This document shows positions 1 through 23,130 of a DNA stretch of 23,130 nucleotides, one piece after another. The position numbers were made by a program, and so were the translations under genes. Each line of letters opens with the position of its first letter. The stretch's first letter is position 1. The stretch lies in UHGV virus genome UHGV-0077013; one strand, 5' to 3'. The stretch is from a virus. Under the pieces are notes generated by a model. The model did not search any database. It worked only from the letters and a program-made list of their open reading frames with translations, and was not told the origin of the DNA.

Positions 1-678
1 TTATCTAAAGTTACTTATTACTCGATACCTTATGCTTTGGTTACTCGCATCAAGTACTTCGAATTTAGCGCCTTTATAGCCAATTGTTTTAGACTCCGCG
101 AGATCATACTCAACATCGTTGTTGAAGGCCGGGCGCGCTGTATTCGCTGAAAATTCACGATATCCAATGTTGATTTTGTTTCCGACCCTTCCGTTGTAAA
201 GCAGAGCTTGCTGGAAAGATGAGTCACCACTGATGTTCAGATTAACCTTTTCGATCGGCATGTTGGTTTCACAGGTGGTAGCGCCAAAAACTGTTATTAC
301 ACATAAGGCATTATTTTTCTTTTCTACCATGATGCCCTGCCACATATCGGCAAGAGCTGCCTTTTCCACATTGGCTGAATCAGCACCGTTTGTGAGAAAG
401 TAATAATCTGCCTTGTTATCCTCACCAACCTTTTTCAGCATCCCCGGAGTAATCGTATAAGCCCAGGAAACTCTCGCGGGAGCATTAACCTTCAAACCTT
501 CGAACTTCTGTGACTCACCCTGCTTAATCATCGAATCACCGACATAAGCTGTATTAATGCTTCCTACAGGAGGCTCACTATAACTTTCTGTTTTTGGTAA
601 ATAATTATACTTTGGAGATGTACATCCCCCGAGTAAAAGAGCCATGCCGACAACTGAATAAACTGTTAGAATTTTCAT
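1..678 (-). CDS. Predicted lipoprotein (moron/cargo candidate), function unknown
   Basis: Complete ORF with stop at 1-3. ATG at 676-678 gives a signal peptide with lipobox (MKILTVYSVVGMALLLGGC). The track's longer version begins with TTG at 718-720. Spot counts give about 33% GC in the first 60 nt against about 55% in the structural genes. Sits directly after the tape measure gene on the same strand. Confidence 0.6.
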   Translation of the reverse strand: MKILTVYSVVGMALLLGGCTSPKYNYLPKTESYSEPPVGSINTAYVGDSMIKQGESQKFEGLKVNAPARVSWAYTITPGMLKKVGEDNKADYYFLTNGADSANVEKAALADMWQGIMVEKKNNALCVITVFGATTCETNMPIEKVNLNISGDSSFQQALLYNGRVGNKINIGYREFSANTARPAFNNDVEYDLAESKTIGYKGAKFEVLDASNQSIRYRVISNFR

Positions 679-759
679 ATCCCTATTCCCATCATTAAAT
701 AATCGGACTAATCCTACCAAGAATCAGCAAAACGACAAAACCCGTACTTAAGCTGGCTA

Positions 760-2541
760 TTAGCCCCCCATACCAAACCGGGTGTAACCAACGTCGTGAT
801 TCACGTCGATACCACTGGAGCGGGTATCGGTCACCCGCATCCAGGGAGGCGCATCCTTAAACGAGACCGTAATCTCGCCTTCAGCCTTCTTCGGCGCAGC
901 CTGAACTATCTGATACGGATTGTATCCCTGAGCAGAAACGCCTGTACCGTACGCCCCATAGCCACCGCCCCCCCACTGAGTCGCATTGGCTGCAACCACC
1001 GTGTCGCTGGCACCATCAGTAAACCATTCAATAATCGGCTTCAGCTTGTCCCACATATCCTGAAACCACTTAACAACCGGCCCCCAGTTATTGATCACCA
1101 TCCCCAGCGGCGACCAGGCAAAAACTTTCTTAAGGAGTTCCCAGCCAGCCTCAAAATAAGGACCAATGGTTTCCCAGAGTTTCTTAAAATAAGGTCCGAC
1201 AACATCCCAGTTAGTGATAATTAATCCCGCAGCCAGGGCTATCGCCGTCGCAATCATGCCAATCGGCGTCATCGACATGATCCTGCTGACAATACTGATG
1301 GCACCGCCAACGCCCATCAATCCCAGTTTCAGAATCGCAAGACCGGCAGCAAGCCCGACGACGCCGCGAATAACCCGGGGATTTTCATCCGCAAACTTCG
1401 TGAATTTTTCCCCCAACTCCCCCAGCCATTGCGTGATATTTTTGGCGTCACCAGAAAATGCGCCGCCAATAGCCGCAAGGCCGTTAGTTGCGGTCCCCGT
1501 CATTGCCTCCCACAGGTTGGACAGCGTACCAAGCTGTGCCTGAACACGTTTATTCAGGCTGGCCTGTTTATTCATCTTCTGCTGGATCTGATCGTAGCCA
1601 TCCTTTCCTTTATCGATTAGTGCATTGACCACCTGAAGGGTTTCGGCATCATCACCAAATATTGCCTTAAGTACACCTGTTCGCTTAACGTCGGTCAGTT
1701 TTCGCAGCTTTGCCAGTTGCCTGAACATGTTATCAAGACCGCCAAAACTTCCTTTGCCGTCAGTAAAATCGAGCTGTACCCCGAGTTTCTGGCGGGCCAT
1801 GACTTTATTGACGTCCCTGATTTTCTTAACGCTTAATCCGGACTGGATAACTTTTCGCAGGGCATTACCTGCCGACTCCCCGTTCATCCCCATCTGATCC
1901 ATCATGACGCTGATGGGGGCAAGGCTCTGTGCAGCCTGAAGACCGTCCTTGTTCACCATCTTCAGAACAGAACTGGTTTTAGTGAAGAAGGACAACATGT
2001 TGGTATCGTCAACGCCCAGATAAAACGCCTTCTGGATAGTGTCGAACAGCCCCATCATGTCTTCTGACGCCGTTCCGGTAGCATCCTGCATCTTTGCAGC
2101 AAACTCAGCAGCCGCTTCCGGTGTTTTTTTCAGTTGTACCGCAAGATAAGCTGTCGCTTTACCCACACCACCCAGAATGTTTTCTGCCGGGATCCCCTGA
2201 CGCACCAGCATCTGCATCATGTTCTGGAAATCAGCCGTTGTACCGGGTAGCTGGTTACCCAGGCCAATAGCCAGTTTATTGATGTCCTGAAAGCTCTTTC
2301 CAACCTCGCCGTTCGCATCCATCATGGCGACTTTCAGCCCGGTAGCGGCGTTTTCCTGATCGGCATAAGATTTCAGGGAAAGCGTCAGACCCGCTGCCAG
2401 TCCTCCACCAAGCGCCAGCCCACCCTGTGACGCTTCTTCCGCCTGGCGTTTAAATCCCCGGATTTTCTTTTGCATTTTCGACAGCGCGGGAGAAAGCCTG
2501 TCGACACCGGTGATCAACGCCTTAAGCTCAAATTCAGCCAT
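760..2541 (-). CDS. Tail tape measure protein
   Basis: 593 aa, Ala/Gly-rich with C-terminal hydrophobic segments (GLAAGLAILKLGLMGVGGAISIV...). Lies immediately downstream of the frameshifted chaperone pair, the canonical position. ATG at 2539-2541. Confidence 0.85.
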   Translation of the reverse strand: MAEFELKALITGVDRLSPALSKMQKKIRGFKRQAEEASQGGLALGGGLAAGLTLSLKSYADQENAATGLKVAMMDANGEVGKSFQDINKLAIGLGNQLPGTTADFQNMMQMLVRQGIPAENILGGVGKATAYLAVQLKKTPEAAAEFAAKMQDATGTASEDMMGLFDTIQKAFYLGVDDTNMLSFFTKTSSVLKMVNKDGLQAAQSLAPISVMMDQMGMNGESAGNALRKVIQSGLSVKKIRDVNKVMARQKLGVQLDFTDGKGSFGGLDNMFRQLAKLRKLTDVKRTGVLKAIFGDDAETLQVVNALIDKGKDGYDQIQQKMNKQASLNKRVQAQLGTLSNLWEAMTGTATNGLAAIGGAFSGDAKNITQWLGELGEKFTKFADENPRVIRGVVGLAAGLAILKLGLMGVGGAISIVSRIMSMTPIGMIATAIALAAGLIITNWDVVGPYFKKLWETIGPYFEAGWELLKKVFAWSPLGMVINNWGPVVKWFQDMWDKLKPIIEWFTDGASDTVVAANATQWGGGGYGAYGTGVSAQGYNPYQIVQAAPKKAEGEITVSFKDAPPWMRVTDTRSSGIDVNHDVGYTRFGMGG

Positions 2542-2952
2542 GTGTGCGTTTCTCCTGCTCTATCCTGTTTGCCTGACTGACCAGTAAGGGAATTTCACTG
2601 ATCGGCATATTCAGCAATTCGAAAGGATTAATGCGCCAGTAGCTGGCGCAGTCAAAGAAGCGATCAGTGAGGTATTCAGCCGTCAGGCCTGGAGGAAAAA
2701 ACCAGCCACAAGCCACGCCGCTGCATTCAGGTCTGCCGGAGACATCTGGTCGACAGAGCTTTGCGGCACTTTCGCCAGCCGCACAATGTATTTCGACACC
2801 ACATGCGCCAGAAGTCTGACTGACTCATCCTGATTCATCTGGTAGGGATACCCCAGCTCGCGGACATCCTTCCCGGTGGGTTCATCAAACTCCAGTACGG
2901 AGAGTGTCTCGCCATGAGCAGTAATCGGTTTCTTTAACTCAAGCTCTTTCAT
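2534..2952 (-). CDS. Tail assembly chaperone, -1 frameshift fusion product (E+E' / G-T type)
   Basis: Slippery heptamer T_TTT_TTC on the minus strand (plus 2695-2701) in the 0 frame. The -1 frame continues as ...FFPPGLTAEYLTDRF... to a stop at 2534-2536, just before the tape measure ATG. Matches the track ORF 2534..2716. Confidence 0.6.
2683..2952 (-). CDS. Tail assembly chaperone, short in-frame product (P2 gpE-like)
   Basis: 89-aa ORF between the tail tube and tape measure genes. Its start overlaps the tube stop (TAATG). Contains a slippery heptamer near its 3' end. Confidence 0.75.
   Translation of the reverse strand: MKELELKKPITAHGETLSVLEFDEPTGKDVRELGYPYQMNQDESVRLLAHVVSKYIVRLAKVPQSSVDQMSPADLNAAAWLVAGFFLQA
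2695..2701 (-). other. Programmed -1 ribosomal frameshift slippery site (TTTTTTC)
   Basis: Minus-strand codons are GGT TTT TTC CTC CAG GCC TGA. The heptamer T TTT TTC fits the X_XXY_YYZ rule, and the -1 frame ORF extends 53 codons beyond it. Confidence 0.6.
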
Positions 2953-3308
2953 TACTGGTAATCCCCTTCTTCACCGTGGAACTCAAGATCAACCGTGCCT
3001 TCTTCGGCATTATGGTTCGCTTCGCCGTGCAGCCAGGCAGACGACAGTACATAGACCTGACCGTTCGCCAGCTCGGCAGTGATGGTCATCTCATCAGACG
3101 AGGTGATTTTGCTTACCGGAAAATTCTTCGGCACCTTGAAGGTCCCTTTGACATAAGGCGCACGGTGAGTTTCCTTGCGGTCCACAGAACCGTCCAGGCC
3201 GATGATGTCATCATTGACCGTCCTGTTCATGGGCACCTCAATGCCGCCGGTCAGCGATAGCTGCTGACCGTCAATTTTGAAATAACAGGTTCCCCCGATA
3301 CGGGCCAT
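2952..3308 (-). CDS. Tail tube protein (contractile tail)
   Basis: 118 aa, immediately downstream of the sheath gene with a TAATG stop/start overlap. Size and position are typical for a myovirus tube protein. Confidence 0.7.
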   Translation of the reverse strand: MARIGGTCYFKIDGQQLSLTGGIEVPMNRTVNDDIIGLDGSVDRKETHRAPYVKGTFKVPKNFPVSKITSSDEMTITAELANGQVYVLSSAWLHGEANHNAEEGTVDLEFHGEEGDYQ

Positions 3309-4804
3309 TATGCAGACTCCTCTGAATACTGAAGACGGAACTGGTTAACCACGGCAAAAACACGCAACTGGTTAACATAGTCAGGCGGGAACAGCGTGTT
3401 CAGGCGGTTCGGATCGCTGGCATCACGCTCCACAACCAGGTACTGCTTAAACAGTTCGTAGTTTTCCACGATCCCCGCACGCTCAAGCTGACGGTAGGTT
3501 GCCAGCAGTTCCCCTTTGATTACCGCCGGGGTGACAATCGCCTGACCGGGACCAAAGCGGGTACCGTCGCTGGCAAGCTTGTGACGCCCGTACTTACTGG
3601 TAATGACGGATTTCAGTTTGCGCAGTACATACGCACTGGTATGCAGCGTCTCGCTGTCGAGGTAGCTGTTATCCGCAACCCCGTAAGCATTTTTCCTGTA
3701 CGTGGTGACATCACGCTGAATGCGCAGCACCCCGCTTTCGACATACGCCGTTGCCACGCCATGAGACAGCAGGGTCTGTTGCTCGGTCATCGTGAACCGT
3801 TTCCCCTTCGGCGCAGGCAGCATACCCACCAGCTCACCGGTCTGCGTGGGACGTGCCGGATCGTTGCGGATAAACACCGCTGCGCGGGCGGTACGGCTTG
3901 CCGCCAGCTCATCGGCAGGCGTCTGGGTGTCTTTTTCGTACCCAGCCAGGGTAATGTGCTGCTGGTTAAACTGGTCACCTGCGGTCACCAGTTCTGACAG
4001 CGTGCCGATCTTTGCCGTATACACATGACCATACAGCTGACGCGCATAGCTCCAGCGACCGCTGGTATCGTTCATCTCGGTCACCAGCGTGTTAACGGAG
4101 GCCGTGTCGTTGAACGGCAGGCCGATATAATCAAACGGCTCATCCGCCATTGCAGCCACCGCGCCGGTGAGAACAGGAGAGCCCGTTCCGGCGGTCCCCG
4201 TCGCCACGGCAATCTGTACGCCCGCAGGCAGCACTTCGCCCCCACCAAAGCCGTAGTAATTGAGGCTGACAGGAATTTCATTCCCGCAAAGCCCCTTATG
4301 ACGCGCGGTCAGTGTGACCACGCCTGCCGAAGATGAGGCCGTAAACGGCAGGGCCGGAACGGCATTGATGGCATCCTGGATACTGCTGGCAATCGTCGTG
4401 ACGTTATCGCCGTTGGTCACCGGTGCCTGCACGCGGGTACGTCCCACATACACATTCACCGTGCCGGTTTCGGTTGCTGCTCCGGTCACCGTCAGCGTAA
4501 CCGTTGCCGCCGCGCCTGTGGCTTCCGGAACGGCAATCACATACAGCTCGCCAAACGGGTCGGTCTGGCGATAAGCCTCGACCATACGCGCCAGCTGACT
4601 TCCCGCACCACAAATCTGGCGTGCATAGTCTGCCGACGGCATCAGCACCAGACTGTTGGCAACAATCTCTGCACCGTTATTGGCGTGACCAATCAGCAAC
4701 GATGCCCCGCTGTCCTGTGCAGTATTCGCCGCCGAGTTATCCATTTCCGCATAAAACAGCGGAACCAGCGTATTCGACGGAATGGTGTTAAAGCTTATCG
4801 TCAT
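3308..4804 (-). CDS. Tail sheath protein
   Basis: 498 aa with a sheath-like composition and size. AGGTGA Shine-Dalgarno 7 nt before the ATG at 4802-4804. Followed by tube and chaperone genes. Confidence 0.85.
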   Translation of the reverse strand: MTISFNTIPSNTLVPLFYAEMDNSAANTAQDSGASLLIGHANNGAEIVANSLVLMPSADYARQICGAGSQLARMVEAYRQTDPFGELYVIAVPEATGAAATVTLTVTGAATETGTVNVYVGRTRVQAPVTNGDNVTTIASSIQDAINAVPALPFTASSSAGVVTLTARHKGLCGNEIPVSLNYYGFGGGEVLPAGVQIAVATGTAGTGSPVLTGAVAAMADEPFDYIGLPFNDTASVNTLVTEMNDTSGRWSYARQLYGHVYTAKIGTLSELVTAGDQFNQQHITLAGYEKDTQTPADELAASRTARAAVFIRNDPARPTQTGELVGMLPAPKGKRFTMTEQQTLLSHGVATAYVESGVLRIQRDVTTYRKNAYGVADNSYLDSETLHTSAYVLRKLKSVITSKYGRHKLASDGTRFGPGQAIVTPAVIKGELLATYRQLERAGIVENYELFKQYLVVERDASDPNRLNTLFPPDYVNQLRVFAVVNQFRLQYSEESA

Positions 4805-4966
4805 CGGTGTTCACCTTTTTATTCACGCGCCGGATATCACCCGCTGCTTCACGGCGCAGCCAGTAGTTGTTCTCGTCAACATTTCGCCCTTCGGCGGGCA
4901 AAAGGTCACCGCGGGCAGGGTCAGGCACTGACCGCCCTTTAACAGGTTTCACAAACATGAAGATTC

Positions 4967-5527
4967 TCAGGAAGGAAGGGTTATTTCGGTGTGATGTTCG
5001 ATATCGCCGTCAGGCCCGTTACCGGGATCGAGATAATCAACATCAATCGCCAGCGTTCGCAGTTCATCCAGACTGTTCAGCTCATCCTGCTGGCGGGTAT
5101 CGTCTTCGGTCAGCTCGCTGATGACCGAAAAATCGAACTGATAAATCAGCTCATGACGATTCAGATCCAGCAGCGTGCCGCCGTCATAGGTAATCGGGTT
5201 ACCGCACGCTTCCGGGTTCCAGCCCAGCAGGGCCTTAAAGAGCATCTGCCGGACATCGTCCACCACATCATACGAGGCAAACTGACCGCGCTCATCACGC
5301 CCGTTACTCAGTATGACAACCACGGAGAAGCCCTCTTTCAGCTCCTGCCAGTAGTCGGTCTGGCTTTTGTTTTCTCCCGGAGAGTCATCACCCGGTACCA
5401 CATACGCCGCCGGGAGTTTCAGCTTTCCGACCTCCGGCAGATTTTTGAACTGGGCCGCGCCTGCAACCCGGTTTTCAAAATACGGGCAGCGGGCACGCAG
5501 CGCAGCAATAACAGGCGTCAGTTTCAT
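4967..5527 (-). CDS. Tail-associated protein (tail completion / terminator candidate)
   Basis: 186-aa ORF between the neck genes and the sheath, with an ATGA overlap to the upstream gene. Function inferred from position only. Confidence 0.45.
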   Translation of the reverse strand: MKLTPVIAALRARCPYFENRVAGAAQFKNLPEVGKLKLPAAYVVPGDDSPGENKSQTDYWQELKEGFSVVVILSNGRDERGQFASYDVVDDVRQMLFKALLGWNPEACGNPITYDGGTLLDLNRHELIYQFDFSVISELTEDDTRQQDELNSLDELRTLAIDVDYLDPGNGPDGDIEHHTEITLPS

Positions 5528-6030
5528 CTGTGTCGTCGCTCCGGCTTCAGTGATTTACGCAATTCCCGCGCCAGAAAATAGCGTGTCCAGCTGCGGTTCT
5601 TTTCAAGAGTTTCCACCATAAAGTTATTACGTGGAGCCAGTCGCCAGCCGCTGCCACCGGATGCACCACGATGATGGCTGCGACGACGCTTTGCCCCTCG
5701 CCTCACGCCATAGAACAGAAAAGCCGGATAAAAATCACCGGTGATACGGCGGTTTCCCTCTCCATTACGCTGGTTAGGGGCTATACGTGCCATAAAACCA
5801 GGGCGATGTTTACTGGCTCTGGGTACCATGTAACCAATCGAACGAGCCAGGCGTCCGGTCTGATAACCGGGGTTTTCACCCGGTGCCGACCGCGCACGGC
5901 GCATCACCAGCCGACGGGCATCACGCATATGACGCTGACCAATCGTGACAAACGCCCGCCTGACACGGGCGCGGTTAAAGCGCATCTCCGCGGGCTGCTG
6001 AAAATCAACGTGCAAAAAGGAAGTCGTCAT
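5524..6030 (-). CDS. HK97 gp10-like virion morphogenesis / tail component protein
   Basis: 168 aa, basic, with a PGENPGYQTGRLARSI motif resembling the HK97 gp10 family. Position follows the head-closure gene. Confidence 0.6.
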   Translation of the reverse strand: MTTSFLHVDFQQPAEMRFNRARVRRAFVTIGQRHMRDARRLVMRRARSAPGENPGYQTGRLARSIGYMVPRASKHRPGFMARIAPNQRNGEGNRRITGDFYPAFLFYGVRRGAKRRRSHHRGASGGSGWRLAPRNNFMVETLEKNRSWTRYFLARELRKSLKPERRHR

Positions 6031-6415
6031 TGTTGCCTCCGTGACTCTGCCTACATTCGCCCAGCTCCGTACACTCCAGCAGCAGAAAGCGCCGCGCCCC
6101 GTTCAGATCGCGCTGACGTTTCACCCGGTACACACTGTCACCGCAGACCACCTCATAATCAGCGGTGATCCCCCGGCGGTAACGAATGGTGATGTAATGG
6201 GTGATGGCGTCCCCGGTCTGCGCGGTTTCCTGCCAGGTGGTGGCACTGGTCTGGATAACCTTCGCCCATGTCCGGAACGTAACCGGGTATTGAGGCTCCA
6301 CGCCAAAGTTATCCGCGGGCATATCCACCCGCTGGCGAATCAGGACGCGTTTATTCAGTTCGCCGGGGTCCGGCAGAATGTAGGTTGCGCTGGTCTGCGC
6401 CTGACGAATTTTCAT
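6005..6415 (-). CDS. Head closure / head-tail joining protein
   Basis: 136 aa with ...ITHYITIRYRRGIT... resembling head-tail joining proteins. Coupled to the connector gene. Confidence 0.6.
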   Translation of the reverse strand: MKIRQAQTSATYILPDPGELNKRVLIRQRVDMPADNFGVEPQYPVTFRTWAKVIQTSATTWQETAQTGDAITHYITIRYRRGITADYEVVCGDSVYRVKRQRDLNGARRFLLLECTELGECRQSHGGNNDDFLFAR

Positions 6416-6735
6416 TGCGGAAAGTACCTGTACGGGCCGACAAGCCAGCCAAAACTCTGCGGCATGTCGAGTTTCTCCACTTCCGTAACCGACGAGCGGT
6501 TTTCGTAAAAATGGCTGATAAGCATCAGCATCCCCAGACGAATATCATCCGGCAGTTGCAGCCCGTCCGGATCGCTGTCCGGAATGGTTTCATCCGGAGC
6601 ATAGAGCTTCCGGTTCAGATACGTTTCCGTCCGCTTTTGCGCCGCACAGGCCAGCAGTTGCAGATGGCGGTCATCAGCATCGAAATCCTCATCCAGCCGG
6701 AGTTGGGCTTTAATCTCTTCCATTGTCAGAAGCAT
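6412..6735 (-). CDS. gp6-like head-tail connector protein
   Basis: 107 aa; the N-terminus MLLTMEEIKAQLRLDEDFDADD...LLACAAQ is typical of gp6-like connector proteins. Located after the capsid gene. Confidence 0.7.
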   Translation of the reverse strand: MLLTMEEIKAQLRLDEDFDADDRHLQLLACAAQKRTETYLNRKLYAPDETIPDSDPDGLQLPDDIRLGMLMLISHFYENRSSVTEVEKLDMPQSFGWLVGPYRYFPQ

Positions 6736-6737
6736 AC

Positions 6738-6938
6738 TCAGCCCTCTTTACTGGTCGTGGCTTTTTTCTCTTTTGTCGCTTTACTGCTTTTTGCACTGGT
6801 TCCGCGCTCTGCTAACCCGGCCTGAAGTGCAATCTCCTGCACCCGGGCAGGAAGCGCCCCGTCGTCATACTCACCGGCCCGAATGACCTCAACACGCATA
6901 CCGTCCGGTGACCATTTCAGATCTTGTTTCAGGATCAT
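6738..6938 (-). CDS. Small hypothetical protein between capsid and connector genes
   Basis: 66-aa ORF with ATG at 6936-6938, coupled to the connector gene start. Lys/Ser/Thr-rich C-terminus and only a weak Shine-Dalgarno. Confidence 0.4.
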   Translation of the reverse strand: MILKQDLKWSPDGMRVEVIRAGEYDDGALPARVQEIALQAGLAERGTSAKSSKATKEKKATTSKEG

Positions 6939-6959
6939 GATTCTTCACCCGTCAGAACA

Positions 6960-6980
6960 GGGGGCGCGGTTCCGCGCCCC
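6960..6980 (-). terminator. GC-rich perfect hairpin just 3' of the major capsid gene (attenuator / mRNA stabiliser candidate)
   Basis: GGGGGCGCGGTTCCGCGCCCC is a perfect 8-9 bp GC stem lying 8 nt downstream of the capsid stop (6988-6990). No U-tract follows on the transcript, so it is not a classic intrinsic terminator. Confidence 0.4.
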
Positions 6981-6987
6981 TGAGTGA

Positions 6988-8193
6988 TTACGCCGCTGCA
7001 ATCTTCAGCAGTTTGATGGCCTGCGAATCGACCAGCATCCCGCCGGTGCGCTTGGTGGTATAAAAACCGACAAACGGTTTATTGGTGTACGGGTCACGCA
7101 GAATGCGGGTGCCGATACGGTCAACGATGGTGTAACCCCGTTTGAAGTTACCAAATGCAATGGCTTTCGCATCAGCGGCGATATCCGGCATCTGTTCGTT
7201 TTCAGCGATACCGTAACCCGCCAGAGAGGACGGCTGCCCCAGTTCCAGCCCCGGACGCCACAGATAGTTACCCTCGGTGTCTTTCAGCAGACGGATGGCA
7301 AACAGGCTGTTGTTGTTCATCATGAACTTCGCGCCAGTGCGGTGTGCCTTACGCAGCGTGTAAATCAGTTTGATAATGGCGTCTGCGGTCACCGCGGTCG
7401 CTTCGCCGGATACAATATGCTGAAGTTTGCCGAACGCCCGGACCTTGTCGGTTTCATCGGTGGATTCATACGCCAGGAACCCTTTCGGCTTCTTGGTGCC
7501 ATCGCCTGAGGTAAAGGCAATTTCTTCCTGTTCGGCAAATTCGGTTGCCAGCTCGCTGTTGATCCAGGCCTCCACGTTGAAGAAGGCATCGTCCAGCATT
7601 TTCTGGGTAGCCTGCGGGTTGCCGTAGATTTCCCCCATGAGAGGTTCAATCAGCTCCAGTCTGGAGGTGGCAGTCTGGGATCGCGTATCCGTTTCCCCCA
7701 CCCATCCGGAAGCCGTACCGCCCAGATTCACCAGTTTTTTGTAGTCGGAACCGCCAACGGTGATCACCGTGGCTTCCTGACGCATCACCACTTCATCTTT
7801 CAGCAGGTTAAGAATGTTGCGATCCAGTTCTTCCGGCACGGCATAGCCACCGTCTTCATCGGTGCCCACCTGCAATGCCTTGCGCTCCAGATCGCGCAGA
7901 CCGTCTTCACGGCCTTTACGCAGGAAGCCCACAAACGCCTCTTTATGCTCGGTGGCCAGTTTATTTTGCGCACCACCTGCCGGACGTTTCAGCTCAAGCA
8001 GCTCTTTTTCAAGGTCGCTTTTGAGATTTTCCAGCTCGCTGAGTTTCCCGTTCAGGGTTTCCACCTGCCCGGCAAGTTTGCCTTTTTCCTGCTCAATCGC
8101 ATCCACGCGCTTGTCGTTCTTTGCTTTGAAGTCGTCAAACTTCTGCTGCAGTTCCTGCGCGACCTGTTCGACATCTTTAATATCTACCGCCAT
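6988..8193 (-). CDS. Major capsid protein, HK97-like with N-terminal delta domain
   Basis: 401 aa. The N-terminal ~100 aa are coiled-coil-like (KLSELENLKSDLEKELLELK), followed by an HK97-fold-like body. Strong AGGAGA Shine-Dalgarno before the ATG at 8191-8193. Gene order is portal, protease, capsid. Confidence 0.9.
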   Translation of the reverse strand: MAVDIKDVEQVAQELQQKFDDFKAKNDKRVDAIEQEKGKLAGQVETLNGKLSELENLKSDLEKELLELKRPAGGAQNKLATEHKEAFVGFLRKGREDGLRDLERKALQVGTDEDGGYAVPEELDRNILNLLKDEVVMRQEATVITVGGSDYKKLVNLGGTASGWVGETDTRSQTATSRLELIEPLMGEIYGNPQATQKMLDDAFFNVEAWINSELATEFAEQEEIAFTSGDGTKKPKGFLAYESTDETDKVRAFGKLQHIVSGEATAVTADAIIKLIYTLRKAHRTGAKFMMNNNSLFAIRLLKDTEGNYLWRPGLELGQPSSLAGYGIAENEQMPDIAADAKAIAFGNFKRGYTIVDRIGTRILRDPYTNKPFVGFYTTKRTGGMLVDSQAIKLLKIAAA

Positions 8194-8207
8194 CGTATTT
8201 CTCCTGA

Positions 8208-8894
8208 TTAGAAGTTCAGATTTTTCAGTGCATTCAGTGCAGAGCTCACATCCTCAGCGTCGCGCAGGGACAGTGCGCCATAGCCCCCGGCCATGAATGC
8301 TTTGGCCTGGGTACGGGAGAGTCCGACATCACGCAGGACTCTTTCGATTTTTTTCTGTTCGGGGATTTCCCCGCGGGCCAGTGCGTTCTTGACGTCGCTG
8401 ATCCGCGCCTCGTCGTTAGACGGGAACGTCACCAGGCTGACTTCCCAGAGGTCGATTTCTTTCAGCAGAAAGGCTTCTTTGCTCCGGTCGTATTCCCAGT
8501 CTTTCAGGACGTACCCAATAGAAAGGCCGGTTAACGAACCGGCCTTCATGTGTGCATGTGCGCGTTTTGCGAGGGGATCATCATCAATAAGCAACCGTCC
8601 CCTGACGTAAAGCCCGACATCGTCTTCCTTCATTTCGGTGTAAACACCGATGGGTTCATCCATGCGGTGCTGCCAGAGCAGCGCAGGTAACGCTTTTCTG
8701 TCACTCCACGCCCGCAGGGAAGCAGCAAATGCCCCGGACATCACCACATCATCGTGGCTGTCCTTTACACCAAAGACGGAGCCATACCCTTCAAACTCAC
8801 CGGAGTCACTGACAGATTTCAGACTCAGCGGTACATCAAGACGTTGTTTCGTCTGCATTGGCGTTATCCTTCTGCTTACCGGCCTTACTGCCAT
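8208..8894 (-). CDS. Prohead protease (HK97 family)
   Basis: 228 aa with ...FEGYGSVFGVKDSHDDVVMSGAF..., typical of HK97-type prohead proteases. It overlaps the portal 3' end, so the true start may be the internal ATG near 8858. Confidence 0.8.
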   Translation of the reverse strand: MAVRPVSRRITPMQTKQRLDVPLSLKSVSDSGEFEGYGSVFGVKDSHDDVVMSGAFAASLRAWSDRKALPALLWQHRMDEPIGVYTEMKEDDVGLYVRGRLLIDDDPLAKRAHAHMKAGSLTGLSIGYVLKDWEYDRSKEAFLLKEIDLWEVSLVTFPSNDEARISDVKNALARGEIPEQKKIERVLRDVGLSRTQAKAFMAGGYGALSLRDAEDVSSALNALKNLNF

Positions 8895-10077
8895 CGGAGG
8901 GTTTCGTGGTCATGTTCATCGGTGTGAGATAGACATCACCACCGGGACGCGGATTCATATCTTCCAGGTCGCGGCAGTCATTGGGAGAGTAAATTCCCCA
9001 GTTAATCCCGGTGGCGTAGGCTTCAAAACGGGACTTCATATCCCCGCGCAGTAACGCCCCGGCGTTAAATTTGGCGTAATAAACGCCCTGCTTACTTTTT
9101 CGTACCAGTCCGGTGTTGATCCGCTGTTCGATGCGGGTCAGATACGGCACCAGTGAATAGTTGATAAATCCGAGCCCCAGTTCTTCGATATTGTTGAAGG
9201 TGGCGCGATCGGTGTTCTGCACCATGTGCAACGGCACCCGGAACAGACGACAGATTTCTTCAAGCTGAAACTTGCGGGTTTCCAGGAACTGGCTGTCCTC
9301 GGCGTTCAGCGCCATCGACTTCCAGTCCAGCCCCATCTCAAGGATCATCGGGCGGTGAGCATTACCAAGCCCGGTGTGACGCTCCTCAAAATCTTTCTTC
9401 AGGCGCTCGTAAGCCTGATCTGACAGCGTCTGCTCTGTACGCAACACACCCGACGTCACCGCGCCATTGCTGAACAGTCTGGCCCCGTGCTCTTCGGTCG
9501 CTGCCGCCAGCGATATTGCCTCGCGGGCATAGGCGATGGGATTCAGTCCCACCAGACCGTCCAGCGTCAGCGTGCGCACATGCCAGATATCTTCCTGGCT
9601 CAGTACATCCGTGGAGCCGTCCGGGAATGTGACCTGGTAAACCGGTTCCCAGCTACTGTTAAGCTTCGGTACCACACAACCTGGGTCGACGGGCAGCAGT
9701 TCAGCCACTTCGCCAAATGCTTTCACTTTGTAGGCGTAAAAGTTTCCCCGCAGGCACAGACAGGTGACCACCAGCTCCCAGAACTCCTGCGGCGTCATAT
9801 AGCCATTGGGACGCGTGGAGATCAGCTTATGCAGACGTTCGCCGGTGGCTCTCTGTTTCAGGCTGCCGTTCAGGTGATACAGGTTGCAGGGCAACATCCC
9901 GACCGACTCCGCCAGCACCCTGACGCAGGAAAAAACCGCCGTCAGTCGCATGGCCCGCTGGCTGCTGATCTGCTTTCCGGTATAGGTGTCATATGACAGC
10001 CCGATAGCATCCGCCAGCTCTGCTGGCGTGGTCACCGGTGCGTCACTTTTTCGTTGAAATAATCCCGAAAAGAACAC
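8836..10077 (-). CDS. Portal protein (HK97 family)
   Basis: 413 aa, in the canonical position after the large terminase. GTG start at 10075-10077 preceded by a GGAGGT Shine-Dalgarno. Confidence 0.88.
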   Translation of the reverse strand: MFFSGLFQRKSDAPVTTPAELADAIGLSYDTYTGKQISSQRAMRLTAVFSCVRVLAESVGMLPCNLYHLNGSLKQRATGERLHKLISTRPNGYMTPQEFWELVVTCLCLRGNFYAYKVKAFGEVAELLPVDPGCVVPKLNSSWEPVYQVTFPDGSTDVLSQEDIWHVRTLTLDGLVGLNPIAYAREAISLAAATEEHGARLFSNGAVTSGVLRTEQTLSDQAYERLKKDFEERHTGLGNAHRPMILEMGLDWKSMALNAEDSQFLETRKFQLEEICRLFRVPLHMVQNTDRATFNNIEELGLGFINYSLVPYLTRIEQRINTGLVRKSKQGVYYAKFNAGALLRGDMKSRFEAYATGINWGIYSPNDCRDLEDMNPRPGGDVYLTPMNMTTKPSDGSKAGKQKDNANADETTS

Positions 10078-10259
10078 TATTTACCTCCGCCGACAGACGG
10101 CTGTGTACGGTCGAGATATCGCGCCACCAGCCACGACCAGAACAGGCACAGCGCCCCGGCAACAACAAACCCCGCCGGGGGATAAATCAGCCAGGCACCA
10201 TACGCCAGCAAAAGCGCACCCAGCACGCCCACCAGAGGCGCGAGAATCAGCATGATCAT
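10077..10259 (-). CDS. Small two-helix membrane protein, function unknown
   Basis: 60 aa ([26 protein letters not shown]...[19 protein letters not shown]) with two predicted transmembrane segments. GAGGTAA Shine-Dalgarno 5 nt before the ATG. Wedged between the terL stop and the portal start. Confidence 0.55.
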
Positions 10260-10270
10260 AATTACCTCAG

Positions 10271-12004
10271 TTAAAGCGAGCGGATCCCGTAGGACTCAAT
10301 GTGATCAGACAGCGTGTCTTCTTTCTCGTACAGCATGGCTCTGCCAACCGCCATAATCAGCGCAACTGCACCATCAATTTTGTTTTCCGCCTGCTCTTTG
10401 ACGGGCTTCACCACATCATCGTTACCCGGAATGGTTTTGCCGACCACATTGCCGATACACCAGGTCATGATGGGATTGCCGTCATGATGAAAGCGCTCCG
10501 ATTCAATCGCCGCTTCCAGTTCTTTCATCGGATCGGACATGTTGGTGTAGTTCTGAATGATGGTGATGGGGTTCAGGTCTTCATCAGCAAGGTCATGCGA
10601 CAACCCGGTCGCCCCGAAGGGGTCGATGGGTGACTCACTGACCGGGCTGATTTTGTTCGCCGCTTTGGCCTCCTCGAGGATGTAGCGATAATCCACCTCT
10701 GCACCATCGGTAACGGTCAGAACGCCCATTTCCACCCATTTCTGAAAGCGTTCGGCTGTCCGGCGATCTTCATTTTTCTCGACGCTGTACACCGTGTCAT
10801 ACGGTACCCAGAAGCGCGGAGCCACACTGTAGTAATGCGTTTTACCGTCAATCTCGCGGGTATAAAGTCGCGCCATGCTGTTCATATCCAGCTTACGCGC
10901 CAGGTCAAAGGCCAGAATGCACGGCTGCCCCTCGAACTGCTCAAGGGTCAGTGATTTATCCTCGCAGCTCTGCCAGCTCACCAGGTTGAAATACGCCGAA
11001 CGCGCCGACACCCAGATATTGAGGTGTTTTGTTTTAAAGACGTTTGCCAGACGGGCGTTATTTTTCGCACGCTGCTGCTGACTTAACAAAAATTCGCGAT
11101 AAACCGACACGCCAATATTTGGATTGGCTTTTTCCAGCACCTGCGGGTCGGTCCAGTCGTCACCTTCATCAACGGTATAGATGATCCCGAACAGTTCATC
11201 GTTAGGCACCGAGCCGTTGAGCATCTCGATAACTTCCCGCCGCTTGTCGTAGCACGGCCCCTCAATGTTGTACCCGGCAGTAGTAATGGCCCACATCAGT
11301 GGCTGACGTCGCGCCCCCATCCCGGTAAGCATCGTGGTGTAAAGCGCATCGGTGGCGTGCTCGTGATATTCATCCACCACCGCACAGTGGGGTGATGATC
11401 CATCACCGGGGTTACCGATCAGCGGTTCAAACCGCGCGCCATCCTCCGGACGGTTCATGTTTGAGGCGTTAACCTCAATCCCGAACGCTTCCGTCAGCAT
11501 GGGTGTGCGTTTACACATCAGTCGCGCCGGGCGAAAGACTTCCCACGCCTGTTTCTCTGTCGTGGCACCGGAATACACTTCCGCGCCAAACTCGTTATCA
11601 CAGGCAAAACAATACAGGGCAACACCGGCAGAGATTGCTGATTTGCCGTTCTTACGGGGGATTTCGGTATACACCTCCCGGAAGCGGCGCAACCGGGTGC
11701 CTTTATTGACCCAGCCAAACGCACAGCAGATCACAAATAGCTGCCACGGCTCCAGCGTGATGGGCATCCGTTTAAATGCCCACTCACCCTTGGTGTGCGG
11801 CAACAGCTGAATAAATTTGGCGGCCCGTTCAGCCAGATCCTTGTCGAAGCGGTAACGAAACGACTTACTTTTTTCCGCCATCAGGTCATCAAGATGGCGC
11901 TGGCAGGCCTGAATCACAAACTGGCAGGCCACAATCTTTCCGCGCACGACATCCCGGGCATACTGATTGGCAGCATTTACGTTGGGGTAAGATTTCCGGC
12001 TCAT
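10271..12004 (-). CDS. terL: Terminase large subunit
   Basis: 577 aa with Walker A-like IPRKNGKS and a C-terminal nuclease-like region. Follows the small terminase gene. Confidence 0.92.
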
Positions 12005-12017
12005 GATTCGATGATTT

Positions 12018-12503
12018 TCAGATTGTCAGAAACGGGTTAGTGGCTTTCTTCTTCCCCGCCAGGCCAATCAGACGCTGTCGGCTGCTGGGGTCGAGTCCGA
12101 GCATTGCCCCCGTGCTGCTCATCTCGGACTCCTGTTCTTTTTTGGCGGTCAGCTCCGGATTTTTGACCATGCCACCCATTGCACCGGTGATGGTGTTACC
12201 CTGTCTGGCAATATTTTTCACGGCACGTCGCCAGAACTCATAGGCCACACACCACCGCTCAAGTACCGCCAGGTCAGTCACGCACAGCAGGCCCTGACCG
12301 CAGAGTTCTTTGGTTGTCAGTTGCCACATGATCGTGGCGAGAGGGAGATCTTCTTCAGCGAACCACTCCGGTGGCTCAACACCTTTGATGGGCGTAAAAA
12401 CAGGTTCATCTTTATTCAGGGCTCGCTTGCCGGGGTTTCCGGCCAGCGCCTTGCGCGCCGTTGGCTTGGGGCGACGCCCGGAACGCCCCGCCGTTCCAGC
12501 CAT
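12018..12503 (-). CDS. terS: Terminase small subunit (P27-family-like)
   Basis: N-terminus [30 protein letters not shown] is typical of P27-family small terminases. Preferred start is the ATG at 12501-12503 with an AGGAG Shine-Dalgarno; the track ORF begins at an upstream GTG (12512). Confidence 0.85.
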
Positions 12504-12713
12504 ATGCGGCACTCCTGGTTAAATTTCATTTTTCGCGGGTATAAAAAAACGATGGGGCGGGCAGTCCCGGATAGTCAGGGCTGTAGAGATTTGACTACCC
12601 CCTCCCCACTGGATTCAGGTTACTGCTATTCCGTTAATCGCTGCTTACGGGGATAGCTGCGTTGTGATTTTGACCATTCAGGTCGCCGCTATTTCCTCAC
12701 CGATTGGGTGCTA

Positions 12714-12742
12714 CGCGTGCGCGTACTTGTCCCGAAATACCA
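12714..12742 (-). promoter_or_regulatory. Conserved ~27-nt motif in the late-operon leader, also present in the early region at 19061-19089
   Basis: Plus-strand CGCGTGCGCGTACTTGTCCCGAAATACCA here versus GCGCGTGCGTACTTGTCCCGAAAACACCA at 19061-19089. Degenerate copies of the GTGCGCGTACT core occur at 18850 and 18966. Confidence 0.35.
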
Positions 12743-12753
12743 GAAACCGCCAG

Positions 12754-12775
12754 CCAGAGGATGATTTCCCTCTGG
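12754..12775 (-). terminator. Hairpin 3' of the PerC-like gene (weak terminator / attenuator candidate)
   Basis: Inverted repeat CCAGAGG-ATGATTTC-CCTCTGG. Only short U-runs follow on the transcript. Confidence 0.3.
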
Positions 12776-12779
12776 TGGT

Positions 12780-13061
12780 CTACCTTTGCCTCTTGCCGCC
12801 ATTTAACCGGAAGGCGTTACCGTTCGGTTGCGCTATCCCCATGCGGTGTTGCGTTTCGGTAACAGCTTTATGCAGGTCGCCAAAGTCCTCAACCTTCACG
12901 GGCGGGCGCTTCACGTTCTCCAGACACGTTTCACGGCGGCGCTTTATCCATTCCCGATCATCGTCCTCGGTGCATAACAGCATGACTTCCATCCATCGCG
13001 CTGCGGCGCGTCGGTACAGCCCTTTTGCTTCCAGATCCTCGGCTTTACTGTCGTTTACCAT
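12780..13061 (-). CDS. PerC-family-like small transcriptional regulator
   Basis: 93 aa; AEDLEAKGLYRRAAARWMEVM...DREWIKRRRETC resembles the PerC/Pch-type activator pattern as recalled. GGGGAG Shine-Dalgarno; sits directly upstream of the packaging operon. Confidence 0.5.
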   Translation of the reverse strand: MVNDSKAEDLEAKGLYRRAAARWMEVMLLCTEDDDREWIKRRRETCLENVKRPPVKVEDFGDLHKAVTETQHRMGIAQPNGNAFRLNGGKRQR

Positions 13062-13063
13062 GT

Positions 13064-13534
13064 TTATCTCCCCCAGAATGGCGTTTCATCGTCGAATGGT
13101 GGGCGTTGGTCAAAATCATCAGGGGTATTATATAACTCCCATCCCGGCGCGGATTGTGTTGTGTGGCCCCTGCTGGCTCCGCTTGCTTTGACTGATTCGG
13201 CCCGCTTCCCGCCGGGGCGTACCGTTCTGGCGCTGATCACGCTGTCGGCTACTACCTGATAACCTTGCTGTGTACCGCCATCCTTGCCCGTCCACTGATT
13301 GATCTGCATCGCTCCGGCAACACTGACTAAATCGCCTTTAACGTGTCCTGCCAGTGCGTCGGCCTGTTTGCCGAATGCCACCACGCCCAGCCAGAAAGTA
13401 ACCTCTCCGCCCTCTGCTGCATGGCAGGGCAGTGCCACCGCTAACCGGCCCATTGCCATGCTTGTACCGTTTGCTGTGGTACGGGTCTGGGGATCTGCCA
13501 CCAGCCGCCCGTATGCTGAAATTTGTGCTGTCAT
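13064..13534 (-). CDS. ssb: Single-stranded DNA-binding protein
   Basis: 156 aa with an OB-fold-like N-terminal half, a Gly-rich linker and an acidic C-terminal tail (DDFDQRPPFDDETPF) reminiscent of the SSB DDDIPF tip. Confidence 0.7.
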   Translation of the reverse strand: MTAQISAYGRLVADPQTRTTANGTSMAMGRLAVALPCHAAEGGEVTFWLGVVAFGKQADALAGHVKGDLVSVAGAMQINQWTGKDGGTQQGYQVVADSVISARTVRPGGKRAESVKASGASRGHTTQSAPGWELYNTPDDFDQRPPFDDETPFWGR

Positions 13535-13833
13535 AGATATTTCCTCATGTAGTCACTACCTCCGGGGATAATTTTCATTTCTTCCCTTAAAGGCCACTGC
13601 TCCGCCATTGCTGCGGTCGAGTGATTCCCGTCATCACGTCCGGCCTGTGCTGCCGTCCAGTGTGTTGCATATTCTGTAAATCCAATTTCTGCTGGCTGCC
13701 TCATCCAGTGGGCGATCATCCTCAAGGTCATTTGCAGGCTTTGGGTGTCGCCCTGTAATGCGCGTTTGTCAGTAAACCCCTTCAATGCTTCACGCTCCTG
13801 ATAGGTCATTTTCTGGCTGGTTTCTGTATTCAT
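13531..13833 (-). CDS. Hypothetical protein
   Basis: 100-aa ORF with AAGGTGG Shine-Dalgarno and an ATGA overlap with ssb. Confidence 0.5.
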   Translation of the reverse strand: MNTETSQKMTYQEREALKGFTDKRALQGDTQSLQMTLRMIAHWMRQPAEIGFTEYATHWTAAQAGRDDGNHSTAAMAEQWPLREEMKIIPGGSDYMRKYL

Positions 13834-13887
13834 TGCCCACCTTCGTTATAAGCTACCCCCCCCATAGAATCTTTTTGGGGGTGTAAT

Positions 13888-14136
13888 ATCCCTACCAATC
13901 CCTACTAACTGTCTCAGGCCACGAATGGCAAGGCTTTCAGACTGGTAGGCATTCAATTTTGTTGCCCTACATAACCCTACTTATCCCTACTAAATCACTT
14001 CAACGGCATTTTACTGCCTGTTTTATTTGGTAGGGATATGTAGGGATAAGTAGGGATAAAAATATATATCCCTACCTAGTTTAAAGCCTTGCTACGTCTG
14101 GCCTCGTCTCGTTTTTAGTAGGGCAGTAGGGATAAG
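13888..14136. repeat. Iteron array (about 11 copies of a GTAGGGATA-type unit) flanking an AT-rich spacer: putative replication origin / crr-like site
   Basis: CCCTAC cores at 13890, 13900, 13965, 13975, 13985 and 14070. GTAGGG cores at 14030, 14040, 14050, 14118 and 14126, plus a partial at 13944. Several are in 10-bp phased tandems. Opposed triplets flank a 39-bp AT-rich spacer (13991-14029). Lies immediately 3' of the primase/helicase gene. Confidence 0.7.
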
Positions 14137-14152
14137 TGCCGCCGTAAAAGTT

Positions 14153-16594
14153 TCAATCATCACTCTGCCCGCTCTCCACACCGTAAGCGCGTGGCATGAA
14201 CTCCTCAGCCTTCTCGTTATAGCCAACGTTGGTTTGCGCTCTGCCGTTAATGCTTCTCGTCAGGTAGCTGGCTCGGTACTCTTTTGCTGCTGATTTTATG
14301 GCGCGTGAAAACTTATTGACGGAAAGCGGTTTACCCAAACCGTGATACTCCATAAACGCCAGATAAAGATGATAAAGATACGTCCTCGGCTCTGGCTGGC
14401 CTGCCCATGTACCTCCGCCCATCATCATGCCTTTGGGTTCGTTCATGAAAAAAAGCGCCGCACACATATCGACAACCGGATCCGTGCCGCGTTTAACCTC
14501 TAGCGCCTCCTGCGAATCGCGCTGCTCTAGTAATAGTGCTTTTGCTTTGTTCTGGTCGGCAAAGGTGGTTAGCAGGTGGCGGATAATCACCGGGATTTCT
14601 CGCCTGATTTTTGCTGTTAAATCCGGGTCTTTGTCTGCGTCTGATACCGGGTTATTAAACGGGAATATCACGCGGCGGCGGGCAATGCCCCCGTTTCGCT
14701 CCGTGAATGTCATCGGCTCGTTATTGGTTGCCATAACAACGGCATTTATCACGGTTGTGAACTGCTTTTCATATTTCCCATCAATCTCTACCGGATCGCC
14801 GCCCGTAATGGCTTTAATCCCCGCACCCTCTCCAACATAGCGGGTCTGGTCAGGCATAATAATCAGGCTTTTTCCTACGAACTGCGCCCGTCCCCGTGCG
14901 GTGTCCAGCGTCATCATGCTACCGCTGGCGGTGTTGTGTTCACCTGCCAGCGTGGTTGCTATACTGCTGAATACGGATTTCCCACTGCCGCCCTCGCCAG
15001 TTATCTCAATGAATAGCTGCCAGTCGTGACGCTTCGCCAGCACCATAAACAAGGCTGCTTTGATACGCTCGGCCTTATGATGGTCGCCAGCCGTTGCATG
15101 ATTCAGCCAACGGGTAAAATTGGGGGCGCTGGTGGTAATATTTTCCCCCGGCGCTGGCGGGGTGTAGGTGATCCCATTGTGGTTCATCAGCCAGTTACCC
15201 GGCGAATGGGCGGAAAACGTCTGCGTGGCGAGGTCATAAACGCCGTTATCAAAACCAATCAGATCCCCGCTCCGCTCACCAATTACCGGTATTTGCAGCT
15301 TCATGGTTGCGACAACCGATTTAATCCCCTTTTCGGTGTAGTGGGCTTCGTGCTCGTCGAAAATTGCCACCATAACCCTTTCTAATTCACTGTCTGGTAG
15401 CTTCACCCATACGCCAGATTCGTAGCAGTAAACAGTGCCACTATCAGGGTTAACCGCCAACATATCCCATCGAGATGAAAGCAACCGCGCTTTCTGGCTG
15501 GCTGCCATTTGTGCAATATCTCCGACTTCGGCTTTACGGCGGGATTTACCGCCCGCAATGGCCTGTAGTTGTGGTTTCACGGCTTCCCCCTGAATCTGGT
15601 ACATCGAATCGTTAAACGCAGCCGTAGCGACTTCCAGCCCGTTTTGCTGGCGGTAGTCGTCCCAGTCGGCTTTGTAGTCTGTCGGCGGCAGCGCCACCCA
15701 GCCAGCCACGGATAATGCTGCTTTCTCTGCGGCATCTTTGCCCGTGTTCGCCTGTTCGTCCTGCTGGTGGTCGTTATCTGCGGCAATGATAATTTGCGAC
15801 TGCGGGTGTTTCCGGCGCATTACTCTGGCAACGTGGATCAGGTTCCCGGCGTCAATTGCCGACACTGTAAGCGCGTCCGGGCGCATCAGGTGAACGGACA
15901 GGGCCGTCGCCAGCCCCTCGGCAATTAATACGCTCTGCGGCTGTTCCGGTGCGTTAACGGCGTGATATGCCCCGCGCTTTGCTGAACCTGTCAGGAGTCG
16001 CTTCTCTCCCTGCGGTGTAATGGTTTGCGCTGCTGCCACTGCGCCGGATTCGTCCACCAGCTCCAGCAATAACGAACCATCCGGCATTACCGGATATTTA
16101 AACCCGGTCAGCCCTTTTGATTGCAGGTAATCAGATTCGCCCTGTGTGGCACTCTGGCGCATTCCGGCATACAGACGGGCAAACGTAGCCCTTCGCTGCT
16201 CTGCGTCCTCTGCTGCCTGTTTCTGGCGCTCCTGCTCACGCTGCTGGCGGTCAGCTTCCAGTTGCTCCCTTCTATGGCTCGCTGCCACCGGATCGGTTTC
16301 CGCTGCCCGGTAATCAATACCCAGCACATCAGCGGCAAGCCTCGCCGCTTCTGTGGTGGCGCAGTTGTTCACCTTCTTAATCAGGTCTAAACCGTCACCA
16401 GCGCCACACTGATTGCAGATAAAGCTACCGCGCCCGTTGTCGTCGAATCTGAAACGGTCTTTTCCACCACATGCAGGGCATGGAGAATGGCGGCGCGATG
16501 AATCAGGCACGTCGATAGACAATCCAGCCAGCACATAAGGCCAGCGCCCGGCGGCGGCACTGGTCACTTCGCGGATAAGGTCGATATTACGCAT
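14153..16594 (-). CDS. P4 alpha-like primase/helicase (zinc-binding primase domain plus P-loop NTPase)
   Basis: N-terminal zinc ribbon CPACGGKDRFRFDDNGRGSFICNQCGAGDG, a TOPRIM-like IIAADNDH motif, and Walker A GEGGSGKS. Preferred start is the ATG at 16592-16594, coupled (ATGCGTAA) to the upstream ORF; the track ORF extends to 16651. Confidence 0.9.
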   Translation of the reverse strand: MRNIDLIREVTSAAAGRWPYVLAGLSIDVPDSSRRHSPCPACGGKDRFRFDDNGRGSFICNQCGAGDGLDLIKKVNNCATTEAARLAADVLGIDYRAAETDPVAASHRREQLEADRQQREQERQKQAAEDAEQRRATFARLYAGMRQSATQGESDYLQSKGLTGFKYPVMPDGSLLLELVDESGAVAAAQTITPQGEKRLLTGSAKRGAYHAVNAPEQPQSVLIAEGLATALSVHLMRPDALTVSAIDAGNLIHVARVMRRKHPQSQIIIAADNDHQQDEQANTGKDAAEKAALSVAGWVALPPTDYKADWDDYRQQNGLEVATAAFNDSMYQIQGEAVKPQLQAIAGGKSRRKAEVGDIAQMAASQKARLLSSRWDMLAVNPDSGTVYCYESGVWVKLPDSELERVMVAIFDEHEAHYTEKGIKSVVATMKLQIPVIGERSGDLIGFDNGVYDLATQTFSAHSPGNWLMNHNGITYTPPAPGENITTSAPNFTRWLNHATAGDHHKAERIKAALFMVLAKRHDWQLFIEITGEGGSGKSVFSSIATTLAGEHNTASGSMMTLDTARGRAQFVGKSLIIMPDQTRYVGEGAGIKAITGGDPVEIDGKYEKQFTTVINAVVMATNNEPMTFTERNGGIARRRVIFPFNNPVSDADKDPDLTAKIRREIPVIIRHLLTTFADQNKAKALLLEQRDSQEALEVKRGTDPVVDMCAALFFMNEPKGMMMGGGTWAGQPEPRTYLYHLYLAFMEYHGLGKPLSVNKFSRAIKSAAKEYRASYLTRSINGRAQTNVGYNEKAEEFMPRAYGVESGQSDD

Positions 16595-16928
16595 GGTTGC
16601 CTCCTGCCACGGTCGCGCCCATGTCTTTAACCATGCTTTGCCATATCTCACGCCCGACGTCAGTCAATCCGTCATTAGTGACGCAACGCTCAAGAAGCTC
16701 GACCCCCACGGTTTCCCACTGCGGGTAGGACACTTTCATGGCTGCCAGTGTGTAGCTATCGATCAGGCTGCGAACGCCTTTTACTCCATTGACGATTTCC
16801 ACACGGACGGCGAGGCCGTCCGCATCAACCATGAAATAGTCACCGCCGCTGGTGGAGGTAATGTGGTTATACAGTGCCGACGCATACTTATTCGCCAGCG
16901 CATTCAGTCTGAAATTTTTAGTAATCAT
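16587..16928 (-). CDS. Hypothetical early protein
   Basis: 113-aa ORF whose stop overlaps the primase start. Confidence 0.5.
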   Translation of the reverse strand: MITKNFRLNALANKYASALYNHITSTSGGDYFMVDADGLAVRVEIVNGVKGVRSLIDSYTLAAMKVSYPQWETVGVELLERCVTNDGLTDVGREIWQSMVKDMGATVAGGNHA

Positions 16929-16937
16929 GTCGCCCCC

Positions 16938-17564
16938 TCAGTGCGGCAGCGGCATTTCAGGCCAGCCGTTTTCATCCAGTTCAGCTATAAAGCTGTTGTG
17001 AAGTTCAGCAAGCGTTTCACGCCCGAACGGGGTCAACTCGCCGCGCTCCGTGTCGATCATGGCCTGATAAAAAACAATGGCGTTCGCTGTTCCCTGCTCA
17101 ATGCCGTAGCGCTCAACCATTGCGCCCTCCATGTTGTTAGCCATCGCCAGACGTTCCGCGAACGGGTAAACCACAATCCCCGCCGTGCCATTGGAGTAAA
17201 TCGCCACCTGCGATGAAGTGCCGTCAGACTCAGTTACCGTGGTTGTGCCGTTTTCGCGCTTCATCTCAGAAATGAACGTCGCAGCAATCAGCCAGCGCCA
17301 CATAGTGACGTTATGCTGCGCGGTGAAGTCGAACCAGCCACGCGCCCCGCCATCAGCAACGGCAAAATGAATGGCGTATCCGATATCTGGCTTATCGTCG
17401 TACTCTCCGGCGTCAAGGCCGTTCACGGCGCTCTCGTAGCTGATAAGAGCAACCTGCTCATATCCCCCGGCATCATTGCGGGTCATGATATTGACGCCGT
17501 GCGGTGTGGCTTCGGCGTGTAATAAGTCGGCATTTCCCGATTTAATGGTCGGTGCGTTGCTCAT
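16938..17564 (-). CDS. Hypothetical early protein
   Basis: 208-aa ORF with an ATGA overlap to the upstream gene. Confidence 0.55.
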   Translation of the reverse strand: MSNAPTIKSGNADLLHAEATPHGVNIMTRNDAGGYEQVALISYESAVNGLDAGEYDDKPDIGYAIHFAVADGGARGWFDFTAQHNVTMWRWLIAATFISEMKRENGTTTVTESDGTSSQVAIYSNGTAGIVVYPFAERLAMANNMEGAMVERYGIEQGTANAIVFYQAMIDTERGELTPFGRETLAELHNSFIAELDENGWPEMPLPH

Positions 17565-17824
17565 GCGCTGCCCTCCGCATCAATTCTGGCTATATCGACA
17601 ATCGTCAGGACTTTACTCAGCCAGCAATACGCGATGGCTGCTTGCTCAACTTCGAGGAGTGGTAATAAATCGGTCATAACGTGAGCCAGCCCATTGCGGG
17701 CGCGGGTCATGCGTTCTGCTGTTCGGTCCGCCAGCGTAAAATCATCCGGGTATGCTTCTTTACGAGATAGCATCGATTCGGCTTCCAGATCTGCCGGGTG
17801 GCGATAGATGGTATTTATGTTCAT
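17561..17824 (-). CDS. Hypothetical early protein
   Basis: 87-aa ORF with ATGA overlaps on both sides. Confidence 0.5.
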   Translation of the reverse strand: MNINTIYRHPADLEAESMLSRKEAYPDDFTLADRTAERMTRARNGLAHVMTDLLPLLEVEQAAIAYCWLSKVLTIVDIARIDAEGSA

Positions 17825-18135
17825 TTGCCCGCCCTCCCTTTGGCTTCTTTTTCACTGATTGAGCGCAAGAATGCGGCGTTTGCAGCGCTATCGTTCAGCG
17901 CCAGCGCAACTTCTCCGATATGTCCCAGCATTGCGCCTAATCTGTACATATCAGCCTTAGCGCTTTCCTCCGGGTAGCCATCGCTACCAGCCGCCCAGAA
18001 CATGAGGCTACCAATGGCACTTACGCCCAGCATTAAATCATCCACGGCATCACTGGCGCAGCTCTCAATTCCTTTCAGATCATCAGGCGTACAACCATCA
18101 AATTTGCAGGACACTAAATCGTTATACATGCTCAT
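17821..18135 (-). CDS. Hypothetical early protein
   Basis: 104-aa ORF with ATGA overlaps on both sides. Confidence 0.5.
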   Translation of the reverse strand: MSMYNDLVSCKFDGCTPDDLKGIESCASDAVDDLMLGVSAIGSLMFWAAGSDGYPEESAKADMYRLGAMLGHIGEVALALNDSAANAAFLRSISEKEAKGRAGK

Positions 18136-18311
18136 GCCGCCACCTCACGAACGCGGGTAATCTGGATGTGGGAAAGGCGTTCATTTCTGGCCTGATTTAG
18201 CGCCTCAGCTTTGGCGCTGATCGCGCTGCGGGCGTCAACGATATAAACGAACTCGACTAATTCGCCGCTCCGGGCGGTGGCGCATCCTGCAACACGGAAG
18301 TAATTAAGCAT
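18132..18311 (-). CDS. Hypothetical small early protein
   Basis: Preferred ATG at 18309-18311 (MLNYFRVAG...), overlapping the upstream stop as CATGCTTAA. The track ORF starts at an upstream TTG (18341). Confidence 0.45.
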   Translation of the reverse strand: MLNYFRVAGCATARSGELVEFVYIVDARSAISAKAEALNQARNERLSHIQITRVREVAA

Positions 18312-18495
18312 GTGCGCCCCCTGTGCGAATACGTCCGGCAAAAAAGCAAACGTGATCCCGCGCCAGAATGCGGCGGGCTTCCTGCTCAGTCTCTGCGGCG
18401 ATATGGTGAATTTTGACGGTAATTGTCGGCATATCGCGGCGAACTGCGGCGATAATCCAGATAAATTGCGGTTTTTGGGTAGGGGTAGTAGCCAT
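18304..18495 (-). CDS. Hypothetical small early protein
   Basis: Strong CAGGAGG Shine-Dalgarno 8 nt before the ATG at 18493-18495 (MATTPTQKPQFIWIIAAVRR...). The longer 119-aa track ORF is probably an over-extension. Confidence 0.5.
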   Translation of the reverse strand: MATTPTQKPQFIWIIAAVRRDMPTITVKIHHIAAETEQEARRILARDHVCFFAGRIRTGGAHA

Positions 18496-18653
18496 TATGG
18501 CAGCCTCCTGTAACTGGGATTTATTCCCACCACCGGAAACGCCAATTTCACTGGTGGTGAGCTGAACAGGGTTGGCGTAACCGGCGTTACAGGAAACCGG
18601 CGCGGATCGCTCCGCCCCCATCCAGCCCACCATTACTTTTTGAGCAATATGGG

Positions 18654-19253
18654 CTATAGCCATATCGCTGGGAAAGAGGTGTGCAGATGCGAGGACACAA
18701 AAAAGACGCTCGGCGCGTCATGTGTCGCCTGTAACATTATCAGGACGCCAATCCCGGCACCAGATTTTGCTGGTGCGCTATAACCATAAACCGGGTTGGC
18801 GATAGTCGGCAAGCCCTTTTTTATGGACTCCAGAAACTCACCTTCGCGCGTGCGCGTACTGTTGCATAAATTCCCTGCATCTAGTGGTGATGTCAGAAAA
18901 ATCTTCCCGCCTCGTGTAGTGATGATGGGAAAATCTTCCTCGCGTAGTGACCCCCAATAAATCTTCGTGCGCGTACTGGTCTCGAAACTCTCCTCGTCAC
19001 CACGACGAGAAAATGAGGAGCTGGCATTAGCTGGCACTGTTATGCCAGCTTCGCATTCATGCGCGTGCGTACTTGTCCCGAAAACACCAAGATTTGTAAA
19101 GATCTGGCGGTGGCAAATGTCAGGTTTTGACAGGTTCCAAACGTCGCTATTTGTCGCAATCTGGCGGCGGGCTGCTTTGCTCCAGACGTTAACATTTGCA
19201 TACATCAGGCCAGCCAGGGGAAAGGCTTTATTCTGGATGGCGGCATTAAGCAT
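18654..19253 (-). CDS. Questionable ORF spanning the repeat-dense region
   Basis: 199 codons; the ATG at 19251-19253 overlaps the antirepressor stop (CATGCTTAA). The translation is low-complexity and the DNA is full of direct repeats and hairpins, so it may be non-coding or encode only a short N-terminal peptide. Confidence 0.2.
   Translation of the reverse strand: MLNAAIQNKAFPLAGLMYANVNVWSKAARRQIATNSDVWNLSKPDICHRQIFTNLGVFGTSTHAHECEAGITVPANASSSFSRRGDEESFETSTRTKIYWGSLREEDFPIITTRGGKIFLTSPLDAGNLCNSTRTREGEFLESIKKGLPTIANPVYGYSAPAKSGAGIGVLIMLQATHDAPSVFFVSSHLHTSFPAIWL
18846..19171. repeat. Repeat-dense region between the antirepressor gene and the small early genes
   Basis: Three degenerate tandem units (AAATCTTC...CGYGTAGTGA) at 18897, 18930 and 18958. 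GTGCGCGTACT-type cores at 18850, 18966 and 19063. A 23-bp direct repeat ATTTGTxxxxATCTGGCGGxGG at 19092-19114 and 19149-19171. Hairpins at 19028-19049 and 18993-19009. Confidence 0.5.
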
Positions 19254-20079
19254 GATTAGCCCCCAGATGTTTAGCTAACCAGCGCTGAGAGAGGCGGATT
19301 AGCTCGGCTTTACGCAGGTCATATCCCATACCCATATCAATCAGCGTAATGTTGGTACTCTCCAGGTAGGCGAGGTGTTCCAGTTGCCCTGCGTTCATGC
19401 TGTCCCGTGGTTCGCCAGTAATGTCATTTGCCTGCGCCCACTGCTTCGCCGTCATGCCACCCAGCACGATACGGGCGATCATGTTGCTCTCGTTGCTGTA
19501 GTGGCGAGCCTGCGTCTGTTTACCCTGTTCTGCGCGGGCGCTTTCCAGCGCTACGCACATCGGTTTAAACAGGTTGGCGGCACTGATACGGGCTTTTAGC
19601 TGGCGACGATAGCGGGCGGCGATTTCAGGCACGCTACGCTGTAATTCTTCCTCGCACTGGATGAAATAACGGCGGATAGCGCGGCCCTGTTCAGTGCGTT
19701 CGATCATTGCCAGTTCTTTCGCCATTCCGACACTTAACAGATAGTCTTTGCCGGGTCTGCCAGAGTGCTTAATCTTGCTGTAAGCCGCGCCATTCGGGCT
19801 TTTCCCCAGATTTGGGGAAATTGTTTTATGGACTGAGTAATCGTGCCCAATGGTGAAGTCATATTCAGAGATGCGATCAGTGATCCATGTAGAGAAGTCT
19901 TTTCCCACGCCCAACGCTTTGTGTAACGCTTTTGCGCTAACAATATTGGTTTCACGCCCACCGATATGACCAGGAATAACCGGGACAATTGTGGCAAATT
20001 CATTACCGTTAATTGTTCCCTGATAGGCGTTCAGATGAGGGGCGGCCTCAGAAATTAATCTGCTTTTTTCGATGTTCAT
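19246..20079 (-). CDS. Antirepressor (AntA-like N-terminal and KilA-C/ANT-like C-terminal domains)
   Basis: 277 aa. ...KDFSTWITDRISEYDFTIGHDY... resembles the AntA domain and ...LSVGMAKELAMIERTEQGRAIRRYFIQCEE... the KilA-C/ANT domain. Confidence 0.7.
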   Translation of the reverse strand: MNIEKSRLISEAAPHLNAYQGTINGNEFATIVPVIPGHIGGRETNIVSAKALHKALGVGKDFSTWITDRISEYDFTIGHDYSVHKTISPNLGKSPNGAAYSKIKHSGRPGKDYLLSVGMAKELAMIERTEQGRAIRRYFIQCEEELQRSVPEIAARYRRQLKARISAANLFKPMCVALESARAEQGKQTQARHYSNESNMIARIVLGGMTAKQWAQANDITGEPRDSMNAGQLEHLAYLESTNITLIDMGMGYDLRKAELIRLSQRWLAKHLGANHA

Positions 20080-20091
20080 TTTCAGTCTCCG

Positions 20092-20526
20092 TTAGGCGGC
20101 GGTGAGATTGTCCGGGTATAGGTTGAGAATGTCGGCAATTTCAGGCTGAGAAAGTCCCTGATAGCCGCCAGCGTCGGCGTTATGGTTCACAAGCCGAATA
20201 ACTTTTAGAACGTCACCGCGCCCGGTAAAGCGATAGCGTAAATGTGACCCTATCCCGTCGGGGTTCTTTTCGTCTATACGCTCAAGCTGAATATCAAGCC
20301 TGCGCTCTAACTCGCTGGCGTAGTTCCTTCCAGATGAAAGGCGGCAATATTGCAGAATGTCATTTTCTGTCCATCCCTCTATACCAGTACGCAGCATATA
20401 GACGCGGGCGCGGTGTTTCTTTGGGGTACGCTTAGGTACTTGTACCGGGCTGGTGGTCGGCGTAATATCAGACGTGCGAATATCTGAGTTAGCCGCCTGC
20501 TGTACGGGGCGGTTTTTCTTTTTCAT
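20092..20526 (-). CDS. Hypothetical protein with basic N-terminus
   Basis: 144-aa ORF whose start overlaps the alpA-like stop (TAATG). Confidence 0.5.
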   Translation of the reverse strand: MKKKNRPVQQAANSDIRTSDITPTTSPVQVPKRTPKKHRARVYMLRTGIEGWTENDILQYCRLSSGRNYASELERRLDIQLERIDEKNPDGIGSHLRYRFTGRGDVLKVIRLVNHNADAGGYQGLSQPEIADILNLYPDNLTAA

Positions 20527-20744
20527 TACGCCACCTTTCCCCGGCGCTCCGCCAGCCAGTTGTGAATCTCAACCGCATCAAACGCAGTCACGTTATCTGT
20601 TAGCTTCACTGGGCGTGGAAGAGTGCCATTTTTAACCCATCTATCAATAGTAGGCAGTGAAACACCTAGCAATTCCGGCATGCGAAAGCGACGGATGTAT
20701 CCAGTTGTTGGGATAGCTGATGATGCTGGCTTGTGTGCTGTCAT
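20526..20744 (-). CDS. alpA: AlpA-family transcriptional regulator / excisionase-like protein
   Basis: 72 aa with a helix-turn-helix pattern ...MPELLGVSLPTIDRWVKNGTLPRPVKL...AFDAVEIHNWLAERR, typical of the AlpA family. Confidence 0.75.
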   Translation of the reverse strand: MTAHKPASSAIPTTGYIRRFRMPELLGVSLPTIDRWVKNGTLPRPVKLTDNVTAFDAVEIHNWLAERRGKVA

Positions 20745-20825
20745 ATCTCTAGTAACCTCTCTGATAGCTCATGAAGTTACTTAAAGTTTAGTGGTTGCCC
20801 ATACAGTATTTCTATTAAGACTAGA

Positions 20826-20877
20826 ATCTATTGAAAGAAATTATAAATCTATTGAAAAAATACTGATCCACTGAAAG
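20826..20877. promoter_or_regulatory. Three direct repeats (ATCYAYTGAAA) about 80-130 bp upstream of alpA: candidate operator/promoter element
   Basis: atctattgaaag at 20826-20837, atctattgaaaa at 20847-20858 and atccactgaaag at 20866-20877, spaced about 20 bp apart in a very AT-rich intergenic region. Confidence 0.35.
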
Positions 20878-21214
20878 ATTGCAAATGCAGGTGGGATAAT
20901 TATTTTCTTTATTTTCAATTAGTTACCAGTTTAAAAAATCATTGTTTTATCAAAGAGTTATATCTTTCATCGTCATTCATCATGTTTTTACATTTCCTTT
21001 TATCTTTTATTATTCAATTGGTTGAGTCGGTTTATAATGGCTCATGATGGCTTAAAATGCTAATGATAGCTGGCGTATCTTTTAGAGATGGGGTGATTAC
21101 AGATGAACTAAGCCGAACAGATATAGCAATGGCTAGGCATAGAATTATCTATGCTGGTGGAGATGGGTAAACAGGTAATGCCCCGCCATTGCTTTGGAGG
21201 GGCGTGAAAAGTGA

Positions 21215-21865
21215 TTAGTCGAGATCGTGGACAGCTAATAAAGCCCGTGAGATTTTTTCTAGGAATGTGGCTTTTGCTATTCCTTTATGGGATATCCCTT
21301 CATCCTTGATTAAGGTTTCTATGTCACGGTATATAGCTGTGCGATTAGGTTTCCCATTTTGGGTGTAGGAAGATGAGCCTGATTTTTTTATCAGCAGATG
21401 TACTATCAACCCCATCATTTTCATTGTCCCGTTTTCCTCATCCTGCTTTCTATGCTGCCCACGTCCGCTGCGGTTGGTTTCTTTGATGTAGTTTACTAAC
21501 TGGAGTCCTCCAAGGTTTCGGGCTTTTTCTTCCCAGCCCTTGGTGCCACGCAAATCATCAATCGCTTCTGATATTTTCTGAACAATTATTTCTGGTGTAT
21601 TTGTGTCAATAAATGGGTAAGAAGCTAAGAAAATATCAAGGGCATGGCAAGGCTCGTCTTTACTAGTTTTTTCACCTCTGTACACCTTGATAGCTCTGGC
21701 AAGATGAGTTCTGACAAAATCGACATATTCGAAATTTTCCTCAGGCACATCGCTAATGCGCATAGATGGGTTTAGGCCAGCCAAGGCCACAGCCATTTCA
21801 TGAGGGGTAATCGATACAGATGAACAAAGCCGTTCGATTGGCGATTTTCTCAAGATGTTGTTCAC
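21215..21865 (-). CDS. Hypothetical low-GC cargo protein translationally coupled to the integrase
   Basis: 216-aa ORF with a GTG start at 21863-21865 overlapping the int stop (ATGTGA) and a GGAGG Shine-Dalgarno 5 nt upstream. A spot count gives about 38% GC. No recognisable domain. Confidence 0.55.
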   Translation of the reverse strand: MNNILRKSPIERLCSSVSITPHEMAVALAGLNPSMRISDVPEENFEYVDFVRTHLARAIKVYRGEKTSKDEPCHALDIFLASYPFIDTNTPEIIVQKISEAIDDLRGTKGWEEKARNLGGLQLVNYIKETNRSGRGQHRKQDEENGTMKMMGLIVHLLIKKSGSSSYTQNGKPNRTAIYRDIETLIKDEGISHKGIAKATFLEKISRALLAVHDLD

Positions 21866-23130
21866 ATTTGCCTCCGGGCTTTATCGAATGGCGTTACGTT
21901 GTAGTCTTTTCCGCTTTCCAGTGCCACCAGCAAATCACACCACTGCGCCAGCGCCGCTTTACGCTCATCAAAATACTGGTGACGGTTATAGATACCTTCC
22001 ACGCCTTTAATTTTGTGGTTGAGGCATCTTTCAGCCACTACGGGATCAACGCCCAGCGCGGCTAAATGGGTGCGGGCTGTGCGCCGGAAGTCGTGAATCG
22101 TGAAATTAGGCACATCCGGCATTTCAGCGCGAACCTTAGCCAGTGCTACGGGTAAAGTGCTTTCCTGAATATGTGGGATCATTCTGTTTTGCATCTTTCT
22201 GGCTGGCAGTACCCATGCGCTGTTGCATGAGAACGTTTTAAGCTCTCTCAGCCATTCGACGGCTGGCGGTGCTAATGGGATGTCTATAGCGTCGCCGTTT
22301 TTACTGCGTTCTTCTGGTAAGTGCCAGATGCCTTTGTCCAGGTCGAACTCCTCCCAGCGGGCGGCGCATAACTCCATTTTGCGGACGCATAACGCTAACA
22401 GTAATTTGAACGTGATTTCGTTCTGGCGACTGAATCCCTTAGCTGTGCGCATAGCCTGAAACAGTCGGATTAGTTCGCCACGTGTTAACCAGCGGTCGCG
22501 GGAAACTTCTTTCCCTCCGGCGTCTGCCACCTCAAAGGCTGAACACGGGTTAATCTCCAGTGCGTGCCGCTTAATGCCGTAGTCAAATATGCGGCGTGTC
22601 CAGCGCAGAACGTCCGTTGCTATGGTCGGCGCTCCACGGTCAACAATACTTTTCAGCATGTCGTCGATATGGCGCGGCTTCACGTCCTCCACCTTCATGC
22701 TGCCAATGCATGGGTTTATATCTTTGTCGATACGGCGGCGGAGTATATCGGGGTGCTTCCAGCGCGGGAGGATCTGACGCTCAAAGTATTCAGCGGCAAG
22801 CTCTGAAACGCGCATAGCGTTCTTCTCTGCTTCCATCTTCGCCAGTGCTTCGGTTTTGCGCTTCTGCTTCTCTCCTGCAACGTCATAGCCCAACGCAACG
22901 CGAGCCGATAGCTCTTTGGCTGTCTCTCTGGCCTTTGATAGTGATAGCTCGGCATATGAGCCGATAACCATTGCTCGCTGCTTACCTGCGAATTTATAGC
23001 GAAAGCGCCAGAAAGGGACTGTGTAGTTTTTGGGGTAGCAAATATAAAGGCCGTTGCCATCGGCCCTTCCTTCAAATCTATCTCCGGCCTTTATCCATGC
23101 GCGGATCTGCATGTCTGTAATCTTTGGCAT
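21862..23130 (-). CDS. int: Tyrosine integrase, P4-like
   Basis: 422 aa with an arm-binding-type N-terminus (MPKITDMQIRAWIKAGDRF...) and a C-terminal catalytic region (HDFRRTARTHLAALG...GIYNRHQY). The ATG is the last triplet of the window. Confidence 0.92.
   Translation of the reverse strand: MPKITDMQIRAWIKAGDRFEGRADGNGLYICYPKNYTVPFWRFRYKFAGKQRAMVIGSYAELSLSKARETAKELSARVALGYDVAGEKQKRKTEALAKMEAEKNAMRVSELAAEYFERQILPRWKHPDILRRRIDKDINPCIGSMKVEDVKPRHIDDMLKSIVDRGAPTIATDVLRWTRRIFDYGIKRHALEINPCSAFEVADAGGKEVSRDRWLTRGELIRLFQAMRTAKGFSRQNEITFKLLLALCVRKMELCAARWEEFDLDKGIWHLPEERSKNGDAIDIPLAPPAVEWLRELKTFSCNSAWVLPARKMQNRMIPHIQESTLPVALAKVRAEMPDVPNFTIHDFRRTARTHLAALGVDPVVAERCLNHKIKGVEGIYNRHQYFDERKAALAQWCDLLVALESGKDYNVTPFDKARRQM

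What the first reader, a model, noticed from the sequence alone, without database searches (positions are those of the whole stretch)
1..678. AT-rich lipoprotein gene directly after the tape measure gene, where baseplate genes are expected
In contractile-tail modules the tape measure gene is normally followed by baseplate genes. Here an about 33% GC lipoprotein gene with a clear lipobox follows instead. It is either a moron inserted into the tail module (candidate superinfection-exclusion or receptor-blocking lipoprotein, as in Cor or Llp-type systems) or the prophage is truncated here and this is flanking or host DNA.
Basis: partly seen in the sequence, partly recalled or inferred. Interest (0 to 1): 0.45.

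Follow-up and report, generated by a model that had tools for sequence, protein, structure and literature searches.

The report
Lipoprotein moron beside phage tape-measure gene
A small, horizontally acquired gene for an exported outer-membrane lipoprotein of unknown function sits between the tape measure and baseplate genes of an otherwise normal SfV-like E. coli prophage; the same protein family turns up next to tape measure genes in many unrelated prophages, which hints at a role in blocking incoming phages, though nothing here proves it.

Summary
The gene is real: window 1-678, minus strand, 225 aa, lipobox LLGG|C, starting 81 nt after the tape measure (TMP) stop. Its GC is 41.9%, not about 33%, but that is still 2.7 SD below the window mean.

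It is an insertion. Phages SfV, SfII and SfI have TMP followed directly by the Mu N-like DNA-circularization gene. All 55 complete E. coli genomes that carry the lipoprotein have the order TMP, lipoprotein, terminator, gpN, baseplate. So the prophage is not truncated, and the protein is not a core tail part: only about 6% of SfV-type tail modules have it.

The protein belongs to a large uncharacterised family:
- It matches PHROG 1353 and has no Pfam, NCBIfam or PADLOC hit.
- About 3,070 clusters at 50% identity are found across many phyla.
- The lipid-anchor Cys is invariant, and so are two further Cys.
- It is under purifying selection (dN/dS 0.05-0.12).
- The predicted fold is confident, all-beta, and has no known relative.

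In phages the gene lies within two ORFs of TMP genes of at least three unrelated Pfam types (14 of 17 dereplicated lineages). My best guess is a superinfection-exclusion lipoprotein, by analogy with HK97 gp15, at confidence about 0.3. No experiment or homology supports this. A crude test for enrichment of defence genes nearby was negative.

The window itself appears to be a chimeric metagenome contig.

The parts
1..678 (-). Lipoprotein CDS (225 aa), the cargo of the moron. Its intrinsic terminator lies just outside the window, immediately left of position 1.
   Evidence: ORF and translation. PHROG 1353 matched over its full length, E 8.5e-97. No Pfam, NCBIfam or PADLOC family. dN/dS is 0.12 against the second E. 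coli allele and 0.05 against the Pseudocitrobacter copy. The AlphaFold model has pLDDT 92.4 and is all-beta. The terminator AAAACCTGCTTCGGCGGGTTTTTTT was found in relatives at L001 11966-11987; folding z is -3.56, with 0 of 200 shuffles as stable.
622..678 (-). Signal peptide and lipobox (residues 1-19; the lipid-modified Cys19 is codon 622-624). Residue +2 is Thr.
   Evidence: The sequence MKILTVYSVVGMALLLGG|CTS can be read directly. Cys19 is invariant in 77 homologues. 224 of 251 full-length members have a lipobox, and the residue after the Cys is A, T, V or S and never Asp. The LPAM_1 motif was hit in 11 of 77 members.
679..759 (-). 81-nt spacer between the TMP stop and the lipoprotein start. 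It holds the conserved 5' cassette, with the near-palindromic motif TAGGATTAGTCCGA at 703-716 and the RBS GGGAATAGGGAT before the ATG.
   Evidence: About 45-70 nt upstream of the ATG are conserved between the SfV-like context and two siphovirus contexts. The motif occurs once per locus, always upstream of the gene, in 22 enterobacterial loci. A similar 5' region precedes an unrelated 110-aa secreted-protein gene in another prophage. The scan found no consensus sigma-70 promoter on this strand. There is no significant hairpin (z -0.66) and no Rfam match.
760..997 (-). Diverged 3' end of the tape measure gene (its last ~80 codons). It is the right-hand recombination joint of the insertion in this lineage.
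   Evidence: Identity to SfV, SfII and SfI (97-98.7%) stops at window ~992-998. The protein alignment shows a variant C-terminus with a 20-aa deletion relative to SfV. This variant is found only in the ~24 genomes that carry the 100% lipoprotein allele. The 94% allele sits behind an SfV-type TMP end, so the linkage is not obligatory.
760..2541 (-). Tail tape measure gene (593 aa), the upstream neighbour in the late tail operon.
   Evidence: Pfam PhageMin_Tail PF10145, E 9.3e-27. Annotated as a tape measure protein in 54 E. coli genomes and in SfV, SfII and SfI.

Best explanation
The gene is a moron: a self-contained cassette made of a conserved 5' region, the lipoprotein gene and an intrinsic terminator. 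It was acquired horizontally and inserted between the tape measure gene and the Mu N-like DNA-circularization gene of an otherwise complete SfV-like (Mu-type tail) prophage of E. coli.

The product is inferred to be exported by Sec and lipid-modified on Cys19. Because residue +2 is Thr rather than Asp, it should be sorted by Lol to the outer membrane, where a disulfide-stabilised all-beta domain of about 200 aa faces the periplasm.

The function I commit to is superinfection exclusion, and this rests on inference only. In the lysogen, and late in the lytic cycle by read-through of the tail operon, the lipoprotein would interfere with an incoming phage after adsorption. The likely step is tail tip or tape measure passage through the periplasm and genome delivery. 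That is analogous to the TMP-adjacent HK97 gp15 moron and to Sie lipoproteins encoded in tail gene clusters.

My confidence that it is an inserted moron encoding an exported lipoprotein is about 0.9. The confidence given below applies to the exclusion function.
For: Insertion:
- SfV has TMP and gpN 45 nt apart with only a hairpin between them.
- The window and 54-55 E. coli genomes have TMP, lipoprotein, terminator, gpN.
- GC is 41.9% against 53%.
- The 5' region and terminator travel with the gene into different phage backbones.

Exported, functional protein:
- The lipobox Cys is invariant, and two further Cys are invariant.
- dN/dS is 0.05-0.12.
- The fold prediction is confident.

Link to phage tails:
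- In 14 of 17 dereplicated lineages with a recognisable TMP, the gene lies within 2 ORFs of it. Chance expectation is about 21%, binomial p about 1e-7.
- The TMPs belong to different Pfam types: PF10145, PF20155, and PF06791 with or without PF24622 or PF09718.
- One cluster of copies at least 89% identical sits after the TMP in the myovirus and before the TMP in a siphovirus.

Precedents:
- HK97 gp15 lies between the tail chaperone and TMP genes and blocks genome entry (PMC3594210).
- Lipoprotein genes inside the structural cluster of mEpimmI coliphages exclude superinfecting phages (PMC11893012).

Anecdotal defence neighbours:
- The Fels-2 homologue sits next to an AbiU gene in the P2 A-Q hotspot.
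- A Geobacter copy is on an integrase island with a type III-A retron.
Against: - There is no experimental datum, and no sequence or fold similarity to any characterised exclusion protein.
- No promoter was detected, so expression from the repressed prophage is unproven.
- Most family diversity is not near a TMP: 58 of 75 clusters. Many copies are solitary genes between housekeeping genes, with no conserved partner.
- 40-50% identity across phyla is unusual for a factor that recognises rapidly evolving phage proteins.
- A crude near-versus-far PADLOC comparison showed no enrichment of defence genes around chromosomal copies.
- In siphoviruses the site between tube/chaperone and TMP also holds other cargo (Arc, Ant, pRha, a toxin-antitoxin-like pair). 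TMP adjacency may therefore just mark a permissive hotspot.
Confidence: 0.3

Rival explanations
1. It is a periplasmic immunity or inhibitor lipoprotein against an exogenous envelope-attacking enzyme or toxin, such as a peptidoglycan hydrolase, a bacteriocin or a T6SS effector. Phage tail-associated lysins could be among the targets. Prophages and islands would carry it as an orphan protective gene.
For: - Rare, patchy, cross-phylum distribution with high conservation and constant length: 161 species hits and about 3,070 clusters.
- It is a stand-alone gene with no partner.
- It is periplasmic with a conserved Cys pair, and has many invariant polar residues clustered in the C-terminal GYREF...RPAFNNDVEYD motif.
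- Some neighbouring TMPs carry SLT lytic transglycosylase domains.
Against: - No cognate toxin gene is nearby in any locus.
- The SfV-type TMP has no recognised hydrolase domain.
Confidence: 0.2
2. It is a lysogenic-conversion fitness or virulence factor unrelated to phages. Examples would be serum resistance, adhesion or envelope-stress tolerance, as with the Bor/Iss or Lom morons.
For: - It is a prophage moron encoding an outer-membrane lipoprotein, the same class as Bor/Iss. A related prophage (NT1F10) also carries iss.
- It is found in E. coli from pigs, humans and poultry.
Against: - There is no similarity to Lambda_Bor, TraT or Lom.
- The family is widespread in free-living environmental bacteria (Planctomycetes, Nitrospirota, marine Alphaproteobacteria), where host-serum or adhesion roles make little sense.
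Confidence: 0.15
3. It is a lytic-cycle helper. It would be co-transcribed with the tail genes late in infection and exported to modify the dying cell's envelope, for example to stop progeny virions re-adsorbing to debris (the second role of T5 Llp) or to block late superinfection.
For: - It has the same orientation as the late tail operon, and there is no significant terminator between the TMP stop and its start (z -0.66).
- No independent promoter was detected.
- It is co-oriented with tail genes in every phage context inspected.
Against: - Most family members are not in phages at all.
- 94% of SfV-type tail modules, and all isolated SfV-like phages, lack it.
- In Fels-2 it sits in the lysogeny-side A-Q hotspot, not in a late operon.
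Confidence: 0.15
4. The prophage is truncated at this point, and the lipoprotein is flanking host DNA or the edge of a decayed element.
For: In the source metagenome contig (ENA ERZ772887 NODE_848), which is identical to the window over 12.5 kb, the sequence beyond the terminator is the E. coli rpsI-sspA intergenic region and not gpN.
Against: - The switch lies inside a 21-nt stretch (GCTTCGGCGGGTTTTTTTATA) that is identical in the moron terminator and the rpsI terminator. The contig has 3x coverage and also joins two elements at a 98-nt repeat, which is the signature of a de Bruijn mis-join.
- All 55 complete genomes with the gene have gpN next. Four other contigs with the identical TMP also continue into gpN, with baseplate and fibre genes following in the inspected loci that reach that far.
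- The gene is absent from 5,363 of 5,426 E. coli genomes, so it is not core host DNA.
Confidence: 0.03
5. The lipoprotein is a structural or assembly component of the tail.
For: Only its position inside the tail operon, and its recurrent adjacency to TMP genes.
Against: - It has a Sec/lipoprotein signal, so it leaves the cytoplasm where tails assemble.
- It is absent from SfV, SfII and SfI, which are viable phages, and from about 94% of homologous tail modules.
- Most homologues are outside phages.
Confidence: 0.02

Closest known systems
HK97 gp15 moron (Cumby et al. 2012; reviewed in PMC3594210)
   Same: It is an extra gene inserted in the late tail operon directly beside the tape measure gene. 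It is absent from close relatives, deviates in composition, and encodes an envelope protein. gp15 is expressed from the prophage and blocks genome entry in a tail-dependent way.
   Different: gp15 is a small inner-membrane protein of the YebO family found only in Enterobacteriaceae. The protein here is a 225-aa outer-membrane-type lipoprotein of an unrelated, cross-phylum family. Its expression and its exclusion activity have not been shown.
Cor (phi80, N15, HK022, mEp167), T5 Llp and the mEpimmI Lpp lipoproteins
   Same: They are phage-encoded lipoproteins whose genes lie within or beside tail genes, and they exclude superinfecting phages (PMC11893012; PMC3594210).
   Different: From my own knowledge, those proteins are small (roughly 60-80 aa) and act by inactivating a specific outer-membrane receptor such as FhuA, LamB or OmpA. 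No similarity was detected here: tblastn over 50,697 phage records hit none of those phages. The present family is three times larger, has its own fold, and is mostly non-phage.
Ltp of Streptococcus thermophilus phage TP-J34
   Same: It is a prophage lipoprotein on the outer face of the membrane that blocks DNA injection. PMC3952083 describes it as the prototype superinfection-exclusion lipoprotein. That its target is the incoming phage's tape measure protein comes from my own knowledge.
   Different: It comes from a Gram-positive host, is encoded in the lysogeny module, and is helical. There is no homology.
Bor/Iss and TraT outer-membrane lipoproteins
   Same: They are outer-membrane lipoproteins encoded by prophages or plasmids that change lysogen properties. 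An iss gene is present in the related NT1F10 prophage.
   Different: There is no match to the Pfam families Lambda_Bor or TraT. Those proteins confer serum resistance or surface exclusion and are not linked to tail genes.
PHROG 1353 (unknown function)
   Same: Full-length profile match, E 8.5e-97. This is the family the protein belongs to.
   Different: The family carries no functional annotation, so membership says nothing about mechanism.

Membership tests
Moron (Juhala/Hendrix definition) | An extra gene lies between two genes that are adjacent in related phage genomes. | tested here: met
   SfV orf14 (TMP) and orf15 (gpN) are adjacent, 45 nt apart. The window lineage has the 678-nt gene between them.
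Moron (Juhala/Hendrix definition) | Base composition differs from the surrounding genes. | tested here: met
   41.9% GC against 52-54% in the flanks, 2.7 SD below the window mean.
Moron (Juhala/Hendrix definition) | It has its own transcription terminator. | tested here: met
   A hairpin with a 9-bp stem and a T-run lies directly after the stop codon in relatives. Folding z is -3.56. It lies just outside the window.
Moron (Juhala/Hendrix definition) | It has its own promoter and is expressed from the repressed prophage. | tested here: inconclusive
   A conserved 5' cassette travels with the gene. No consensus sigma-70 promoter was found on this strand. Expression cannot be tested with these tools.
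Bacterial lipoprotein (Lgt/LspA substrate) | An N-terminal signal peptide ends in a lipobox with an invariant Cys. | tested here: met
   LLGG|C at residues 15-19. The Cys is invariant in 77 of 77 homologues. 224 of 251 members have a lipobox. LPAM_1 was hit in 11 of 77 members. Lipidation itself was not tested.
PHROG 1353 | Full-length match to the family profile. | tested here: met
   E 8.5e-97; residues 1-225 against profile positions 1-227 of 230.
Cor / Llp receptor-blocking lipoproteins | Sequence homology to Cor or Llp. | tested here: not met
   tblastn against 50,697 phage records gave 34 hits. None were in T5-like, phi80, N15, HK022 or other Escherichia or Shigella phages.
Cor / Llp receptor-blocking lipoproteins | It blocks adsorption or DNA entry via a specific outer-membrane receptor. 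| not testable with these tools
   This needs plating, adsorption and receptor-function assays.
Lambda Bor/Iss; TraT | Match to Pfam Lambda_Bor or TraT. | tested here: not met
   No Pfam family at E<=0.01 for the protein. None beyond the lipid-attachment motif in 77 family members at E<=5.
Known anti-phage defence systems (PADLOC 2.0) | Match to a PADLOC model. | tested here: not met
   No match for the window protein at E<=1. No match for the Fels-2 homologue at E<=0.001.
Tail structural protein of SfV/Mu-type tails | Conserved across homologous tail modules and assembled in the cytoplasm. | tested here: not met
   It is present in 54 of 919 genomes with this TMP and absent from SfV, SfII and SfI. 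It carries an export signal.

The most novel reading that the evidence does not exclude
The family would be a widespread, previously unrecognised class of outer-membrane lipoprotein that blocks the periplasmic step of phage genome delivery (tape measure or tail-tip transit). It would do so by acting on a conserved envelope feature rather than on a specific receptor. That would explain three things: why it is conserved from Enterobacteria to Planctomycetes, why it is stand-alone, and why temperate phages with unrelated tails repeatedly park it next to their tape measure genes.
Probability: 0.15. Interest if true: 0.7.

Novelty: new variant of a known kind. Interest (0 to 1): 0.4.

Why it matters
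Morons in tail operons are a known source of prophage-encoded protection, but few have been characterised. This one belongs to a large, well-conserved lipoprotein family (thousands of clusters, no Pfam entry, no structural relative) that nobody seems to have studied. The family shows a statistically clear habit of sitting beside tape measure genes of unrelated types. If it does exclude phages at the periplasmic step, it would add a broadly distributed envelope-level defence, and a simple single-gene system in E. coli to study how tails cross the periplasm. If it does not, it is one more hypothetical moron. In either case the tail module here is ordinary and complete.

Tried and rejected
- **Family searches.** Pfam, NCBIfam and PADLOC scans of the protein gave no family. 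A per-member Pfam scan of 77 homologues gave only the lipid-attachment motif.
- **Conserved neighbour.** I clustered ORFs from 80 genome loci and ran Pfam on 144 adjacent ORFs. No partner was found in more than 2 loci, apart from integrases (12 of 80) and phage structural genes.
- **Defence-island enrichment.** I compared PADLOC hits among 150 ORFs within 3 kb with 150 ORFs 6 or more kb away. There was no enrichment near the gene. The AbiU, retron and PLD neighbours are therefore anecdotes.
- **Obligatory linkage to the TMP C-terminal variant.** Rejected, because the 94% allele sits behind an SfV-type TMP end.
- **Promoter and RNA elements.** The promoter scan found none on the gene's strand. 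Hand inspection gives only weak TTGGTA-18-AATGAT. Rfam on 1-1200 found nothing. Folding of the upstream spacer was not significant.
- **Literature.** A search by accession numbers and by PHROG id found no papers. STM2726 appears only in a microarray list.
- **Taking the window's integrase as the prophage's integrase.** Rejected, because it belongs to a separate satellite-like element.
Full report
**Observation.** The ORF is real. It occupies window 1-678 on the minus strand and encodes 225 aa beginning MKILTVYSVVGMALLLGG|CTSPK. It starts 81 nt after the stop of a 593-aa tape measure gene (760-2541; Pfam PhageMin_Tail, E 9e-27). That gene follows the chaperone, tube (PF10618) and sheath (PF04984) genes. 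The stated GC of about 33% is wrong. The gene is 41.9% GC (GC3 40%), against 52.4% for the TMP gene and 53.7% for the rest of the window. That is still 2.7 SD below the mean of 678-nt windows, and only one other patch (20.35-21.1 kb) is as low.

**What the surrounding element is.** Window 1-12607 is the packaging, head and tail module of an SfV-like serotype-converting prophage. It has a lambdoid-type early region in relatives, an HK97-like head and a Mu-like contractile tail. It is 97-98.7% identical to phages SfV, SfII, SfI, SKA5 and vB_EcoM-689R6, but only from window ~992-998 rightwards. In SfV the TMP gene (orf14) is followed after 45 nt, containing a hairpin, by orf15. That is the Mu N-like DNA-circularization gene, and the Mu P, gp45, gp46, gp47 and gp48 baseplate homologues and fibres follow.

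**The prophage is not truncated.**
- In E. coli NT1F10, GDSC2239PM and 10035776-3, in four further contigs with the identical TMP, and in IMG/VR contigs, the order is TMP, lipoprotein, gpN. Baseplate and fibre genes follow wherever the locus extends that far.
- GDSC2239PM is 99.8% identical to the window over 12.6 kb. Its prophage continues through fibres, gtrA/gtrB/gtr and intS to tRNA-Arg next to yfdC.
- A 601-nt probe across gpN, terminator and lipoprotein is contiguous in 55 complete genomes. That equals the number carrying the intact gene.
- Only 54 of 919 genomes with this TMP carry the gene, and no isolated Escherichia or Shigella phage does. It is therefore an optional insertion, not a tail component.

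**Anatomy of the insertion.**
- *Left edge.* A strong intrinsic terminator, AAAACCTGCTTCGGCGGGTTTTTTT, lies 12-15 nt after the stop codon, just outside the window. Its folding z is -3.56. The gpN start follows.
- *Right edge.* In this lineage the joint lies inside the TMP gene. The last ~80 codons are a diverged variant with a 20-aa deletion relative to SfV.
- *Second allele.* A second E. coli allele (94% nt, 95% aa, about 30 genomes) sits at the same site behind an SfV-type TMP end. The TMP variant and the lipoprotein are therefore not obligatorily linked. Some copies are separated from the TMP by IS421, or are reduced to a remnant by an IS3 element.
- *5' cassette.* About 45-70 nt upstream of the ATG travel with the gene into unrelated siphovirus backbones. 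This stretch includes the near-palindrome TAGGATTA(G/A)TCCGA and the RBS GGAATAGGGAT. A similar 5' region precedes an unrelated 110-aa secreted protein gene in another prophage.
- *Transcription signals.* I found no convincing sigma-70 promoter, no Rfam element and no significant hairpin between the TMP stop and the start codon. Late-operon read-through is therefore expected, and independent expression in the lysogen is unproven.

**The protein.**
- *Family searches.* There is no Pfam, NCBIfam or PADLOC family. It matches PHROG 1353 (unknown function) over its full length, E 8.5e-97. All database names are 'hypothetical protein', and no paper mentions its accessions.
- *Size of the family.* Homologues are abundant: 1,068 in the word-indexed search. 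An exhaustive profile search found 3,070 50%-identity clusters at E<=1e-3, of which 1,897 are at E<=1e-10. Almost all are single-domain proteins of about 225 aa.
- *Conserved residues.* Cys19 is invariant, and so are Cys126 and Cys136. I infer that these two form a periplasmic disulfide. There is a dense C-terminal motif, QQxLxYxGxxGxKIxxGYREF...RPAFNNDVEYD.
- *Lipoprotein features.* Of 251 full-length members, 224 have a lipobox. The residue after the lipid Cys is A, T, V or S and never Asp. 196 members have exactly two further Cys. By the E. coli +2 rule (established knowledge) this predicts Lol-dependent sorting to the outer membrane.
- *Selection.* dN/dS is 0.12 between the two E. coli alleles and 0.05 against a Pseudocitrobacter copy, so the protein is maintained by selection.

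**Where the family lives.**
- *Taxonomic spread.* A scan of one genome per species found 161 species. They include Alpha-, Beta-, Gamma- and Deltaproteobacteria, Planctomycetes, Nitrospirota, Gemmatimonadetes, Omnitrophica and Verrucomicrobia. Identity to the query is 40-50% and the length is constant.
- *No conserved partner.* ORF clustering found only integrases (12 of 80 loci) and phage structural genes (5-7 loci) recurring. No Pfam family occurs in more than 2 of 144 adjacent ORFs, many of which are housekeeping genes.
- *Phage records.* It occurs in temperate phages of Acinetobacter (Ab1656-2 and relatives) and Moraxella (Mcat28). At 28% identity (BLASTP E 7e-19; also a lipoprotein) it occurs in Fels-2, RE2010 and Klebsiella P2-like prophages.

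**Recurrent adjacency to tape measure genes.**
- Across 158 fetched loci the lipoproteins fall into 75 clusters at 80% identity. 17 clusters have a recognisable TMP in the locus, and in 14 of these the lipoprotein lies within two ORFs of it.
- Random placement would give about 21%, so the binomial p is about 1e-7.
- The TMPs are of unrelated Pfam types: PhageMin_Tail in the SfV-like myovirus; TMP_3; TMP_2 with TMP_4; TMP_2 with the lambda C-terminal domain; and TMP_3 with SLT.
- Copies at least 89% identical sit one ORF after the TMP in the myovirus and two ORFs before a TMP_3 gene in a Pseudocitrobacter siphovirus.
- Caveat: in the siphoviruses the same interval holds other cargo (Arc/Mnt, Ant, pRha, a DUF4258/HTH pair). 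It may simply be a permissive hotspot.

**Test of a defence association.**
- Some non-tail contexts look defence-like. The Fels-2 copy lies in the P2 A-Q hotspot next to an AbiU homologue (PADLOC E 2.7e-112). A Geobacter copy follows an integrase on an island with a type III-A retron. A Photobacterium copy neighbours a PLD-family (DrmC-like) gene, which itself neighbours a large AAA protein.
- A crude controlled comparison did not support this. I compared 150 ORFs within 3 kb of the gene with 150 ORFs 6 or more kb away, in 66 non-prophage loci. There was no excess of PADLOC hits near the gene. I therefore treat those neighbours as anecdotes.

**The source contig and the 'truncation' question.**
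- The window is 100% identical to ENA ERZ772887 NODE_848 (25,362 nt, coverage 3x) over window 1-12541.
- In that contig the moron terminator is followed not by gpN but by the E. coli rpsI-sspA intergenic region, which is present in all 5,426 genomes.
- The switch occurs inside a 21-nt stretch, GCTTCGGCGGGTTTTTTTATA, that is identical in the moron terminator and the rpsI terminator.
- At window 12510-12607 the contig switches, inside a 98-nt repeat, from the prophage to a separate ~11-kb satellite-like element. That element carries a P4-type integrase, AlpA, AntA, Ash, a D5-type primase-helicase, SSB and PerC. In complete genomes it sits next to yicC, and in GDSC2239PM it lies 1.3 Mb from the prophage.
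- The SfV genome's left end maps inside that repeat, at about window 12567-12570. The satellite therefore appears to carry the helper's cos region.
- Both joints look like assembly artefacts of a low-coverage metagenome. They are not evidence of a truncated prophage, and the integrase in the window is not the prophage's integrase.

**Mechanism.**
- *Shown:* an optional, compositionally foreign, terminator-bounded cassette in the late tail operon. It encodes a conserved, selected protein with a lipoprotein signal.
- *Inferred from established lipoprotein biology:* export by Sec, lipidation on Cys19, Lol sorting to the outer membrane, and a periplasm-facing disulfide-bonded beta domain.
- *Inferred by analogy only:* superinfection exclusion at a post-adsorption step.
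- *Precedents:* HK97 gp15 is the original moron. It lies between the tail chaperone and TMP genes, is prophage-expressed and blocks genome entry in a tail-dependent manner (PMC3594210). Lipoprotein genes within the structural cluster of mEpimmI coliphages exclude homologous phages and lambda (PMC11893012). From my own knowledge, Ltp of TP-J34 targets the tape measure protein. Tab is another moron that targets the TMP, though from the cytoplasm (PMC10884400).
- *Against:* no homology or fold link, no shown lysogenic expression, a mostly non-phage family, unusually high cross-phylum conservation, and the negative enrichment test.
- *Confidence:* about 0.3 for exclusion. About 0.2 for a periplasmic immunity or inhibitor protein against an exogenous envelope-attacking enzyme or toxin. 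About 0.15 for a Bor/Iss-like fitness factor. About 0.15 for a late lytic-cycle helper. The truncation and structural-component readings are essentially excluded.

**Comparison and novelty.** As a kind of thing (a moron in a tail operon encoding an envelope lipoprotein) this is well known. As a family it is uncharacterised and unrelated to Cor, Llp, Ltp, Bor/Iss, TraT or any PADLOC model. The cross-lineage association with TMP genes has, as far as my searches show, not been described. I rate it a new variant of a known kind and of moderate interest. The tail module itself is ordinary and complete, and the function remains a hypothesis that a simple plating experiment could settle.

Noticed in passing
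window 1 and the sequence just left of it (L181 12542-12838): The window is identical to a 3x-coverage metagenome contig (ENA ERZ772887 NODE_848). Beyond the moron terminator that contig continues into the E. coli rpsI-sspA intergenic region. The switch lies inside a 21-nt stretch shared by the two terminators, so it is probably a k=21 assembly chimera.
   Followed up: yes
window 12510-12607: A 98-nt stretch just upstream of the small terminase gene is shared by the SfV-like prophage and by the satellite-like element that makes up the right half of the window. The SfV genome's left (cos) end maps to about 12567-12570. The satellite therefore seems to carry its helper's cos region, and the contig probably joins two separate loci here.
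   Followed up: partly
window 12600-23130: This stretch is a P4/PICI-like element: a P4-type integrase (21862-23130), an AlpA-like 72-aa ORF (20526-20744), AntA (19246-20079), Ash (18654-19253), an 832-aa D5-type primase-helicase (14153-16651), SSB (13064-13534) and PerC. In complete E. coli genomes it is integrated next to yicC, far from the SfV-like prophage. No complete E. coli genome has it contiguous with the structural module.
   Followed up: partly
window 20350-21100: This is the second low-GC island of the window (minimum 35.7%). It lies between the AlpA-like ORF and a 216-aa ORF of unknown function next to the integrase.
   Followed up: no
just left of window 1 (L001 11966-11987): The terminator after the lipoprotein gene matches the E. 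coli rplM-rpsI operon terminator at 27 of 28 positions (AAAACC[T/C]GCTTCGGCGGGTTTTTTTATA). This could be convergence on a UUCG-loop terminator or capture of host sequence.
   Followed up: partly
window 679-745; L015 3970-4110: The 5' region of the lipoprotein gene (T-rich stretch, TAGGATTA... motif, RBS GGAATAGGGATATGAAA) is 81% identical to the region upstream of an unrelated 110-aa signal-peptide protein at the end of another E. coli prophage. This suggests a shared expression cassette among morons.
   Followed up: partly
window 760-997: The tape measure protein's C-terminal ~85 residues are a distinct allele with a 20-aa deletion relative to SfV. Among complete E. coli genomes it is found only in the ~24 that carry the 100% lipoprotein allele.
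   Followed up: yes
L003 4947-7643 (Fels-2 STM2726 and STM2723.1): The distant lipoprotein homologue in Fels-2 lies in the P2 A-Q cargo hotspot. Its neighbour is a 565-aa protein that matches PADLOC AbiU (E 2.7e-112), although the record annotates it as hypothetical.
   Followed up: partly
L014 4821-5933; L016 4001-5563: In some E. coli strains IS421 is inserted between the TMP and lipoprotein genes. In strain 2013C-4282 only the 3' 312 nt of the lipoprotein gene remain, next to an IS3 element and a truncated integrase.
   Followed up: no
H11/H58, NZ_CP104632.1 (100,861-bp record labelled plasmid): The same TMP and lipoprotein module also occurs on a 100-kb E. coli record classed as a plasmid. 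This may be a phage-plasmid or a mis-assigned contig.
   Followed up: no

Follow-up and report, generated by a model that had tools for sequence, protein, structure and literature searches.

A common DNA-packaging site probably joins a P4/PICI-type satellite island to an SfII/SfV-like phage late operon in a 23,130-nt viral sequence

The window, which is the whole 23,130-nt stretch of DNA that was analysed, carries all 33 of its 33 substantial open reading frames (ORFs) on the minus strand, confirming the single-strand layout of the original prediction. Read in the order satellite then phage, these ORFs encode integrase, AlpA, AntA, a primase accompanied by iterons, SSB, PerC, TerS, TerL, head, and tail proteins. 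The gene list given earlier, from P4-type integrase to contractile tail, is borne out by Pfam matches, and the satellite and virion modules are contiguous within the window as claimed, an arrangement found nowhere else in the collections searched. The features, from the right end of the window to the left, are:

21862-23130, minus strand: P4-type tyrosine integrase (Pfam Arm-DNA-bind_3, Phage_int_M, and Phage_integrase, E about 1e-17 each)
20745-21865, minus strand: variable cargo slot, containing an ORF of 216 aa (21215-21865) and a gap of 470 bp at about 40% GC
20526-20744, minus strand: AlpA-family regulator (Pfam Phage_AlpA, E 7e-6)
19246-20079, minus strand: AntA-type antirepressor (Pfam AntA, E 4e-21; PHROGs anti-repressor Ant, E 8e-37)
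18654-19253 and 18304-18663, minus strand: two ORFs with Ash-family matches (Pfam Phage_ASH)
18699-18776, minus strand: isrK / P4 seqA-type leader RNA (Rfam RF01394, 75 bits, full length)
18550-18637, minus strand: C4 / P4-CI-type antisense immunity RNA (Rfam RF01695, 76.9 bits, full length)
18304-18514, minus strand: seqC/b'-like target site and 63-aa Icd-like ORF (sequence reading, complementarity)
14153-16651, minus strand: P4 alpha-like primase-helicase (Pfam Zn_Ribbon_Prim, Toprim_3, D5_N, DUF5906, and Pox_D5)
13886-14137: replication origin of the satellite, with CCCTAC iterons at 10-bp phasing in two opposed sets
12780-13833, minus strand: end of the satellite before cos, with a 100-aa ORF, SSB, and a PerC-family activator
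13064-13534, minus strand: SSB (Pfam, E 1e-14)
12780-13061, minus strand: PerC-family activator (Pfam, E 1.5e-29)
12519-12607, minus strand: cos region and junction, in three pieces (sequence comparison)
1-12512, minus strand: SfII/SfV-like late operon, TerS through tape measure, including a YmfR-like protein and a 239-aa lipoprotein-like moron
12018-12512, minus strand: TerS (Pfam)
10271-12004, minus strand: TerL (Pfam)
6988-8193, minus strand: HK97-type capsid (Pfam)
3308-4804, minus strand: sheath (Pfam)
760-2541, minus strand: tape measure, a 593-aa ORF (RefSeq annotation of the counterpart in the prophage of Escherichia coli GDSC2239PM)

In the virion half, Pfam also matches portal, S78 protease, connector proteins, tail terminator, tube, and tail assembly chaperone. 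At the other end, the integrase start codon reaches the window's final base. The cargo ORF corresponds to phrog_30524, of unknown function; PADLOC found no match in the cargo slot, which in other island copies holds 293-aa or 281-aa genes. The primase-helicase is 813 aa long when counted from the ATG at 16594 and is named "phage/plasmid primase, P4 family" in RefSeq.

By sequence comparison, the left part (1-12518) is the late operon of an SfII/SfV-like lambdoid myovirus, the putative helper type of phage. Positions 1-12567 match a complete lambdoid SfII-like prophage in GDSC2239PM, the closest complete genome, at 99.85% identity (19 substitutions, no indels), and the window's TerS, which lies in this range, is the phage's own. 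The terS-to-tape-measure region (998-12512) has 97-98% DNA identity to SfII, SfI, and SfV. Upstream of terS the GDSC2239PM prophage encodes CI/Cro/CII, replication proteins, Q, lysis proteins, and HNH. Both of the complete prophages read (2/2) have a lambdoid early region on that side, with CI/Cro some 10 kb from terS, O/P-type replication genes, and Q, as well as lysis genes and HNH. In every context examined this virion module is part of a canonical lambdoid SfV/SfII-like prophage in which lysis genes and HNH precede terS; an HNH gene precedes cos in 117/117 classifiable phage copies and is absent from the window. By analogy, CI/Cro, the lysis genes, and HNH are probably present elsewhere in the source genome. 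A canonical CI/Cro switch nearby and a common phage type had been named as findings that would speak against a new mosaic element, and related prophages indirectly point to both in substance.

The right part (about 12569-23130) is, on the same kind of comparison, a common E. coli phage satellite of P4/PICI type, which supports the earlier recognition of a P4-like satellite module in this half. Positions 12519-23130 differ from an island in GDSC2239PM by one base, at 18280 and outside int, and the two integrases are identical. The GDSC2239PM island is 12,249 bp long, lies between yicC and dinD, has no virion genes, and is 1.36 Mb from the SfII-like prophage and in the opposite orientation. The window keeps 10.6 kb of these 12.25 kb, from a satellite whose usual place is directly behind yicC; the satellite's distal 1.45 kb, with its last three genes, is missing. 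The core of the island is P4-like (integrase, AlpA, isrK/seqA leader, C4/CI RNA, Icd-like ORF, alpha primase-helicase, and iteron origin), and its plan is that of an enterobacterial PICI, with a PerC allele, cos at the end, and no capsid, tail, or lysis genes. The assembly index has 2879 blocks that list its PerC protein sequence. The iterons claimed earlier are present: 11 of the window's 13 CCCTAC sites fall in 13890-14131, directly downstream of the primase gene, with 10-bp phasing and in two opposed sets, the same layout as in Gram-negative PICI origins (PMC6092414).

Neither strand of 12018-23130 was found to encode a protein repressor, and antisense-RNA immunity of the P4/P1 type, a known explanation, would account for the "missing repressor." The Rfam gathering scores are 50 for RF01394 (isrK) and 45 for RF01695 (C4), to be compared with the 75 and 76.9 bits obtained. 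The isrK-type leader has its own terminator-like hairpin (18705-18719, U-tract 18699-18704), and a published account calls IsrK a structural homolog of the SeqA RNA of P4 (PMC4825925). The C4 apical loop, UCCUGUAAC, has complements at 18728-18735 and at 18506-18514, matches of 8-9 nt that are each within chance expectation; the two sites lie on either side of the C4 gene, in the arrangement that seqA and seqC have in P4. The latter site overlaps the Shine-Dalgarno sequence of the 63-aa ORF (ATG 18495, stop 18304), which RefSeq calls "Icd-like" and which stands at the head of the replication operon. An antisense RNA rather than a protein repressor would keep the satellite silent, its loop being complementary both to the leader site and to the ribosome-binding site that serves the Icd-like ORF. 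Pfam Phage_ASH matches two ORFs, for which the PHROGs label is "transcriptional repressor/regulator," but the isrK and C4 RNAs are encoded in the same DNA, and a T6/T7 difference within the isrK terminator breaks the Ash ORF in two. The unconventional immunity mechanism proposed earlier holds insofar as no CI/Cro switch is present, but it is not novel, being of the known P4 CI / P1 c4 type (Rfam).

The cos region consists of a 49-nt block (12519-12567) identical in SfV, the GDSC2239PM prophage, and the GDSC2239PM island, a central stretch of island type (12568-12584), and a right-end block, GGGGAGGGGGTAGTCAAATCTCT (12585-12607). The alignments place the join of the two parts inside the 49-nt block, which sits within about 95 nt of homology between the two halves, islands and SfV-like phages having about 45 nt of similar sequence in common besides the block itself. 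The first base of the SfV GenBank record corresponds to about position 12570 of the window, and the 49-nt switch stretch adjoins the starting point of the SfV and SfIV records. The block was found with 0-1 changes in 24/24 island copies examined. The central stretch, beside the predicted cut, differs between most islands and most phages; however, three islands have the phage type and one phage (L057) has the island type, which indicates that cos sequences have been exchanged both ways in nature.

Searches of 5426 complete E. coli genomes, of IMG/VR, of JGI metagenomes, and of the GTDB representatives gave no copy of the hybrid junction, and none of the 128 cos-block copies in the loci collected is a hybrid. 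PerC is followed by TerS in none of 34 genomic contexts of exact window proteins; these show PerC leading to a PRiA4_ORF3 region, in most cases with a 61-aa ORF in between, or a variant island that lacks this PerC, or lysis genes followed by HNH and TerS. A crude estimate shows no enrichment of genomes with both elements (at least 70, where 97 would be expected, among 5426), and the finding of zero hybrids in at least 70 complete genomes with both elements implies that real fusions are rare. Rare recombination at cos and an assembly join are about equally likely origins of the junction. A real join would be a single crossover at cos, for example one by which a circular phage genome inserts into the cos of a resident island; a helper-satellite cointegrate or an inversion would be other forms of such a crossover.

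Taken together, the window is best explained, with a probability of roughly 0.8, as two known mobile elements, independent of each other, that abut at a common cos site. The original prediction of one new mosaic phage is not sustained, because its halves correspond to independent elements far apart in the closest complete genome that meet at a cos they have in common. In the proposed life cycle, helper phage development would switch on AlpA, which in E. coli PICIs is an activator that the helper switches on (PMC6092414), and the island would then excise and replicate from its own origin. AntA may help to derepress the helper prophage; the earlier suggestion that the antirepressor targets a different co-resident prophage agrees with satellite biology. 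The helper's TerS/TerL/HNH machinery would cut and package island concatemers at cos, and three island copies (36.7 kb) would fill one SfV-sized head (37.1 kb). An SfII/SfV-like phage is the putative helper of the island, on the basis of cos identity and this size arithmetic.

The junction could also be purely an in-silico product, a contig misjoined across the 49-95-nt cos repeat, and this is a substantial possibility, if somewhat short of an even chance. As to the identity of both parts it is a sub-case of the explanation preferred here: the source strain would hold an intact island at yicC and a prophage elsewhere, as GDSC2239PM does with its two elements 1.36 Mb apart. The switch point lies exactly in the sole stretch common to both elements, the window begins partway through the tail module, as though a repeat at that place had ended the source contig, and the absence of the hybrid from every collection searched points the same way. 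The final k-mer of common assemblers is longer than 49 nt and paired-end inserts are far longer, so misjoins at a 49-nt exact repeat should be rare, which argues somewhat against simple misassembly; natural exchange of cos between islands and phages is also demonstrable, so recombination at the site does occur. It is unlikely that the junction is real and the fused element viable, the satellite having captured the helper's entire late operon by a single cos crossover. If true, this would be a two-cos prophage packageable from the chromosome, or a self-sufficient hybrid with RNA immunity and an alpha-type primase, and an intermediate caught in the act toward capsid-forming PICIs (cf-PICIs) or toward new phages from satellite-helper pairs.

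A single autonomous temperate phage, with P4-like early and SfV-like virion modules and its missing functions just outside the window, would suit modules that are contiguous and co-oriented with only a functional-looking cos between them, and cf-PICIs do couple PICI early regions to HK97-type packaging and capsid genes (PMC10085698). Such a phage is nonetheless improbable: no second example exists in any collection searched, the satellite genes replace the HNH and lysis cassette found before cos/terS in every related phage examined, and the satellite's distal 1.45 kb is gone. Both halves are nearly base-for-base the separate elements of one strain, so any fusion would be very recent and not a lineage. 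It is highly improbable that an integrase placed the satellite into a helper prophage beside a late gene and co-oriented with it, as in helper-embedded PICIs (HE-PICIs), even though the satellite immediately precedes terS and has the same orientation. An integrase-made junction would fall at att, beside int and beyond the three genes that have been cut off, while the observed junction lies inside cos, 10.6 kb from int and at the int-distal end; the satellite part, integrase gene included, also matches the yicC-sited island of GDSC2239PM, the sole difference (18280) being outside int. With no att junction in a helper late gene and a truncated satellite joined in cos, the HE-PICI assignment was rejected.

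Both elements are of known kinds, and the junction is modestly interesting. If it is an artefact, then a helper-copied cos is a short repeat across which contigs or prophage callers may fuse elements into a seeming "mosaic phage." If it is real, the common cos is a recombination hotspot linking a satellite to helper structural genes and a plausible route to capsid-forming satellites. In either case, SfV/SfII-like phages, which also drive Shigella serotype conversion, become the predicted helper of a very common E. coli island.

Among known phages, the SfV-like temperate myoviruses have an HK97-type head, a Mu-type contractile tail, and a cos used in HNH-TerS-TerL packaging, and the window's virion genes and cos are 97-99.9% identical to theirs. 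The left end of cos in SfII, SfI, SfIV, and SfV is the same as in the window; however, in these phages the HNH and lysis cassette precedes cos, where the window has the satellite instead. The cf-PICIs resemble the window in joining a PICI-type early region to HK97-type TerS, TerL, portal, protease, and capsid, but they are without tail or holin genes, and the window's late genes match a resident prophage at 99.85% identity and not a diverged satellite lineage. A cf-PICI assignment was rejected because sheath, tube, and chaperone (Pfam) and tape measure (RefSeq annotation of the matching prophage) are present.

With P4 and P4-like elements the satellite has in common the P4-type integrase, AlpA, the alpha primase-helicase, the CI/C4 antisense RNA, the seqA (isrK)-type leader, and putative flanking target sites, and perhaps also an Ash/epsilon region. 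Only 4/7 components of the SatelliteFinder P4 core set (PMC10085698) are present. No Pfam or PHROG match to psu, delta, or sid was found in the satellite-half ORFs scanned (12018-23130) or in the three island ORFs outside the window, which implies that P4-style capsid-size redirection and a P4-style late-gene transactivator are both absent. The cos of P4 is placed between int and psu (PMC8628076), while the satellite has a cos other than the P2 type, at the end opposite int.

E. coli PICIs have int, alpA, pri-rep, an origin with two iteron sets, and a helper-like cos, some carry PerC alleles, and their multimers are packaged in full-size heads (PMC6092414). Of the characters by which Gram-negative PICIs are recognised, the native island has int, alpA, pri-rep, the two-iteron-set origin, a size of about 10-15 kb, a specific att site at yicC, and no structural or lysis genes, and a helper-like cos was found in 24/24 island copies; the window itself, however, runs on into virion genes. 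Like the EcCICFT073-type PICIs (PMC6092414), which are about 12 kb and chromosomally integrated, the native yicC island has int, alpA, primase/replication genes with the origin, accessory genes, and a helper-like cos in the same order, lacks virion and lysis genes, and has a size suited to multimer packaging. No Rpp-like/TerS packaging-redirection or capsid-morphogenesis gene was recognised in it. The cos of the EcCICFT073-type PICIs is that of lambda or phi80, while the yicC island copies that of an SfV/HK97-type phage (P27-family TerS plus HNH), and its terS-proximal cos side is identical to the phage's, whereas in EcCICFT073 the cosB side differs. The yicC island further differs from the EcCICFT073 type in having a P4-type RNA immunity region. 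In P1/P7 (c4-icd-ant) and Gifsy-1 (isrK-orf45-anrP) an antisense or leader RNA controls a small, Icd-like ORF at its ribosome-binding site (PMC4825925), as it would in the window, and as in the window this ORF sits in an antirepressor-containing operon; in the window, however, the AntA gene is upstream rather than downstream of the RNA genes, and the operon predicted to be controlled leads to the primase. The comparison shows that the island pairs PICI architecture with P4-type RNA immunity.

The original prediction treated this DNA as one mosaic phage in which a P4-like module, carrying an antirepressor without a repressor, was joined to a virion module. The window is better explained as a satellite lying beside the late genes of its probable helper, the two meeting at a shared cos, with immunity of a known RNA type. 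In a three-way alignment it is prophage sequence up to 12518 and island sequence from 12568, and the 49 nt between them (12519-12567) are identical in prophage and island. The predicted genes themselves (integrase, AlpA, AntA, alpha-type primase, terminase, head, and tail) are correct and all on the minus strand, as are all biologically sensible ORFs of any length in the window. The virion half contains:

12018-12512, minus strand: TerS
after TerS, in order, minus strand: TerL, small membrane protein, portal, S78 protease, HK97-type capsid, connector/completion proteins
further on, minus strand: tail terminator, sheath, tube, tail assembly chaperone, tape measure, 239-aa lipoprotein-like ORF

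Among the phage genomes searched, Shigella phages SfII, SfI, SfIV, and SfV have 97-98% identity to 998-12512, and no phage record matches the window past about 12607 except for one 53-bp fragment. Escherichia coli GDSC2239PM, the closest complete genome, has a complete lambdoid prophage at 1.406-1.447 Mb, oriented opposite to its island, with a late region that differs from 1-12567 of the window by 19 substitutions and no indels; the RefSeq annotation of this prophage supplied the name of the tape measure. It encodes a LexA-family CI, Cro, and CII, along with replication and Nin genes, Q, and three lysis proteins, two of them a holin and an endolysin. An HNH endonuclease gene immediately precedes its terS, and its baseplate, fibre, and glucosyltransferase genes lie past the left end of the window. 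In the prophage of strain I3, the match is 100% in terS and terL, and the remainder is a different mosaic. The 239-aa ORF (1-720, minus strand) has a lipoprotein signal (lipobox LLGGC) and belongs to phrog_1353, of unknown function. It lies in a variable slot flanked by the genes for tape measure and DNA circularisation, where related prophages have a 176-aa ORF, a 164-aa ORF, an OB-fold/tRNA_anti-like gene, or nothing.

The satellite half contains:

21862-23130, minus strand: P4-type tyrosine integrase (Arm-DNA-bind_3, Phage_int_M, Phage_integrase)
low-GC stretch after int in transcription order, minus strand: 216-aa ORF of unknown function
20526-20744, minus strand: AlpA
beside AlpA in transcription order, minus strand: 144-aa ORF
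19246-20079, minus strand: AntA antirepressor
18654-19253 and 18304-18663, minus strand: two ORFs matching the Pfam Ash family
between the Ash-family ORFs and the primase-helicase, minus strand: five small ORFs
14153-16651, minus strand: P4 alpha-type primase-helicase
downstream of the primase-helicase, minus strand: a 319-bp gap, then a 100-aa ORF and SSB
12780-13061, minus strand: PerC, separated from TerS by a 267-bp gap

The predicted iterons are real. The window has 13 CCCTAC hexamers in all, and 11 of them lie within 13890-14131, directly downstream of the primase gene, as two opposed sets with 10-bp spacing. The interval between int and alpA (20745-21865) is about 40% GC, with the 216-aa ORF and a 470-bp gap, and is where a hotspot for cargo or defence genes is positioned; in other island copies the slot is filled by a 281-aa gene or by a 293-aa ORF, which in one copy is DUF6387. 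PADLOC found no defence genes among the cargo and unknown ORFs.

In a search of 5426 complete E. coli genomes, 12519-23130 matches GDSC2239PM at 67.6-78.3 kb with a sole base difference, at position 18280. With limits defined against the empty K-12 site, the GDSC2239PM island is 12,249 bp, lies directly after the yicC stop codon rather than in a tRNA gene, and adjoins dinD. Past PerC it continues with about 210 bp, a 61-aa ORF, a PRiA4_ORF3-family gene, and a 119-aa ORF before the chromosome resumes, and it has no virion genes. No exact repeat of at least 10 nt flanks the island, which shares only TGTACACGG at its ends; the empty K-12 site has a 3-nt overlap. Just past the right end of the window, the int-yicC spacer (40254-40441 of L001, a locus compared with the window) has repeated ATGTACA / TGTACAC motifs that are probably integrase arm sites. 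Members of the island family also occur at other chromosomal sites, as in L008 (CP099014.1, 3.67 Mb) and L155 (CM130301.1), beside xdhC-type genes, or beside proBA with a 404-aa integrase, and one strain has two copies.

The cos region at the junction has three parts, in transcription order:

12607-12585: conserved block GGGGAGGGG..GTCAAATCTCT
12584-12568: central stretch of about 17 nt
12567-12519: 49-nt block GGACTGCCCGCCCCATCGTTTTTTTATACCCGCGAAAAATGAAATTTAA

The GenBank records of SfV and SfIV begin at a base corresponding to about 12570, where the 49-nt block starts; this base is taken as the left cohesive end on the presumed layout of those records. Past this block, phage sequence runs on into the ribosome-binding site of terS and island sequence into the 61-aa ORF. 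All 24 island copies examined have the block with 0 or 1 changes, whatever their surroundings. The usual central stretch is CCTGACGTCTTCC in phages and CCCTGACT(A/G)TCCG in islands; however, three islands (L009, L151, and L157) have the phage version, and one ordinary phage contig (L057, 658-724) has the island version. It follows from the common block and these central stretches that the island took its cos from SfV-like phages, and that phages and islands still exchange cos sequence, in both directions. A literature search for published work on an SfV-linked satellite cos gave nothing relevant. One IMG/VR contig (IMGVR_UViG_2711768073_000020) has two HNH-cos-terS copies 2.9 kb apart (3527-3575 and 6398-6446), which could be a duplication or misassembly at cos.

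Among the sequences searched, the order PerC-cos-terS is found only in the window. The region 11300-13800 occurs in one piece in none of the 5426 complete E. coli genomes, where phage-side matches all end at 12607-12612, and a junction-spanning pattern has no match in IMG/VR, GTDB species representatives, or JGI metagenomes. A compact degenerate junction pattern matches one IMG/VR contig, L057, rejected as a hybrid because its gene order is the HNH-cos-terS of an ordinary phage and only its central stretch is island-type. The loci collected contain 128 copies of the 49-nt block: 117 are HNH-cos-(terS), seven are PerC-cos-island genes, four have no recognisable upstream gene, and none is hybrid. 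Four proteins of the window (PerC, the head closure protein, the primase, and the 59-aa ORF) were looked up as exact sequences and are all common. In 34 of their genomic contexts, read from the longest contigs, PerC is never beside TerS; these are HNH/TerS-type phage or island arrangements, or island variants. Since the hybrid arrangement is found nowhere else, the join is an artefact or else a real event that is rare. At least 70 complete genomes have both elements without a single hybrid, which argues against real fusion being common; co-occurrence of helper and satellite shows no enrichment by inclusion-exclusion on genome counts, a crude estimate.

An assembly join across the cos repeat and real recombination are considered about equally probable. 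The final k-mer of an assembler is usually longer than 49 nt, and a repeat shorter than this argues against an assembly join. A real join could arise when a circular phage genome crosses over once with the cos of a resident island, through a helper-satellite cointegrate, or by inversion between two inverted cos copies, although in GDSC2239PM the last would flip 1.36 Mb within one replichore and is unlikely to be tolerated. The elements are of known kinds, the putative junction is unique, and what is new is modest.

In the original prediction, the lack of a repressor had suggested either regulation of another resident prophage or unconventional immunity. The plus-strand ORFs have no Pfam match. 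The 'ash/icd' DNA contains two RNA genes found with Rfam:

18699-18776: isrK (RF01394), full length, 75 bits (gathering score 50)
18550-18637: C4 antisense RNA (RF01695), full length, 76.9 bits (gathering score 45)

Given these genes, the predicted immunity is unconventional only in being of the known P4 / P1-c4 RNA type. In P4 lysogeny, the CI RNA holds replication genes off by pairing with seqA (upstream) and seqC (downstream), leading to premature termination (PMC4825925). Target sites were sought here by exact complementarity. Complementarity to the apical loop (UCCUGUAAC) of this C4-like RNA is present at 18728-18735, within the isrK-like leader, and at 18506-18514, overlapping the AGGAGG Shine-Dalgarno of a 63-aa Icd-like ORF that starts at 18495. 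Each complementarity is singly within chance expectation, but both share one loop and are placed where P4 and P1 models put targets. TTGCCG - 18 nt - TATGGT, just upstream of the isrK start, is a plausible promoter. Compared with an intact 316-aa version (L150, another locus compared), the Ash ORF is broken into two ORFs, of 199 and 119 aa, by one base: the U-tract (18699-18704) of the isrK terminator hairpin differs as T6 versus T7. What is conserved at this spot is probably RNA and not protein, which suggests that the Ash/Icd-like proteins of annotations are in part a reflection of conserved RNA genes.

By SatelliteFinder definitions (PMC10085698), the island has, counting the Ash-family matches, four of seven P4-like core components and, because psu, delta, and sid are absent, is not a P4-like satellite in the strict sense. 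It fits the descriptive Gram-negative PICI definition, without the capsid-morphogenesis and TerS/Rpp components of the PICI set, and the most fitting description is a satellite on the PICI plan whose integrase, RNA immunity, and primase are P4-type and whose cos is SfV-type. Its tail genes set the whole window apart from cf-PICIs, and a junction located at cos, a long way from int, sets it apart from helper-embedded PICIs.

The gene set, origin, RNA genes, cos identity, and size and site of the native island are direct observations around which a life cycle can be proposed. At rest, judging from the RNA families, the antisense RNA would shut the operon from the Icd-like ORF to the primase. A developing helper would turn on AlpA, which in EcCICFT073 is the helper-induced activator required for transfer (PMC6092414). 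The island would then excise and replicate from the iteron origin with its own primase-helicase and SSB. A resident helper may also be derepressed by AntA, the role that epsilon has for P4, and the earlier hint that the antirepressor acts on another prophage was apt. Helper TerS, TerL, and HNH would cut island concatemers at cos. Three island units are 36.7 kb, compared with 37.1 kb for SfV and 38-41 kb for its relatives, a multimer solution to head size like that proposed for EcCICFT073 (PMC6092414). However, the EcCICFT073 cosB is unlike that of its helper and needs Rpp (PMC6739421), whereas the terS-proximal side of cos in the present island is identical to that of the phage, and a redirecting protein for packaging seems unneeded.

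What the first reader, a model, noticed from the sequence alone, without database searches (positions are those of the whole stretch)
12714..12742. A ~27-nt motif shared between the late-operon leader and the early-region repeats
Copies at 12714-12742 (between the PerC-like gene and terS) and 19061-19089 (inside the repeat region after the antirepressor gene) are near-identical, with degenerate core copies at 18850 and 18966. A shared element in an early leader and the packaging/head leader suggests one factor coordinating early and late expression. That factor could be a protein (the PerC-like or AlpA-like product) or an RNA-based mechanism of the P4 immunity type; which one is open.
Basis: seen in the sequence. 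Interest (0 to 1): 0.6.

Follow-up and report, generated by a model that had tools for sequence, protein, structure and literature searches.

The report
Small-terminase-gene-like repeats in a phage satellite
The repeated ~25-base motif is real, but it sits in a phage-parasitising island (a PICI satellite) rather than in a phage's own early and late leaders. It copies a stretch of the small-terminase gene of the podovirus known to mobilise this satellite family, so it is more likely a hijacked DNA-packaging signal than a gene-expression switch.

Summary
There are four strong same-strand copies of TTTCGNGAC(A/C)AGTACGCGCACG at 12716-12737, 18849-18870, 18966-18987 and 19062-19083 on the minus strand, plus three degenerate units; none is expected by chance.

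Window 12519-23130 is about 100% identical to an EcCIMP1-like Gram-negative PICI satellite. It meets the terS-to-tail genes of an SfV/e14-like prophage inside a 49-nt shared cos block. The "late leader" is therefore the satellite's perC-to-cos spacer.

The early copies lie upstream of the conserved promoter for the isrK/C4 immunity RNAs. The motif does not pair with C4. It differs from the ori iterons and from the repeats at the alpA promoter.

The same DNA encodes (E)DFRDKYAKA in Sf6-type small-terminase genes. A matrix built from satellite copies gives one outlier in the 39-kb genome of Kapi1, the proven helper of EcCIMP1, and it falls in terS. EcCIMP1 has three copies, none at its immunity promoter.

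Best reading (about 0.4): terS-derived recognition repeats for helper TerS, acting as a pac-site mimic. Rivals are operator sites for a satellite regulator, or recombination relics. The call needs experiments.

The parts
12716..12737 (-). Motif copy D (TTTCGGGACAAGTACGCGCACG), in the spacer between the perC stop and the cos-like block. In frame it reads FRDKYAHA followed by a stop.
   Evidence: 39.8 bits. It aligns to Kapi1 terS nt 146-194 over 49 nt at 71% identity.
19062..19083 (-). Motif copy A (TTTCGGGACAAGTACGCACGCG), about 165 nt downstream of the antA stop. It reads FRDKYARA followed by a stop.
   Evidence: 30.1 bits. A 31-nt stretch is 81% identical to Kapi1 terS.
18966..18987 (-). Motif copy B (TTTCGAGACCAGTACGCGCACG). 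It reads EFRDQYAH.
   Evidence: 39.9 bits. It matches Salmonella phage MS2 LVA terS at 21 of 22 positions.
18849..18870 (-). Motif copy C (TTTATGCAACAGTACGCGCACG). Its core lies at -84 to -73 relative to the isrK transcript start.
   Evidence: 35.6 bits.
18881..18961 (-). Three degenerate units of the same repeat, spaced 28-32 nt apart: GAAGATTT..TCACTACGCG, ..TCACTACACG and ..TCACCACTAG.
   Evidence: (D9). Related loci carry homologous units.
18824..18840 (-). Promoter-proximal half unit (TGAGTTTCTGGAGTCCA). It is followed by an A-tract at 18815-18822.
   Evidence: Conserved in all 18 loci aligned. A GC-rich version occurs in metagenomic relatives.
18776..18812 (-). Predicted sigma-70 promoter of the immunity RNAs. 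The -35 is TTGCCG (18807-18812), the spacer is 18 nt, the -10 is TATGGT (18783-18788) and the start is G at 18776.
   Evidence: The alignment of 18 loci, the 5' end of the Rfam isrK model, and the same layout at P4 PLE. The promoter itself is inferred, not mapped.
18699..18789 (-). isrK / c4-a1b1 RNA element, equivalent to P4 seqA. The a1 box UUGGCG is at 18746-18751, the b1 box GUUACAGG at 18728-18735, and the terminator at 18705-18719.
   Evidence: isrK 75 bits, c4-a1b1 43.8 bits; terminator.
18550..18637 (-). C4 antisense (P1 C4 / P4 CI-type) immunity RNA. The a2 box (18540-18545) and b2 box (18507-18514) lie downstream, over the ribosome-binding site of the Icd-like ORF.
   Evidence: 76.9 bits; boxes read from the sequence.
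12519..12612 (-). cos-like block shared with the HNH-to-terS intergenic region of SfV/e14-like prophages. Positions 12519-12567 are identical in satellite and prophages, and the satellite-to-prophage switch lies there.
   Evidence: The cos function is inferred from its position (PMC10111431).
12780..13061 (-). perC-family gene, the last gene of the satellite's replication zone.
   Evidence: (PF06069, 1.5e-29).
19246..20079 (-). AntA/Bro-network gene directly upstream of the early repeats. Its C-terminus, ..SQRWLAKHLGANHA, shares RWLAKH with the TerS DNA-binding helix.
   Evidence: The six-residue match has E = 0.055 in a tiny search space and is weak.
20092..20526 (-). orf144, a candidate winged-helix DNA-binding protein. 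It is conserved in every motif-bearing satellite examined whose locus reaches that region, and it is the candidate binder under the regulatory rival explanation.
   Evidence: conservation; pLDDT 73, helix-helix-helix-strand-strand-helix; best PDB matches TFIIE, MarR and RTP; E >= 0.046, not significant.

Best explanation
The motif is a DNA-level recognition repeat derived from the small-terminase (terS) gene of Sf6-type P22-like helper phages. It works as a packaging-signal (pac-site) mimic.

Proposed mechanism:
1. The satellite (an EcCIMP1-like Gram-negative PICI) has no terminase of its own.
2. It carries several same-orientation copies of the roughly 20-50 bp stretch that, in the helper's terS gene, encodes ..RWLAKHEDFRDKYAKA.. 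at the end of the TerS DNA-binding domain.
3. In Sf6 the pac site is reported to lie within that part of the gene.
4. When such a helper enters its late phase, its ring-shaped TerS would bind the repeats and recruit TerL.
5. Headful packaging of satellite concatemers would then start.

The neighbouring cos-like block would separately serve HNH/P27-terminase (SfV/HK97-type) helpers.

What is shown: the repeats, their conservation and single orientation, their non-coding state, the sequence relationship to terS, and the single match in the helper genome.

What is inferred: TerS binding and packaging initiation.
For: 1. The element is a PICI satellite.
- Window 12519-23130 is about 100% identical to an 11-kb island in E. 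coli GDSC2239PM. That island runs int-alpA-antA-ash/Icd-primase-SSB-PerC and then cargo, with no terminase or capsid genes.
- EcCIMP1, of the same family, is transduced by phage Kapi1, and its packaging route is unknown (PMC11773190).

2. The motif matches the helper's terS gene.
- Kapi1 TerS is Sf6-type.
- A matrix built only from satellite copies gives one outlier in the 39,436-bp Kapi1 genome: 27.3 bits at 18868-18899, inside terS and in the terS orientation. The next best hit scores 6.1. About 6e-4 hits of that score are expected by chance.
- P4 and the SfV-type late regions score at most 9.9.

3. The similarity extends beyond the core.
- Copy D aligns to terS nt 146-194 (49 nt, 71%).
- Copy A aligns over 31 nt (81%).
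- Copy B matches the terS of Salmonella phage MS2 LVA at 21 of 22 positions.
- The three best matches in the window to the Kapi1 33-mer are the motif copies (22-23 of 33). No shuffle out of 60 reached 22.

4. The satellite copies are non-coding.
- The FRDKYA frame stops right after each copy.
- In an IMG/VR pattern scan, the same DNA lies in about 20 distinct long ORFs reading W(L)..PEFRDQYARARE.QAD, the N-terminal helix-turn-helix region of small terminases.

5. The anatomy fits a terminase recognition site.
- The site is asymmetric, multi-copy, always in one orientation and variably spaced (26-117 nt).
- This resembles lambda cosB R sites or the SPP1 pac boxes (from general knowledge).

6. 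The copies in EcCIMP1 sit at the packaging end.
- EcCIMP1 has three strong copies (34-40 bits), all at its perC/late end.
- It has none upstream of its intact immunity promoter.

7. Literature.
- Sf6 TerS recognises a specific pac site (PMC7672466).
- The P22 pac site lies inside terS (PMC9611059).
- From my memory of the Leavitt et al. 2013 abstract (Virology 440:117), the Sf6 pac site lies in the part of terS that encodes the DNA-binding domain. I could not open that paper.
Against:
- The motif encodes Sf6 residues 56-63, at the edge of the crystallographic DNA-binding domain.
- In this window's lineage, and in GC-rich metagenomic relatives, the array sits directly upstream of the conserved isrK/C4 promoter and grades into it. 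That looks regulatory.
- The satellite already has a cos mimic, so a second packaging signal is not required.
- Transduction of EcCIMP1 by Kapi1 is very inefficient (PMC11773190).
- FRDxYA is a widely conserved terminase peptide, so shared ancestry with a terS fragment could explain the similarity without any present function.
- The resemblance of the degenerate units to the P22 pac site (16 of 22) is not significant: 6 of 60 shuffles do as well.
Confidence: 0.4

Rival explanations
1. The repeats are operator or activator sites for a satellite-encoded DNA-binding protein. This is the first reader's idea with different candidates: the winged-helix-like orf144, the AntA C-terminal region, less likely AlpA or PerC. 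The protein would set the activity of the isrK/C4 immunity promoter, and at copy D it would control transcription running from perC toward cos and the cargo genes.
For: - In the window lineage the array ends 73 nt upstream of the predicted start of the immunity RNAs.
- Its last half unit merges with the A-tract and the -35 element.
- That arrangement is conserved in 18 enterobacterial loci and in GC-rich metagenomic relatives.
- orf144 is present at 70-87% identity in the motif-bearing satellites whose locus reaches that region, and its model has a winged-helix-like topology.
- In P4, the AlpA-family protein Vis acts at both late promoters. This is a precedent recalled from the literature, not tested here.
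Against: - The distance from the nearest full copy to the promoter varies between lineages, roughly -84, -92, -125 and -150.
- EcCIMP1 keeps the promoter and the half unit but has no full copy upstream. Its copies are about 12 kb away at the perC end.
- P4 has the same promoter layout with no repeats.
- No promoter-like site follows copy D.
- The alpA promoter carries unrelated repeats.
- The fold match for orf144 is not significant.
- This model does not explain why the site equals a helper terS segment.
Confidence: 0.27
2. The copies are relics with no present function. They would be decayed pieces of a captured helper terS gene, or displaced gene ends stacked up by module swapping in the Bro zone. 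They would persist because they serve as short homology patches for recombination between satellites.
For: - Homology between relatives often begins exactly at a copy.
- Copy number differs between close relatives. L005 has a single copy fused from B and C.
- In EcCIMP1-like islands, D-type copies flank a cargo-plus-perC segment.
- Late zones of such islands hold genes captured from helpers (PMC10111431; EcCIMP1 carries P22-type ejection genes).
- Copy D is degenerate in a sister lineage.
Against: - The 12-20 nt core stays nearly invariant while the flanks diverge. This holds across islands whose PerC proteins are only 60-100% identical and in GC-rich relatives.
- All copies keep one orientation.
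- Three to six copies are maintained.
- Neutral debris would not keep the core intact.
Confidence: 0.2
3. The motif is an RNA-level element. It would be a target of the C4/CI-type immunity RNA, or a structured leader that controls termination, as in P4 immunity.
For: - C4 and isrK/a1b1 lie 60-300 nt downstream of the early copies.
- All copies are on the transcribed strand.
Against: - The a and b boxes that pair with this C4 are found elsewhere: 18746-18751, 18728-18735, 18540-18545 and 18507-18514.
- The motif contains neither box.
- C4-motif duplexes are weak, -23 to -29 kcal/mol against -36 to -45 for the top sites.
- The perC-cos spacer does not fold better than shuffles (z = -1.6).
- No Rfam family covers the motif.
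- The early copies lie upstream of the immunity promoter.
Confidence: 0.04
4. The repeats are replication iterons, a second cis-acting replication region like P4 crr, bound by the primase/helicase.
For: P4 has two separated iteron clusters, ori and crr, bound by one protein (annotation). The motif likewise occurs in two separated clusters.
Against: - The obvious origin is at 13887-14104, just downstream of the primase gene. It uses an unrelated iteron, TAGGGATA, in inverted arrays around an AT-rich core.
- In P4, ori and crr share the same iteron. Here they would not.
Confidence: 0.03

Closest known systems
pac sites of P22-like phages that lie inside the terS gene (P22 gene 3; Sf6 gene 1)
   Same: It is an asymmetric sequence located within the terminase small-subunit gene and recognised by that subunit. 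The window motif matches the corresponding stretch of Sf6-type terS in Kapi1, HF4s and MS2 LVA.
   Different: Here the sequence is outside any terminase gene, is non-coding and is repeated three to seven times in a satellite. Its identity with the mapped Sf6 pac site was not verified. The similarity to the P22 pac site itself is not significant.
cos-site mimicry by Gram-negative PICIs (EcCICFT073 with Rpp; helper-embedded PICIs)
   Same: A satellite without terminase carries a copy of its helper's packaging site near its end. This window also has such a cos-like block at 12519-12612 (PMC10111431).
   Different: The motif is a separate element upstream of that block and also lies in the early region. 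It relates to a headful (pac) helper rather than a cos helper. No Rpp-like adaptor was identified.
SaPIbov5, and staphylococcal plasmids carrying phage pac or cos homologues
   Same: These mobile elements gain transfer by carrying packaging signals, sometimes both pac and cos types (from general knowledge; PMC8494744 appears).
   Different: SaPIs that use pac packaging encode their own TerS. Here there is no TerS, and the putative signal is an array of terS-gene fragments.
Multi-site terminase recognition regions (lambda cosB R1-R3; SPP1 pacL/pacR boxes; P1 pac hexamer repeats)
   Same: They are several short repeats bound by an oligomeric TerS, with variable spacing and sometimes overlapping promoters.
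   Different: There is no sequence relationship, and binding was not tested here.
P4 late control by Vis (AlpA family) and Delta at PLL and Psid
   Same: One protein acts at two separated control regions of a satellite.
   Different: P4 has none of these repeats. The satellite's alpA promoter has different repeats. There is no late operon native to this element.
P1 C4 / P4 CI antisense immunity (Rfam C4, c4-a1b1, isrK)
   Same: The module is present and complete, right next to the early repeats.
   Different: The motif is not one of its target boxes and lies upstream of its promoter.

Membership tests
Gram-negative PICI satellite (EcCIMP1-like) | Integrase, AlpA, a Bro-zone antirepressor and a P4-type primase, in that order on one strand, in an island of about 11 kb. 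| tested here: met
   The order matches the four-zone layout described in PMC10111431 and EcCIMP1.
Gram-negative PICI satellite (EcCIMP1-like) | No terminase, capsid or tail genes of its own. | tested here: inconclusive
   The identical island in E. coli has none. In 10 of 10 places the exact PerC is followed by cargo genes, not terS. In this window, however, terS-to-tail genes follow directly, joined inside the shared cos block. This could be a recombinant or an assembly chimera.
Gram-negative PICI satellite (EcCIMP1-like) | Induction and transfer by a helper phage. | not testable with these tools
   This has been shown only for EcCIMP1 with Kapi1 (PMC11773190).
pac site of Sf6-type small terminase | The sequence corresponds to the site inside the helper terS gene, in the part encoding the DNA-binding domain. 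| tested here: inconclusive
   There is a single 27.3-bit match in Kapi1, inside terS at nt 165-196, and 49-nt homology to copy D. The mapped Sf6 pac coordinates could not be read.
pac site of Sf6-type small terminase | TerS binds it specifically. | not testable with these tools
   No computation available here addresses this.
pac site of Sf6-type small terminase | Packaging series start nearby, and the site is required for transfer. | not testable with these tools
   This needs end mapping of packaged DNA and deletion mutants.
Target box of C4/CI antisense RNA (a/b boxes; P4 seqA/seqC) | Complementarity to the C4 loop sequences. | tested here: not met
   The boxes are found elsewhere. Motif duplexes are weak.
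Replication iterons (P4 ori/crr type) | The same short repeat is present at the origin next to the primase gene. | tested here: not met
   The origin repeats are TAGGGATA.
Transcription-factor operator array | Fixed position relative to a promoter, and co-occurrence with its binding protein. | tested here: inconclusive
   The array is adjacent to the isrK promoter in many loci. The distance varies, however, and EcCIMP1 lacks the array there. orf144 co-occurs with the motif but is also simply a core gene.
Sigma-70 promoter | -35 and -10 hexamers within the motif. | tested here: not met
   No promoter-like site overlaps any copy (sequence read).

The most novel reading that the evidence does not exclude
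The satellite carries two independent packaging signals for two unrelated helper types: a cos mimic for HNH/P27-terminase myoviruses and arrays of terS-derived pac mimics for Sf6-type podoviruses. The array next to the isrK/C4 promoter would also act as a sensor. Helper TerS, a late protein, would bind there and switch the satellite's RNA-based immunity at the moment packaging becomes possible.
Probability: 0.1. Interest if true: 0.85.

Novelty: new variant of a known kind. Interest (0 to 1): 0.6.

Why it matters
How terminase-less Gram-negative PICIs such as EcCIMP1 get into P22-like capsids is an open question. The authors who described EcCIMP1 could not name a mechanism. A short, conserved, testable DNA element that equals a stretch of the helper's own terS gene gives a direct hypothesis and an easy experiment. 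It would also locate the recognition sequence of Sf6-type small terminases, whose DNA specificity has resisted in-vitro study. Finally, it would show that one satellite can be equipped for both cos and headful helpers, which bears on how widely such islands and their defence or virulence cargo can spread.

Tried and rejected
- **C4 target.** Rejected: the a and b boxes lie elsewhere and the duplexes are weak.
- **Structured RNA leader.** The perC-cos spacer folds no better than shuffles (z = -1.6), and no Rfam family covers the motif.
- **Promoter inside the motif.** None was found.
- **ori/crr iterons.** Rejected because the origin uses a different repeat.
- **AlpA boxes.** The alpA promoter has unrelated repeats.
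- **Similarity of the degenerate units to the P22 pac site.** The best match is 16 of 22, and 6 of 60 shuffles do as well. I dropped this as evidence.
- **BLAST of the array against 50,697 phage genomes.** This gave a single 26-nt hit in an unannotated phage, zth2-2. The terS link appeared only through the degenerate pattern scan and the weight matrix.
- **Covariation between motif variants and protein variants (orf144, AlpA, PerC).** The loci were too few and no clear pattern emerged.
- **orf144 fold search.** The fold is only weakly winged-helix-like and no PDB hit is significant.
- **Pfam on GC-rich metagenomic relatives.** Apart from an integrase there were no hits, so their element type stays unknown.
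- **Leavitt et al. 2013.** The paper could not be opened.
- **Helper-embedded PICI configuration.** Considered unlikely. The integrase is identical to that of an island integrated next to the chromosomal yicC gene, and the junction is a cos homology block rather than an att site.

Full report
**1. The observation**

All genes in the window are on the minus strand. The repeat finder returns one four-member direct family at 12714-12741, 18847-18874, 18964-18991 and 19060-19087. A 19-nt core allowing up to three mismatches hits three of these sites, and none is expected in 100 dinucleotide shuffles.

Read on the coding strand, the unit is TTTCGNGAC(A/C)AGTACGCGCACG. Between copies B and C lie three degenerate units, 28-32 nt apart (GAAGATTT...TCACTACGCG and similar). 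A half unit runs into the next promoter. A weight matrix built from 22 distinct units in related islands scores the four copies at 30-40 bits. The next best site in the 23-kb window scores 2.7.

**2. What the surrounding DNA is**

Pfam and PHROG searches give this gene order, read right to left in window coordinates:
- integrase
- AlpA
- orf144
- AntA antirepressor
- the repeats
- isrK/a1b1 and C4 RNAs
- an Icd-like ORF
- a P4-type primase
- an origin with TAGGGATA iterons
- SSB
- PerC
- a 267-nt spacer
- P27-type TerS, TerL, portal, protease, capsid, connectors, tail sheath, tube and tape measure

The right half (12519-23130) is about 100% identical to an 11-kb island in E. coli GDSC2239PM. 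That island ends with PerC, the same spacer and then cargo genes, with no structural genes at all. It has the organisation of Gram-negative PICI satellites (PMC10111431) and of EcCIMP1 (PMC11773190).

The last 100 nt of the spacer also occur in about 1,300 further E. coli genomes (1,620 match in all), at about 87% identity. In the two examples inspected they lie between the HNH endonuclease and terS genes of SfV/e14-like prophages. That is where the cos site of HK97-type phages lies.

An alignment shows that the window follows the satellite sequence down to a 49-nt stretch identical in satellite and prophages (12567-12519). From there it follows the prophage sequence into terS. The exact TerS protein is preceded by HNH in 8 of 8 places looked up. 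The exact PerC is followed by cargo, never by terS, in 10 of 10 places.

The 'late-operon leader' is therefore the satellite's perC-to-cos spacer. The join to head genes is either a rare recombinant at cos or an assembly chimera, and I cannot tell which.

**3. The early copies and the immunity module**

Rfam finds a complete P1/P4-type antisense immunity unit: isrK/c4-a1b1 at 18699-18789 and C4 at 18550-18637. The target boxes that match this particular C4 can be read directly:
- UUGGCG at 18746-18751 and 18540-18545
- GUUACAGG at 18728-18735 and 18507-18514, the latter over the ribosome-binding site of the Icd-like ORF

Aligning the 190 nt around the isrK start from 18 loci shows a conserved sigma-70-like promoter. 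It reads TTGCCG, 18 nt, TATGGT, with the start at the first base of the isrK model. An A-tract and the half unit lie just upstream. P4 PLE has the same layout.

Copy C sits at -84 to -73, and B and A lie further upstream. The motif is not part of it, though. It lies upstream of the promoter and contains neither box. It also pairs with C4 much less well than the top sites, which include the b2 target.

**4. Conservation**

The motif is present, always in the same orientation, in every related island whose early region I could see. This covers islands whose PerC is 60-100% identical. Copy number ranges from one to six, and spacing from 26 to about 120 nt. Some relatives look like deletions between copies (L005).

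Copy D is intact in the window's lineage and in EcCIMP1-like islands. It is degenerate in a sister lineage.

orf144, orf208, primase, SSB and PerC accompany the motif wherever the locus reaches them. The AlpA type and the Bro-zone gene vary.

**5. The unexpected link to terS**

A degenerate-pattern scan of IMG/VR returned 69 loci. About half were satellites. In many of the rest the same DNA lies inside long ORFs reading ...STVFRWL..PEFRDQYARARE.QAD..., the N-terminal helix-turn-helix region of small terminases.

In the window the corresponding frame reads FRDKYARA-stop (A), EFRDQYAH... (B) and FRDKYAHA-stop (D). The copies are therefore not part of a gene.

The Sf6 small terminase carries EDFRDKYAKA. 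Its gene reads GAGGATTTTCGCGACAAGTACGCGAAGGCA.

Kapi1, the phage shown experimentally to mobilise EcCIMP1, has this Sf6-type TerS. The satellite-derived matrix gives a single outlier in the whole Kapi1 genome, 27.3 bits against 6.1 for the runner-up. The hit lies inside terS and in the terS orientation. P4 and the SfV-type late regions have nothing above 9.9 bits.

The similarity extends beyond the core:
- Copy D aligns to terS nt 146-194, covering codons for RWLAKHEDFRDKYAKA, with a 2-nt deletion.
- Copy A aligns over 31 nt.
- Copy B matches the diverged Sf6-type terS of Salmonella phage MS2 LVA at 21 of 22 positions.

The three best matches in the window to the Kapi1 33-mer are the motif copies, and no block shuffle out of 60 reaches their score.

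EcCIMP1 itself has three strong copies. All are at its perC end, and none lies upstream of its intact isrK promoter.

**6. Interpretation**

The copies derive from an Sf6-type terS gene, and their core has been kept intact in non-coding DNA while the flanks decayed. For a satellite with no terminase, the simplest reason to keep several same-orientation copies of a helper terS segment is that the helper's TerS recognises it.

In P22 the pac site lies inside terS (PMC9611059). Sf6 TerS recognises a specific pac site (PMC7672466). From my memory of the abstract of Leavitt et al. 2013, that site lies within the part of the gene encoding the DNA-binding domain; I could not open the paper.

I therefore rank a pac-site mimic first, at about 0.4. 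Binding and packaging initiation are inferred, not shown.

The main counter-argument is that in this lineage, and in GC-rich metagenomic relatives, the array is welded to the immunity promoter. That keeps a regulatory reading alive at about 0.27, with the winged-helix-like orf144 as the most plausible binder. Three things weaken it:
- the copy-to-promoter distance varies;
- EcCIMP1 lacks the array at that promoter;
- P4 has the same promoter without repeats.

A relic or recombination-patch reading (about 0.2) explains the copy-number variation but not the conserved core. RNA-target and iteron readings are essentially excluded.

**7. Comparison with what is known**

Satellites that copy a helper's packaging site are known, for example the cos sites in EcCICFT073 and the helper-embedded PICIs. 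This window has such a block too. Elements carrying both pac- and cos-type signals are known in staphylococci.

I did not find any description of arrays of non-coding terS-gene fragments in a terminase-less Gram-negative PICI. The EcCIMP1 authors state that its packaging mechanism is unknown. I file this as a new variant of a known kind, conditional on experiments.

**8.

The observation and the gene labels are right. So is the hunch that something P4-like and RNA-based is nearby. The proposed function, coordinating early and late expression through PerC, AlpA or an immunity RNA, is not what the evidence supports.

Noticed in passing
window 18507-18789: This is a complete P1/P4-type antisense immunity unit. 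Its target boxes co-vary with this particular C4 RNA. UUGGCG (a1 at 18746-18751, a2 at 18540-18545) pairs with CGCCAA. GUUACAGG (b1 at 18728-18735, b2 at 18507-18514) pairs with CCUGUAAC, and b2 covers the ribosome-binding site of the Icd-like ORF (ATG at 18495). Relatives carry different C4 loops, which suggests different immunity specificities.
   Followed up: partly
window 12519-12567: The window switches from satellite sequence to SfV/e14-like prophage sequence inside a 49-nt block identical in both. In database look-ups the exact PerC is never followed by terS (0 of 10), and the exact TerS is always preceded by HNH (8 of 8). The window may be a cos-region recombinant or an assembly chimera.
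   Followed up: partly
window 13887-14104: This is the likely replication origin just downstream of the primase gene. It has inverted arrays of TAGGGATA-type iterons around an AT-rich centre, and an 80-nt imperfect inverted repeat.
   Followed up: no
window about 20815-20868: Direct repeats TTTCAATAGATT (twice) plus TCTTAATAGAAA lie in the AT-rich region upstream of alpA. They are candidate AlpA autoregulation boxes and are unrelated to the motif under study.
   Followed up: no
window 12611-12636 and 12674-12699: A direct repeat, GGAA(A)TAGCRGYRACCTGAAT, occurs 63 nt apart in the satellite-specific part of the spacer, just upstream of the cos-like block. It may be a satellite-specific accessory site for cos recognition.
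   Followed up: no
window 19267-19284 (antA C-terminus): AntA ends in ..SQRWLAKHLGANHA. RWLAKH is identical to the DNA-contacting helix of Sf6-type TerS (15 of 18 nt identical). It lies in the same frame as the FRDKYARA and EFRDQYA remnants downstream. This may be a trace of a TerS-like domain once fused to the Bro-zone gene, or it may be chance (E = 0.055 in a tiny search).
   Followed up: partly
window 18304-19253: The Pfam 'Ash protein family' model is split across two ORFs that overlie the isrK and C4 RNA genes. PGAP annotates these as 'ash family protein' and 'Icd-like'. The protein family may largely be a translation of RNA genes. Alternatively, as with P4 eta/kil, it may reflect read-through translation that overrides immunity.
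   Followed up: no
window 19117-19131: The palindrome TGTCAAAACCTGACA lies upstream of copy A. It is also present at the equivalent place in L001 and L007 and, slightly altered (TGACAAAACCTGACA), in the metagenomic locus L068.
   Followed up: no
L124 (E. coli MP1, EcCIMP1) 9468-9499, 11222-11253, 11510-11541: The experimentally characterised island EcCIMP1 has three strong motif copies. All are at its perC end, and two of them flank the segment holding perC and the small helix-turn-helix gene alpA_1. Its early region has only inverted fragments of the degenerate unit.
   Followed up: partly
L032, L063, L083 (IMG/VR metagenomic contigs): These GC-rich contigs, which carry an integrase but no other recognisable genes, have the same architecture. 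The units read PEFRDKYAHAREAG.. and are followed by TTTTTGGAGTCTCCAAAAAAGG. The module therefore extends well beyond enterobacteria.
   Followed up: partly
window 20092-20526: orf144 has a basic disordered N-terminus followed by a predicted helix-helix-helix-strand-strand-helix core that looks like a winged helix. It is found in hundreds of enterobacterial genomes and is always annotated as hypothetical.
   Followed up: partly

What the first reader, a model, noticed from the sequence alone, without database searches (positions are those of the whole stretch)
13888..14136. Dense iteron array with AT-rich spacer immediately 3' of the primase/helicase gene: putative replication origin
About eleven copies of a GTAGGGATA-like unit sit in both orientations, several in 10-bp helical phase, and opposed triplets (13965-13990 and 14030-14059) flank a 39-bp AT-rich stretch. 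That is the architecture of an iteron-type origin or cis-replication region. In phage P4 the alpha primase/helicase binds octamer iterons in ori and crr; here the iteron sequence is different, suggesting a distinct initiator specificity.
Basis: partly seen in the sequence, partly recalled or inferred. Interest (0 to 1): 0.6.

Follow-up and report, generated by a model that had tools for sequence, protein, structure and literature searches.

The report
Replication origin of a phage satellite
The repeat cluster is real and is almost certainly the replication origin of a phage-parasitic chromosomal island (PICI) of E. coli; this kind of origin is already described, and this copy uses a different recognition sequence.

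Summary
Eleven exact GTAGGG hexamers and one degenerate copy lie in window 13887-14134, against two in the other 23 kb. They form one dyad-symmetric array, 2-1-3 | AT-rich 39 bp | 3-1-2. It starts 17 nt after the stop codon of a P4-alpha-type primase-helicase.

The interpretation, an initiator-specific iteron origin, is supported by comparison, not by experiment.
- The region aligns along its length with the tested origin of the E. coli PICI EcCICFT073.
- Relatives keep the same site layout but use other iterons: GGTAGA, or P4's own TGTTCACC.
- Iteron type follows the C-terminal winged-helix domain, which matches the solved P4 origin-binding domain (PDB 1KA8). It does not follow the rest of the protein.
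- In one relative the domain and the array were exchanged together as a roughly 600-bp cassette between otherwise similar flanks.
- P4's ori has the layout of one half of this array.

The two are joined within a roughly 50-nt shared, cos-like segment, so the window may be an assembly chimera.

This is a new member of a known kind, of modest interest.

The parts
14153..16594 (-). Pri-Rep, a P4-alpha-type primase-helicase of 813 aa and the presumed initiator. An upstream in-frame GTG at 16651 would give 832 aa.
   Evidence: Pfam finds Zn_Ribbon_Prim, Toprim_3, D5_N, DUF5906 and Pox_D5. It matches PHROG 2249, DNA primase, at E=3e-148. RefSeq annotates the identical gene as 'phage/plasmid primase, P4 family'.
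14207..14485 (-). C-terminal winged-helix domain (residues 704-796), the presumed iteron-recognition module.
   Evidence: phmmer hits PDB 1KA8, the P4 alpha origin-binding domain, at E=4e-8. Its sequence class co-varies with iteron class.
13882..14134 (.). The whole origin array: one imperfect palindrome of about 250 bp, centred near 14010, carrying 12 iteron sites in the layout 2-1-3 | spacer | 3-1-2.
   Evidence: There is an inverted repeat of 80-nt arms at 73% complementarity (I1). The single-strand DNA fold is -63.8 kcal/mol, z=-8.1. The region aligns with the EcCICFT073 origin.
14118..14134 (+). Proximal iteron pair, GTAGGG at 14118 and 14126, 17 nt past the primase stop codon.
   Evidence: The pair sits at the same distance from the stop codon in L002, L003, L005 and L042 (22/30 or 23/31 nt).
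14067..14075 (-). Single iteron in opposed orientation, preceded by an A/T run at 14056-14066.
   Evidence: A single opposed iteron at the same position is present in relatives of all three iteron classes and in P4 ori.
14030..14058 (+). Inner iteron triplet, GTAGGGATA three times at exact 10-bp spacing.
   Evidence: (D3).
13991..14029 (.). Central 39-bp spacer at 33% GC, the presumed DNA-unwinding site.
   Evidence: The sequence is read and the GC minimum is. A central spacer of 25-74 bp, mostly AT-rich, separates the opposed triplets in relatives. The published PICI and SaPI description places the melting site there.
13962..13990 (-). Inner iteron triplet on the other arm: GTAGGGATA, GTAGGGTTA and GTAGGGCAA at 10-bp spacing.
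13945..13953 (+). Degenerate single iteron (GTAGGCATT), the mirror partner of 14067-14075.
   Evidence: (D6, I10). Exact copies occupy this position in L004, L077, L005 and L034.
13887..13905 (-). Distal iteron pair, GTAGGGATA and GTAGGGATT.
13850..13880 (-). Conserved distal motif, AAAA(N)TTT-N5-GGGGGG, between the array and the next gene. Its function is unknown; it could be an origin accessory or a regulatory site.
   Evidence: The motif is present in all nine aligned origins, with invariant columns. A related A-run/T-run follows each P4 crr unit. It forms a separate hairpin in the fold.
13531..13833 (-). Downstream 100-aa gene of unknown function. It is followed by ssb (13064-13534) and perC (12780-13061), giving the gene order pri-rep, ori, small ORF, ssb, perC seen in EcCICFT073.
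   Evidence: The small ORF itself is not similar to the one in CFT073.

Best explanation
Window 13882-14134 is the replication origin of a PICI-type phage satellite island. It belongs to the same origin family as the origin of E. coli PICI EcCICFT073 and the ori and crr of phage P4.

Proposed mechanism:
1. The island's own 813-aa primase-helicase (Pri-Rep, alpha-type, SF3 helicase) recognises the 9-bp iteron GTAGGGATA through its C-terminal winged-helix domain.
2. The 10-bp-phased triplets present three sites on one face of the helix on each side of the 39-bp AT-rich spacer.
3. Because the two arms are mirror images, two hexamers would assemble head to head.
4. The spacer melts, the helicase loads itself without DnaA, and the Toprim primase domain of the same protein primes synthesis.
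5. The outer single and paired iterons add cooperative binding. They stand in for what P4 achieves with a separate crr.

What is shown here: the repeat anatomy; the protein's domain content; homology of its C-terminus to the P4 origin-binding domain; positional homology of the DNA to a tested PICI origin; and co-variation of iteron with C-terminal domain.

What is inferred: binding, melting at the spacer, double-hexamer loading and self-priming.
For: - Anatomy: there are 12 sites in a 2-1-3 | 39-bp 33% GC | 3-1-2 dyad. The whole array forms one palindrome, z=-8.1.
- Initiator: the protein has the same Pfam domain set as P4 alpha. Residues 704-796 match 1KA8 at E=4e-8, and residues 389-649 match the SaPI5 PriRep helicase 7OLA.
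- Layout conserved with changed iterons (primase orientation, nt after the stop codon). The window has 22< 30< 78> 98< 108< 118< | 163> 173> 183> 248> 258>. L005 (GGTAGA) has 22< 30< 76> 108< 118< | 161> 171> 181> 202< 245> 255>. L042 (GGTGAACA, the P4 iteron) has 23< 31< 77> 109< 119< | 151> 161> 172> 228> 236>.
- Published PICIs: EcCICFT073 (GGTAGA) and EcCIRM13514 (TGTTCACC) show the same layout.
- P4: its ori reads << > <<< followed by an AT-rich stretch, which is one half-unit. P4 crr lies directly 3' of alpha.
- Co-variation: L042 is 73% identical to the window protein over residues 1-690 but 33% over the last 113 aa, and it carries the P4 iteron. L006 gives 69% and 32% and also carries the P4 iteron. 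L037 from Aeromonas gives 48% and 60% and carries GTAGGG.
- Cassette exchange: DNA identity between the window and L042 is 63-80% over primase nt 601-2100. It falls to 31-53% across the winged-helix codons plus the array, then rises to 66-80% in the next gene.
- Selection on the sites: iteron cores are invariant in 68% of columns against 26% of non-iteron columns among five genus-level relatives, Fisher p=8e-9.
- Alignment: the whole intergenic region aligns with the EcCICFT073 origin, with invariant GTAG/CTAC cores.
- Literature: Gram-negative PICI origins lie immediately 3' of the initiator gene with two iteron sets flanking an AT-rich region. The EcCICFT073 pri-rep-ori segment supported plasmid maintenance, and deleting rep or ori reduced it (PMC6092414). 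SaPI Rep winged-helix domains bind such iterons and self-load (PMC9371898).
- Element: the island has int, alpA and unidirectional genes, and it sits at yicC-dinD, the att site of the published EcCIRM13514.
- Single cluster: this is the only iteron cluster in the island.
Against: - There is no experimental evidence for this sequence. Binding, melting and replication are all inferred.
- In the published test on the homologous EcCICFT073 origin, ori deletion only 'significantly reduced' colony numbers. The array may therefore not be the sole determinant.
- The spacer is only moderately AT-rich (33% GC), and its length varies from 25 to 74 bp among relatives.
- Co-variation rests on a limited number of independent lineages. 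Relatedness inflates the apparent agreement, and only the L042/L006 discordance clearly demonstrates an exchange.
- One relative, L007 from Serratia fonticola, has a similar C-terminus (55%) but no array after the gene.
- No terminator separates the primase gene from the array. The array is therefore probably transcribed, which leaves room for an RNA-level or regulatory role.
Confidence: 0.85

Rival explanations
1. The array is a crr-like auxiliary site only. It binds the initiator and stimulates replication in cis, but strand opening and the first priming occur elsewhere, as in P4. There, ori and crr are 4.5 kb apart and a second origin (oriII) lies inside the alpha gene.
For: The array's position directly 3' of the initiator gene is that of P4 crr, not P4 ori. 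ori deletion in EcCICFT073 reduced plasmid maintenance but did not abolish it.
Against: No second iteron cluster exists anywhere in the island or in 41 kb around it; the best other hexamer cluster has 5 copies against 11. The array contains the layout of the P4 ori half-unit together with an AT-rich centre. The PICI literature treats this position as the origin.
Confidence: 0.07
2. The repeats are mainly a transcriptional control region. They would be operator sites through which the primase-helicase or another island regulator controls the downstream small ORF-ssb-perC genes or limits read-through. Any origin function would be secondary or absent.
For: The array fills the gap between two co-directional genes, with no terminator. 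A conserved A/T-run plus G-run motif at 13850-13880 sits just upstream of the next start codon.
Against: There is no sigma-70-like promoter in 13700-14300. The layout is kept in relatives whose downstream genes differ, such as L002, L004 and L063. Iteron type tracks the initiator's DNA-binding domain rather than any regulator. Homologous arrays in P4 are annotated replication sites.
Confidence: 0.05
3. The array is a packaging (cos/pac), partition or incompatibility site rather than an origin.
For: Clustered inverted repeats also occur at centromere-like and terminase-binding sites. The array lies about 1.4 kb from a terS gene in the window.
Against: The terS neighbourhood belongs to a different element that is joined to the island at 12517-12566. 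The segment shared with the phage, which is the likely cos, is there and not at the iterons. No partition genes are present in the island. The co-variation is with the helicase's origin-binding domain.
Confidence: 0.02

Closest known systems
Origin of Gram-negative PICIs, type example EcCICFT073 of E. coli CFT073 (Fillol-Salom et al. 2018, ISME J, PMC6092414)
   Same: It lies immediately 3' of pri-rep, with two opposed iteron sets around an AT-rich centre. The gene order pri-rep, ori, small ORF, ssb, perC is the same. The 2-1-3|3-1-2 site layout is the same, and the whole region aligns with invariant GTAG cores. The helicase and winged-helix part of the initiator is 55% identical. The island type and att site (yicC-dinD) match the published EcCIRM13514.
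   Different: The iteron is GTAGGGATA rather than GGTAGAYA. The initiator is a full-length 813-aa alpha-type protein with Zn-ribbon and Toprim primase domains. The EcCICFT073 (584 aa) and EcCIRM13514 (607 aa) proteins lack these domains. No experiment has been done on this variant.
Phage P4 ori and crr, bound by the alpha primase-helicase
   Same: The initiator has the same domain architecture. The C-terminal origin-binding winged helix is homologous (1KA8). crr is also directly 3' of alpha. P4 ori has the << > <<< layout followed by an AT-rich stretch, like one arm of this array. Some relatives of the window protein use P4's own TGTTCACC iteron in the full dyad layout.
   Different: The P4 type I iteron TGTTCACC is absent here, with 0 copies. 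P4 splits the sites into ori and crr 4.5 kb apart, and crr is a direct 120-bp duplication. Here a single inverted array does both jobs. P4 has a terminator between alpha and crr, and none is detected here. The island lacks sid, delta and psu.
SaPI origins of Staphylococcus aureus with Rep/PriRep self-loading helicases (Ubeda et al. 2007 and 2012; Qiao et al. 2022, PMC9371898)
   Same: Six to twelve short iterons lie immediately 3' of rep, with an AT-rich centre and iterons pointing in opposite directions on the two sides. A C-terminal winged-helix domain on an SF3 helicase reads them. The helicase core of the window protein matches SaPI5 PriRep, 7OLA, at E=4e-11.
   Different: Those are Gram-positive elements with 5-6-nt iterons of unrelated sequence. 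Outside the helicase core there is no detectable sequence similarity.
Palindromic origins of eukaryotic-virus SF3 helicases (SV40 large T antigen, papillomavirus E1), as an analogy only
   Same: Short recognition sites in inverted arrangement sit next to AT-rich DNA and are read by an origin-binding domain attached to an SF3 helicase that loads as a double hexamer (own knowledge). EcCIRM13514 Pri-Rep gives a weak sub-threshold Pfam hit to the papillomavirus E1 helicase.
   Different: The origin-binding domains are not homologous. Double-hexamer loading has not been shown for P4 or PICI proteins.

Membership tests
Gram-negative PICI replication origin | It lies immediately 3' of the replication initiator (pri-rep) gene | tested here: met
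   The first iteron is 17 nt past the stop codon of the 14153-16594 gene, and the array fills the 319-bp gap.
Gram-negative PICI replication origin | Two sets of iterons flank an AT-rich region | tested here: met
   Opposed triplets at 13962-13990 and 14030-14058 flank a 39-bp spacer of 33% GC, with outer sites in mirror arrangement.
Gram-negative PICI replication origin | The host element is a PICI: int, alpA, unidirectional genes, about 8-15 kb, PICI-specific att site, no virion structural genes of its own | tested here: met
   In the complete genome NZ_CP136018 the identical segment is an island of about 12 kb between yicC and dinD with int, an AlpA-type HTH, primase, ssb and perC. yicC-dinD is the att site of the published EcCIRM13514. 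The structural genes in the window belong to a separate prophage.
Gram-negative PICI replication origin | Sequence and positional homology to an experimentally tested member (EcCICFT073 ori) | tested here: met
   The alignment of nine origins includes EcCICFT073 and has invariant GTAG/CTAC cores at each site. The layout is the same.
Gram-negative PICI replication origin | It supports initiator-dependent autonomous replication | not testable with these tools
   This needs cloning of 13834-14152 with or without the 14153-16594 gene. It is published only for EcCICFT073.
Phage P4 ori/crr | The initiator is an alpha-type primase-helicase with a C-terminal origin-binding winged helix | tested here: met
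   The Pfam domain set is the same as P4 alpha. The 1KA8 match has E=4e-8.
Phage P4 ori/crr | Type I iteron TGTTCACC | tested here: not met
   There are 0 copies of GTGAAC or TGAACA in the 350 nt after the stop codon. The iteron is GTAGGGATA.
Phage P4 ori/crr | Two separate cis sites (ori and crr) several kb apart | tested here: not met
   There is only one cluster in the island and its surroundings. The same scan finds both P4 sites.
Phage P4-like satellite | Carries the sid, delta and psu capsid-size and helper-control genes | tested here: not met
   None is annotated in the island, and none of the Pfam or PHROG hits among the window ORFs scanned is to such a gene.
Plasmid iteron origins (RepA, pi or TrfA type) | Directly repeated 17-22-bp iterons with DnaA boxes and often IHF sites | tested here: not met
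   The iterons are 9 bp and inverted. There is no DnaA-box match at up to 1 mismatch and no IHF consensus within 13834-14152.

The most novel reading that the evidence does not exclude
The winged-helix domain and its iteron array move together as one exchangeable cassette of about 600 bp. This has produced at least three specificity classes (GTAGGG, GGTAGA, TGTTCACC) on a single invariant 2-1-3|3-1-2 palindromic scaffold. The scaffold is shared by PICIs and P4-like elements from Enterobacterales to Aeromonas. On this reading P4's separated ori and crr are derived fragments of the ancestral palindrome. The mirror symmetry would reflect head-to-head loading of two SF3 hexamers, as at SV40 and papillomavirus origins. 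The class differences would act as a replication-incompatibility code that lets several satellites coexist in one cell.
Probability: 0.45. Interest if true: 0.45.

Novelty: new member of a known kind. Interest (0 to 1): 0.3.

Why it matters
The array marks the origin of an island carried by at least 82 of 5426 complete E. coli genomes. It also gives a clean natural experiment. The same origin scaffold is read by three versions of one winged-helix domain, and in one case the domain and the sites were swapped together between otherwise similar flanks. That makes the recognition code of alpha/Pri-Rep initiators testable with a few chimeras and oligonucleotides. It could help predict which satellites can co-reside or compete for replication. 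It does not change the current picture of how PICI and P4 origins are built.

Tried and rejected
- Phage database: megablast and blastn of 13500-14700 gave no match, so the element is not a deposited phage.
- Signals in 13700-14300: there is no sigma-70 promoter-like or intrinsic terminator-like site.
- Host-factor sites: there is no DnaA-box or IHF consensus site in the array, and the window-wide counts are at chance. The resemblance of TTATCCCTA to a DnaA box is 2 mismatches and is absent in the other iteron classes, so I dropped it.
- Second cluster: I looked for a second, ori-like iteron cluster in the island, as in P4, and found none.
- Specificity residues: I looked for single alignment columns in the winged-helix domain that separate the GTAGGG class from the GGTAGA class. 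None was invariant in one class and absent from the other.
- Published fourth allele: I tried to check whether the fourth published Pri-Rep allele (EcCIED1a) is this variant. The ED1a record is not in the collection. EcCIATCC25922, at the same att site, has the CFT073-type protein. EcCI042 has an unrelated RepA-type helicase.
- Published iteron sequences: they are in a figure that is not held as text, and no GTAGGG or CCCTAC string occurs in the supplements. I therefore cannot say whether this iteron was drawn there.
- Xenorhabdus, Photorhabdus and Proteus relatives: they show only weak, degenerate repeats after the gene (TGTATAG, GATGTAT). I did not analyse them further.
- Downstream ORF: the 100-aa ORF is not similar to the small ORF after the CFT073 origin and has no Pfam family.

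Full report
**1. The observation**

- GTAGGG or its complement occurs 13 times in 23,130 bases, and 11 of these lie within 13890-14131.
- The 9-mer GTAGGGATA with at most one mismatch occurs 15 times against 2.8 expected. None of 100 shuffles reaches 15, and 9 of the hits are in the array.
- Adding one degenerate copy (GTAGGC at 13945-13950) gives twelve sites.
- In + strand order their orientations are - -, +, - - -, then a 39-bp spacer (13991-14029, 13 G/C), then + + +, -, + +.
- Both inner triplets have exact 10-bp spacing.
- The array is therefore one large dyad centred near 14010. An inverted repeat with 80-nt arms was detected (I1).
- As a single strand the region folds into one long hairpin of -63.8 kcal/mol, 8.1 standard deviations below shuffled controls.
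- GC falls to 0.37 in the 100-nt windows 13950-14049 and 14000-14099.

**2. Context in the window**

All genes around the array are on the minus strand.
- The gene at 14153-16594 encodes an 813-aa protein with Zn-ribbon, Toprim, D5_N, SF3-helicase (DUF5906) and Pox_D5 domains. This is the same set as P4 alpha.
- The array begins 17 nt after its stop codon and fills the gap to the next gene.
- Downstream lie a 100-aa ORF (13531-13833), then ssb and perC.
- Upstream lie Icd-like, Ash, AntA and AlpA-type genes and an integrase at 21862-23130.

**3. The true host element**

The left half of the window encodes a complete myophage morphogenesis set, from terS to the tape-measure gene. No complete E. 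coli genome holds the window as one piece.

In strain GDSC2239PM the two halves lie at separate places.
- Window 1-12607 is a prophage at 1.43 Mb, at 99.8% identity.
- Window 12510-23130 is an island of about 12 kb between yicC and dinD, at 99.96% identity.
- The two loci share about 100 bp at 86% identity, with an identical core of about 50 nt just upstream of the phage terS. The window switches from one to the other inside that core.

The array therefore belongs to the island. The island has the gene set, size, one-directional layout and att site of a Gram-negative PICI. The published EcCIRM13514 sits at yicC-dinD (Table S1 of PMC6092414).

**4. Comparison with relatives**

A scan of one genome per species with the primase-helicase returned 79 loci. 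I examined the 350-450 nt after the stop codon in each.

Close relatives from Kluyvera, Atlantibacter, Buttiauxella and Shimwellia keep GTAGGG sites at the same positions. More distant ones keep the positions and orientations but with a different repeat.

| Locus | Iteron | Site positions (nt after the stop codon, primase orientation) |
|---|---|---|
| Window | GTAGGG | 22< 30< 78> 98< 108< 118< \| 163> 173> 183> 248> 258> |
| L005 Rosenbergiella | GGTAGA | 22< 30< 76> 108< 118< \| 161> 171> 181> 202< 245> 255> |
| L042 Tatumella | GGTGAACA | 23< 31< 77> 109< 119< \| 151> 161> 172> 228> 236> |

GGTGAACA is the complement of P4's type I iteron TGTTCACC. Two published PICIs show the same layout: EcCICFT073 with GGTAGA and EcCIRM13514 with TGTTCACC.

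Phage P4 fits the pattern too.
- Read in the alpha orientation, P4's annotated ori is << > <<< followed by AT-rich DNA. That is one arm of the array.
- P4's crr lies directly 3' of alpha.

A multiple alignment of nine origins, including EcCICFT073, aligns along the whole region. The GTAG/CTAC cores are invariant at each site.

Among five GTAGGG-class relatives from different genera, 68% of hexamer-core columns are invariant against 26% of non-iteron columns, Fisher p=8e-9.

**5. Link between protein and DNA**

Residues 704-796 match the solved origin-binding domain of P4 alpha (1KA8, E=4e-8). The helicase core matches SaPI5 PriRep, 7OLA.

Iteron class follows the last roughly 113 residues, not the first 690.

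| Locus | Identity to window, residues 1-690 | Identity to window, last 113 aa | Iteron |
|---|---|---|---|
| L042 Tatumella | 73% | 33% | P4 type |
| L006 Rahnella | 69% | 32% | P4 type |
| L037 Aeromonas | 48% | 60% | GTAGGG |
| L034 Tolumonas | 51% | 60% | GGTAGA |

At the DNA level, identity between the window and L042 changes along the locus as follows.
- It is 63-80% across primase nucleotides 601-2100.
- It drops to 31-53% across the winged-helix codons and the array.
- It returns to 66-80% in the downstream gene.

The DNA-binding domain and its sites were therefore exchanged together. This is the strongest non-experimental evidence available that the domain reads these repeats.

The caveats are that independent lineages are few and that L007 (Serratia fonticola) has a related C-terminus but a gene, not an array, right after the stop codon.

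**6. What is known**

Fillol-Salom et al. 2018 (PMC6092414) state three relevant things.
- The region immediately 3' of the initiator gene of Gram-negative PICIs is the origin.
- The EcCICFT073 pri-rep-ori segment kept a temperature-sensitive plasmid alive at the restrictive temperature, while rep and ori mutants did so poorly.

Qiao et al. 2022 (PMC9371898) describe the staphylococcal counterparts.
- Six to twelve iterons lie immediately after rep, with an AT-rich centre.
- A C-terminal winged-helix domain reads the iterons.
- The helicase is SF3 type and self-loading.

That P4 alpha binds type I iterons through its C-terminal domain is established knowledge (Ziegelin and Lanka, 1993-1995; Yeo et al. 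2002; from memory). It is reflected in the P4 record's annotation.

**7. Mechanism proposed**

1. Pri-Rep hexamers bind GTAGGGATA through the winged-helix domains.
2. The phased triplets on each side of the spacer position two complexes facing each other.
3. The 39-bp spacer opens, the helicase loads without DnaA, and the attached Toprim primase starts synthesis.
4. The outer sites add cooperative binding and replace P4's distant crr.

The absence of DnaA-box and IHF consensus sites in the array fits loading without DnaA. Only the anatomy, the homologies and the co-variation are shown here. The biochemical steps are inferred by analogy.

**8. Rivals**

- A crr-like helper site with initiation elsewhere is possible. 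However, no second cluster exists in the island.
- A purely transcriptional role is unlikely. No promoter-like site is present, and the layout persists where the downstream genes differ.
- A packaging role is unlikely. The phage-shared, cos-like segment lies at 12517-12566, not at the repeats.

**9. Verdict**

The element is a PICI origin with a previously uncharacterised iteron, at least in what I could read, and a full-length alpha-type initiator. It is a new member of a known kind.

The cassette exchange and the shared 2-1-3|3-1-2 scaffold linking PICI origins to the P4 ori and crr are tidy, testable observations. They are not surprising to a specialist.

Noticed in passing
window 12510-12607 (crossover within about 12517-12566): The window joins two loci that are separate in every complete E. 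coli genome searched. One is a myophage-type prophage (window 1 to about 12566). The other is a PICI island (about 12517 to 23130). The join lies inside an identical core of about 50 nt (TTAAATTTCATTTTTCGCGGGTATAAAAAAACGATGGGGCGGGCAGTCC) just upstream of the phage terS. The join is either an assembly chimera or a real recombinant. The shared segment looks like a helper cos site carried by the island, which would name this prophage as the candidate helper.
   Followed up: partly
window 13850-13880: A motif of an A-run, a T-run, about 5 nt and then a G-run (here CCCCCAAAAAGATTCTATGGGGGGGG in the primase orientation) lies between the last iteron pair and the next gene. It is conserved in all nine aligned origins whatever the iteron class. 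A related A-run/T-run follows each P4 crr unit, and a weaker mirror copy (AACTTTTAC) precedes the first iteron pair at 14144-14152. Its function is unknown.
   Followed up: partly
window 13916-13940 and 14080-14104: The non-iteron DNA between the outer pair and the single iteron is itself mirror-symmetric and partly conserved across genera (GCCAGAC...GCAAGGCTT / AAGCCTTGC...GGC). This suggests a second, unidentified binding factor, or that the array arose by inverted duplication of a half-unit.
   Followed up: no
window 14153-16594, compared with L083:5242-6996 and L082:6731-8554: The island's initiator is a full-length P4-alpha-type protein with Zn-ribbon and Toprim primase domains. The Pri-Rep proteins of the published E. 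coli PICIs EcCICFT073 and EcCIRM13514 are about 200 aa shorter, lack those domains and have an unrelated N-terminus. The island thus combines a PICI layout with a P4-type initiator.
   Followed up: partly
L007:6415-6915 (Serratia fonticola): This relative has a C-terminal domain 55% identical to the window's. It has no iteron array after the gene: a coding sequence starts 44 nt past the stop codon, and no dense hexamer cluster occurs within 4 kb either side. Its origin must be elsewhere or lost.
   Followed up: partly
window 14136-14152: No intrinsic terminator separates the primase-helicase gene from the array, whereas P4 has an annotated terminator between alpha and crr. Transcription from the early promoter probably runs through the origin into ssb and perC.
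   Followed up: no
window 16594-16651: The longest ORF starts at a GTG at 16651 (832 aa) and overlaps the upstream gene 16587-16928. RefSeq annotates the ATG at 16594 (813 aa). The true start is unresolved, and this does not affect the finding.
   Followed up: no
L010-L030 and others (Xenorhabdus, Photorhabdus and Proteus loci), 350 nt after the primase stop codon: These relatives are about 50% identical, with a C-terminus nearer P4's. They show only weak, degenerate repeats (TGTATAG, GATGTAT, TGTGCAC) in very AT-rich DNA. They may represent further iteron classes that exact-word counting misses.
   Followed up: no

What the first reader, a model, noticed from the sequence alone, without database searches (positions are those of the whole stretch)
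16587..18495. Six tightly coupled small genes of unknown function ahead of the primase
Consecutive ATGA and ATGCTTAA-type stop/start overlaps indicate a co-translated operon of unrecognised proteins (about 59-208 aa) in the slot where phages and satellites keep host-takeover, anti-defence or helper-manipulation genes. Two junctions (18304-18311 and 19246-19253) reuse the same CATGCTTAA overlap, and both downstream ORFs begin MLN, which may indicate local duplication.
Basis: inference. Interest (0 to 1): 0.45.

Follow-up and report, generated by a model that had tools for sequence, protein, structure and literature searches.

The report
P4-type satellite early operon
The six overlapping small genes are the front of the early (replication) operon of a P4/PICI-type phage satellite of E. 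coli; a well-known kind of antisense RNA masks the ribosome site of the first gene, so the layout is ordinary for this family, although five of the six proteins still have no known function.

Summary
On the minus strand, six ORFs (63, 59, 104, 87, 208 and 113 aa) run from 18495 to 16587. They join each other and the primase by 8-, 4-, 4-, 4-nt overlaps, a 9-nt gap and an 8-nt overlap, and each start has its own Shine-Dalgarno.

The first gene is not unknown. It is an Icd-like protein, 40% identical to P4 Kil.

Just upstream lie a C4/CI-type antisense RNA and an isrK/seqA-type target element. The RNA's two loops complement sites upstream and at the icd ribosome-binding site, and all three positions co-vary across 18 relatives including P4. 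The block is therefore the counterpart of the P4 left operon (kil/eta, epsilon, orf151, cnr, alpha) inside a PICI-like island.

The 208-aa protein is a probable distant relative of P4 ORF106 (DUF5375). The other four are uncharacterised families. The 113-aa protein has a confident predicted fold with no structural neighbour. Gene content of the slot is mosaic among relatives.

The "MLN duplication" idea is wrong, because ATG-CTT-AAx forces M-L-N. The 19246-19253 junction joins AntA to a frameshifted eta-like ORF.

This is a new member of a known kind, of low to moderate interest.

The parts
20526..20744 (-). AlpA/Vis-like HTH gene. It is the first cistron of the gap-free alpA->primase gene string (context).
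   Evidence: Pfam Phage_AlpA 7e-6. 32% identical to P4 ORF88. 1-nt overlap with the next ORF.
19246..20079 (-). AntA/Bro-type antirepressor-family gene. Its stop overlaps the eta-like start by 8 nt (CATGCTTAA, 19246-19253).
   Evidence: Pfam AntA 4e-21. Junction sequence.
18654..19253 (-). N-terminal piece (199 aa) of an eta-like long ORF. A 1-nt deletion in the T-run 18699-18704 cuts it off here. PGAP calls it 'ash family protein'.
   Evidence: Adding one T gives a continuous 317-aa ORF ending at the icd stop. Ten E. coli genomes 99.7% identical have the extra base and a single ORF. Relatives have 236-378 aa ORFs. Pfam Phage_ASH matches P4 Eta aa 22-146.
18783..18812 (-). Inferred constitutive internal promoter, positional equivalent of P4 PLE: TTGCCG, 18 nt, TATGGT.
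   Evidence: The sequence lines up with the P4 PLE region and sits 6 nt upstream of the isrK 5' end. It is conserved in the alignment of relatives. It scores 8/12 to consensus, below the scan threshold, so one search does not list it. Inference only.
18699..18776 (-). isrK / P4 seqA-type leader RNA element. It carries target sites a1 (18745-18751) and b1 (18728-18735) and an intrinsic terminator (stem 18705-18719, T-run 18699-18704).
   Evidence: Rfam isrK 75.0 bits, gathering score 50. c4-a1b1 43.8 bits, gathering score 46.7. Terminator scan. Motif positions.
18550..18637 (-). C4 / P4 CI-type antisense immunity RNA. Loop b' is CCUGUAAC (18586-18593). Single-stranded a' is ACGCCAA (18572-18578).
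   Evidence: Rfam C4 76.9 bits, gathering score 45, full length. The same model hits the P4 CI RNA. Covariation.
18504..18545 (-). Downstream target region: a2 (18539-18545), b2 (18507-18514), overlapping the Shine-Dalgarno AGGAGG (18504-18509) of icd.
   Evidence: 95.5% of cells paired with C4 a'/b' across 18 sequences, 13 of 15 pairs covarying.
18304..18495 (-). Icd-like / P4 Kil-like gene (63 aa). It is the first translated cistron downstream of the immunity RNA and is nested in the 119-aa ORF 18304-18663.
   Evidence: NCBIfam NF033153 71.8 bits, cut-off 25. 40% identity over 57 aa to P4 Kil. dN/dS 0.08-0.48.
18132..18311 (-). o59: 59-aa basic protein of unknown function, a rare cassette.
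   Evidence: 8-nt overlap upstream and 4-nt overlap downstream. Homologues in only 4-5 of 80 loci. No Pfam, NCBIfam or PHROG match.
17821..18135 (-). o104: 104-aa acidic protein (pI 4.4) of unknown function, a rare cassette. The NCBI name 'ubiquinol-cytochrome C reductase' is spurious.
   Evidence: phrog_6805 and phrog_15327, both of unknown function. 62 homologue clusters in E. coli and Klebsiella, none with a Pfam domain. In Proteus a homologue sits directly upstream of the primase with an 8-nt overlap.
17561..17824 (-). o87: 87-aa acidic protein of unknown function, semi-conserved in the slot.
   Evidence: Homologues in 12-13 loci. dN/dS 0.14-0.35. No family match.
16938..17564 (-). o208: 208-aa acidic protein (net charge -18). 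It is the most conserved gene of the slot and a probable distant relative of P4 ORF106 (DUF5375) with an N-terminal extension.
   Evidence: phrog_1515. 551 homologues and 119 clusters at 50% identity. hhalign against P4 ORF106: probability 85%, E 6e-6, residues 84-194 against 9-101. No Pfam hit. AF2 model is poor, pLDDT 52. Also found in early-left operons of temperate phages.
16587..16928 (-). o113: 113-aa protein of unknown function. In all 12 relatives it is joined to the primase start by an 8-nt overlap.
14153..16594 (-). P4-family primase-helicase, the last cistron of the coupled chain.
   Evidence: TIGR01613 and phrog_2249 4e-148. 38% identical to P4 alpha over 812 aa.
13886..14104 (.). 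Iteron cluster (ATCCCTAC units in direct and inverted arrangement) just downstream of the primase. Probable replication origin.
   Evidence: the repeat finder families D2/D10 and inverted repeats I1, I2, I5, I8, I12. The origin function is inferred from position.

Best explanation
The six ORFs are the promoter-distal part of the early, replication-directed operon of a PICI-type satellite. Its control region is of the P4 / P1-immI type.

Proposed mechanism:
1. An internal constitutive promoter inside a long eta-like ORF transcribes an isrK/seqA-type leader, a C4/CI-type RNA and then the icd/kil-like gene.
2. The processed C4 RNA pairs through two single-stranded segments (a', b') with a1/b1 in the leader and with a2/b2, which overlaps the icd Shine-Dalgarno.
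3. That pairing blocks icd translation. By analogy with P1 and P4, it also lets transcription terminate.
4. Every downstream cistron (o59, o104, o87, o208, o113, primase) starts within or next to the stop of the one before. The translational on/off state of icd is therefore passed down the chain to the primase. The element replicates only when immunity is overridden, for example by transcription from the alpA-side promoter with ribosomes reading through eta.

The proteins: Icd/Kil is a cell-division inhibitor or killer type. o208 is probably a Cnr/ORF106-like protein acting with the primase. o59, o104, o87 and o113 are exchangeable early accessory proteins of unknown function.

Shown here: gene structure, RNA genes, complementarity with covariation, homology to P4 Kil, and mosaicism of the slot. 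Inferred: the promoter, termination, the effect of coupling, and all protein functions.
For: - Gene string and junctions.
- Rfam: C4 (76.9 bits) and isrK (75 bits) sit directly upstream of icd. The same two models hit the P4 CI and seqA regions. c4-a1b1 falls just under threshold.
- Complementarity: a1/b1, a'/b' and a2/b2 are placed exactly as in P1/P4, with b2 overlapping the AGGAGG of icd.
- Three-way covariation in 18 sequences including P4: 97.4% and 95.5% of cells paired, 13 of 15 pairs changed on both sides, 0 of 500 shuffles as good, slid controls 31-49%.
- Icd-like NF033153 at 71.8 bits. 40% identity to P4 Kil, and 41% over 112 aa to the old P4 'cI ORF'.
- P4 kil->epsilon uses the same 8-nt overlap.
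- A long eta-like ORF spanning the RNA genes is conserved in relatives and restored here by one T.
- Synteny alpA / Bro-type gene / eta+RNAs / small genes / primase matches the published description of Gram-negative PICIs and P4 (PMC10111431).
- Coupling through an AUGA overlap is experimentally required in the related Gifsy-1 isrK-orf45-anrP module (PMC4825925).
- o208 against P4 ORF106: hhalign probability 85%. cnr lies between epsilon and alpha in P4-like elements (PMC8628076).
Against: - There are no transcript, ribosome or phenotype data for this element.
- The PLE-like promoter matches consensus at only 8 of 12 positions and was not reported by the scan.
- No Rho-dependent termination site could be located.
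- In this copy the eta-like ORF is frameshifted (T6 instead of T7). This could weaken read-through control, or it could be a sequencing error.
- The o208-DUF5375 link fails Pfam's own threshold, and the o208 model is poor.
- o208 homologues in temperate phages are not next to a primase.
Confidence: 0.8

Rival explanations
1. The five unknown proteins are dedicated accessory factors of the primase-helicase, such as copy-number control (like P4 Cnr), origin loading or helicase regulation. On this view the block is simply the replication module.
For: - o208 is a probable homologue of P4 ORF106/DUF5375.
- o208 and o113 lie next to the primase and are kept even where the replicase is a DUF927-type enzyme.
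- o113 is joined to the primase by an 8-nt overlap in 12 of 12 relatives.
- o87, o208 and o113 are under purifying selection.
Against: - At least 11 unrelated families occupy the position directly upstream of related primases, and many relatives lack every one of the five.
- o208 homologues in phages CharmingMan and phiP27 sit in the repressor-to-int early-left operon, away from the replicase.
- o59 and o104 are present in only 4-5 of 80 loci.
Confidence: 0.3
2. The small genes are host-takeover, anti-defence or helper-manipulation cassettes. One could, for example, act as the functional analogue of P4 epsilon (helper derepression), or be an acidic DNA-mimic-like inhibitor.
For: - The slot is the same as P4 epsilon/orf151.
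- Gene content is mosaic between genera and within E. coli: only 35 of 597 matching genomes keep at least 80% of the block.
- o104, o87 and o208 are acidic, with pI 4.4-4.8.
- They are expressed early, under immunity control.
- o113 has a confident fold with no known neighbour.
Against: - No sequence or profile similarity to epsilon (PF25738), orf151 or any characterised protein.
- No PADLOC, Pfam or PDB hits.
- Acidity alone is weak evidence.
- No anti-defence library was available to search.
Confidence: 0.25
3. The repeated CATGCTTAA junction and the shared MLN start reflect a local duplication of a gene start.
For: An identical 9-mer occurs at 18303-18311 and 19245-19253, and both downstream ORFs begin M-L-N.
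Against: - ATG-CTT-AAy necessarily encodes M-L-N.
- 60-nt flanks are 22-30% identical, which is random.
- o59 and the 199-aa ORF have no significant BLAST alignment.
- A third junction, ATGCGTAA, gives MRN for the primase, and P4 has GTGCGTAA at kil->epsilon.
- The second ORF is the start of the eta-like gene, an unrelated family.
Confidence: 0.02
4. Some of the small ORFs are not genes but chance ORFs in a GC-rich leader.
For: o59 and o87 match no PHROG, Pfam or NCBIfam family. Too few substitutions among close E. coli relatives to measure selection on o59 and o104.
Against: - dN/dS is 0.08-0.48 for icd, o87, o208 and o113.
- Full-length protein homologues across genera exist for all five.
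- Every start has a Shine-Dalgarno and an overlap.
- PGAP calls all of them.
Confidence: 0.03

Closest known systems
Satellite phage P4 left (early) operon and its RNA immunity: PLL/PLE, eta/kil nested genes, CI RNA with seqA/seqC, epsilon, orf151, cnr (ORF106), alpha
   Same: - Gene order is the same: AlpA/Vis-like gene, long eta-type ORF containing the seqA-type and CI-type RNA genes, a 63-65 aa Kil/Icd protein as its terminal part, small early genes, then the primase-helicase.
- Kil is 40% identical and alpha 38% identical.
- The 8-nt RTGCKTAA overlap follows kil in both.
- P4 aligns column for column with the a/b target scheme.
- o208 is a probable ORF106 relative.
   Different: - No homologues of epsilon, orf151, sid, delta or psu.
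- An AntA/Bro gene and a 144-aa ORF lie between alpA and eta.
- There are five small genes rather than three, four of them unrelated to anything in P4.
- The eta ORF is frameshifted in this copy.
- The origin iterons differ (ATCCCTAC).
Phage P1/P7 immI operon: c4 antisense RNA, icd, ant1/2
   Same: - A C4-family RNA (Rfam RF01695) has a' and b' complementary to a1/b1 upstream and a2/b2 at the icd ribosome-binding site.
- The first gene is icd-like.
- Downstream genes are translationally coupled to it.
- The P1 mechanism (translational repression of icd leading to Rho-dependent termination before ant) is cited from my own knowledge of Citron & Schuster 1990 and Biere et al. 1992.
   Different: - What follows icd is a chain of small unknown genes and a primase, not an antirepressor. 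The AntA-type gene lies upstream instead.
- The element is a satellite island, not a plasmid prophage.
Gram-negative PICIs with four zones (Integration, Bro, Replication, Late), PMC10111431
   Same: - int, alpA, a Bro-network gene (AntA, Ash/eta), then primase and SSB, all co-oriented, in an island of about 12 kb between dinD and yicC.
- C4 and isrK hits inside the Bro gene are already reported for such PICIs.
   Different: - The small genes between the Bro zone and the primase are not described in that work.
- In the window the Late zone is replaced by 12.6 kb of a prophage's late genes (see Noticed in passing).
Salmonella Gifsy-1 isrK-orf45-anrP module, PMC4825925
   Same: An isrK-family leader RNA with terminator is followed by a small ORF whose translation is coupled through an overlapping stop/start (AUGA) to the next gene. 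Coupling was shown experimentally there.
   Different: In Gifsy-1 the downstream gene is an antiterminator (AnrP), and IsrK acts as an activator in trans. Here the downstream genes are icd, the small ORFs and the primase.

Membership tests
C4/CI antisense-RNA immunity module (P1 immI / P4 immunity type) | An RNA with the C4 fold: a long closing helix, two hairpins and an internal single-stranded segment. | tested here: met
   Rfam RF01695 76.9 bits against gathering score 45, model positions 1-87 of 87. The same model hits the P4 CI RNA.
C4/CI antisense-RNA immunity module (P1 immI / P4 immunity type) | Two segments of the RNA (a', b') are complementary to a target pair upstream (a1/b1, seqA) and to a target pair downstream (a2/b2, seqC). 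| tested here: met
   7 + 8 bp at both sites in the window. Across 18 relatives 97.4% and 95.5% of cells pair, with 13 of 15 pairs covarying, against 31-49% for slid controls.
C4/CI antisense-RNA immunity module (P1 immI / P4 immunity type) | The downstream target overlaps the ribosome-binding site of the first gene, which is icd/kil-like. | tested here: met
   b2 (18507-18514) overlaps AGGAGG (18504-18509), and the ATG is at 18495. NF033153 scores 71.8 bits against cut-off 25. 40% identical to P4 Kil.
C4/CI antisense-RNA immunity module (P1 immI / P4 immunity type) | The RNA represses translation and causes termination in vivo, and confers immunity specificity. | not testable with these tools
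   This needs reporter or Northern experiments. The many covarying loop/target variants among relatives fit distinct specificities.
P4-like satellites in the strict sense (int, alpA, epsilon, alpha, sid, delta, psu) | Presence of the capsid-size and late-control genes sid, delta and psu, and of epsilon. | tested here: not met
   tblastn of P4 Sid, Delta, Psu, Gop, Beta and cII finds nothing in the window or in the identical island. Epsilon and orf151 are absent. PGAP annotates none.
Gram-negative PICI | A co-oriented int, alpA, Bro-type gene(s) and primase(+SSB) module in a chromosomal island of about 10-15 kb. | tested here: met
   Annotated identical island between dinD and yicC in E. coli GDSC2239PM. 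Pfam, NCBIfam and PHROG assignments. Zone scheme from PMC10111431.
Gram-negative PICI | Induction, packaging and transfer by a helper phage. | not testable with these tools
   The only indirect hint is a 98-bp segment identical to the region upstream of terS in a prophage of the same genome.
DUF5375 / P4 ORF106 (Cnr) family, for o208 | Match to Pfam PF17345 above its gathering score. | tested here: not met
   No Pfam hit for o208 or for 48 diverse homologues. P4 ORF106 itself scores 210.9 bits.
DUF5375 / P4 ORF106 (Cnr) family, for o208 | Remote homology detectable by profile comparison, and the same position upstream of the primase. | tested here: inconclusive
   - hhalign of a 49-sequence profile against P4 ORF106: probability 85%, E 6e-6, 92 columns.
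- An o208 profile finds the DUF5375 homologue of L048 at 1.7e-6.
- phrog_5991 gives 1.5e-3.
- The position fits in satellites but not in temperate phages.
Icd-like host cell division inhibitor (NF033153), for the 63-aa ORF | Score above the NCBIfam cut-off. | tested here: met
   71.8 bits against cut-off 25.

The most novel reading that the evidence does not exclude
One or more of the four orphan families (o113, o87, o104, o59) is a new kind of satellite early effector, for example the functional replacement of P4 epsilon that derepresses or otherwise hijacks the helper prophage, or an inhibitor of a host defence. o113 has a confidently predicted helical-plus-hairpin fold (pLDDT 93) with no neighbour in PDB or BFVD, and it is always fused to the primase start by an 8-nt overlap. 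That would make it a new protein class acting at the satellite-helper-host interface.
Probability: 0.25. Interest if true: 0.55.

Novelty: new member of a known kind. Interest (0 to 1): 0.27.

Why it matters
The locus shows that the P4/P1 type of antisense-RNA immunity, nested eta/kil genes included, governs the replication operon of a widespread PICI-like island family in Enterobacterales. About 11% of complete E. coli genomes (597 of 5,426) carry some part of this block.

It also gives a clear rationale for the unbroken chain of overlapping cistrons. One RNA-masked ribosome site can gate six proteins and the replicase.

In practice it corrects several misleading annotations: the 'ash family protein' split ORF, 'ubiquinol-cytochrome C reductase' and 'nicotinic acetylcholine receptor subunit beta'. 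It also defines a small set of conserved but uncharacterised early proteins (o87, o208, o113) as the obvious candidates for helper or replication control in these satellites.

Nothing here overturns current understanding.

Tried and rejected
- **Direct family searches.** Pfam, NCBIfam, PHROGs and PADLOC were run on all six ORFs. Only Icd-like and PHROGs of unknown function were returned.
- **Similarity to P4 proteins.** BLASTP and hhalign of the five unknown families against P4 epsilon, orf151 and ORF106, and against each other, gave nothing except o208 against ORF106.
- **Solved structures.** PDB sequence and profile searches for o208, o113 and o104 gave only chance-level hits.
- **Structure prediction.**
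  - The o208 model is unusable (pLDDT 52).
  - The AFDB library was unavailable.
- **Duplication hypothesis.** Rejected by comparing the junction flanks.
- **199-aa ORF as a seventh coupled small gene.** Rejected. It is the N-terminal part of a frameshifted eta-like ORF.
- **Primary literature.** Forti et al. 1999 (PMC94026) is not held. The P4 eta/kil mechanism is therefore cited through PMC10111431 and from my own knowledge.
- **Promoter scan.** It did not detect the PLE-like promoter. That promoter rests on positional homology only.

Full report
**1. Observation**

The region is coding on the minus strand. Six ORFs run from 18495 to 16587:

| ORF | Coordinates | Length |
|---|---|---|
| icd/kil-like | 18304-18495 | 63 aa |
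| o59 | 18132-18311 | 59 aa |
| o104 | 17821-18135 | 104 aa |
| o87 | 17561-17824 | 87 aa |
| o208 | 16938-17564 | 208 aa |
| o113 | 16587-16928 | 113 aa |

The P4-family primase starts at 16594.

The junction distances are -8 (ATGCTTAA), -4, -4, -4, +9 and -8 (ATGCGTAA). Every start codon has a GGAGG-like motif 5-10 nt upstream, inside the preceding gene. No promoter-like or terminator-like site lies on that strand within the block. PGAP annotates the same genes in an E. coli chromosome that is 100% identical over 16300-20800.

The ORFs are real genes:
- dN/dS against relatives is 0.09-0.35 for o113, 0.15-0.23 for o208, 0.14-0.35 for o87 and 0.08-0.48 for icd.
- o104 has 62 full-length homologue clusters.
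- o59 has homologues in four or five other loci. Close E. coli relatives carry too few substitutions to measure selection on o59 and o104.

It is not special to this stretch, though. The whole alpA-to-primase string (12 ORFs, 6.6 kb) has no gap longer than 12 nt.

**2. The MLN duplication idea**

The two CATGCTTAA junctions share only the overlap itself.
- ATG-CTT-AAy must read M-L-N.
- The 60-nt flanks are 22-30% identical, and the two downstream proteins do not align.
- A third junction of the same geometry (ATGCGTAA, giving MRN) joins o113 to the primase.
- P4 itself has GTGCGTAA between kil and epsilon.

The 19246-19253 junction does not belong to a small gene. It couples the AntA-family gene to a 199-aa ORF that PGAP calls 'ash family protein'.

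**3.

Rfam finds a full-length C4 antisense RNA at 18550-18637 (76.9 bits, gathering score 45). It also finds an isrK-type RNA at 18699-18776 (75 bits, gathering score 50). Both are on the minus strand, immediately upstream of the 63-aa gene. The 'a1,b1 target of C4' model scores 43.8 bits, just under its threshold. The same two models hit the CI RNA and the seqA region of P4. Published work states that C4 and isrK detect CI and seqA relatives, and that these occur in Gram-negative PICIs (PMC10111431).

The complementary segments in the window are:

| Segment | Sequence | Coordinates |
|---|---|---|
| C4 hairpin loop b' | CCUGUAAC | 18586-18593 |
| C4 internal segment a' | ACGCCAA | 18572-18578 |
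| b1, inside isrK | GUUACAGG | 18728-18735 |
| a1, inside isrK | UUGGCGU | 18745-18751 |
| a2 | UUGGCGU | 18539-18545 |
| b2 | GUUACAGG | 18507-18514 |

b2 overlaps the AGGAGG (18504-18509) that serves the ATG at 18495.

I aligned 18 homologous regions: the window, 16 loci from other Enterobacterales and Aeromonas, and P4. The loops and both target sets change together.
- 97.4% of cells pair for the upstream set and 95.5% for the downstream set.
- 13 of 15 pairs show changes on both sides.
- 0 of 500 shuffles reach the observed score.
- Sliding the 3' partner by 1-3 columns gives 31-49% paired.

This is strong comparative evidence that the RNA-target interactions are functional and come in many specificities.

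**4. The first gene is known, and it is nested in an eta-like ORF**

The 63-aa protein matches NCBIfam 'host cell division inhibitor Icd-like' (71.8 bits, cut-off 25). It is 40% identical over 57 residues to P4 Kil.

In most relatives this gene is the terminal part of a long ORF of 236-378 aa that runs through both RNA genes. That is the eta/kil nested-gene arrangement of P4.

In the window the long ORF is split into 199 aa and 119 aa, overlapping at ATGGCTATAG (18654-18663). The T-run of the isrK terminator has six T instead of seven. Adding one T restores a 317-aa ORF from the AntA-coupled ATG to the icd stop. Ten other complete E. coli genomes are 99.7% identical over this stretch, carry one extra base and are annotated with a single ORF.

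Pfam Phage_ASH matches P4 Eta residues 22-146 and the corresponding parts of the window ORFs. This is the segment co-linear with the seqA and CI RNA genes, not epsilon, which is PF25738.

**5. Synteny with P4 and family assignment**

Homologies to P4:
- AlpA-like gene: 32% identical to P4 ORF88.
- Eta/Kil region: 40-41% identical.
- Primase: 38% identical to alpha over 812 aa.
- Integrase: 25% identical.

No homologue of epsilon, orf151, sid, delta or psu exists in the window or in the identical chromosomal island.

The island sits between dinD and yicC. Its order is int, a hypothetical gene, alpA, a 144-aa ORF, antA, eta with the RNAs, the small genes, primase, a 100-aa ORF, SSB and PerC. This fits the Integration/Bro/Replication/Late scheme of Gram-negative PICIs (PMC10111431).

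It works like P4 and P1 immI in its control region. It is a PICI-type element, not a P4-like satellite in the strict sense.

**6. The five unknown proteins**

None hits Pfam, NCBIfam, PADLOC or PDB sequences. PHROGs gives only families of unknown function for o113, o208 and o104.

*o208*
- It is the most widespread: 551 homologues, and 119 clusters at 50% identity.
- A 49-sequence profile aligns residues 84-194 to residues 9-101 of P4 ORF106 (DUF5375), with hhalign probability 85% and E 6e-6.
- Weaker independent signs agree: a BLAST hit over residues 140-172, phrog_5991, and an o208 profile that finds the DUF5375 homologue in a Yersinia locus.
- In P4-like elements the cnr gene lies between epsilon and alpha (PMC8628076). 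From memory, cnr is ORF106 (Terzano et al. 1994). On that basis o208 may be a Cnr-like modulator of the primase.
- Pfam's own threshold is not met.
- The AF2 model is poor, with pLDDT 52.
- Homologues 30-38% identical in temperate phages (CharmingMan, phiP27, Stx and Klebsiella phages) lie in the repressor-to-integrase early-left operon, not beside a replicase.

*o113*
- It has 126 homologues, all in Enterobacterales.
- Its AF2 model is very confident, with pLDDT 93.4 and pTM 0.86.

*Charge.* o104, o87 and o208 are acidic, with pI 4.4-4.8.

**7. Variability of the slot**

Among 79 loci recovered with the primase, presence of each family is:

| Family | Loci |
|---|---|
| o208 | about 20 |
| icd | 18 |
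| o113 | 13 |
| o87 | 9-13 |
| o59 | 4-5 |
| o104 | 4-5 |

Other small ORFs take their places.

The position directly upstream of the primase is filled by at least 11 unrelated families. o113 is joined by an 8-nt overlap in 12 of 12 cases.

In E. coli, 597 of 5,426 complete genomes match part of the 1.9-kb block, but only 35 keep at least 80% of it. A common variant reads eta-64-87-73-200-113-123 followed by a TOPRIM/DUF927 replicase, again with overlapping junctions.

The slot is thus mosaic, with a semi-conserved core (o87, o208, o113) and rarer cassettes (o59, o104). Coupling is preserved whatever the content.

**8. Mechanism**

Shown by the sequence and comparisons:
- the gene chain;
- the RNA genes;
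- the complementarities at the icd ribosome-binding site, with covariation;
- homology to P4 Kil, Eta and alpha.

Inferred from P4, P1 and Gifsy-1:
- A weak constitutive promoter lies inside eta (TTGCCG, 18 nt, TATGGT, at 18812-18783). It is the positional equivalent of PLE, and the scan did not detect it.
- This promoter makes the leader and the C4 RNA.
- C4 pairs with a1/b1 and a2/b2, blocks icd translation and allows termination. The small genes and the primase stay silent.
- Transcription from the alpA side, with ribosomes translating eta across the RNA region, overrides this.
- The overlapping stop/start sites pass translation from icd to the primase.

In the related Gifsy-1 isrK-orf45-anrP module, such coupling through AUGA was shown to be required (PMC4825925). 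The P1 and P4 termination mechanisms are cited from my own knowledge and through PMC10111431, because the primary P4 paper is not held.

**9. Verdict**

The finding is real but ordinary. It is a new member of a known kind, a PICI-type satellite with a P4/P1-type RNA-controlled early operon. One of the six genes is already named, one has a probable P4 counterpart, and four are orphan families.

The anti-defence or helper-manipulation reading is neither supported nor excluded. The duplication idea is refuted. Interest is low to moderate. The most promising lead is o113, which has a confident novel fold and is always fused to the primase start. The o87-o208-o113 core is the second lead.

Noticed in passing
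window 1-12607 versus 12510-23130: The window is a composite. Bases 1-12607 are late genes of a sheath-tailed prophage (tape measure, sheath, capsid, portal, TerL, TerS), 99.8% identical to a distant place (1.43 Mb) of E. coli GDSC2239PM. Bases 12510-23130 are the dinD-yicC island of the same strain (99.96%). The two share the 98 bp at 12510-12607, just upstream of terS, which is possibly a cos region. None of 5,426 complete E. coli genomes has the joined arrangement. It is therefore an assembly or extraction chimera, a rare recombinant, or an 'elongated PICI'.
   Followed up: partly
window 18699-18704 (T-run) and 18654-18663: A 1-nt deletion in the homopolymer of the isrK terminator (T6 instead of T7) splits the eta-like ORF into the 'ash family protein' and 'Icd-like protein' of PGAP. 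Ten E. coli genomes 99.7% identical have T7 and one ORF. This is either a private mutation or a homopolymer sequencing error. The two pieces overlap as ATGGCTATAG, which could allow re-initiation.
   Followed up: yes
window 18472-18785; P4 (L002) 8168-8767: Pfam Phage_ASH (PF10554) models the middle of Eta, the stretch co-linear with the seqA and CI RNA genes, and not P4 epsilon, which is PF25738. Its amino-acid conservation may be driven largely by the RNA. A published census of P4-like elements used PF10554 as its 'epsilon' marker.
   Followed up: partly
window 18849-18864, 18966-18981, 19062-19077 and 12716-12731 (minus strand): A motif of about 22 nt, TTTCGRGACMAGTACGCGCACG, occurs three times inside the N-terminal part of the eta-like ORF and once in the non-coding stretch between the cos-like segment and perC. 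That is 4 matches against 0.31 expected. Copies lie 50-90 nt upstream of isrK in at least 11 relatives. It may be a regulator binding site; its function is unknown.
   Followed up: partly
window 13886-14104: A dense cluster of ATCCCTAC iterons in direct and inverted orientation (80-nt arms, 73% complementary) lies between the primase stop and the next gene. It is a probable replication origin.
   Followed up: no
window 17821-18135 and 17561-17824: The NCBI product names for homologues of o104 ('ubiquinol-cytochrome C reductase') and o87 ('nicotinic acetylcholine receptor subunit beta') have no domain support and appear to be propagated misnomers.
   Followed up: partly
L077 3876-3944 and L063 1365-1433; window 20745-21214: Relatives carry the Rfam int-alpA RNA motif between int and alpA. 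The window instead has a 216-aa ORF (21215-21865) and a 470-nt gap there. No int-alpA match was found in the window, even at E up to 1.
   Followed up: no
window versus L003 (E. coli M9682-C1), about 18634-18688: The closest E. coli relatives (97-98% identical across the operon) carry a different immunity specificity (b' CUCUGAUU instead of CCUGUAAC) and lack a 42-nt spacer between isrK and C4. The window's immunity region resembles that of a Klebsiella locus (L077). The immunity cassette is therefore exchanged independently of the flanking genes.
   Followed up: partly

What the first reader, a model, noticed from the sequence alone, without database searches (positions are those of the whole stretch)
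18846..19171. Repeat-dense, hairpin-rich block between the antirepressor gene and the small early genes
At least three repeat families and two hairpins occupy about 330 bp that the ORF track covers with a low-complexity 199-codon ORF. Alternative pairing is possible around 19020-19049, where AGCTGGCA can pair with either of two TGCCAGCT copies. This looks more like a regulatory RNA or protein-binding region than a gene. No repressor gene was recognised in the window, so an RNA-mediated immunity or termination control, by analogy to P4, is one hypothesis.
Basis: partly seen in the sequence, partly recalled or inferred. Interest (0 to 1): 0.6.

Follow-up and report, generated by a model that had tools for sequence, protein, structure and literature searches.

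The report
Repeat-filled leader of P4-type immunity ORF
The repeat block is not a separate RNA gene: it is an expanded front part of a long reading frame, like gene eta of satellite phage P4, that runs over the prophage's RNA-based immunity switch lying just downstream, and that frame is kept open although its amino acids are barely conserved.

Summary
The direct repeats are real: 15 repeated 8-mers against 0.9 expected. The hairpins are no more than chance and show no covariation. Just downstream on the minus strand lies a complete P4/P1-type RNA immunity cassette. It has a promoter-like site, an IsrK/seqA-like target with terminator (18776-18699), a C4/CI-like RNA (18637-18550) and an icd/kil-like gene (18495-18304). 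The 199-codon ORF is the front of an eta-like ORF. It starts on the stop codon of the Ant gene, and its later parts align with P4 Eta. It is cut short here only because the terminator T-run has 6 T instead of 7; with 7 T, as in nine genomes with otherwise identical cassettes (one aligned), it is a 318-codon ORF in frame with icd. In all 32 related loci compared this frame is the only long open one, and indels keep the frame. Codon-position composition and substitutions look non-coding, and dN/dS is 0.53. The flagged block is an in-frame insertion relative to P4 Eta. It consists mostly of degenerate units of about 30 nt that also occur in non-coding DNA elsewhere. Most likely, translation of the frame carries read-through transcripts past the immunity terminator, as in P4. 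The role of the units is unknown; they may bind a protein upstream of the promoter. This is a known kind of system in a new variant.

The parts
19246..20079 (-). AntA/AntB-type antirepressor gene. Its stop codon overlaps the ATG of the eta-like ORF (ATGCTTAA).
   Evidence: Pfam AntA, E = 4e-21. PHROG anti-repressor Ant. PGAP annotation in identical E. coli genomes.
18654..19253 (-). The 199-codon ORF, which is the 5' part of an eta-like ORF. It is truncated here by a -1 frameshift in the T-run at 18704-18699.
   Evidence: ORF list. Adding one T gives a 318-codon ORF that ends with the icd-like protein. Genomes with the same cassette have T7 and a single annotated CDS. Residues 147-185 align with P4 Eta residues 13-51 (E = 2e-5).
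18846..19171 (-). The flagged block, codons 28-136 of the ORF. It is an in-frame, repeat-rich insertion relative to P4 Eta. Relative to the common ~226-codon form it carries two extra inserts, of 38 and 39 codons.
18849..19083 (-). Six degenerate units of about 30 nt, all in the direction of transcription: 19083-19062, 18987-18966, 18965-18938, 18937-18906, 18905-18874 and 18870-18849. The conserved hairpin module lies between units 1 and 2.
   Evidence: the repeat finder families D1 and D2. Pattern searches. The same units occur in related loci.
19092..19170 (-). Two 22-nt direct repeats (CCRCCGCCAGAT...ACAAAT) flanking AACCTGTCAAAACCTGACATT.
   Evidence: Related loci carry the same pieces in a different order.
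18993..19050 (-). The conserved hairpin module. AGCTGGCA (19050-19043) can pair with TGCCAGCT at 19036-19029 or at 19026-19019. CTCGTC (19009-19004) pairs with GACGAG (18998-18993).
   Evidence: The sequence is conserved across genera but without compensatory changes.
18783..18824 (-). Inferred PLE-like promoter: A-tract ATAAAAAAG (18824-18816), -35 TTGCCG (18812-18807), an 18-nt spacer, and -10 TATGGT (18788-18783). The IsrK model starts 7 nt further on.
   Evidence: Read from the sequence. It is conserved in all related loci that were fetched with it. It aligns with the region upstream of the P4 isrK/seqA match. It is below the threshold of the consensus scan, so it is inferred, not shown.
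18699..18789 (-). seqA/IsrK-like target hairpins (boxes a1 at 18752-18746 and b1 at 18735-18728) with an intrinsic terminator (stem 18719-18705, T6 at 18704-18699).
   Evidence: Rfam isrK, 75 bits, and c4-a1b1, 43.8 bits. Terminator scan. Box coordinates.
18550..18637 (-). C4/CI-like antisense immunity RNA (b2 loop at 18593-18586, a2 at 18577-18572).
   Evidence: Rfam C4, 76.9 bits, E = 1e-13. Box coordinates.
18304..18663 (-). The 119-codon ORF, which is the 3' part of the eta-like ORF. Its ATG at 18663 overlaps the stop of the 199-codon ORF. The likely independent product is the 63-aa icd/kil-like protein from ATG 18495. Its SD (18509-18504) overlaps target box b' (18514-18507).
   Evidence: NCBIfam phage_ICD_like at residues 67-114. 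It aligns with P4 Eta residues 80-191 (E = 1e-18). Box coordinates.
12716..12745 (-). A further copy of the repeat unit (TTTCGGGACAAGTACGCGCACGCG), in the non-coding gap between the perC-like gene and terS.
   Evidence: It is read in a different frame from the copies in the block.

Best explanation
The block is the expanded 5' portion of a P4 eta-like ORF that overlies an RNA-based immunity cassette.

All genes of the element are on the minus strand. Transcripts arriving from the upstream int/alpA/ant genes are translated from an ATG that overlaps the Ant stop codon. This frame runs through the block, the internal promoter, the IsrK/seqA-like terminator and the C4/CI-like RNA. In the T7 form it ends as the icd/kil-like protein.

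In the lysogen only the internal promoter would fire. Its untranslated transcript would end at or after the IsrK terminator and yield the C4-like RNA. That RNA pairs with boxes a1/b1 and a'/b' and would keep icd and the replication genes off. When upstream transcription is switched on, ribosomes translating the eta-like frame would follow the polymerase across the terminator and target sites. Such transcripts would then escape immunity, as described for P4 eta.

The sequences, the homology, the frame conservation and the lack of a coding signature are shown here. Promoter activity, termination and the anti-termination effect of translation are inferred from P4.

The ~30-nt units in the block are DNA-level elements kept free of stop codons in this one frame. 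Their own role is not established. The best guess is that they are protein-binding or architectural sites upstream of the internal promoter.
For: 1. The immunity cassette lies directly downstream: Rfam isrK, c4-a1b1 and C4. P4 itself gives the same three matches inside eta.
2. P4 Eta aligns collinearly with the two window ORFs. The block falls between Eta residues 12 and 13.
3. In all 32 distinct related loci the frame that covers the block is the only long open one: 206-356 codons, against 6-94 in the other two frames. By my arithmetic on the same table, the 13 different start-to-promoter distances are all multiples of 3. Only 4 of 2000 shuffles of the window ORF give an open frame this long.
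4. By my reading of the junction sequences, the start codon overlaps the stop of whichever gene lies upstream (Ant, DUF4222, a Bro-like gene, or vis in P4), usually with an SD-like sequence.
5. There is no coding signature. GC by codon position is 0.50/0.54/0.50. Variable columns fall 9:11:10 across codon positions in the conserved module and 19:11:20 in the L003-type group. There dN/dS is 0.53, against 0.13-0.29 in four neighbouring genes (two short ones gave 0.46 and 1.37 on 4-6 variable sites). No protein family covers residues 1-143.
6. One extra T restores a 318-codon ORF in frame with icd. Nine genomes have the cassette 1 nt longer; one was aligned and the extra base is a T in that run, and that genome is annotated with a single CDS there.
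7. Tommasini et al. 2023 (PMC10111431) describe this logic for P4 eta and report C4 and isrK matches in Gram-negative PICIs.
8. Unit arrays also occur outside eta contexts, with stop codons in all frames in five of six arrays. The core motif is read in different frames at different sites.
Against: - No expression data exist. The promoter matches only 8 of 12 consensus positions and was not reported by the scan.
- In this window the frame is broken after the terminator by the T6 run, so ribosomes would have to re-initiate at ATG 18663, which has no SD-like sequence before it. In the L003-type loci the ORF is out of frame with icd.
- dN/dS of 0.53 is below 1 and second codon positions vary least. 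Some constraint on the peptide is therefore not excluded.
- The sequence of the conserved hairpin module is conserved across genera for reasons this model does not explain.
- The role proposed for the ~30-nt units rests on position and recurrence alone.
Confidence: 0.72

Rival explanations
1. The units and the conserved module are binding sites for a regulator (element-encoded Ant/Bro-type, AlpA-like or PerC-like protein, helper-encoded factor, or a host protein such as Fis) that sets the activity of the internal immunity promoter. This is compatible with the eta-like reading and would add an operator or enhancer function to the block.
For: - The units always point in the direction of transcription, and the last one sits at a fixed distance from the promoter in most loci that carry it (-33 from the anchor in 14 of the 16 listed).
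- Eight of 12 arrays are followed within 26-50 nt by CCATAAAAA. That includes arrays in plainly non-coding DNA after a terminator.
- One more copy lies in the gap before terS.
- The conservation is at DNA level, with no codon-position bias.
Against: - No binding protein has been identified.
- Copy number ranges from none to five core motifs per locus, and P4 has none.
- The non-eta arrays may be relics of decayed eta/promoter regions rather than working sites: in L077 the sequence after TCCATAAAAAGGG diverges.
- The motif is absent from the region upstream of the alpA-like gene.
Confidence: 0.3
2. The repeats are functionally neutral. The frame must only stay open, so in-frame tandem duplications and recombination between short shared motifs accumulate as filler.
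For: - The two inserts relative to the common form are 38 and 39 codons.
- Copy number and order of the modules differ between close relatives.
- Diversity in the block is high: 17.5% of sites vary, against 2-7% in the two flanking genes (DUF4222 and icd-like), by my arithmetic.
- Only about 16 of 5426 E. coli genomes carry all or most of this block.
Against: - The same units recur in non-coding DNA elsewhere in related elements and in this window.
- The conserved module is 87% identical across genera.
Confidence: 0.2
3. The ORF encodes a functional Ash/Eta-type protein whose N-terminal part is repetitive and fast-evolving.
For: - The frame is maintained, the start is coupled to the upstream gene, and dN/dS is below 1.
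- PGAP annotates the ORF as an ash-family or Icd-like protein.
- Tommasini et al. count P4 eta among the Bro-network genes.
Against: - Codon-position composition and substitution spectrum are flat.
- No family match covers residues 1-143. The Pfam Phage_ASH match lies only over the DNA that encodes the IsrK-like and C4-like RNAs.
- The core motif is read in different frames at other sites.
- In the L003-type block a unit-like stretch lies in the opposite orientation. This evidence is weak: a 12/12 core match, E = 0.006.
Confidence: 0.12
4. The block itself is a structured regulatory RNA or riboswitch-like termination control.
For: - Hairpins with alternative pairing are present.
- Folding is about 2 sd better than shuffles.
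Against: - The block lies upstream of the inferred promoter.
- No Rfam match has an E-value below 4.
- Inverted repeats are at chance level.
- Folding is equally good on the opposite strand.
- No stem pair shows a compensatory change, and all 12 non-standard pairs are plain breaks.
Confidence: 0.04
5. The repeats are iterons of a replication origin, by analogy with P4 ori and crr.
For: Direct repeats lie about 2.2 kb upstream of a P4-family primase gene.
Against: - A typical origin lies directly downstream of the primase gene, at 13886-14104. It has direct and inverted TATCCCTAC iterons around an AT-rich core.
- The block motifs do not resemble those iterons or the P4 type 1 and type 2 repeats.
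Confidence: 0.03

Closest known systems
Satellite phage P4 immunity region: PLE promoter, seqA, CI RNA, seqC, and the nested genes eta and kil (Forti et al. 1999, as summarised in PMC10111431)
   Same: - Same order of parts, with the same Rfam matches in P4 itself.
- A long ORF starts on the stop of the upstream gene, spans the promoter and both RNA elements, and ends with a small kil/icd-like protein.
- Protein-level alignment to Eta holds over the promoter/seqA part and the CI+Kil part.
- A P4-family primase lies downstream.
   Different: - About 400 nt, including the flagged block, are inserted between the conserved N-terminus and the promoter.
- The upstream partner is an Ant gene, not vis/alpA.
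- The frame is interrupted by a T6 run in this copy.
- The element also carries full head, sheath, tube and tape-measure genes, so it is not a minimal satellite.
Gram-negative PICIs with a 'Bro zone' that encodes immunity RNAs (Tommasini, Mageeney and Williams 2023, PMC10111431)
   Same: - The zone order is integrase/AlpA, Bro/Ant with C4 and isrK matches, replication, then late genes.
- Those authors already note CI and seqA homologues inside Bro-zone genes of PICIs.
   Different: A term search of that paper found no mention of a repeat array of this kind. This element's late zone amounts to a complete virion gene set.
Phage P1/P7 immI operon (c4, icd, ant)
   Same: - It has a C4 antisense RNA with a/b boxes and an icd-like gene whose ribosome-binding site is covered by box b'.
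- Alternative cassettes with matched loop and target changes resemble P1/P7 heteroimmunity.
   Different: Here ant lies upstream of the cassette, not downstream and coupled to icd. The genes under control are small early genes and a primase.
Gifsy-1 isrK-orf45-anrP locus of Salmonella (PMC4825925)
   Same: It has an IsrK-type RNA with an intrinsic terminator that can be read through. The paper itself calls IsrK a structural homologue of P4 SeqA.
   Different: No orf45-anrP follows here, and a C4/CI-like RNA and an icd-like gene follow instead. The activating mode of IsrK was not tested here.

Membership tests
P4-type RNA immunity with nested eta/kil ORF | seqA-like target hairpins with a terminator, followed by a CI/C4-like RNA on the same strand | tested here: met
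   Rfam isrK 75 bits, c4-a1b1 43.8 bits (just under its 46.7 cut-off) and C4 76.9 bits. P4 gives the same three matches.
P4-type RNA immunity with nested eta/kil ORF | Complementarity between the RNA's loop and single-stranded boxes and targets both upstream and downstream of it | tested here: met
   b2 CCTGTAAC pairs with GTTACAGG at 18735-18728 and 18514-18507. a2 CGCCAA pairs with ATTGGCG at 18752-18746 and 18546-18540. In L001 all three b boxes differ together (CTCTGAT in the loop, ATCAGAG in both targets).
P4-type RNA immunity with nested eta/kil ORF | A long ORF that starts upstream of the internal promoter on the stop of the preceding gene, spans both RNA elements and ends in frame with kil/icd | tested here: inconclusive
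   As sequenced, the window ORF stops 45 nt after the terminator and a second ORF overlaps its stop. With T7, as in the aligned relative PK6, it is one 318-codon ORF in frame with icd. The feature is met in L001, L002, L004 and L005. In the L003-type loci the ORF is out of frame with icd.
P4-type RNA immunity with nested eta/kil ORF | Sequence homology to P4 Eta | tested here: met
   Eta 13-51 aligns with ORF199 147-185 (49% identity, E = 2e-5). Eta 80-191 aligns with ORF119 2-112 (41% identity, E = 1e-18). The flagged block has no counterpart in Eta.
P4-type RNA immunity with nested eta/kil ORF | A constitutive promoter internal to the ORF | tested here: inconclusive
   TTGCCG-18 nt-TATGGT with an upstream A-tract is present in every related locus fetched with a pattern that spans the A-tract and -35, and is placed 7 nt before the IsrK model start. 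It matches only 8 of 12 consensus positions, so the scan did not report it.
P4-type RNA immunity with nested eta/kil ORF | Translation of the long ORF prevents termination of transcripts that start upstream | not testable with these tools
   This needs nonsense mutants and transcript assays. The only support here is frame conservation without a coding signature.
P1/P7 immI operon | ant lies downstream of icd and is translationally coupled to it | tested here: not met
   The Ant gene (20079-19246) is upstream of the cassette. Small genes and a primase follow icd.
Gifsy-1 isrK-orf45-anrP | orf45 and anrP follow IsrK | tested here: not met
   A C4-like RNA and an icd-like gene follow IsrK.
Structured non-coding RNA within 18846-19171 | A match to a described RNA family, or base pairs supported by covariation | tested here: not met
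   No Rfam match has an E-value below 4. Among 18 pairs, none has a change on both sides in 9 sequences.
Conventional protein-coding gene | Codon-position bias in composition and substitutions, and membership of a protein family | tested here: not met
   GC by codon position is 0.50/0.54/0.50. Variable sites fall 9:11:10 and 19:11:20. dN/dS is 0.53, against 0.13-0.29 in four neighbouring genes. No family match covers residues 1-143.
Iteron-type replication origin | Iterons next to an AT-rich region, associated with the initiator gene | tested here: not met
   Such a structure lies at 13886-14104, directly after the primase gene, with different repeats.

The most novel reading that the evidence does not exclude
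The ~30-nt units are an undescribed family of orientation-fixed cis elements in P4/PICI-type elements. On this reading they are operator or enhancer sites through which an element-encoded or helper-encoded protein tunes the promoter of the RNA immunity cassette. Because they sit inside a frame that must stay translatable, they have been purged of stop codons. Protein-based control would then be layered on an RNA-based immunity system, within a single overlapping sequence.
Probability: 0.25. Interest if true: 0.5.

Novelty: new variant of a known kind. Interest (0 to 1): 0.3.

Why it matters
The result corrects an annotation. The 'ash family' or 'Icd-like' proteins of 200-350 aa that PGAP calls in hundreds of Enterobacterales genomes are eta-like frames laid over an RNA immunity switch, not ordinary proteins. 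It extends the P4 eta/kil logic to an element with a full set of head and contractile-tail genes. It also gives a clear natural example of an ORF selected for being open rather than for what it encodes. The repeat units, the T6/T7 polymorphism in the terminator and the swapped immunity cassettes are ready-made handles for experiments on how such elements escape their own immunity on induction.

Tried and rejected
- **Replication origin:** rejected, because a separate iteron origin lies next to the primase gene and P4 ori repeats are unrelated.
- **Rho-utilisation site in the block:** the 80-nt GC-skew profile shows no sustained C>G on the transcript.
- **C4 target decoys in the units:** on reading the block sequence I saw no exact a or b box in it.
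- **Structured RNA:** no Rfam match and no covariation.
- **Tandem Repeats Finder:** found nothing, because the units are too degenerate.
- **Collection scan with TTTCGNGACCAGTACGCGC:** it mostly returned unrelated GC-rich phage contigs, in which that DNA sits in an ORF translating to ...VFRWL...FRDQYARAREAQAD, which I take (from memory, not tested) to be a small-terminase gene. This is a coding coincidence, and those loci were set aside.
- **Searches of phage and plasmid collections:** these matched only the cassette or the promoter-proximal 60-80 nt, not the block.
- **The cf-PICI paper:** it says nothing about this region, and its gene order (morphogenesis genes before hnh-terS-terL) differs from this element.
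- **Forti et al. 1999 (PMC94026):** the paper is not held in the library. The P4 mechanism is therefore cited through PMC10111431 and PMC4825925.
- **Inverted unit in the L003-type block:** only a weak match (12/12 core, E = 0.006), used as a hint only.

Full report
**Setting.** All genes in the window lie on the minus strand. From high to low coordinates they run as follows.
- A tyrosine integrase, an AlpA-like HTH gene, a 144-aa gene and an AntA/B antirepressor (20079-19246).
- The flagged block, followed by small genes and a P4-family primase (16651-14153).
- An iteron origin (13886-14104), an SSB gene and a perC-like activator.
- terS, terL, portal, protease, capsid, connectors, tail sheath, tail tube and tape measure.

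The element therefore joins a P4/PICI-type early region to a complete set of virion genes. The block region with its flanks (18780-19250) is 100% identical in nine complete E. coli genomes, and the next six are at least 98.9% identical.

**Checking the observation.** The direct repeats are real and highly non-random. There are 15 repeated 8-mers against 0.92 +/- 1.22 in 1000 dinucleotide shuffles. It has a T-rich head (AAGATTTT or GAGTTTC) and a tail CA(C/G)TACGCG..AGG. Six copies lie between 19083 and 18849. A separate pair of 22-nt repeats lies at 19170-19092.

The hairpins exist, but they carry no statistical or evolutionary support. Inverted k-mers are at chance level. Folding is about 2 sd better than shuffles on both strands alike. 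In nine homologues no stem pair changes on both sides, and every change that leaves a non-standard pair breaks the pairing.

**What lies next to the block.** Rfam places an IsrK RNA at 18776-18699, overlapping the 'a1, b1 targets of C4' model at 18789-18737. It places a C4 antisense RNA at 18637-18550. IsrK ends in an intrinsic terminator.

The C4 loop CCTGTAAC is complementary to GTTACAGG in IsrK, and again at 18514-18507. The second site overlaps the AGGAGG that precedes ATG 18495 of a 63-aa icd-like protein. A second box pair (CGCCAA with ATTGGCG) is arranged in the same way.

Upstream of IsrK lies a conserved promoter-like site: ATAAAAAAG, then TTGCCG, 18 nt, then TATGGT. The IsrK model begins 7 nt after it. 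This site is too weak for the consensus scan to report, so promoter activity is inferred.

P4 itself gives the same three Rfam matches in the same order. The Gifsy-1 paper calls IsrK a structural homologue of P4 SeqA.

**The 199-codon ORF is the front of an eta-like frame.** In P4 the ORF eta starts at ATGATGATG on the stop codon of vis. It spans the promoter, seqA and CI, and ends as Kil. Tommasini et al. summarise the mechanism:
- The internal constitutive promoter gives transcripts that terminate through the CI/seqA interaction.
- Kil is a truncated form of Eta.
- Eta translation prevents termination of transcripts from the upstream late promoter.

P4 Eta residues 13-51 align with residues 147-185 of the window ORF. 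Eta residues 80-191 align with the overlapping 119-codon ORF. The N-termini also resemble each other, by my reading of the translations: MLNAAIQNKAFPLAGL against MMMPALQKLPFSGLP.

The break between the two window ORFs is a single-base matter. The terminator tail has six T here. Nine genomes have the cassette 1 nt longer and otherwise identical over 321 nt; in the one I aligned (PK6) the extra base is a seventh T. One extra T gives a single 318-codon ORF that ends with the icd-like protein. Only strain GDSC2239PM shares T6, and there PGAP calls two CDSs. In M9682-C1, which carries a different cassette, the frame is continuous at 303 codons.

**The frame is selected; the peptide barely so.** Several results point the same way.
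- In all 32 distinct related loci the frame covering the block is the only long open one. These loci come from E. coli and from genomes labelled Escherichia sp., Scandinavium, Atlantibacter, Lonsdalea, Enterobacter, Buttiauxella and Budvicia, plus IMG/VR contigs. The open frame is 206-356 codons, against 6-94 in the other two frames.
- The 13 different distances from start codon to promoter are all multiples of three, by my arithmetic.
- The start codon always overlaps the stop of whichever gene lies upstream.
- The block shows no codon-position bias in GC (0.50/0.54/0.50). Real neighbouring genes have GC2 well below GC1.
- Variable sites are spread evenly over codon positions: 9:11:10 in the conserved module and 19:11:20 in the L003-type group.
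- dN/dS is 0.53, against 0.13-0.29 in four neighbouring genes; two very short ones gave 0.46 and 1.37 on 4-6 variable sites.
- No protein family covers residues 1-143. The Pfam Phage_ASH match lies only over the DNA that encodes the IsrK-like and C4-like RNAs.

This is the pattern expected if ribosome passage matters and the product does not.

**Anatomy of the block.** A protein search found about 170 predicted ORFs of this kind, named 'Icd-like' or 'ash family'. Among the 13 aligned, the commonest form is about 226 codons. It is seen in proteins named from Enterobacter, Citrobacter, Klebsiella, Salmonella and Edwardsiella. Relative to it, the window form carries two in-frame inserts:
- 38 codons, holding the 22-nt repeat pair and unit 1;
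- 39 codons, holding units 3-6.

About 16 of 5426 E. coli genomes carry all or most of the block, whereas 565 share the promoter-proximal 60-80 nt. Between the inserts lies a module of about 90 nt that holds both hairpins. It is 87% identical across genera.

**The units act at DNA level.**
- They always point in the direction of transcription. In most loci that carry them the last one sits at a fixed distance from the promoter.
- Arrays also occur in non-coding DNA of related elements, in three cases directly followed by a TCCATAAAAAGGG sequence. Five of the six arrays outside eta contexts have stop codons in all three frames.
- One further copy lies in this window between the perC-like gene and terS, at 12745-12716.
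- The core motif is read in different frames at different sites.

What the units do is not established. Binding sites for a regulator of the internal promoter is the most attractive idea. Neutral in-frame duplication in a weakly constrained frame, or relics of recombination, cannot be excluded.

**Alternatives set aside.** An origin function is unlikely, because a typical iteron origin lies next to the primase gene. A rut-like C-rich transcript is not seen. A free-standing structured RNA has no support.

**Verdict.** The RNA switch, however, is the adjacent cassette. The block is an expanded, repeat-filled stretch of the eta-like frame that overlies that cassette. The architecture is known from P4 and has been noted in PICIs. 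The new features here are the in-frame repeat expansion, the Ant gene as upstream partner and the full-phage context. Interest is modest.

Noticed in passing
window 18500-18760, compared with L001 (NZ_CP024275): The window and E. coli M9682-C1 are identical across the block and from the icd-like gene onward, but carry different immunity cassettes. The C4 loop, the IsrK box and the box over the icd ribosome-binding site all change together (CCTGTAAC/GTTACAGG against CTCTGAT/ATCAGAG). This looks like a heteroimmune swap of the P1/P7 kind.
   Followed up: partly
window 18699-18704: The U-tract of the IsrK terminator is T6 here and in strain GDSC2239PM. In PK6 it is T7, and eight more genomes have the cassette 1 nt longer. 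The one-base difference splits a 318-codon ORF into the 199- and 119-codon ORFs. It may be a homopolymer sequencing error or a real slippage variant.
   Followed up: yes
window 13886-14104: This is the likely replication origin, directly after the P4-family primase gene. It has direct and inverted TATCCCTAC/GTAGGGATA iterons around an AT-rich centre, including an 80-nt imperfect inverted repeat.
   Followed up: partly
window 12716-12790: The non-coding gap between the perC-like activator gene and terS holds one copy of the repeat unit. Before it lies a GGGAAATCAT...CTGGCGG stretch that also occurs inside the eta-like blocks of L005, L012 and L042.
   Followed up: partly
window 19122-19142; L033, L045, L047, L051, L065, L066: There is a family of self-duplicated 10-nt motifs of the form CCTNNNA-AAA-CCTNNNA. 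Examples are AACCTGTCAAAACCTGACA, CCTAATAAAACCTAATA and CCTCACAAAACCTCACA. The variable triplet differs from copy to copy. In L051 the motif is in the opposite orientation. Function unknown.
   Followed up: no
L044 (P4) 8168-8584; PGAP CDSs in L001-L005: RefSeq still annotates a 137-aa 'cI gene product, transcriptional repressor' in P4 over the CI RNA. Pfam Phage_ASH and the NCBI names 'ash family protein' and 'Icd-like' for proteins of 200-350 aa largely describe translation across the seqA/CI RNA genes.
   Followed up: partly
window 1-12512: The element carries terS, terL, portal, protease, capsid and connectors, plus tail sheath, tail tube and tape-measure genes. It is therefore more than a capsid-forming satellite. 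Its gene order also differs from that described for proteobacterial cf-PICIs.
   Followed up: partly
L048-L050, L054-L056, L058, L059, L064, L070, L071, L073, L075, L076: The 19-nt core TTTCGNGACCAGTACGCGC also occurs in unrelated, mostly GC-rich phage contigs. There it sits in an ORF translating to ...VFRWL...FRDQYARAREAQAD, which I take (not tested) to be a small-terminase gene. I treated this as a coincidence of coding sequence.
   Followed up: no
window 19204-19240; same position in L002, L003, L019, L033: The first ~15 codons of the eta-like ORF (..CCAGAANAAAGNCTTTNNNCTGGCTGGC..) are conserved whatever gene lies upstream, and they contain a CCAG...CTGG inverted repeat. In P4 the corresponding CTGGCTTGCC is the -35 region of the promoter. 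In the window a second GGGCTTGCC lies about 400 nt downstream, at the promoter. This suggests that the block arose by insertion or duplication at this point.
   Followed up: no

What the first reader, a model, noticed from the sequence alone, without database searches (positions are those of the whole stretch)
21215..21865. Low-GC 216-aa gene coupled to the integrase, followed by a very AT-rich 470-bp non-coding stretch
The gene starts with GTG overlapping the int stop and has a good Shine-Dalgarno, so it is co-expressed with the integrase. Its GC (about 38% in a spot count) and that of 20745-21214 (about 27% in one 60-nt count) are far below the 48-55% counted in the structural genes. That marks horizontally acquired cargo at an integrase-proximal position, where prophages and satellites commonly carry anti-phage defence, immunity or exclusion genes. 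No known domain was recognised.
Basis: partly seen in the sequence, partly recalled or inferred. Interest (0 to 1): 0.55.

Follow-up and report, generated by a model that had tools for sequence, protein, structure and literature searches.

The report
Swappable gene-plus-operator cassette upstream of alpA
The low-GC gene after the integrase and the AT-rich stretch behind it form one interchangeable cassette: an uncharacterised protein that always travels with a conserved repeat array on the promoter of the prophage's master switch gene alpA, so it more likely controls induction than serves as unrelated cargo.

Summary
A 216-aa gene (21215-21865, minus strand) starts at a GTG that overlaps the integrase stop and follows a GGAGG. 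Its GC is 42.7%. The next 470 bp are 33.8% GC, the lowest in the window.

The element is an E. coli myovirus-type prophage at yicC with a P4-like front end: int, alpA, C4/isrK immunity RNAs and a P4-type primase.

The protein belongs to a small orphan family (PHROG 30524). It has no Pfam, NCBIfam or PADLOC hit. A confident all-alpha model has no fold match.

The int-alpA slot is polymorphic. Near-identical elements carry unrelated single genes there, or none.

The AT-rich stretch is not a spacer. In every family locus examined (10 found through the protein, 24 found through the DNA pattern) the gene is followed by a hairpin, 10-bp-phased repeats and a fixed array of TYAATRGAW repeats. The array includes a palindrome over the -35 of a cassette-borne alpA promoter. 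It is absent from 12 loci with other or no slot genes, although the partnered Int and AlpA types differ widely.

Best reading (about 0.45): a DNA-binding gatekeeper of alpA. Main rival (about 0.33): anti-phage cargo. Neither is tested.

The parts
21862..23130 (-). P4-type tyrosine integrase. Its 5' end faces the chromosomal yicC junction, which lies outside the window.
   Evidence: Pfam Arm-DNA-bind_3, Phage_int_M and Phage_integrase. The window is 100% identical to NZ_CP136018, where yicC follows int.
21871..21875 (-). Shine-Dalgarno GGAGG, 5 nt upstream of the ORF216 GTG and inside the end of int.
   Evidence: Read directly from the sequence.
21215..21865 (-). ORF216: an orphan all-alpha protein of 216 aa with a GTG start overlapping the int TGA. 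It has a conserved basic loop SGRGxHRKxDE (residues 133-143) and a C-terminal 'KGxxxSTFxxK' helix-turn-helix-like segment (invariant G195, K204).
   Evidence: ORF call and translation. Family alignments. AlphaFold2 pLDDT 89.9. PHROG 30524 at 1e-34. No Pfam, NCBIfam, PADLOC or PDB match.
21137..21203 (-). Two hairpins just after the ORF216 stop (21180-21203 and 21137-21154). They probably terminate or stabilise the int-ORF216 transcript. There is no U-run.
   Evidence: RNA fold -30.3 kcal/mol, z = -3.3. My reading of the printed sequences finds a hairpin at the same place in each homologous locus, with unrelated sequence.
21032..21070 (-). About four degenerate 10-bp-phased repeats (GCTATCATTA GCATTTTAA GCCATCATGA GCCATTATAA).
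   Evidence: Sequence. Phased YCATYA-type repeats occur at the same place in all family loci and vary in copy number in relatives. Weak in the window itself: Tandem Repeats Finder does not call them.
20813..21012 (.). AT-rich core of the intergenic region (23.5% GC).
20808..20874 (-). Repeat array upstream of alpA. R1 is 20866-20874 (TCAGTGGAT). R2 is 20847-20855 (TCAATAGAT). R3 is 20826-20834 (TCAATAGAT). R4 is 20810-20818 (TTAATAGAA). Start-to-start spacing is 19, 21 and 16 bp. R3 and R4 are embedded in an imperfect palindrome, ATTCTAG-N5-ATAGAAAT (20808-20827).
   Evidence: The same architecture occurs in 10 of 10 loci found through the protein and 24 of 24 evaluable loci found through the DNA pattern. 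It is absent from 12 loci with other or no slot gene.
20785..20790 (-). Candidate -10 hexamer TAAACT of the cassette-borne alpA promoter. With a 17-bp spacer, the weak -35 (AGAAAT) overlaps R4.
   Evidence: A TAnnnT hexamer aligns here in 10 diverged loci. This is a consensus-level inference. The site was not reported by the promoter scan.
20752..20780 (-). Common alpA leader, GTAAC...GTTAC, containing the ribosome-binding site. The cassette boundary on the alpA side is at about 20780.
   Evidence: This leader is shared with loci that carry other slot genes, and everything upstream of it differs.
20526..20744 (-). alpA (72 aa), an AlpA/Vis-family regulator and the first gene of the early operon.
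   Evidence: Pfam Phage_AlpA at 7e-6. AlpA is the master activator in Gram-negative PICIs (PMC6092414).

Best explanation
ORF216 and the AT-rich DNA behind it form one functional cassette placed between int and alpA.

The gene is translated together with the integrase, so it is probably made in the lysogen. Hairpins after its stop codon probably end that transcript. The rest of the cassette supplies the alpA promoter. This promoter has a repeat array of three direct TYAATRGAW sites about two helical turns apart, plus a palindrome over the weak -35.

I propose that the ORF216 protein binds this array and gates transcription of alpA. AlpA is the activator that starts excision and replication in this class of elements. 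The likely binding surfaces are the C-terminal helix-turn-helix-like segment and/or the conserved basic loop. The most likely sign is repression, released by an unknown signal.

Swapping the cassette would then change how, or by what, the element is induced.

What is shown: the anatomy, the strict two-way association of the protein family with the array, and the cassette boundaries. What is inferred: DNA binding, the promoter assignment, expression in the lysogen, and the direction of regulation.
For: 1. Conserved order. Homologues down to 21-28% identity always show int, then the gene, then a 300-650 bp AT-rich intergenic region, then alpA. This holds in a myovirus prophage (the window), in cf-PICI-like vB_KppS-Ant, and in P4-like satellites of Yersinia, Pantoea and Serratia.

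2. Array tied to the family. The array sits at -130 to -65 from the alpA ATG in 10 of 10 family loci and in 0 of 12 loci with other or no slot gene. Array-positive and array-negative loci can share 97-98% identical Int and AlpA. Array-positive loci can share as little as 26-31%.

3. Reciprocal search. A DNA pattern for the array found 29 IMG/VR contigs. Of these, 24 have a family ORF upstream and alpA downstream, 3 are cut by contig ends, and 2 are chance hits.

4. Conserved promoter features. Eleven diverged loci align on the repeats, on an ATTCCAT-N5-ATGGAAT palindrome, and on a TAnnnT hexamer 17 bp beyond it.

5. Cassette boundary. It lies at GTAAC, about 36 nt before the alpA ATG, so each cassette brings its own terminator and alpA promoter.

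6. Protein features. Two of the four invariant residues (G195, K204) lie in the 'KGxxxSTFxxK' segment. Sub-threshold Pfam hits of the C-terminal segment are mostly DNA-binding helix-turn-helix families (Phage_AlpA twice, HTH_Tnp_Mu_2, SpoIIID, Rep3 WH2). hhalign places the segment on the AlpA turn and recognition helix (E 0.012).

7. Precedent and open question. A luxR regulator occupies the int-alpA regulatory region of PIME1 elements and is essential for excision (bioRxiv 10.64898/2026.01.12.698999). Whether Gram-negative PICIs have a repressor is described as unclear (PMC6092414).
Against: - The slot can be empty, and EcCICFT073 is described with int, alpA and ORF3 and has helper-inducible alpA. 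So such a protein is not generally required to control alpA.
- Other cassettes have only about 55 bp of promoter and no array.
- Immunity in these elements is probably RNA-based, through C4 and isrK.
- The association could reflect linkage within a cassette that is swapped as a block.
- The independent lineages are few, about six or seven.
- No expression or binding data exist.
Confidence: 0.45

Rival explanations
1. ORF216 is accessory cargo, either an undescribed single-gene anti-phage defence or a superinfection-exclusion protein. It sits in an integrase-proximal hotspot and is expressed with int in the lysogen. The repeat array is simply the alpA promoter architecture that happens to be inherited with this cassette. 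It would be bound by AlpA, a host factor or a helper-phage factor, not by ORF216.
For: - The slot is swapped between near-identical elements, and at least four or five sequence-unrelated single-gene families occupy it: the ORF216 family, an 'IPP' family, DUF6387, a 293-aa family and a 239-aa protein. All those measured are low in GC (33-43%).
- The slot is sometimes empty.
- This behaviour matches P4 and P2 defence hotspots, where defences are swapped between elements with identical cores and many occupants are novel (PMC13586616).
- The PICI EcCIMP1 contributes to superinfection immunity with no known defence system detected (PMC11773190).
Against: - None of the slot proteins matches any of 5027 PADLOC models, apart from one E 0.002 hit to candidate PDC-S31 for a different family.
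- No multi-gene or recognisable defence system was seen in the slot in about 20 sampled loci.
- It does not explain why this gene alone is always followed by a long structured intergenic region and the array, across at least four Int and four AlpA types, with no recombinants in 34 loci.
- The protein is a small soluble helical protein with no enzymatic or membrane signature.
Confidence: 0.33
2. ORF216 is an accessory factor of the integrase, such as a directionality or architectural factor for recombination at yicC. This would explain the translational coupling to int.
For: The start overlaps or abuts the int stop in most loci, and most family members lie in elements inserted at yicC.
Against: - Integrases 92-98% identical work next to unrelated slot genes.
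- The family also accompanies integrases only 27-41% identical that use other sites: yhdJ and next to der.
- In the L040-type loci the gene is separated from int by about 30 bp.
- The repeats lie about 2.3 kb from the attachment junction, too far to be arm sites.
- AlpA/Vis already fills the directionality-factor role in this class (P4 Vis is required for excision, as cited in PMC6092414).
Confidence: 0.07
3. The intergenic region is a replication origin or cis-replication region (iterons plus AT-rich DNA), and ORF216 is its binding protein.
For: Relatives carry 10-bp tandem units next to AT-rich DNA, some resembling the P4 iteron TGTTCACC (recalled from memory).
Against: - The window has clear inverted 10-bp iterons directly downstream of the primase (13965-14059), the usual origin position.
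- No 9-mer sharing above background was found between the intergenic region and the rest of each locus.
- Sister elements with about 110-bp gaps lack these repeats but encode the same P4-family primase, at least in the relative examined.
- The window's own phased repeats are weak.
Confidence: 0.05

Closest known systems
SaPI Stl / Gram-positive PICI Rpr master repressors
   Same: Both are encoded next to int in a satellite-type regulatory region. Both are highly diverse between otherwise similar elements. Under the best explanation, both would hold the element's induction switch off until a specific signal arrives (Stl biology as summarised in PMC6092414).
   Different: Stl is transcribed divergently from the genes it represses and has a recognisable N-terminal helix-turn-helix. 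ORF216 is co-directional with int and alpA, lies downstream of int, and has no demonstrable DNA-binding domain. Its target would be an activator gene (alpA) rather than the whole operon. Binding of a phage protein is untested.
[quoted passage not shown]
   Same: Both are integrase-proximal positions. In both, elements with near-identical core genes carry entirely different occupants, many of them unknown.
   Different: The P4 hotspot lies between int and psu-delta-sid and often holds recognisable, multi-gene defence systems. This slot lies between int and alpA. In the sampled loci it holds one small gene or none, never a known defence gene. Each cassette also carries the alpA promoter.
luxR regulator in the int-alpA regulatory region of PIME1 elements (bioRxiv 10.64898/2026.01.12.698999)
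   Same: It is an extra regulator gene in the regulatory region next to alpA of an int-alpA element. It is essential for excision, and its authors propose it senses the helper.
   Different: It is LuxR-family, with a known helix-turn-helix, and is divergent from alpA. The elements are conjugatively mobilised. There is no sequence relation to ORF216.
Cox / Apl / Vis-type regulators acting on arrays of direct repeats (from my own knowledge)
   Same: These are small phage proteins that bind arrays of short direct repeats overlapping early promoters in P2, 186 and P4-type elements.
   Different: Those proteins are 70-90 aa winged-helix excisionases whose sites are about 10-11 bp apart. ORF216 is 216 aa with an unmatched fold, and its candidate sites are 16-21 bp apart and include a palindrome.
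PHROG 30524
   Same: ORF216 matches over nearly its full length (residues 11-209; E 1e-34).
   Different: The PHROG has no assigned function, so membership explains nothing.

Membership tests
PHROG 30524 (unknown function) | Full-length profile match | tested here: met
   E 1.1e-34, residues 11-209 against profile positions 14-213 of 220.
Known anti-phage defence systems (PADLOC-DB v2) | Significant match to a defence protein model | tested here: not met
   No hit at E <= 0.1 for ORF216 or four distant homologues. P0029 gave only sub-significant CARF and HerA hits at about 1e-3.
Known anti-phage defence systems | Protects against phage when expressed | not testable with these tools
   Needs plaque assays.
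Defence or accessory hotspot cargo | The position is polymorphic between elements with near-identical flanking core genes | tested here: met
   Int is 92-98% identical and AlpA 69-98% identical across loci with different slot genes.
Defence or accessory hotspot cargo | Recognised defence systems occur at the same position in relatives | tested here: not met
   None in about 20 sampled loci. This is a small sample.
Helix-turn-helix transcription regulators (AlpA/HTH_17 and others) | Significant sequence or fold match to a DNA-binding domain | tested here: inconclusive
Regulator with a cognate operator | A repeated or palindromic site near a promoter that co-occurs with the protein | tested here: met
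   Array present in 10 of 10 and 24 of 24 family loci and in 0 of 12 others. It overlaps the predicted -35 of the alpA promoter.
Regulator with a cognate operator | The protein binds the site and changes transcription | not testable with these tools
   Needs gel-shift, footprint and reporter assays.
SaPI Stl-like master repressor | Divergent from the regulated operon, with an N-terminal helix-turn-helix | tested here: not met
   The gene is co-directional with alpA, and no helix-turn-helix domain was detected.
Recombination directionality factor or Int partner | Co-inherited with a given integrase | tested here: not met
   The same integrase (97-98% identical) occurs with other slot genes, and the family occurs with integrases only 27% identical.
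Rfam RF02996 int-alpA RNA | Covariance-model match between int and alpA | tested here: not met
   Absent from the window. Present at 47-66 bits in relatives with other cassettes.

The most novel reading that the evidence does not exclude
The int-alpA slot of Gram-negative int-alpA elements holds interchangeable sensor-regulator cassettes. These elements include PICIs, capsid-forming PICIs, P4-like satellites and prophages such as this one. Each cassette brings a protein together with the alpA promoter it controls. The ORF216 family, with a new fold and a distinctive palindrome-plus-direct-repeat operator, would be one such regulator. Together the cassettes would set which phage or signal induces the element, as functional analogues of the diverse Stl repressors of staphylococcal islands. 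This would address the open question of how helper phages switch on alpA.
Probability: 0.2. Interest if true: 0.8.

Novelty: new variant of a known kind. Interest (0 to 1): 0.58.

Why it matters
In Gram-negative phage-inducible islands AlpA is the master activator. [quoted passage not shown]

A protein family that always travels with a conserved operator-like array on the alpA promoter is a concrete candidate for that control. It is cheap to test with a gel shift and a reporter assay.

If it instead turns out to be a defence or exclusion gene, it adds a new single-gene system and defines the int-alpA slot as a hotspot distinct from the known P4 one.

Either way, annotation can improve. The gene and the 470 bp behind it should be treated as one unit, and that DNA should be annotated as the alpA regulatory region.

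Tried and rejected
- PDB sequence searches with the A1, A2 and C-terminal profiles found nothing significant.
- Homology between ORF216 and the other slot families was not shown. hhalign repeatedly aligned the same segment (ORF216 residues 100-160 against the 'AERHAxNRE...LL' module), but only at probability 0.2-1.3%.
- The intergenic region as a replication origin was rejected. Better iterons lie next to the primase, and no motif is shared with the rest of the locus.
- The repeats are unlikely to be integrase arm sites, because they lie about 2.3 kb from the attachment junction. They are unlikely to be AlpA autoregulation sites, because they are absent from loci with 92-98% identical AlpA.
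- No structured RNA was found in the intergenic region. The only hit was a chance-level CRISPR-DR10 match at E 0.08.
- I saw no conserved small ORF in the intergenic regions when reading them.
- The palindromes after the other slot genes turned out to be terminators, each a stem followed by a T-run, not operators.
- Locus searches were thin. The search for related loci failed with the diverse alignment, and the closer alignment returned only 2 loci among species-representative genomes.
- I found no published characterisation of this gene family, of DUF6387, or of genes between int and alpA.

Full report
**1. What the window is**

All large genes lie on the minus strand. In the direction of transcription they run as follows:
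- a P4-type tyrosine integrase (21862-23130)
- ORF216 (21215-21865)
- a 470-bp gap
- alpA (20526-20744)
- a 144-aa ORF, then antA, and ash/icd-like ORFs that contain an isrK RNA (18699-18776) and a C4 antisense RNA (18550-18637)
- a P4-family primase (14153-16651) and an SSB
- small and large terminase, portal, protease and HK97-type capsid
- tail terminator, sheath, tube and tape measure

The window is 100% identical to E. coli GDSC2239PM, where the integrase abuts yicC. It is therefore a myovirus-type prophage with a P4/PICI-like regulatory front end, not a satellite.

**2. The observation**

The ORF, its GTG start, the 4-nt GTGA overlap with the int stop and the GGAGG 5 nt upstream are all present.

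The ORF's GC is 42.7%, and its GC3 is 41.5%. The other 23 larger ORFs range from 49.5 to 58.6%. The gap is 33.8% GC overall, and its 200-bp core is 23.5%. No other 470-nt window falls below 40.6%.

The protein has no Pfam, NCBIfam or PADLOC match, only PHROG 30524 of unknown function.

**3. The protein**

An exhaustive profile search of 1.84 billion cluster representatives found only 31 relatives. Nearly all full-length ones are 210-241 aa. The named sources are Enterobacterales: Escherichia, Salmonella, Klebsiella, Buttiauxella, Pantoea, Serratia, Yersinia and Rouxiella.

With 23 diverse sequences AlphaFold2 gives pLDDT 89.9 and pTM 0.60. The model is all-alpha. A helical hairpin (residues 111-162) carries at its tip the most conserved motif, SGRGxHRKxDE. 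A C-terminal pair of helices (175-189 and 198-213) flanks 'KGxxxSTFxxK'.

**4. The slot is polymorphic**

In E. coli, 110 of 5426 complete genomes carry this cassette. Prophages at the same yicC site have 92-96% identical Int and 69-92% identical AlpA. They carry other single genes of 281-321 aa instead, followed by only about 105-115 bp before alpA.

A second lineage sits at yhdJ. It is the vB_KppS-Ant type, a 16.5-kb record with capsid and packaging genes that I read as a capsid-forming PICI. It shows the same pattern: an ORF216 homologue (28% identity), DUF6387, or other genes sit between 97-98% identical Int and AlpA.

A third lineage at tRNA-Thr has a 239-aa protein, DUF6387, or nothing.

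Six of the alternatives form one family. They share an N-terminal 'IPPxEY..LxRAAKLLGCE' segment and a C-terminal 'AERHAxNRE' module. I could not show homology between that family and ORF216. None of the occupants matches a known defence model. All those measured are low in GC.

This pattern matches what is described for P4 and P2 defence hotspots (PMC13586616).

**5. The AT-rich stretch belongs to the gene**

Homologues at 21-28% identity lie in P4-like satellites of Yersinia, Pantoea and Serratia at yicC. These elements carry a DUF927 primase and Ogr/Delta. Each homologue again sits directly after int and is followed by about 300-330 bp of 32-39% GC DNA, then alpA.

The intergenic regions of all family loci share an anatomy, which I read:
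- a hairpin after the stop codon
- short repeats phased at 10 bp
- an AT-rich tract
- a fixed array of TYAATRGAW repeats at about -130, -110, -90 and -72 from the alpA ATG

In the window the array repeats are R1 20866-20874, R2 20847-20855, R3 20826-20834 and R4 20810-20818.

The array is present in 10 of 10 loci reached through the protein. It is absent from 12 loci with other or no slot genes.

I then searched IMG/VR with a DNA pattern for the array alone. Of 29 hits, 24 have a family ORF upstream on the same strand and an alpA 59-111 bp downstream. Three are cut by contig ends, and two are unrelated chance matches.

Across these loci the family is partnered with at least four integrase types (27-41% mutual identity) and four AlpA types. 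The array therefore follows the ORF216 family and not AlpA or Int.

**6. Promoter context**

Sequence similarity between cassette types resumes only at GTAAC, about 36 nt before the alpA ATG. This is a common leader that contains the ribosome-binding site. Each cassette therefore supplies its own terminator and its own alpA promoter.

Aligning 11 diverged family loci shows three things: the repeats, an ATTCCAT-N5-ATGGAAT palindrome formed by R3 and R4, and, 17 bp downstream of it, a TAnnnT hexamer in ten of them. In the window this hexamer is TAAACT at 20785-20790. The implied -35 is weak and lies inside R4.

A dimer-type operator over the -35, with auxiliary direct repeats upstream, fits either repression by occlusion or class-II-like activation. 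The gene is coupled to int and so is presumably made in the lysogen, where alpA must be silent. For that reason I favour repression. The direction of regulation is an inference.

**7. Weighing the explanations**

*Regulatory cassette (0.45).* This explains the two-way association, the fixed geometry, the cassette boundary and the conserved residues. It has a precedent in the luxR regulator of PIME1 elements. It also addresses a question that the literature describes as open (PMC6092414).

The points against it are these:
- There is no demonstrable DNA-binding domain.
- The slot can be empty, and EcCICFT073 appears to have none yet has inducible alpA.
- Other cassettes have a minimal promoter.
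- Immunity is probably RNA-based.
- Linkage within a block-swapped cassette, with only about six or seven independent lineages, could mimic functional coupling.

*Defence or exclusion cargo (0.33).* This explains the swapping and the low GC. It does not explain the array, and no homology supports it.

*Integrase-accessory role (0.07).* Identical integrases sit next to other slot genes, which contradicts it.

*Origin of replication (0.05).* Clear iterons lie beside the primase, which contradicts it.

The first two readings are not exclusive. A swappable regulator that sets induction specificity would evolve much like a defence hotspot.

**8. Comparison with known systems and novelty**

The family belongs to PHROG 30524 and to nothing with a known function. 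In behaviour it resembles the diverse Stl repressors of staphylococcal islands. It fails their defining layout, since it is co-directional and has no recognisable helix-turn-helix.

It also resembles P4 hotspot cargo in behaviour. However, it sits at a different junction, and no known defence gene was seen there.

I rate it a new variant of a known kind: a regulator-plus-operator or accessory cassette of a temperate element, built on an unmatched fold. Interest is moderate to good, because a cheap experiment could settle a real question about how alpA is controlled.

Noticed in passing
L003:2209-2275, L004:2236-2302, L005:2096-2162, L021:1536-1603, L022:1536-1602, L023:1959-2025, L026:6224-6291: The Rfam motif 'int-alpA RNA' (RF02996; 47-66 bits against a gathering score of 35.8) sits between the int stop and the slot gene in relatives with 'IPP', 293-aa or some DUF6387 cassettes. 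The slot gene's ribosome-binding site lies just after it. The motif is absent from the window and from the ORF216-family loci scanned, where the gene start overlaps or abuts the int stop instead. It looks like a 5' leader of the slot gene.
   Followed up: partly
L010:7125-7330 and the same region of L028-L056: Among near-identical vB_KppS-Ant-type contigs the intergenic region after the ORF216 homologue ranges from 560 to 650 bp, in nearly all cases in exact steps of 10 bp. The cause is 0-10 copies of the units CATTCAACAG and ACACGTAAYG. This copy-number variation preserves the helical phase of whatever lies on either side.
   Followed up: partly
window 18550-18637 (-) and 18699-18776 (-): A C4 antisense RNA (76.9 bits) and an isrK RNA (75 bits) lie inside the ORFs annotated as ash and icd-like. 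This indicates P4-type RNA immunity. Those 'ash/icd' ORF calls (18304-18663, 18654-19253) may be partly artefacts laid over RNA genes.
   Followed up: no
window 13965-13991 and 14030-14059: Two sets of 10-bp tandem units, CCCTACTTAA x2.7 and GTAGGGATAA x3.0, lie in inverted orientation in the gap just downstream of the primase gene. This is the likely replication origin.
   Followed up: no
window 1-754 (-): A second low-GC patch (about 42%) covers a 239-aa ORF (1-720) downstream of the tape-measure gene. It has no Pfam match and may be another accessory gene.
   Followed up: no
L002, L004, L003, L023 (just after each slot gene stop): Every alternative slot gene ends with its own stem-loop, in several cases followed by a T-run. 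An example is GGTACTGCAAAATTACAGTACC-TTTT. The cassettes are therefore gene plus terminator plus alpA promoter units.
   Followed up: partly
NZ_CP128939.1 526293-529795 and NZ_CP116152.1 463992-467494; L038: An IS1 element is annotated within the region matching the int-ORF216-alpA query in two E. coli genomes. One IMG/VR contig has a 1.8-kb gap between the gene and the array. These may be natural disruptions that separate the gene from the array.
   Followed up: no
L011 (CACSKA010000004.1): A contig labelled Chryseobacterium sp. carries an 82%-identical ORF216 homologue with an int and alpA closely related to the window's (AlpA 90% identical). The record probably contains enterobacterial sequence, through contamination or mislabelling.
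   Followed up: no
window 20092-20526 (-): The 144-aa ORF translationally coupled to alpA (ATGA overlap) is conserved next to alpA in several int lineages. It is annotated in some genomes as 'PM1773 family protein'. It has no Pfam, PHROG, NCBIfam or PADLOC hit here.
   Followed up: no
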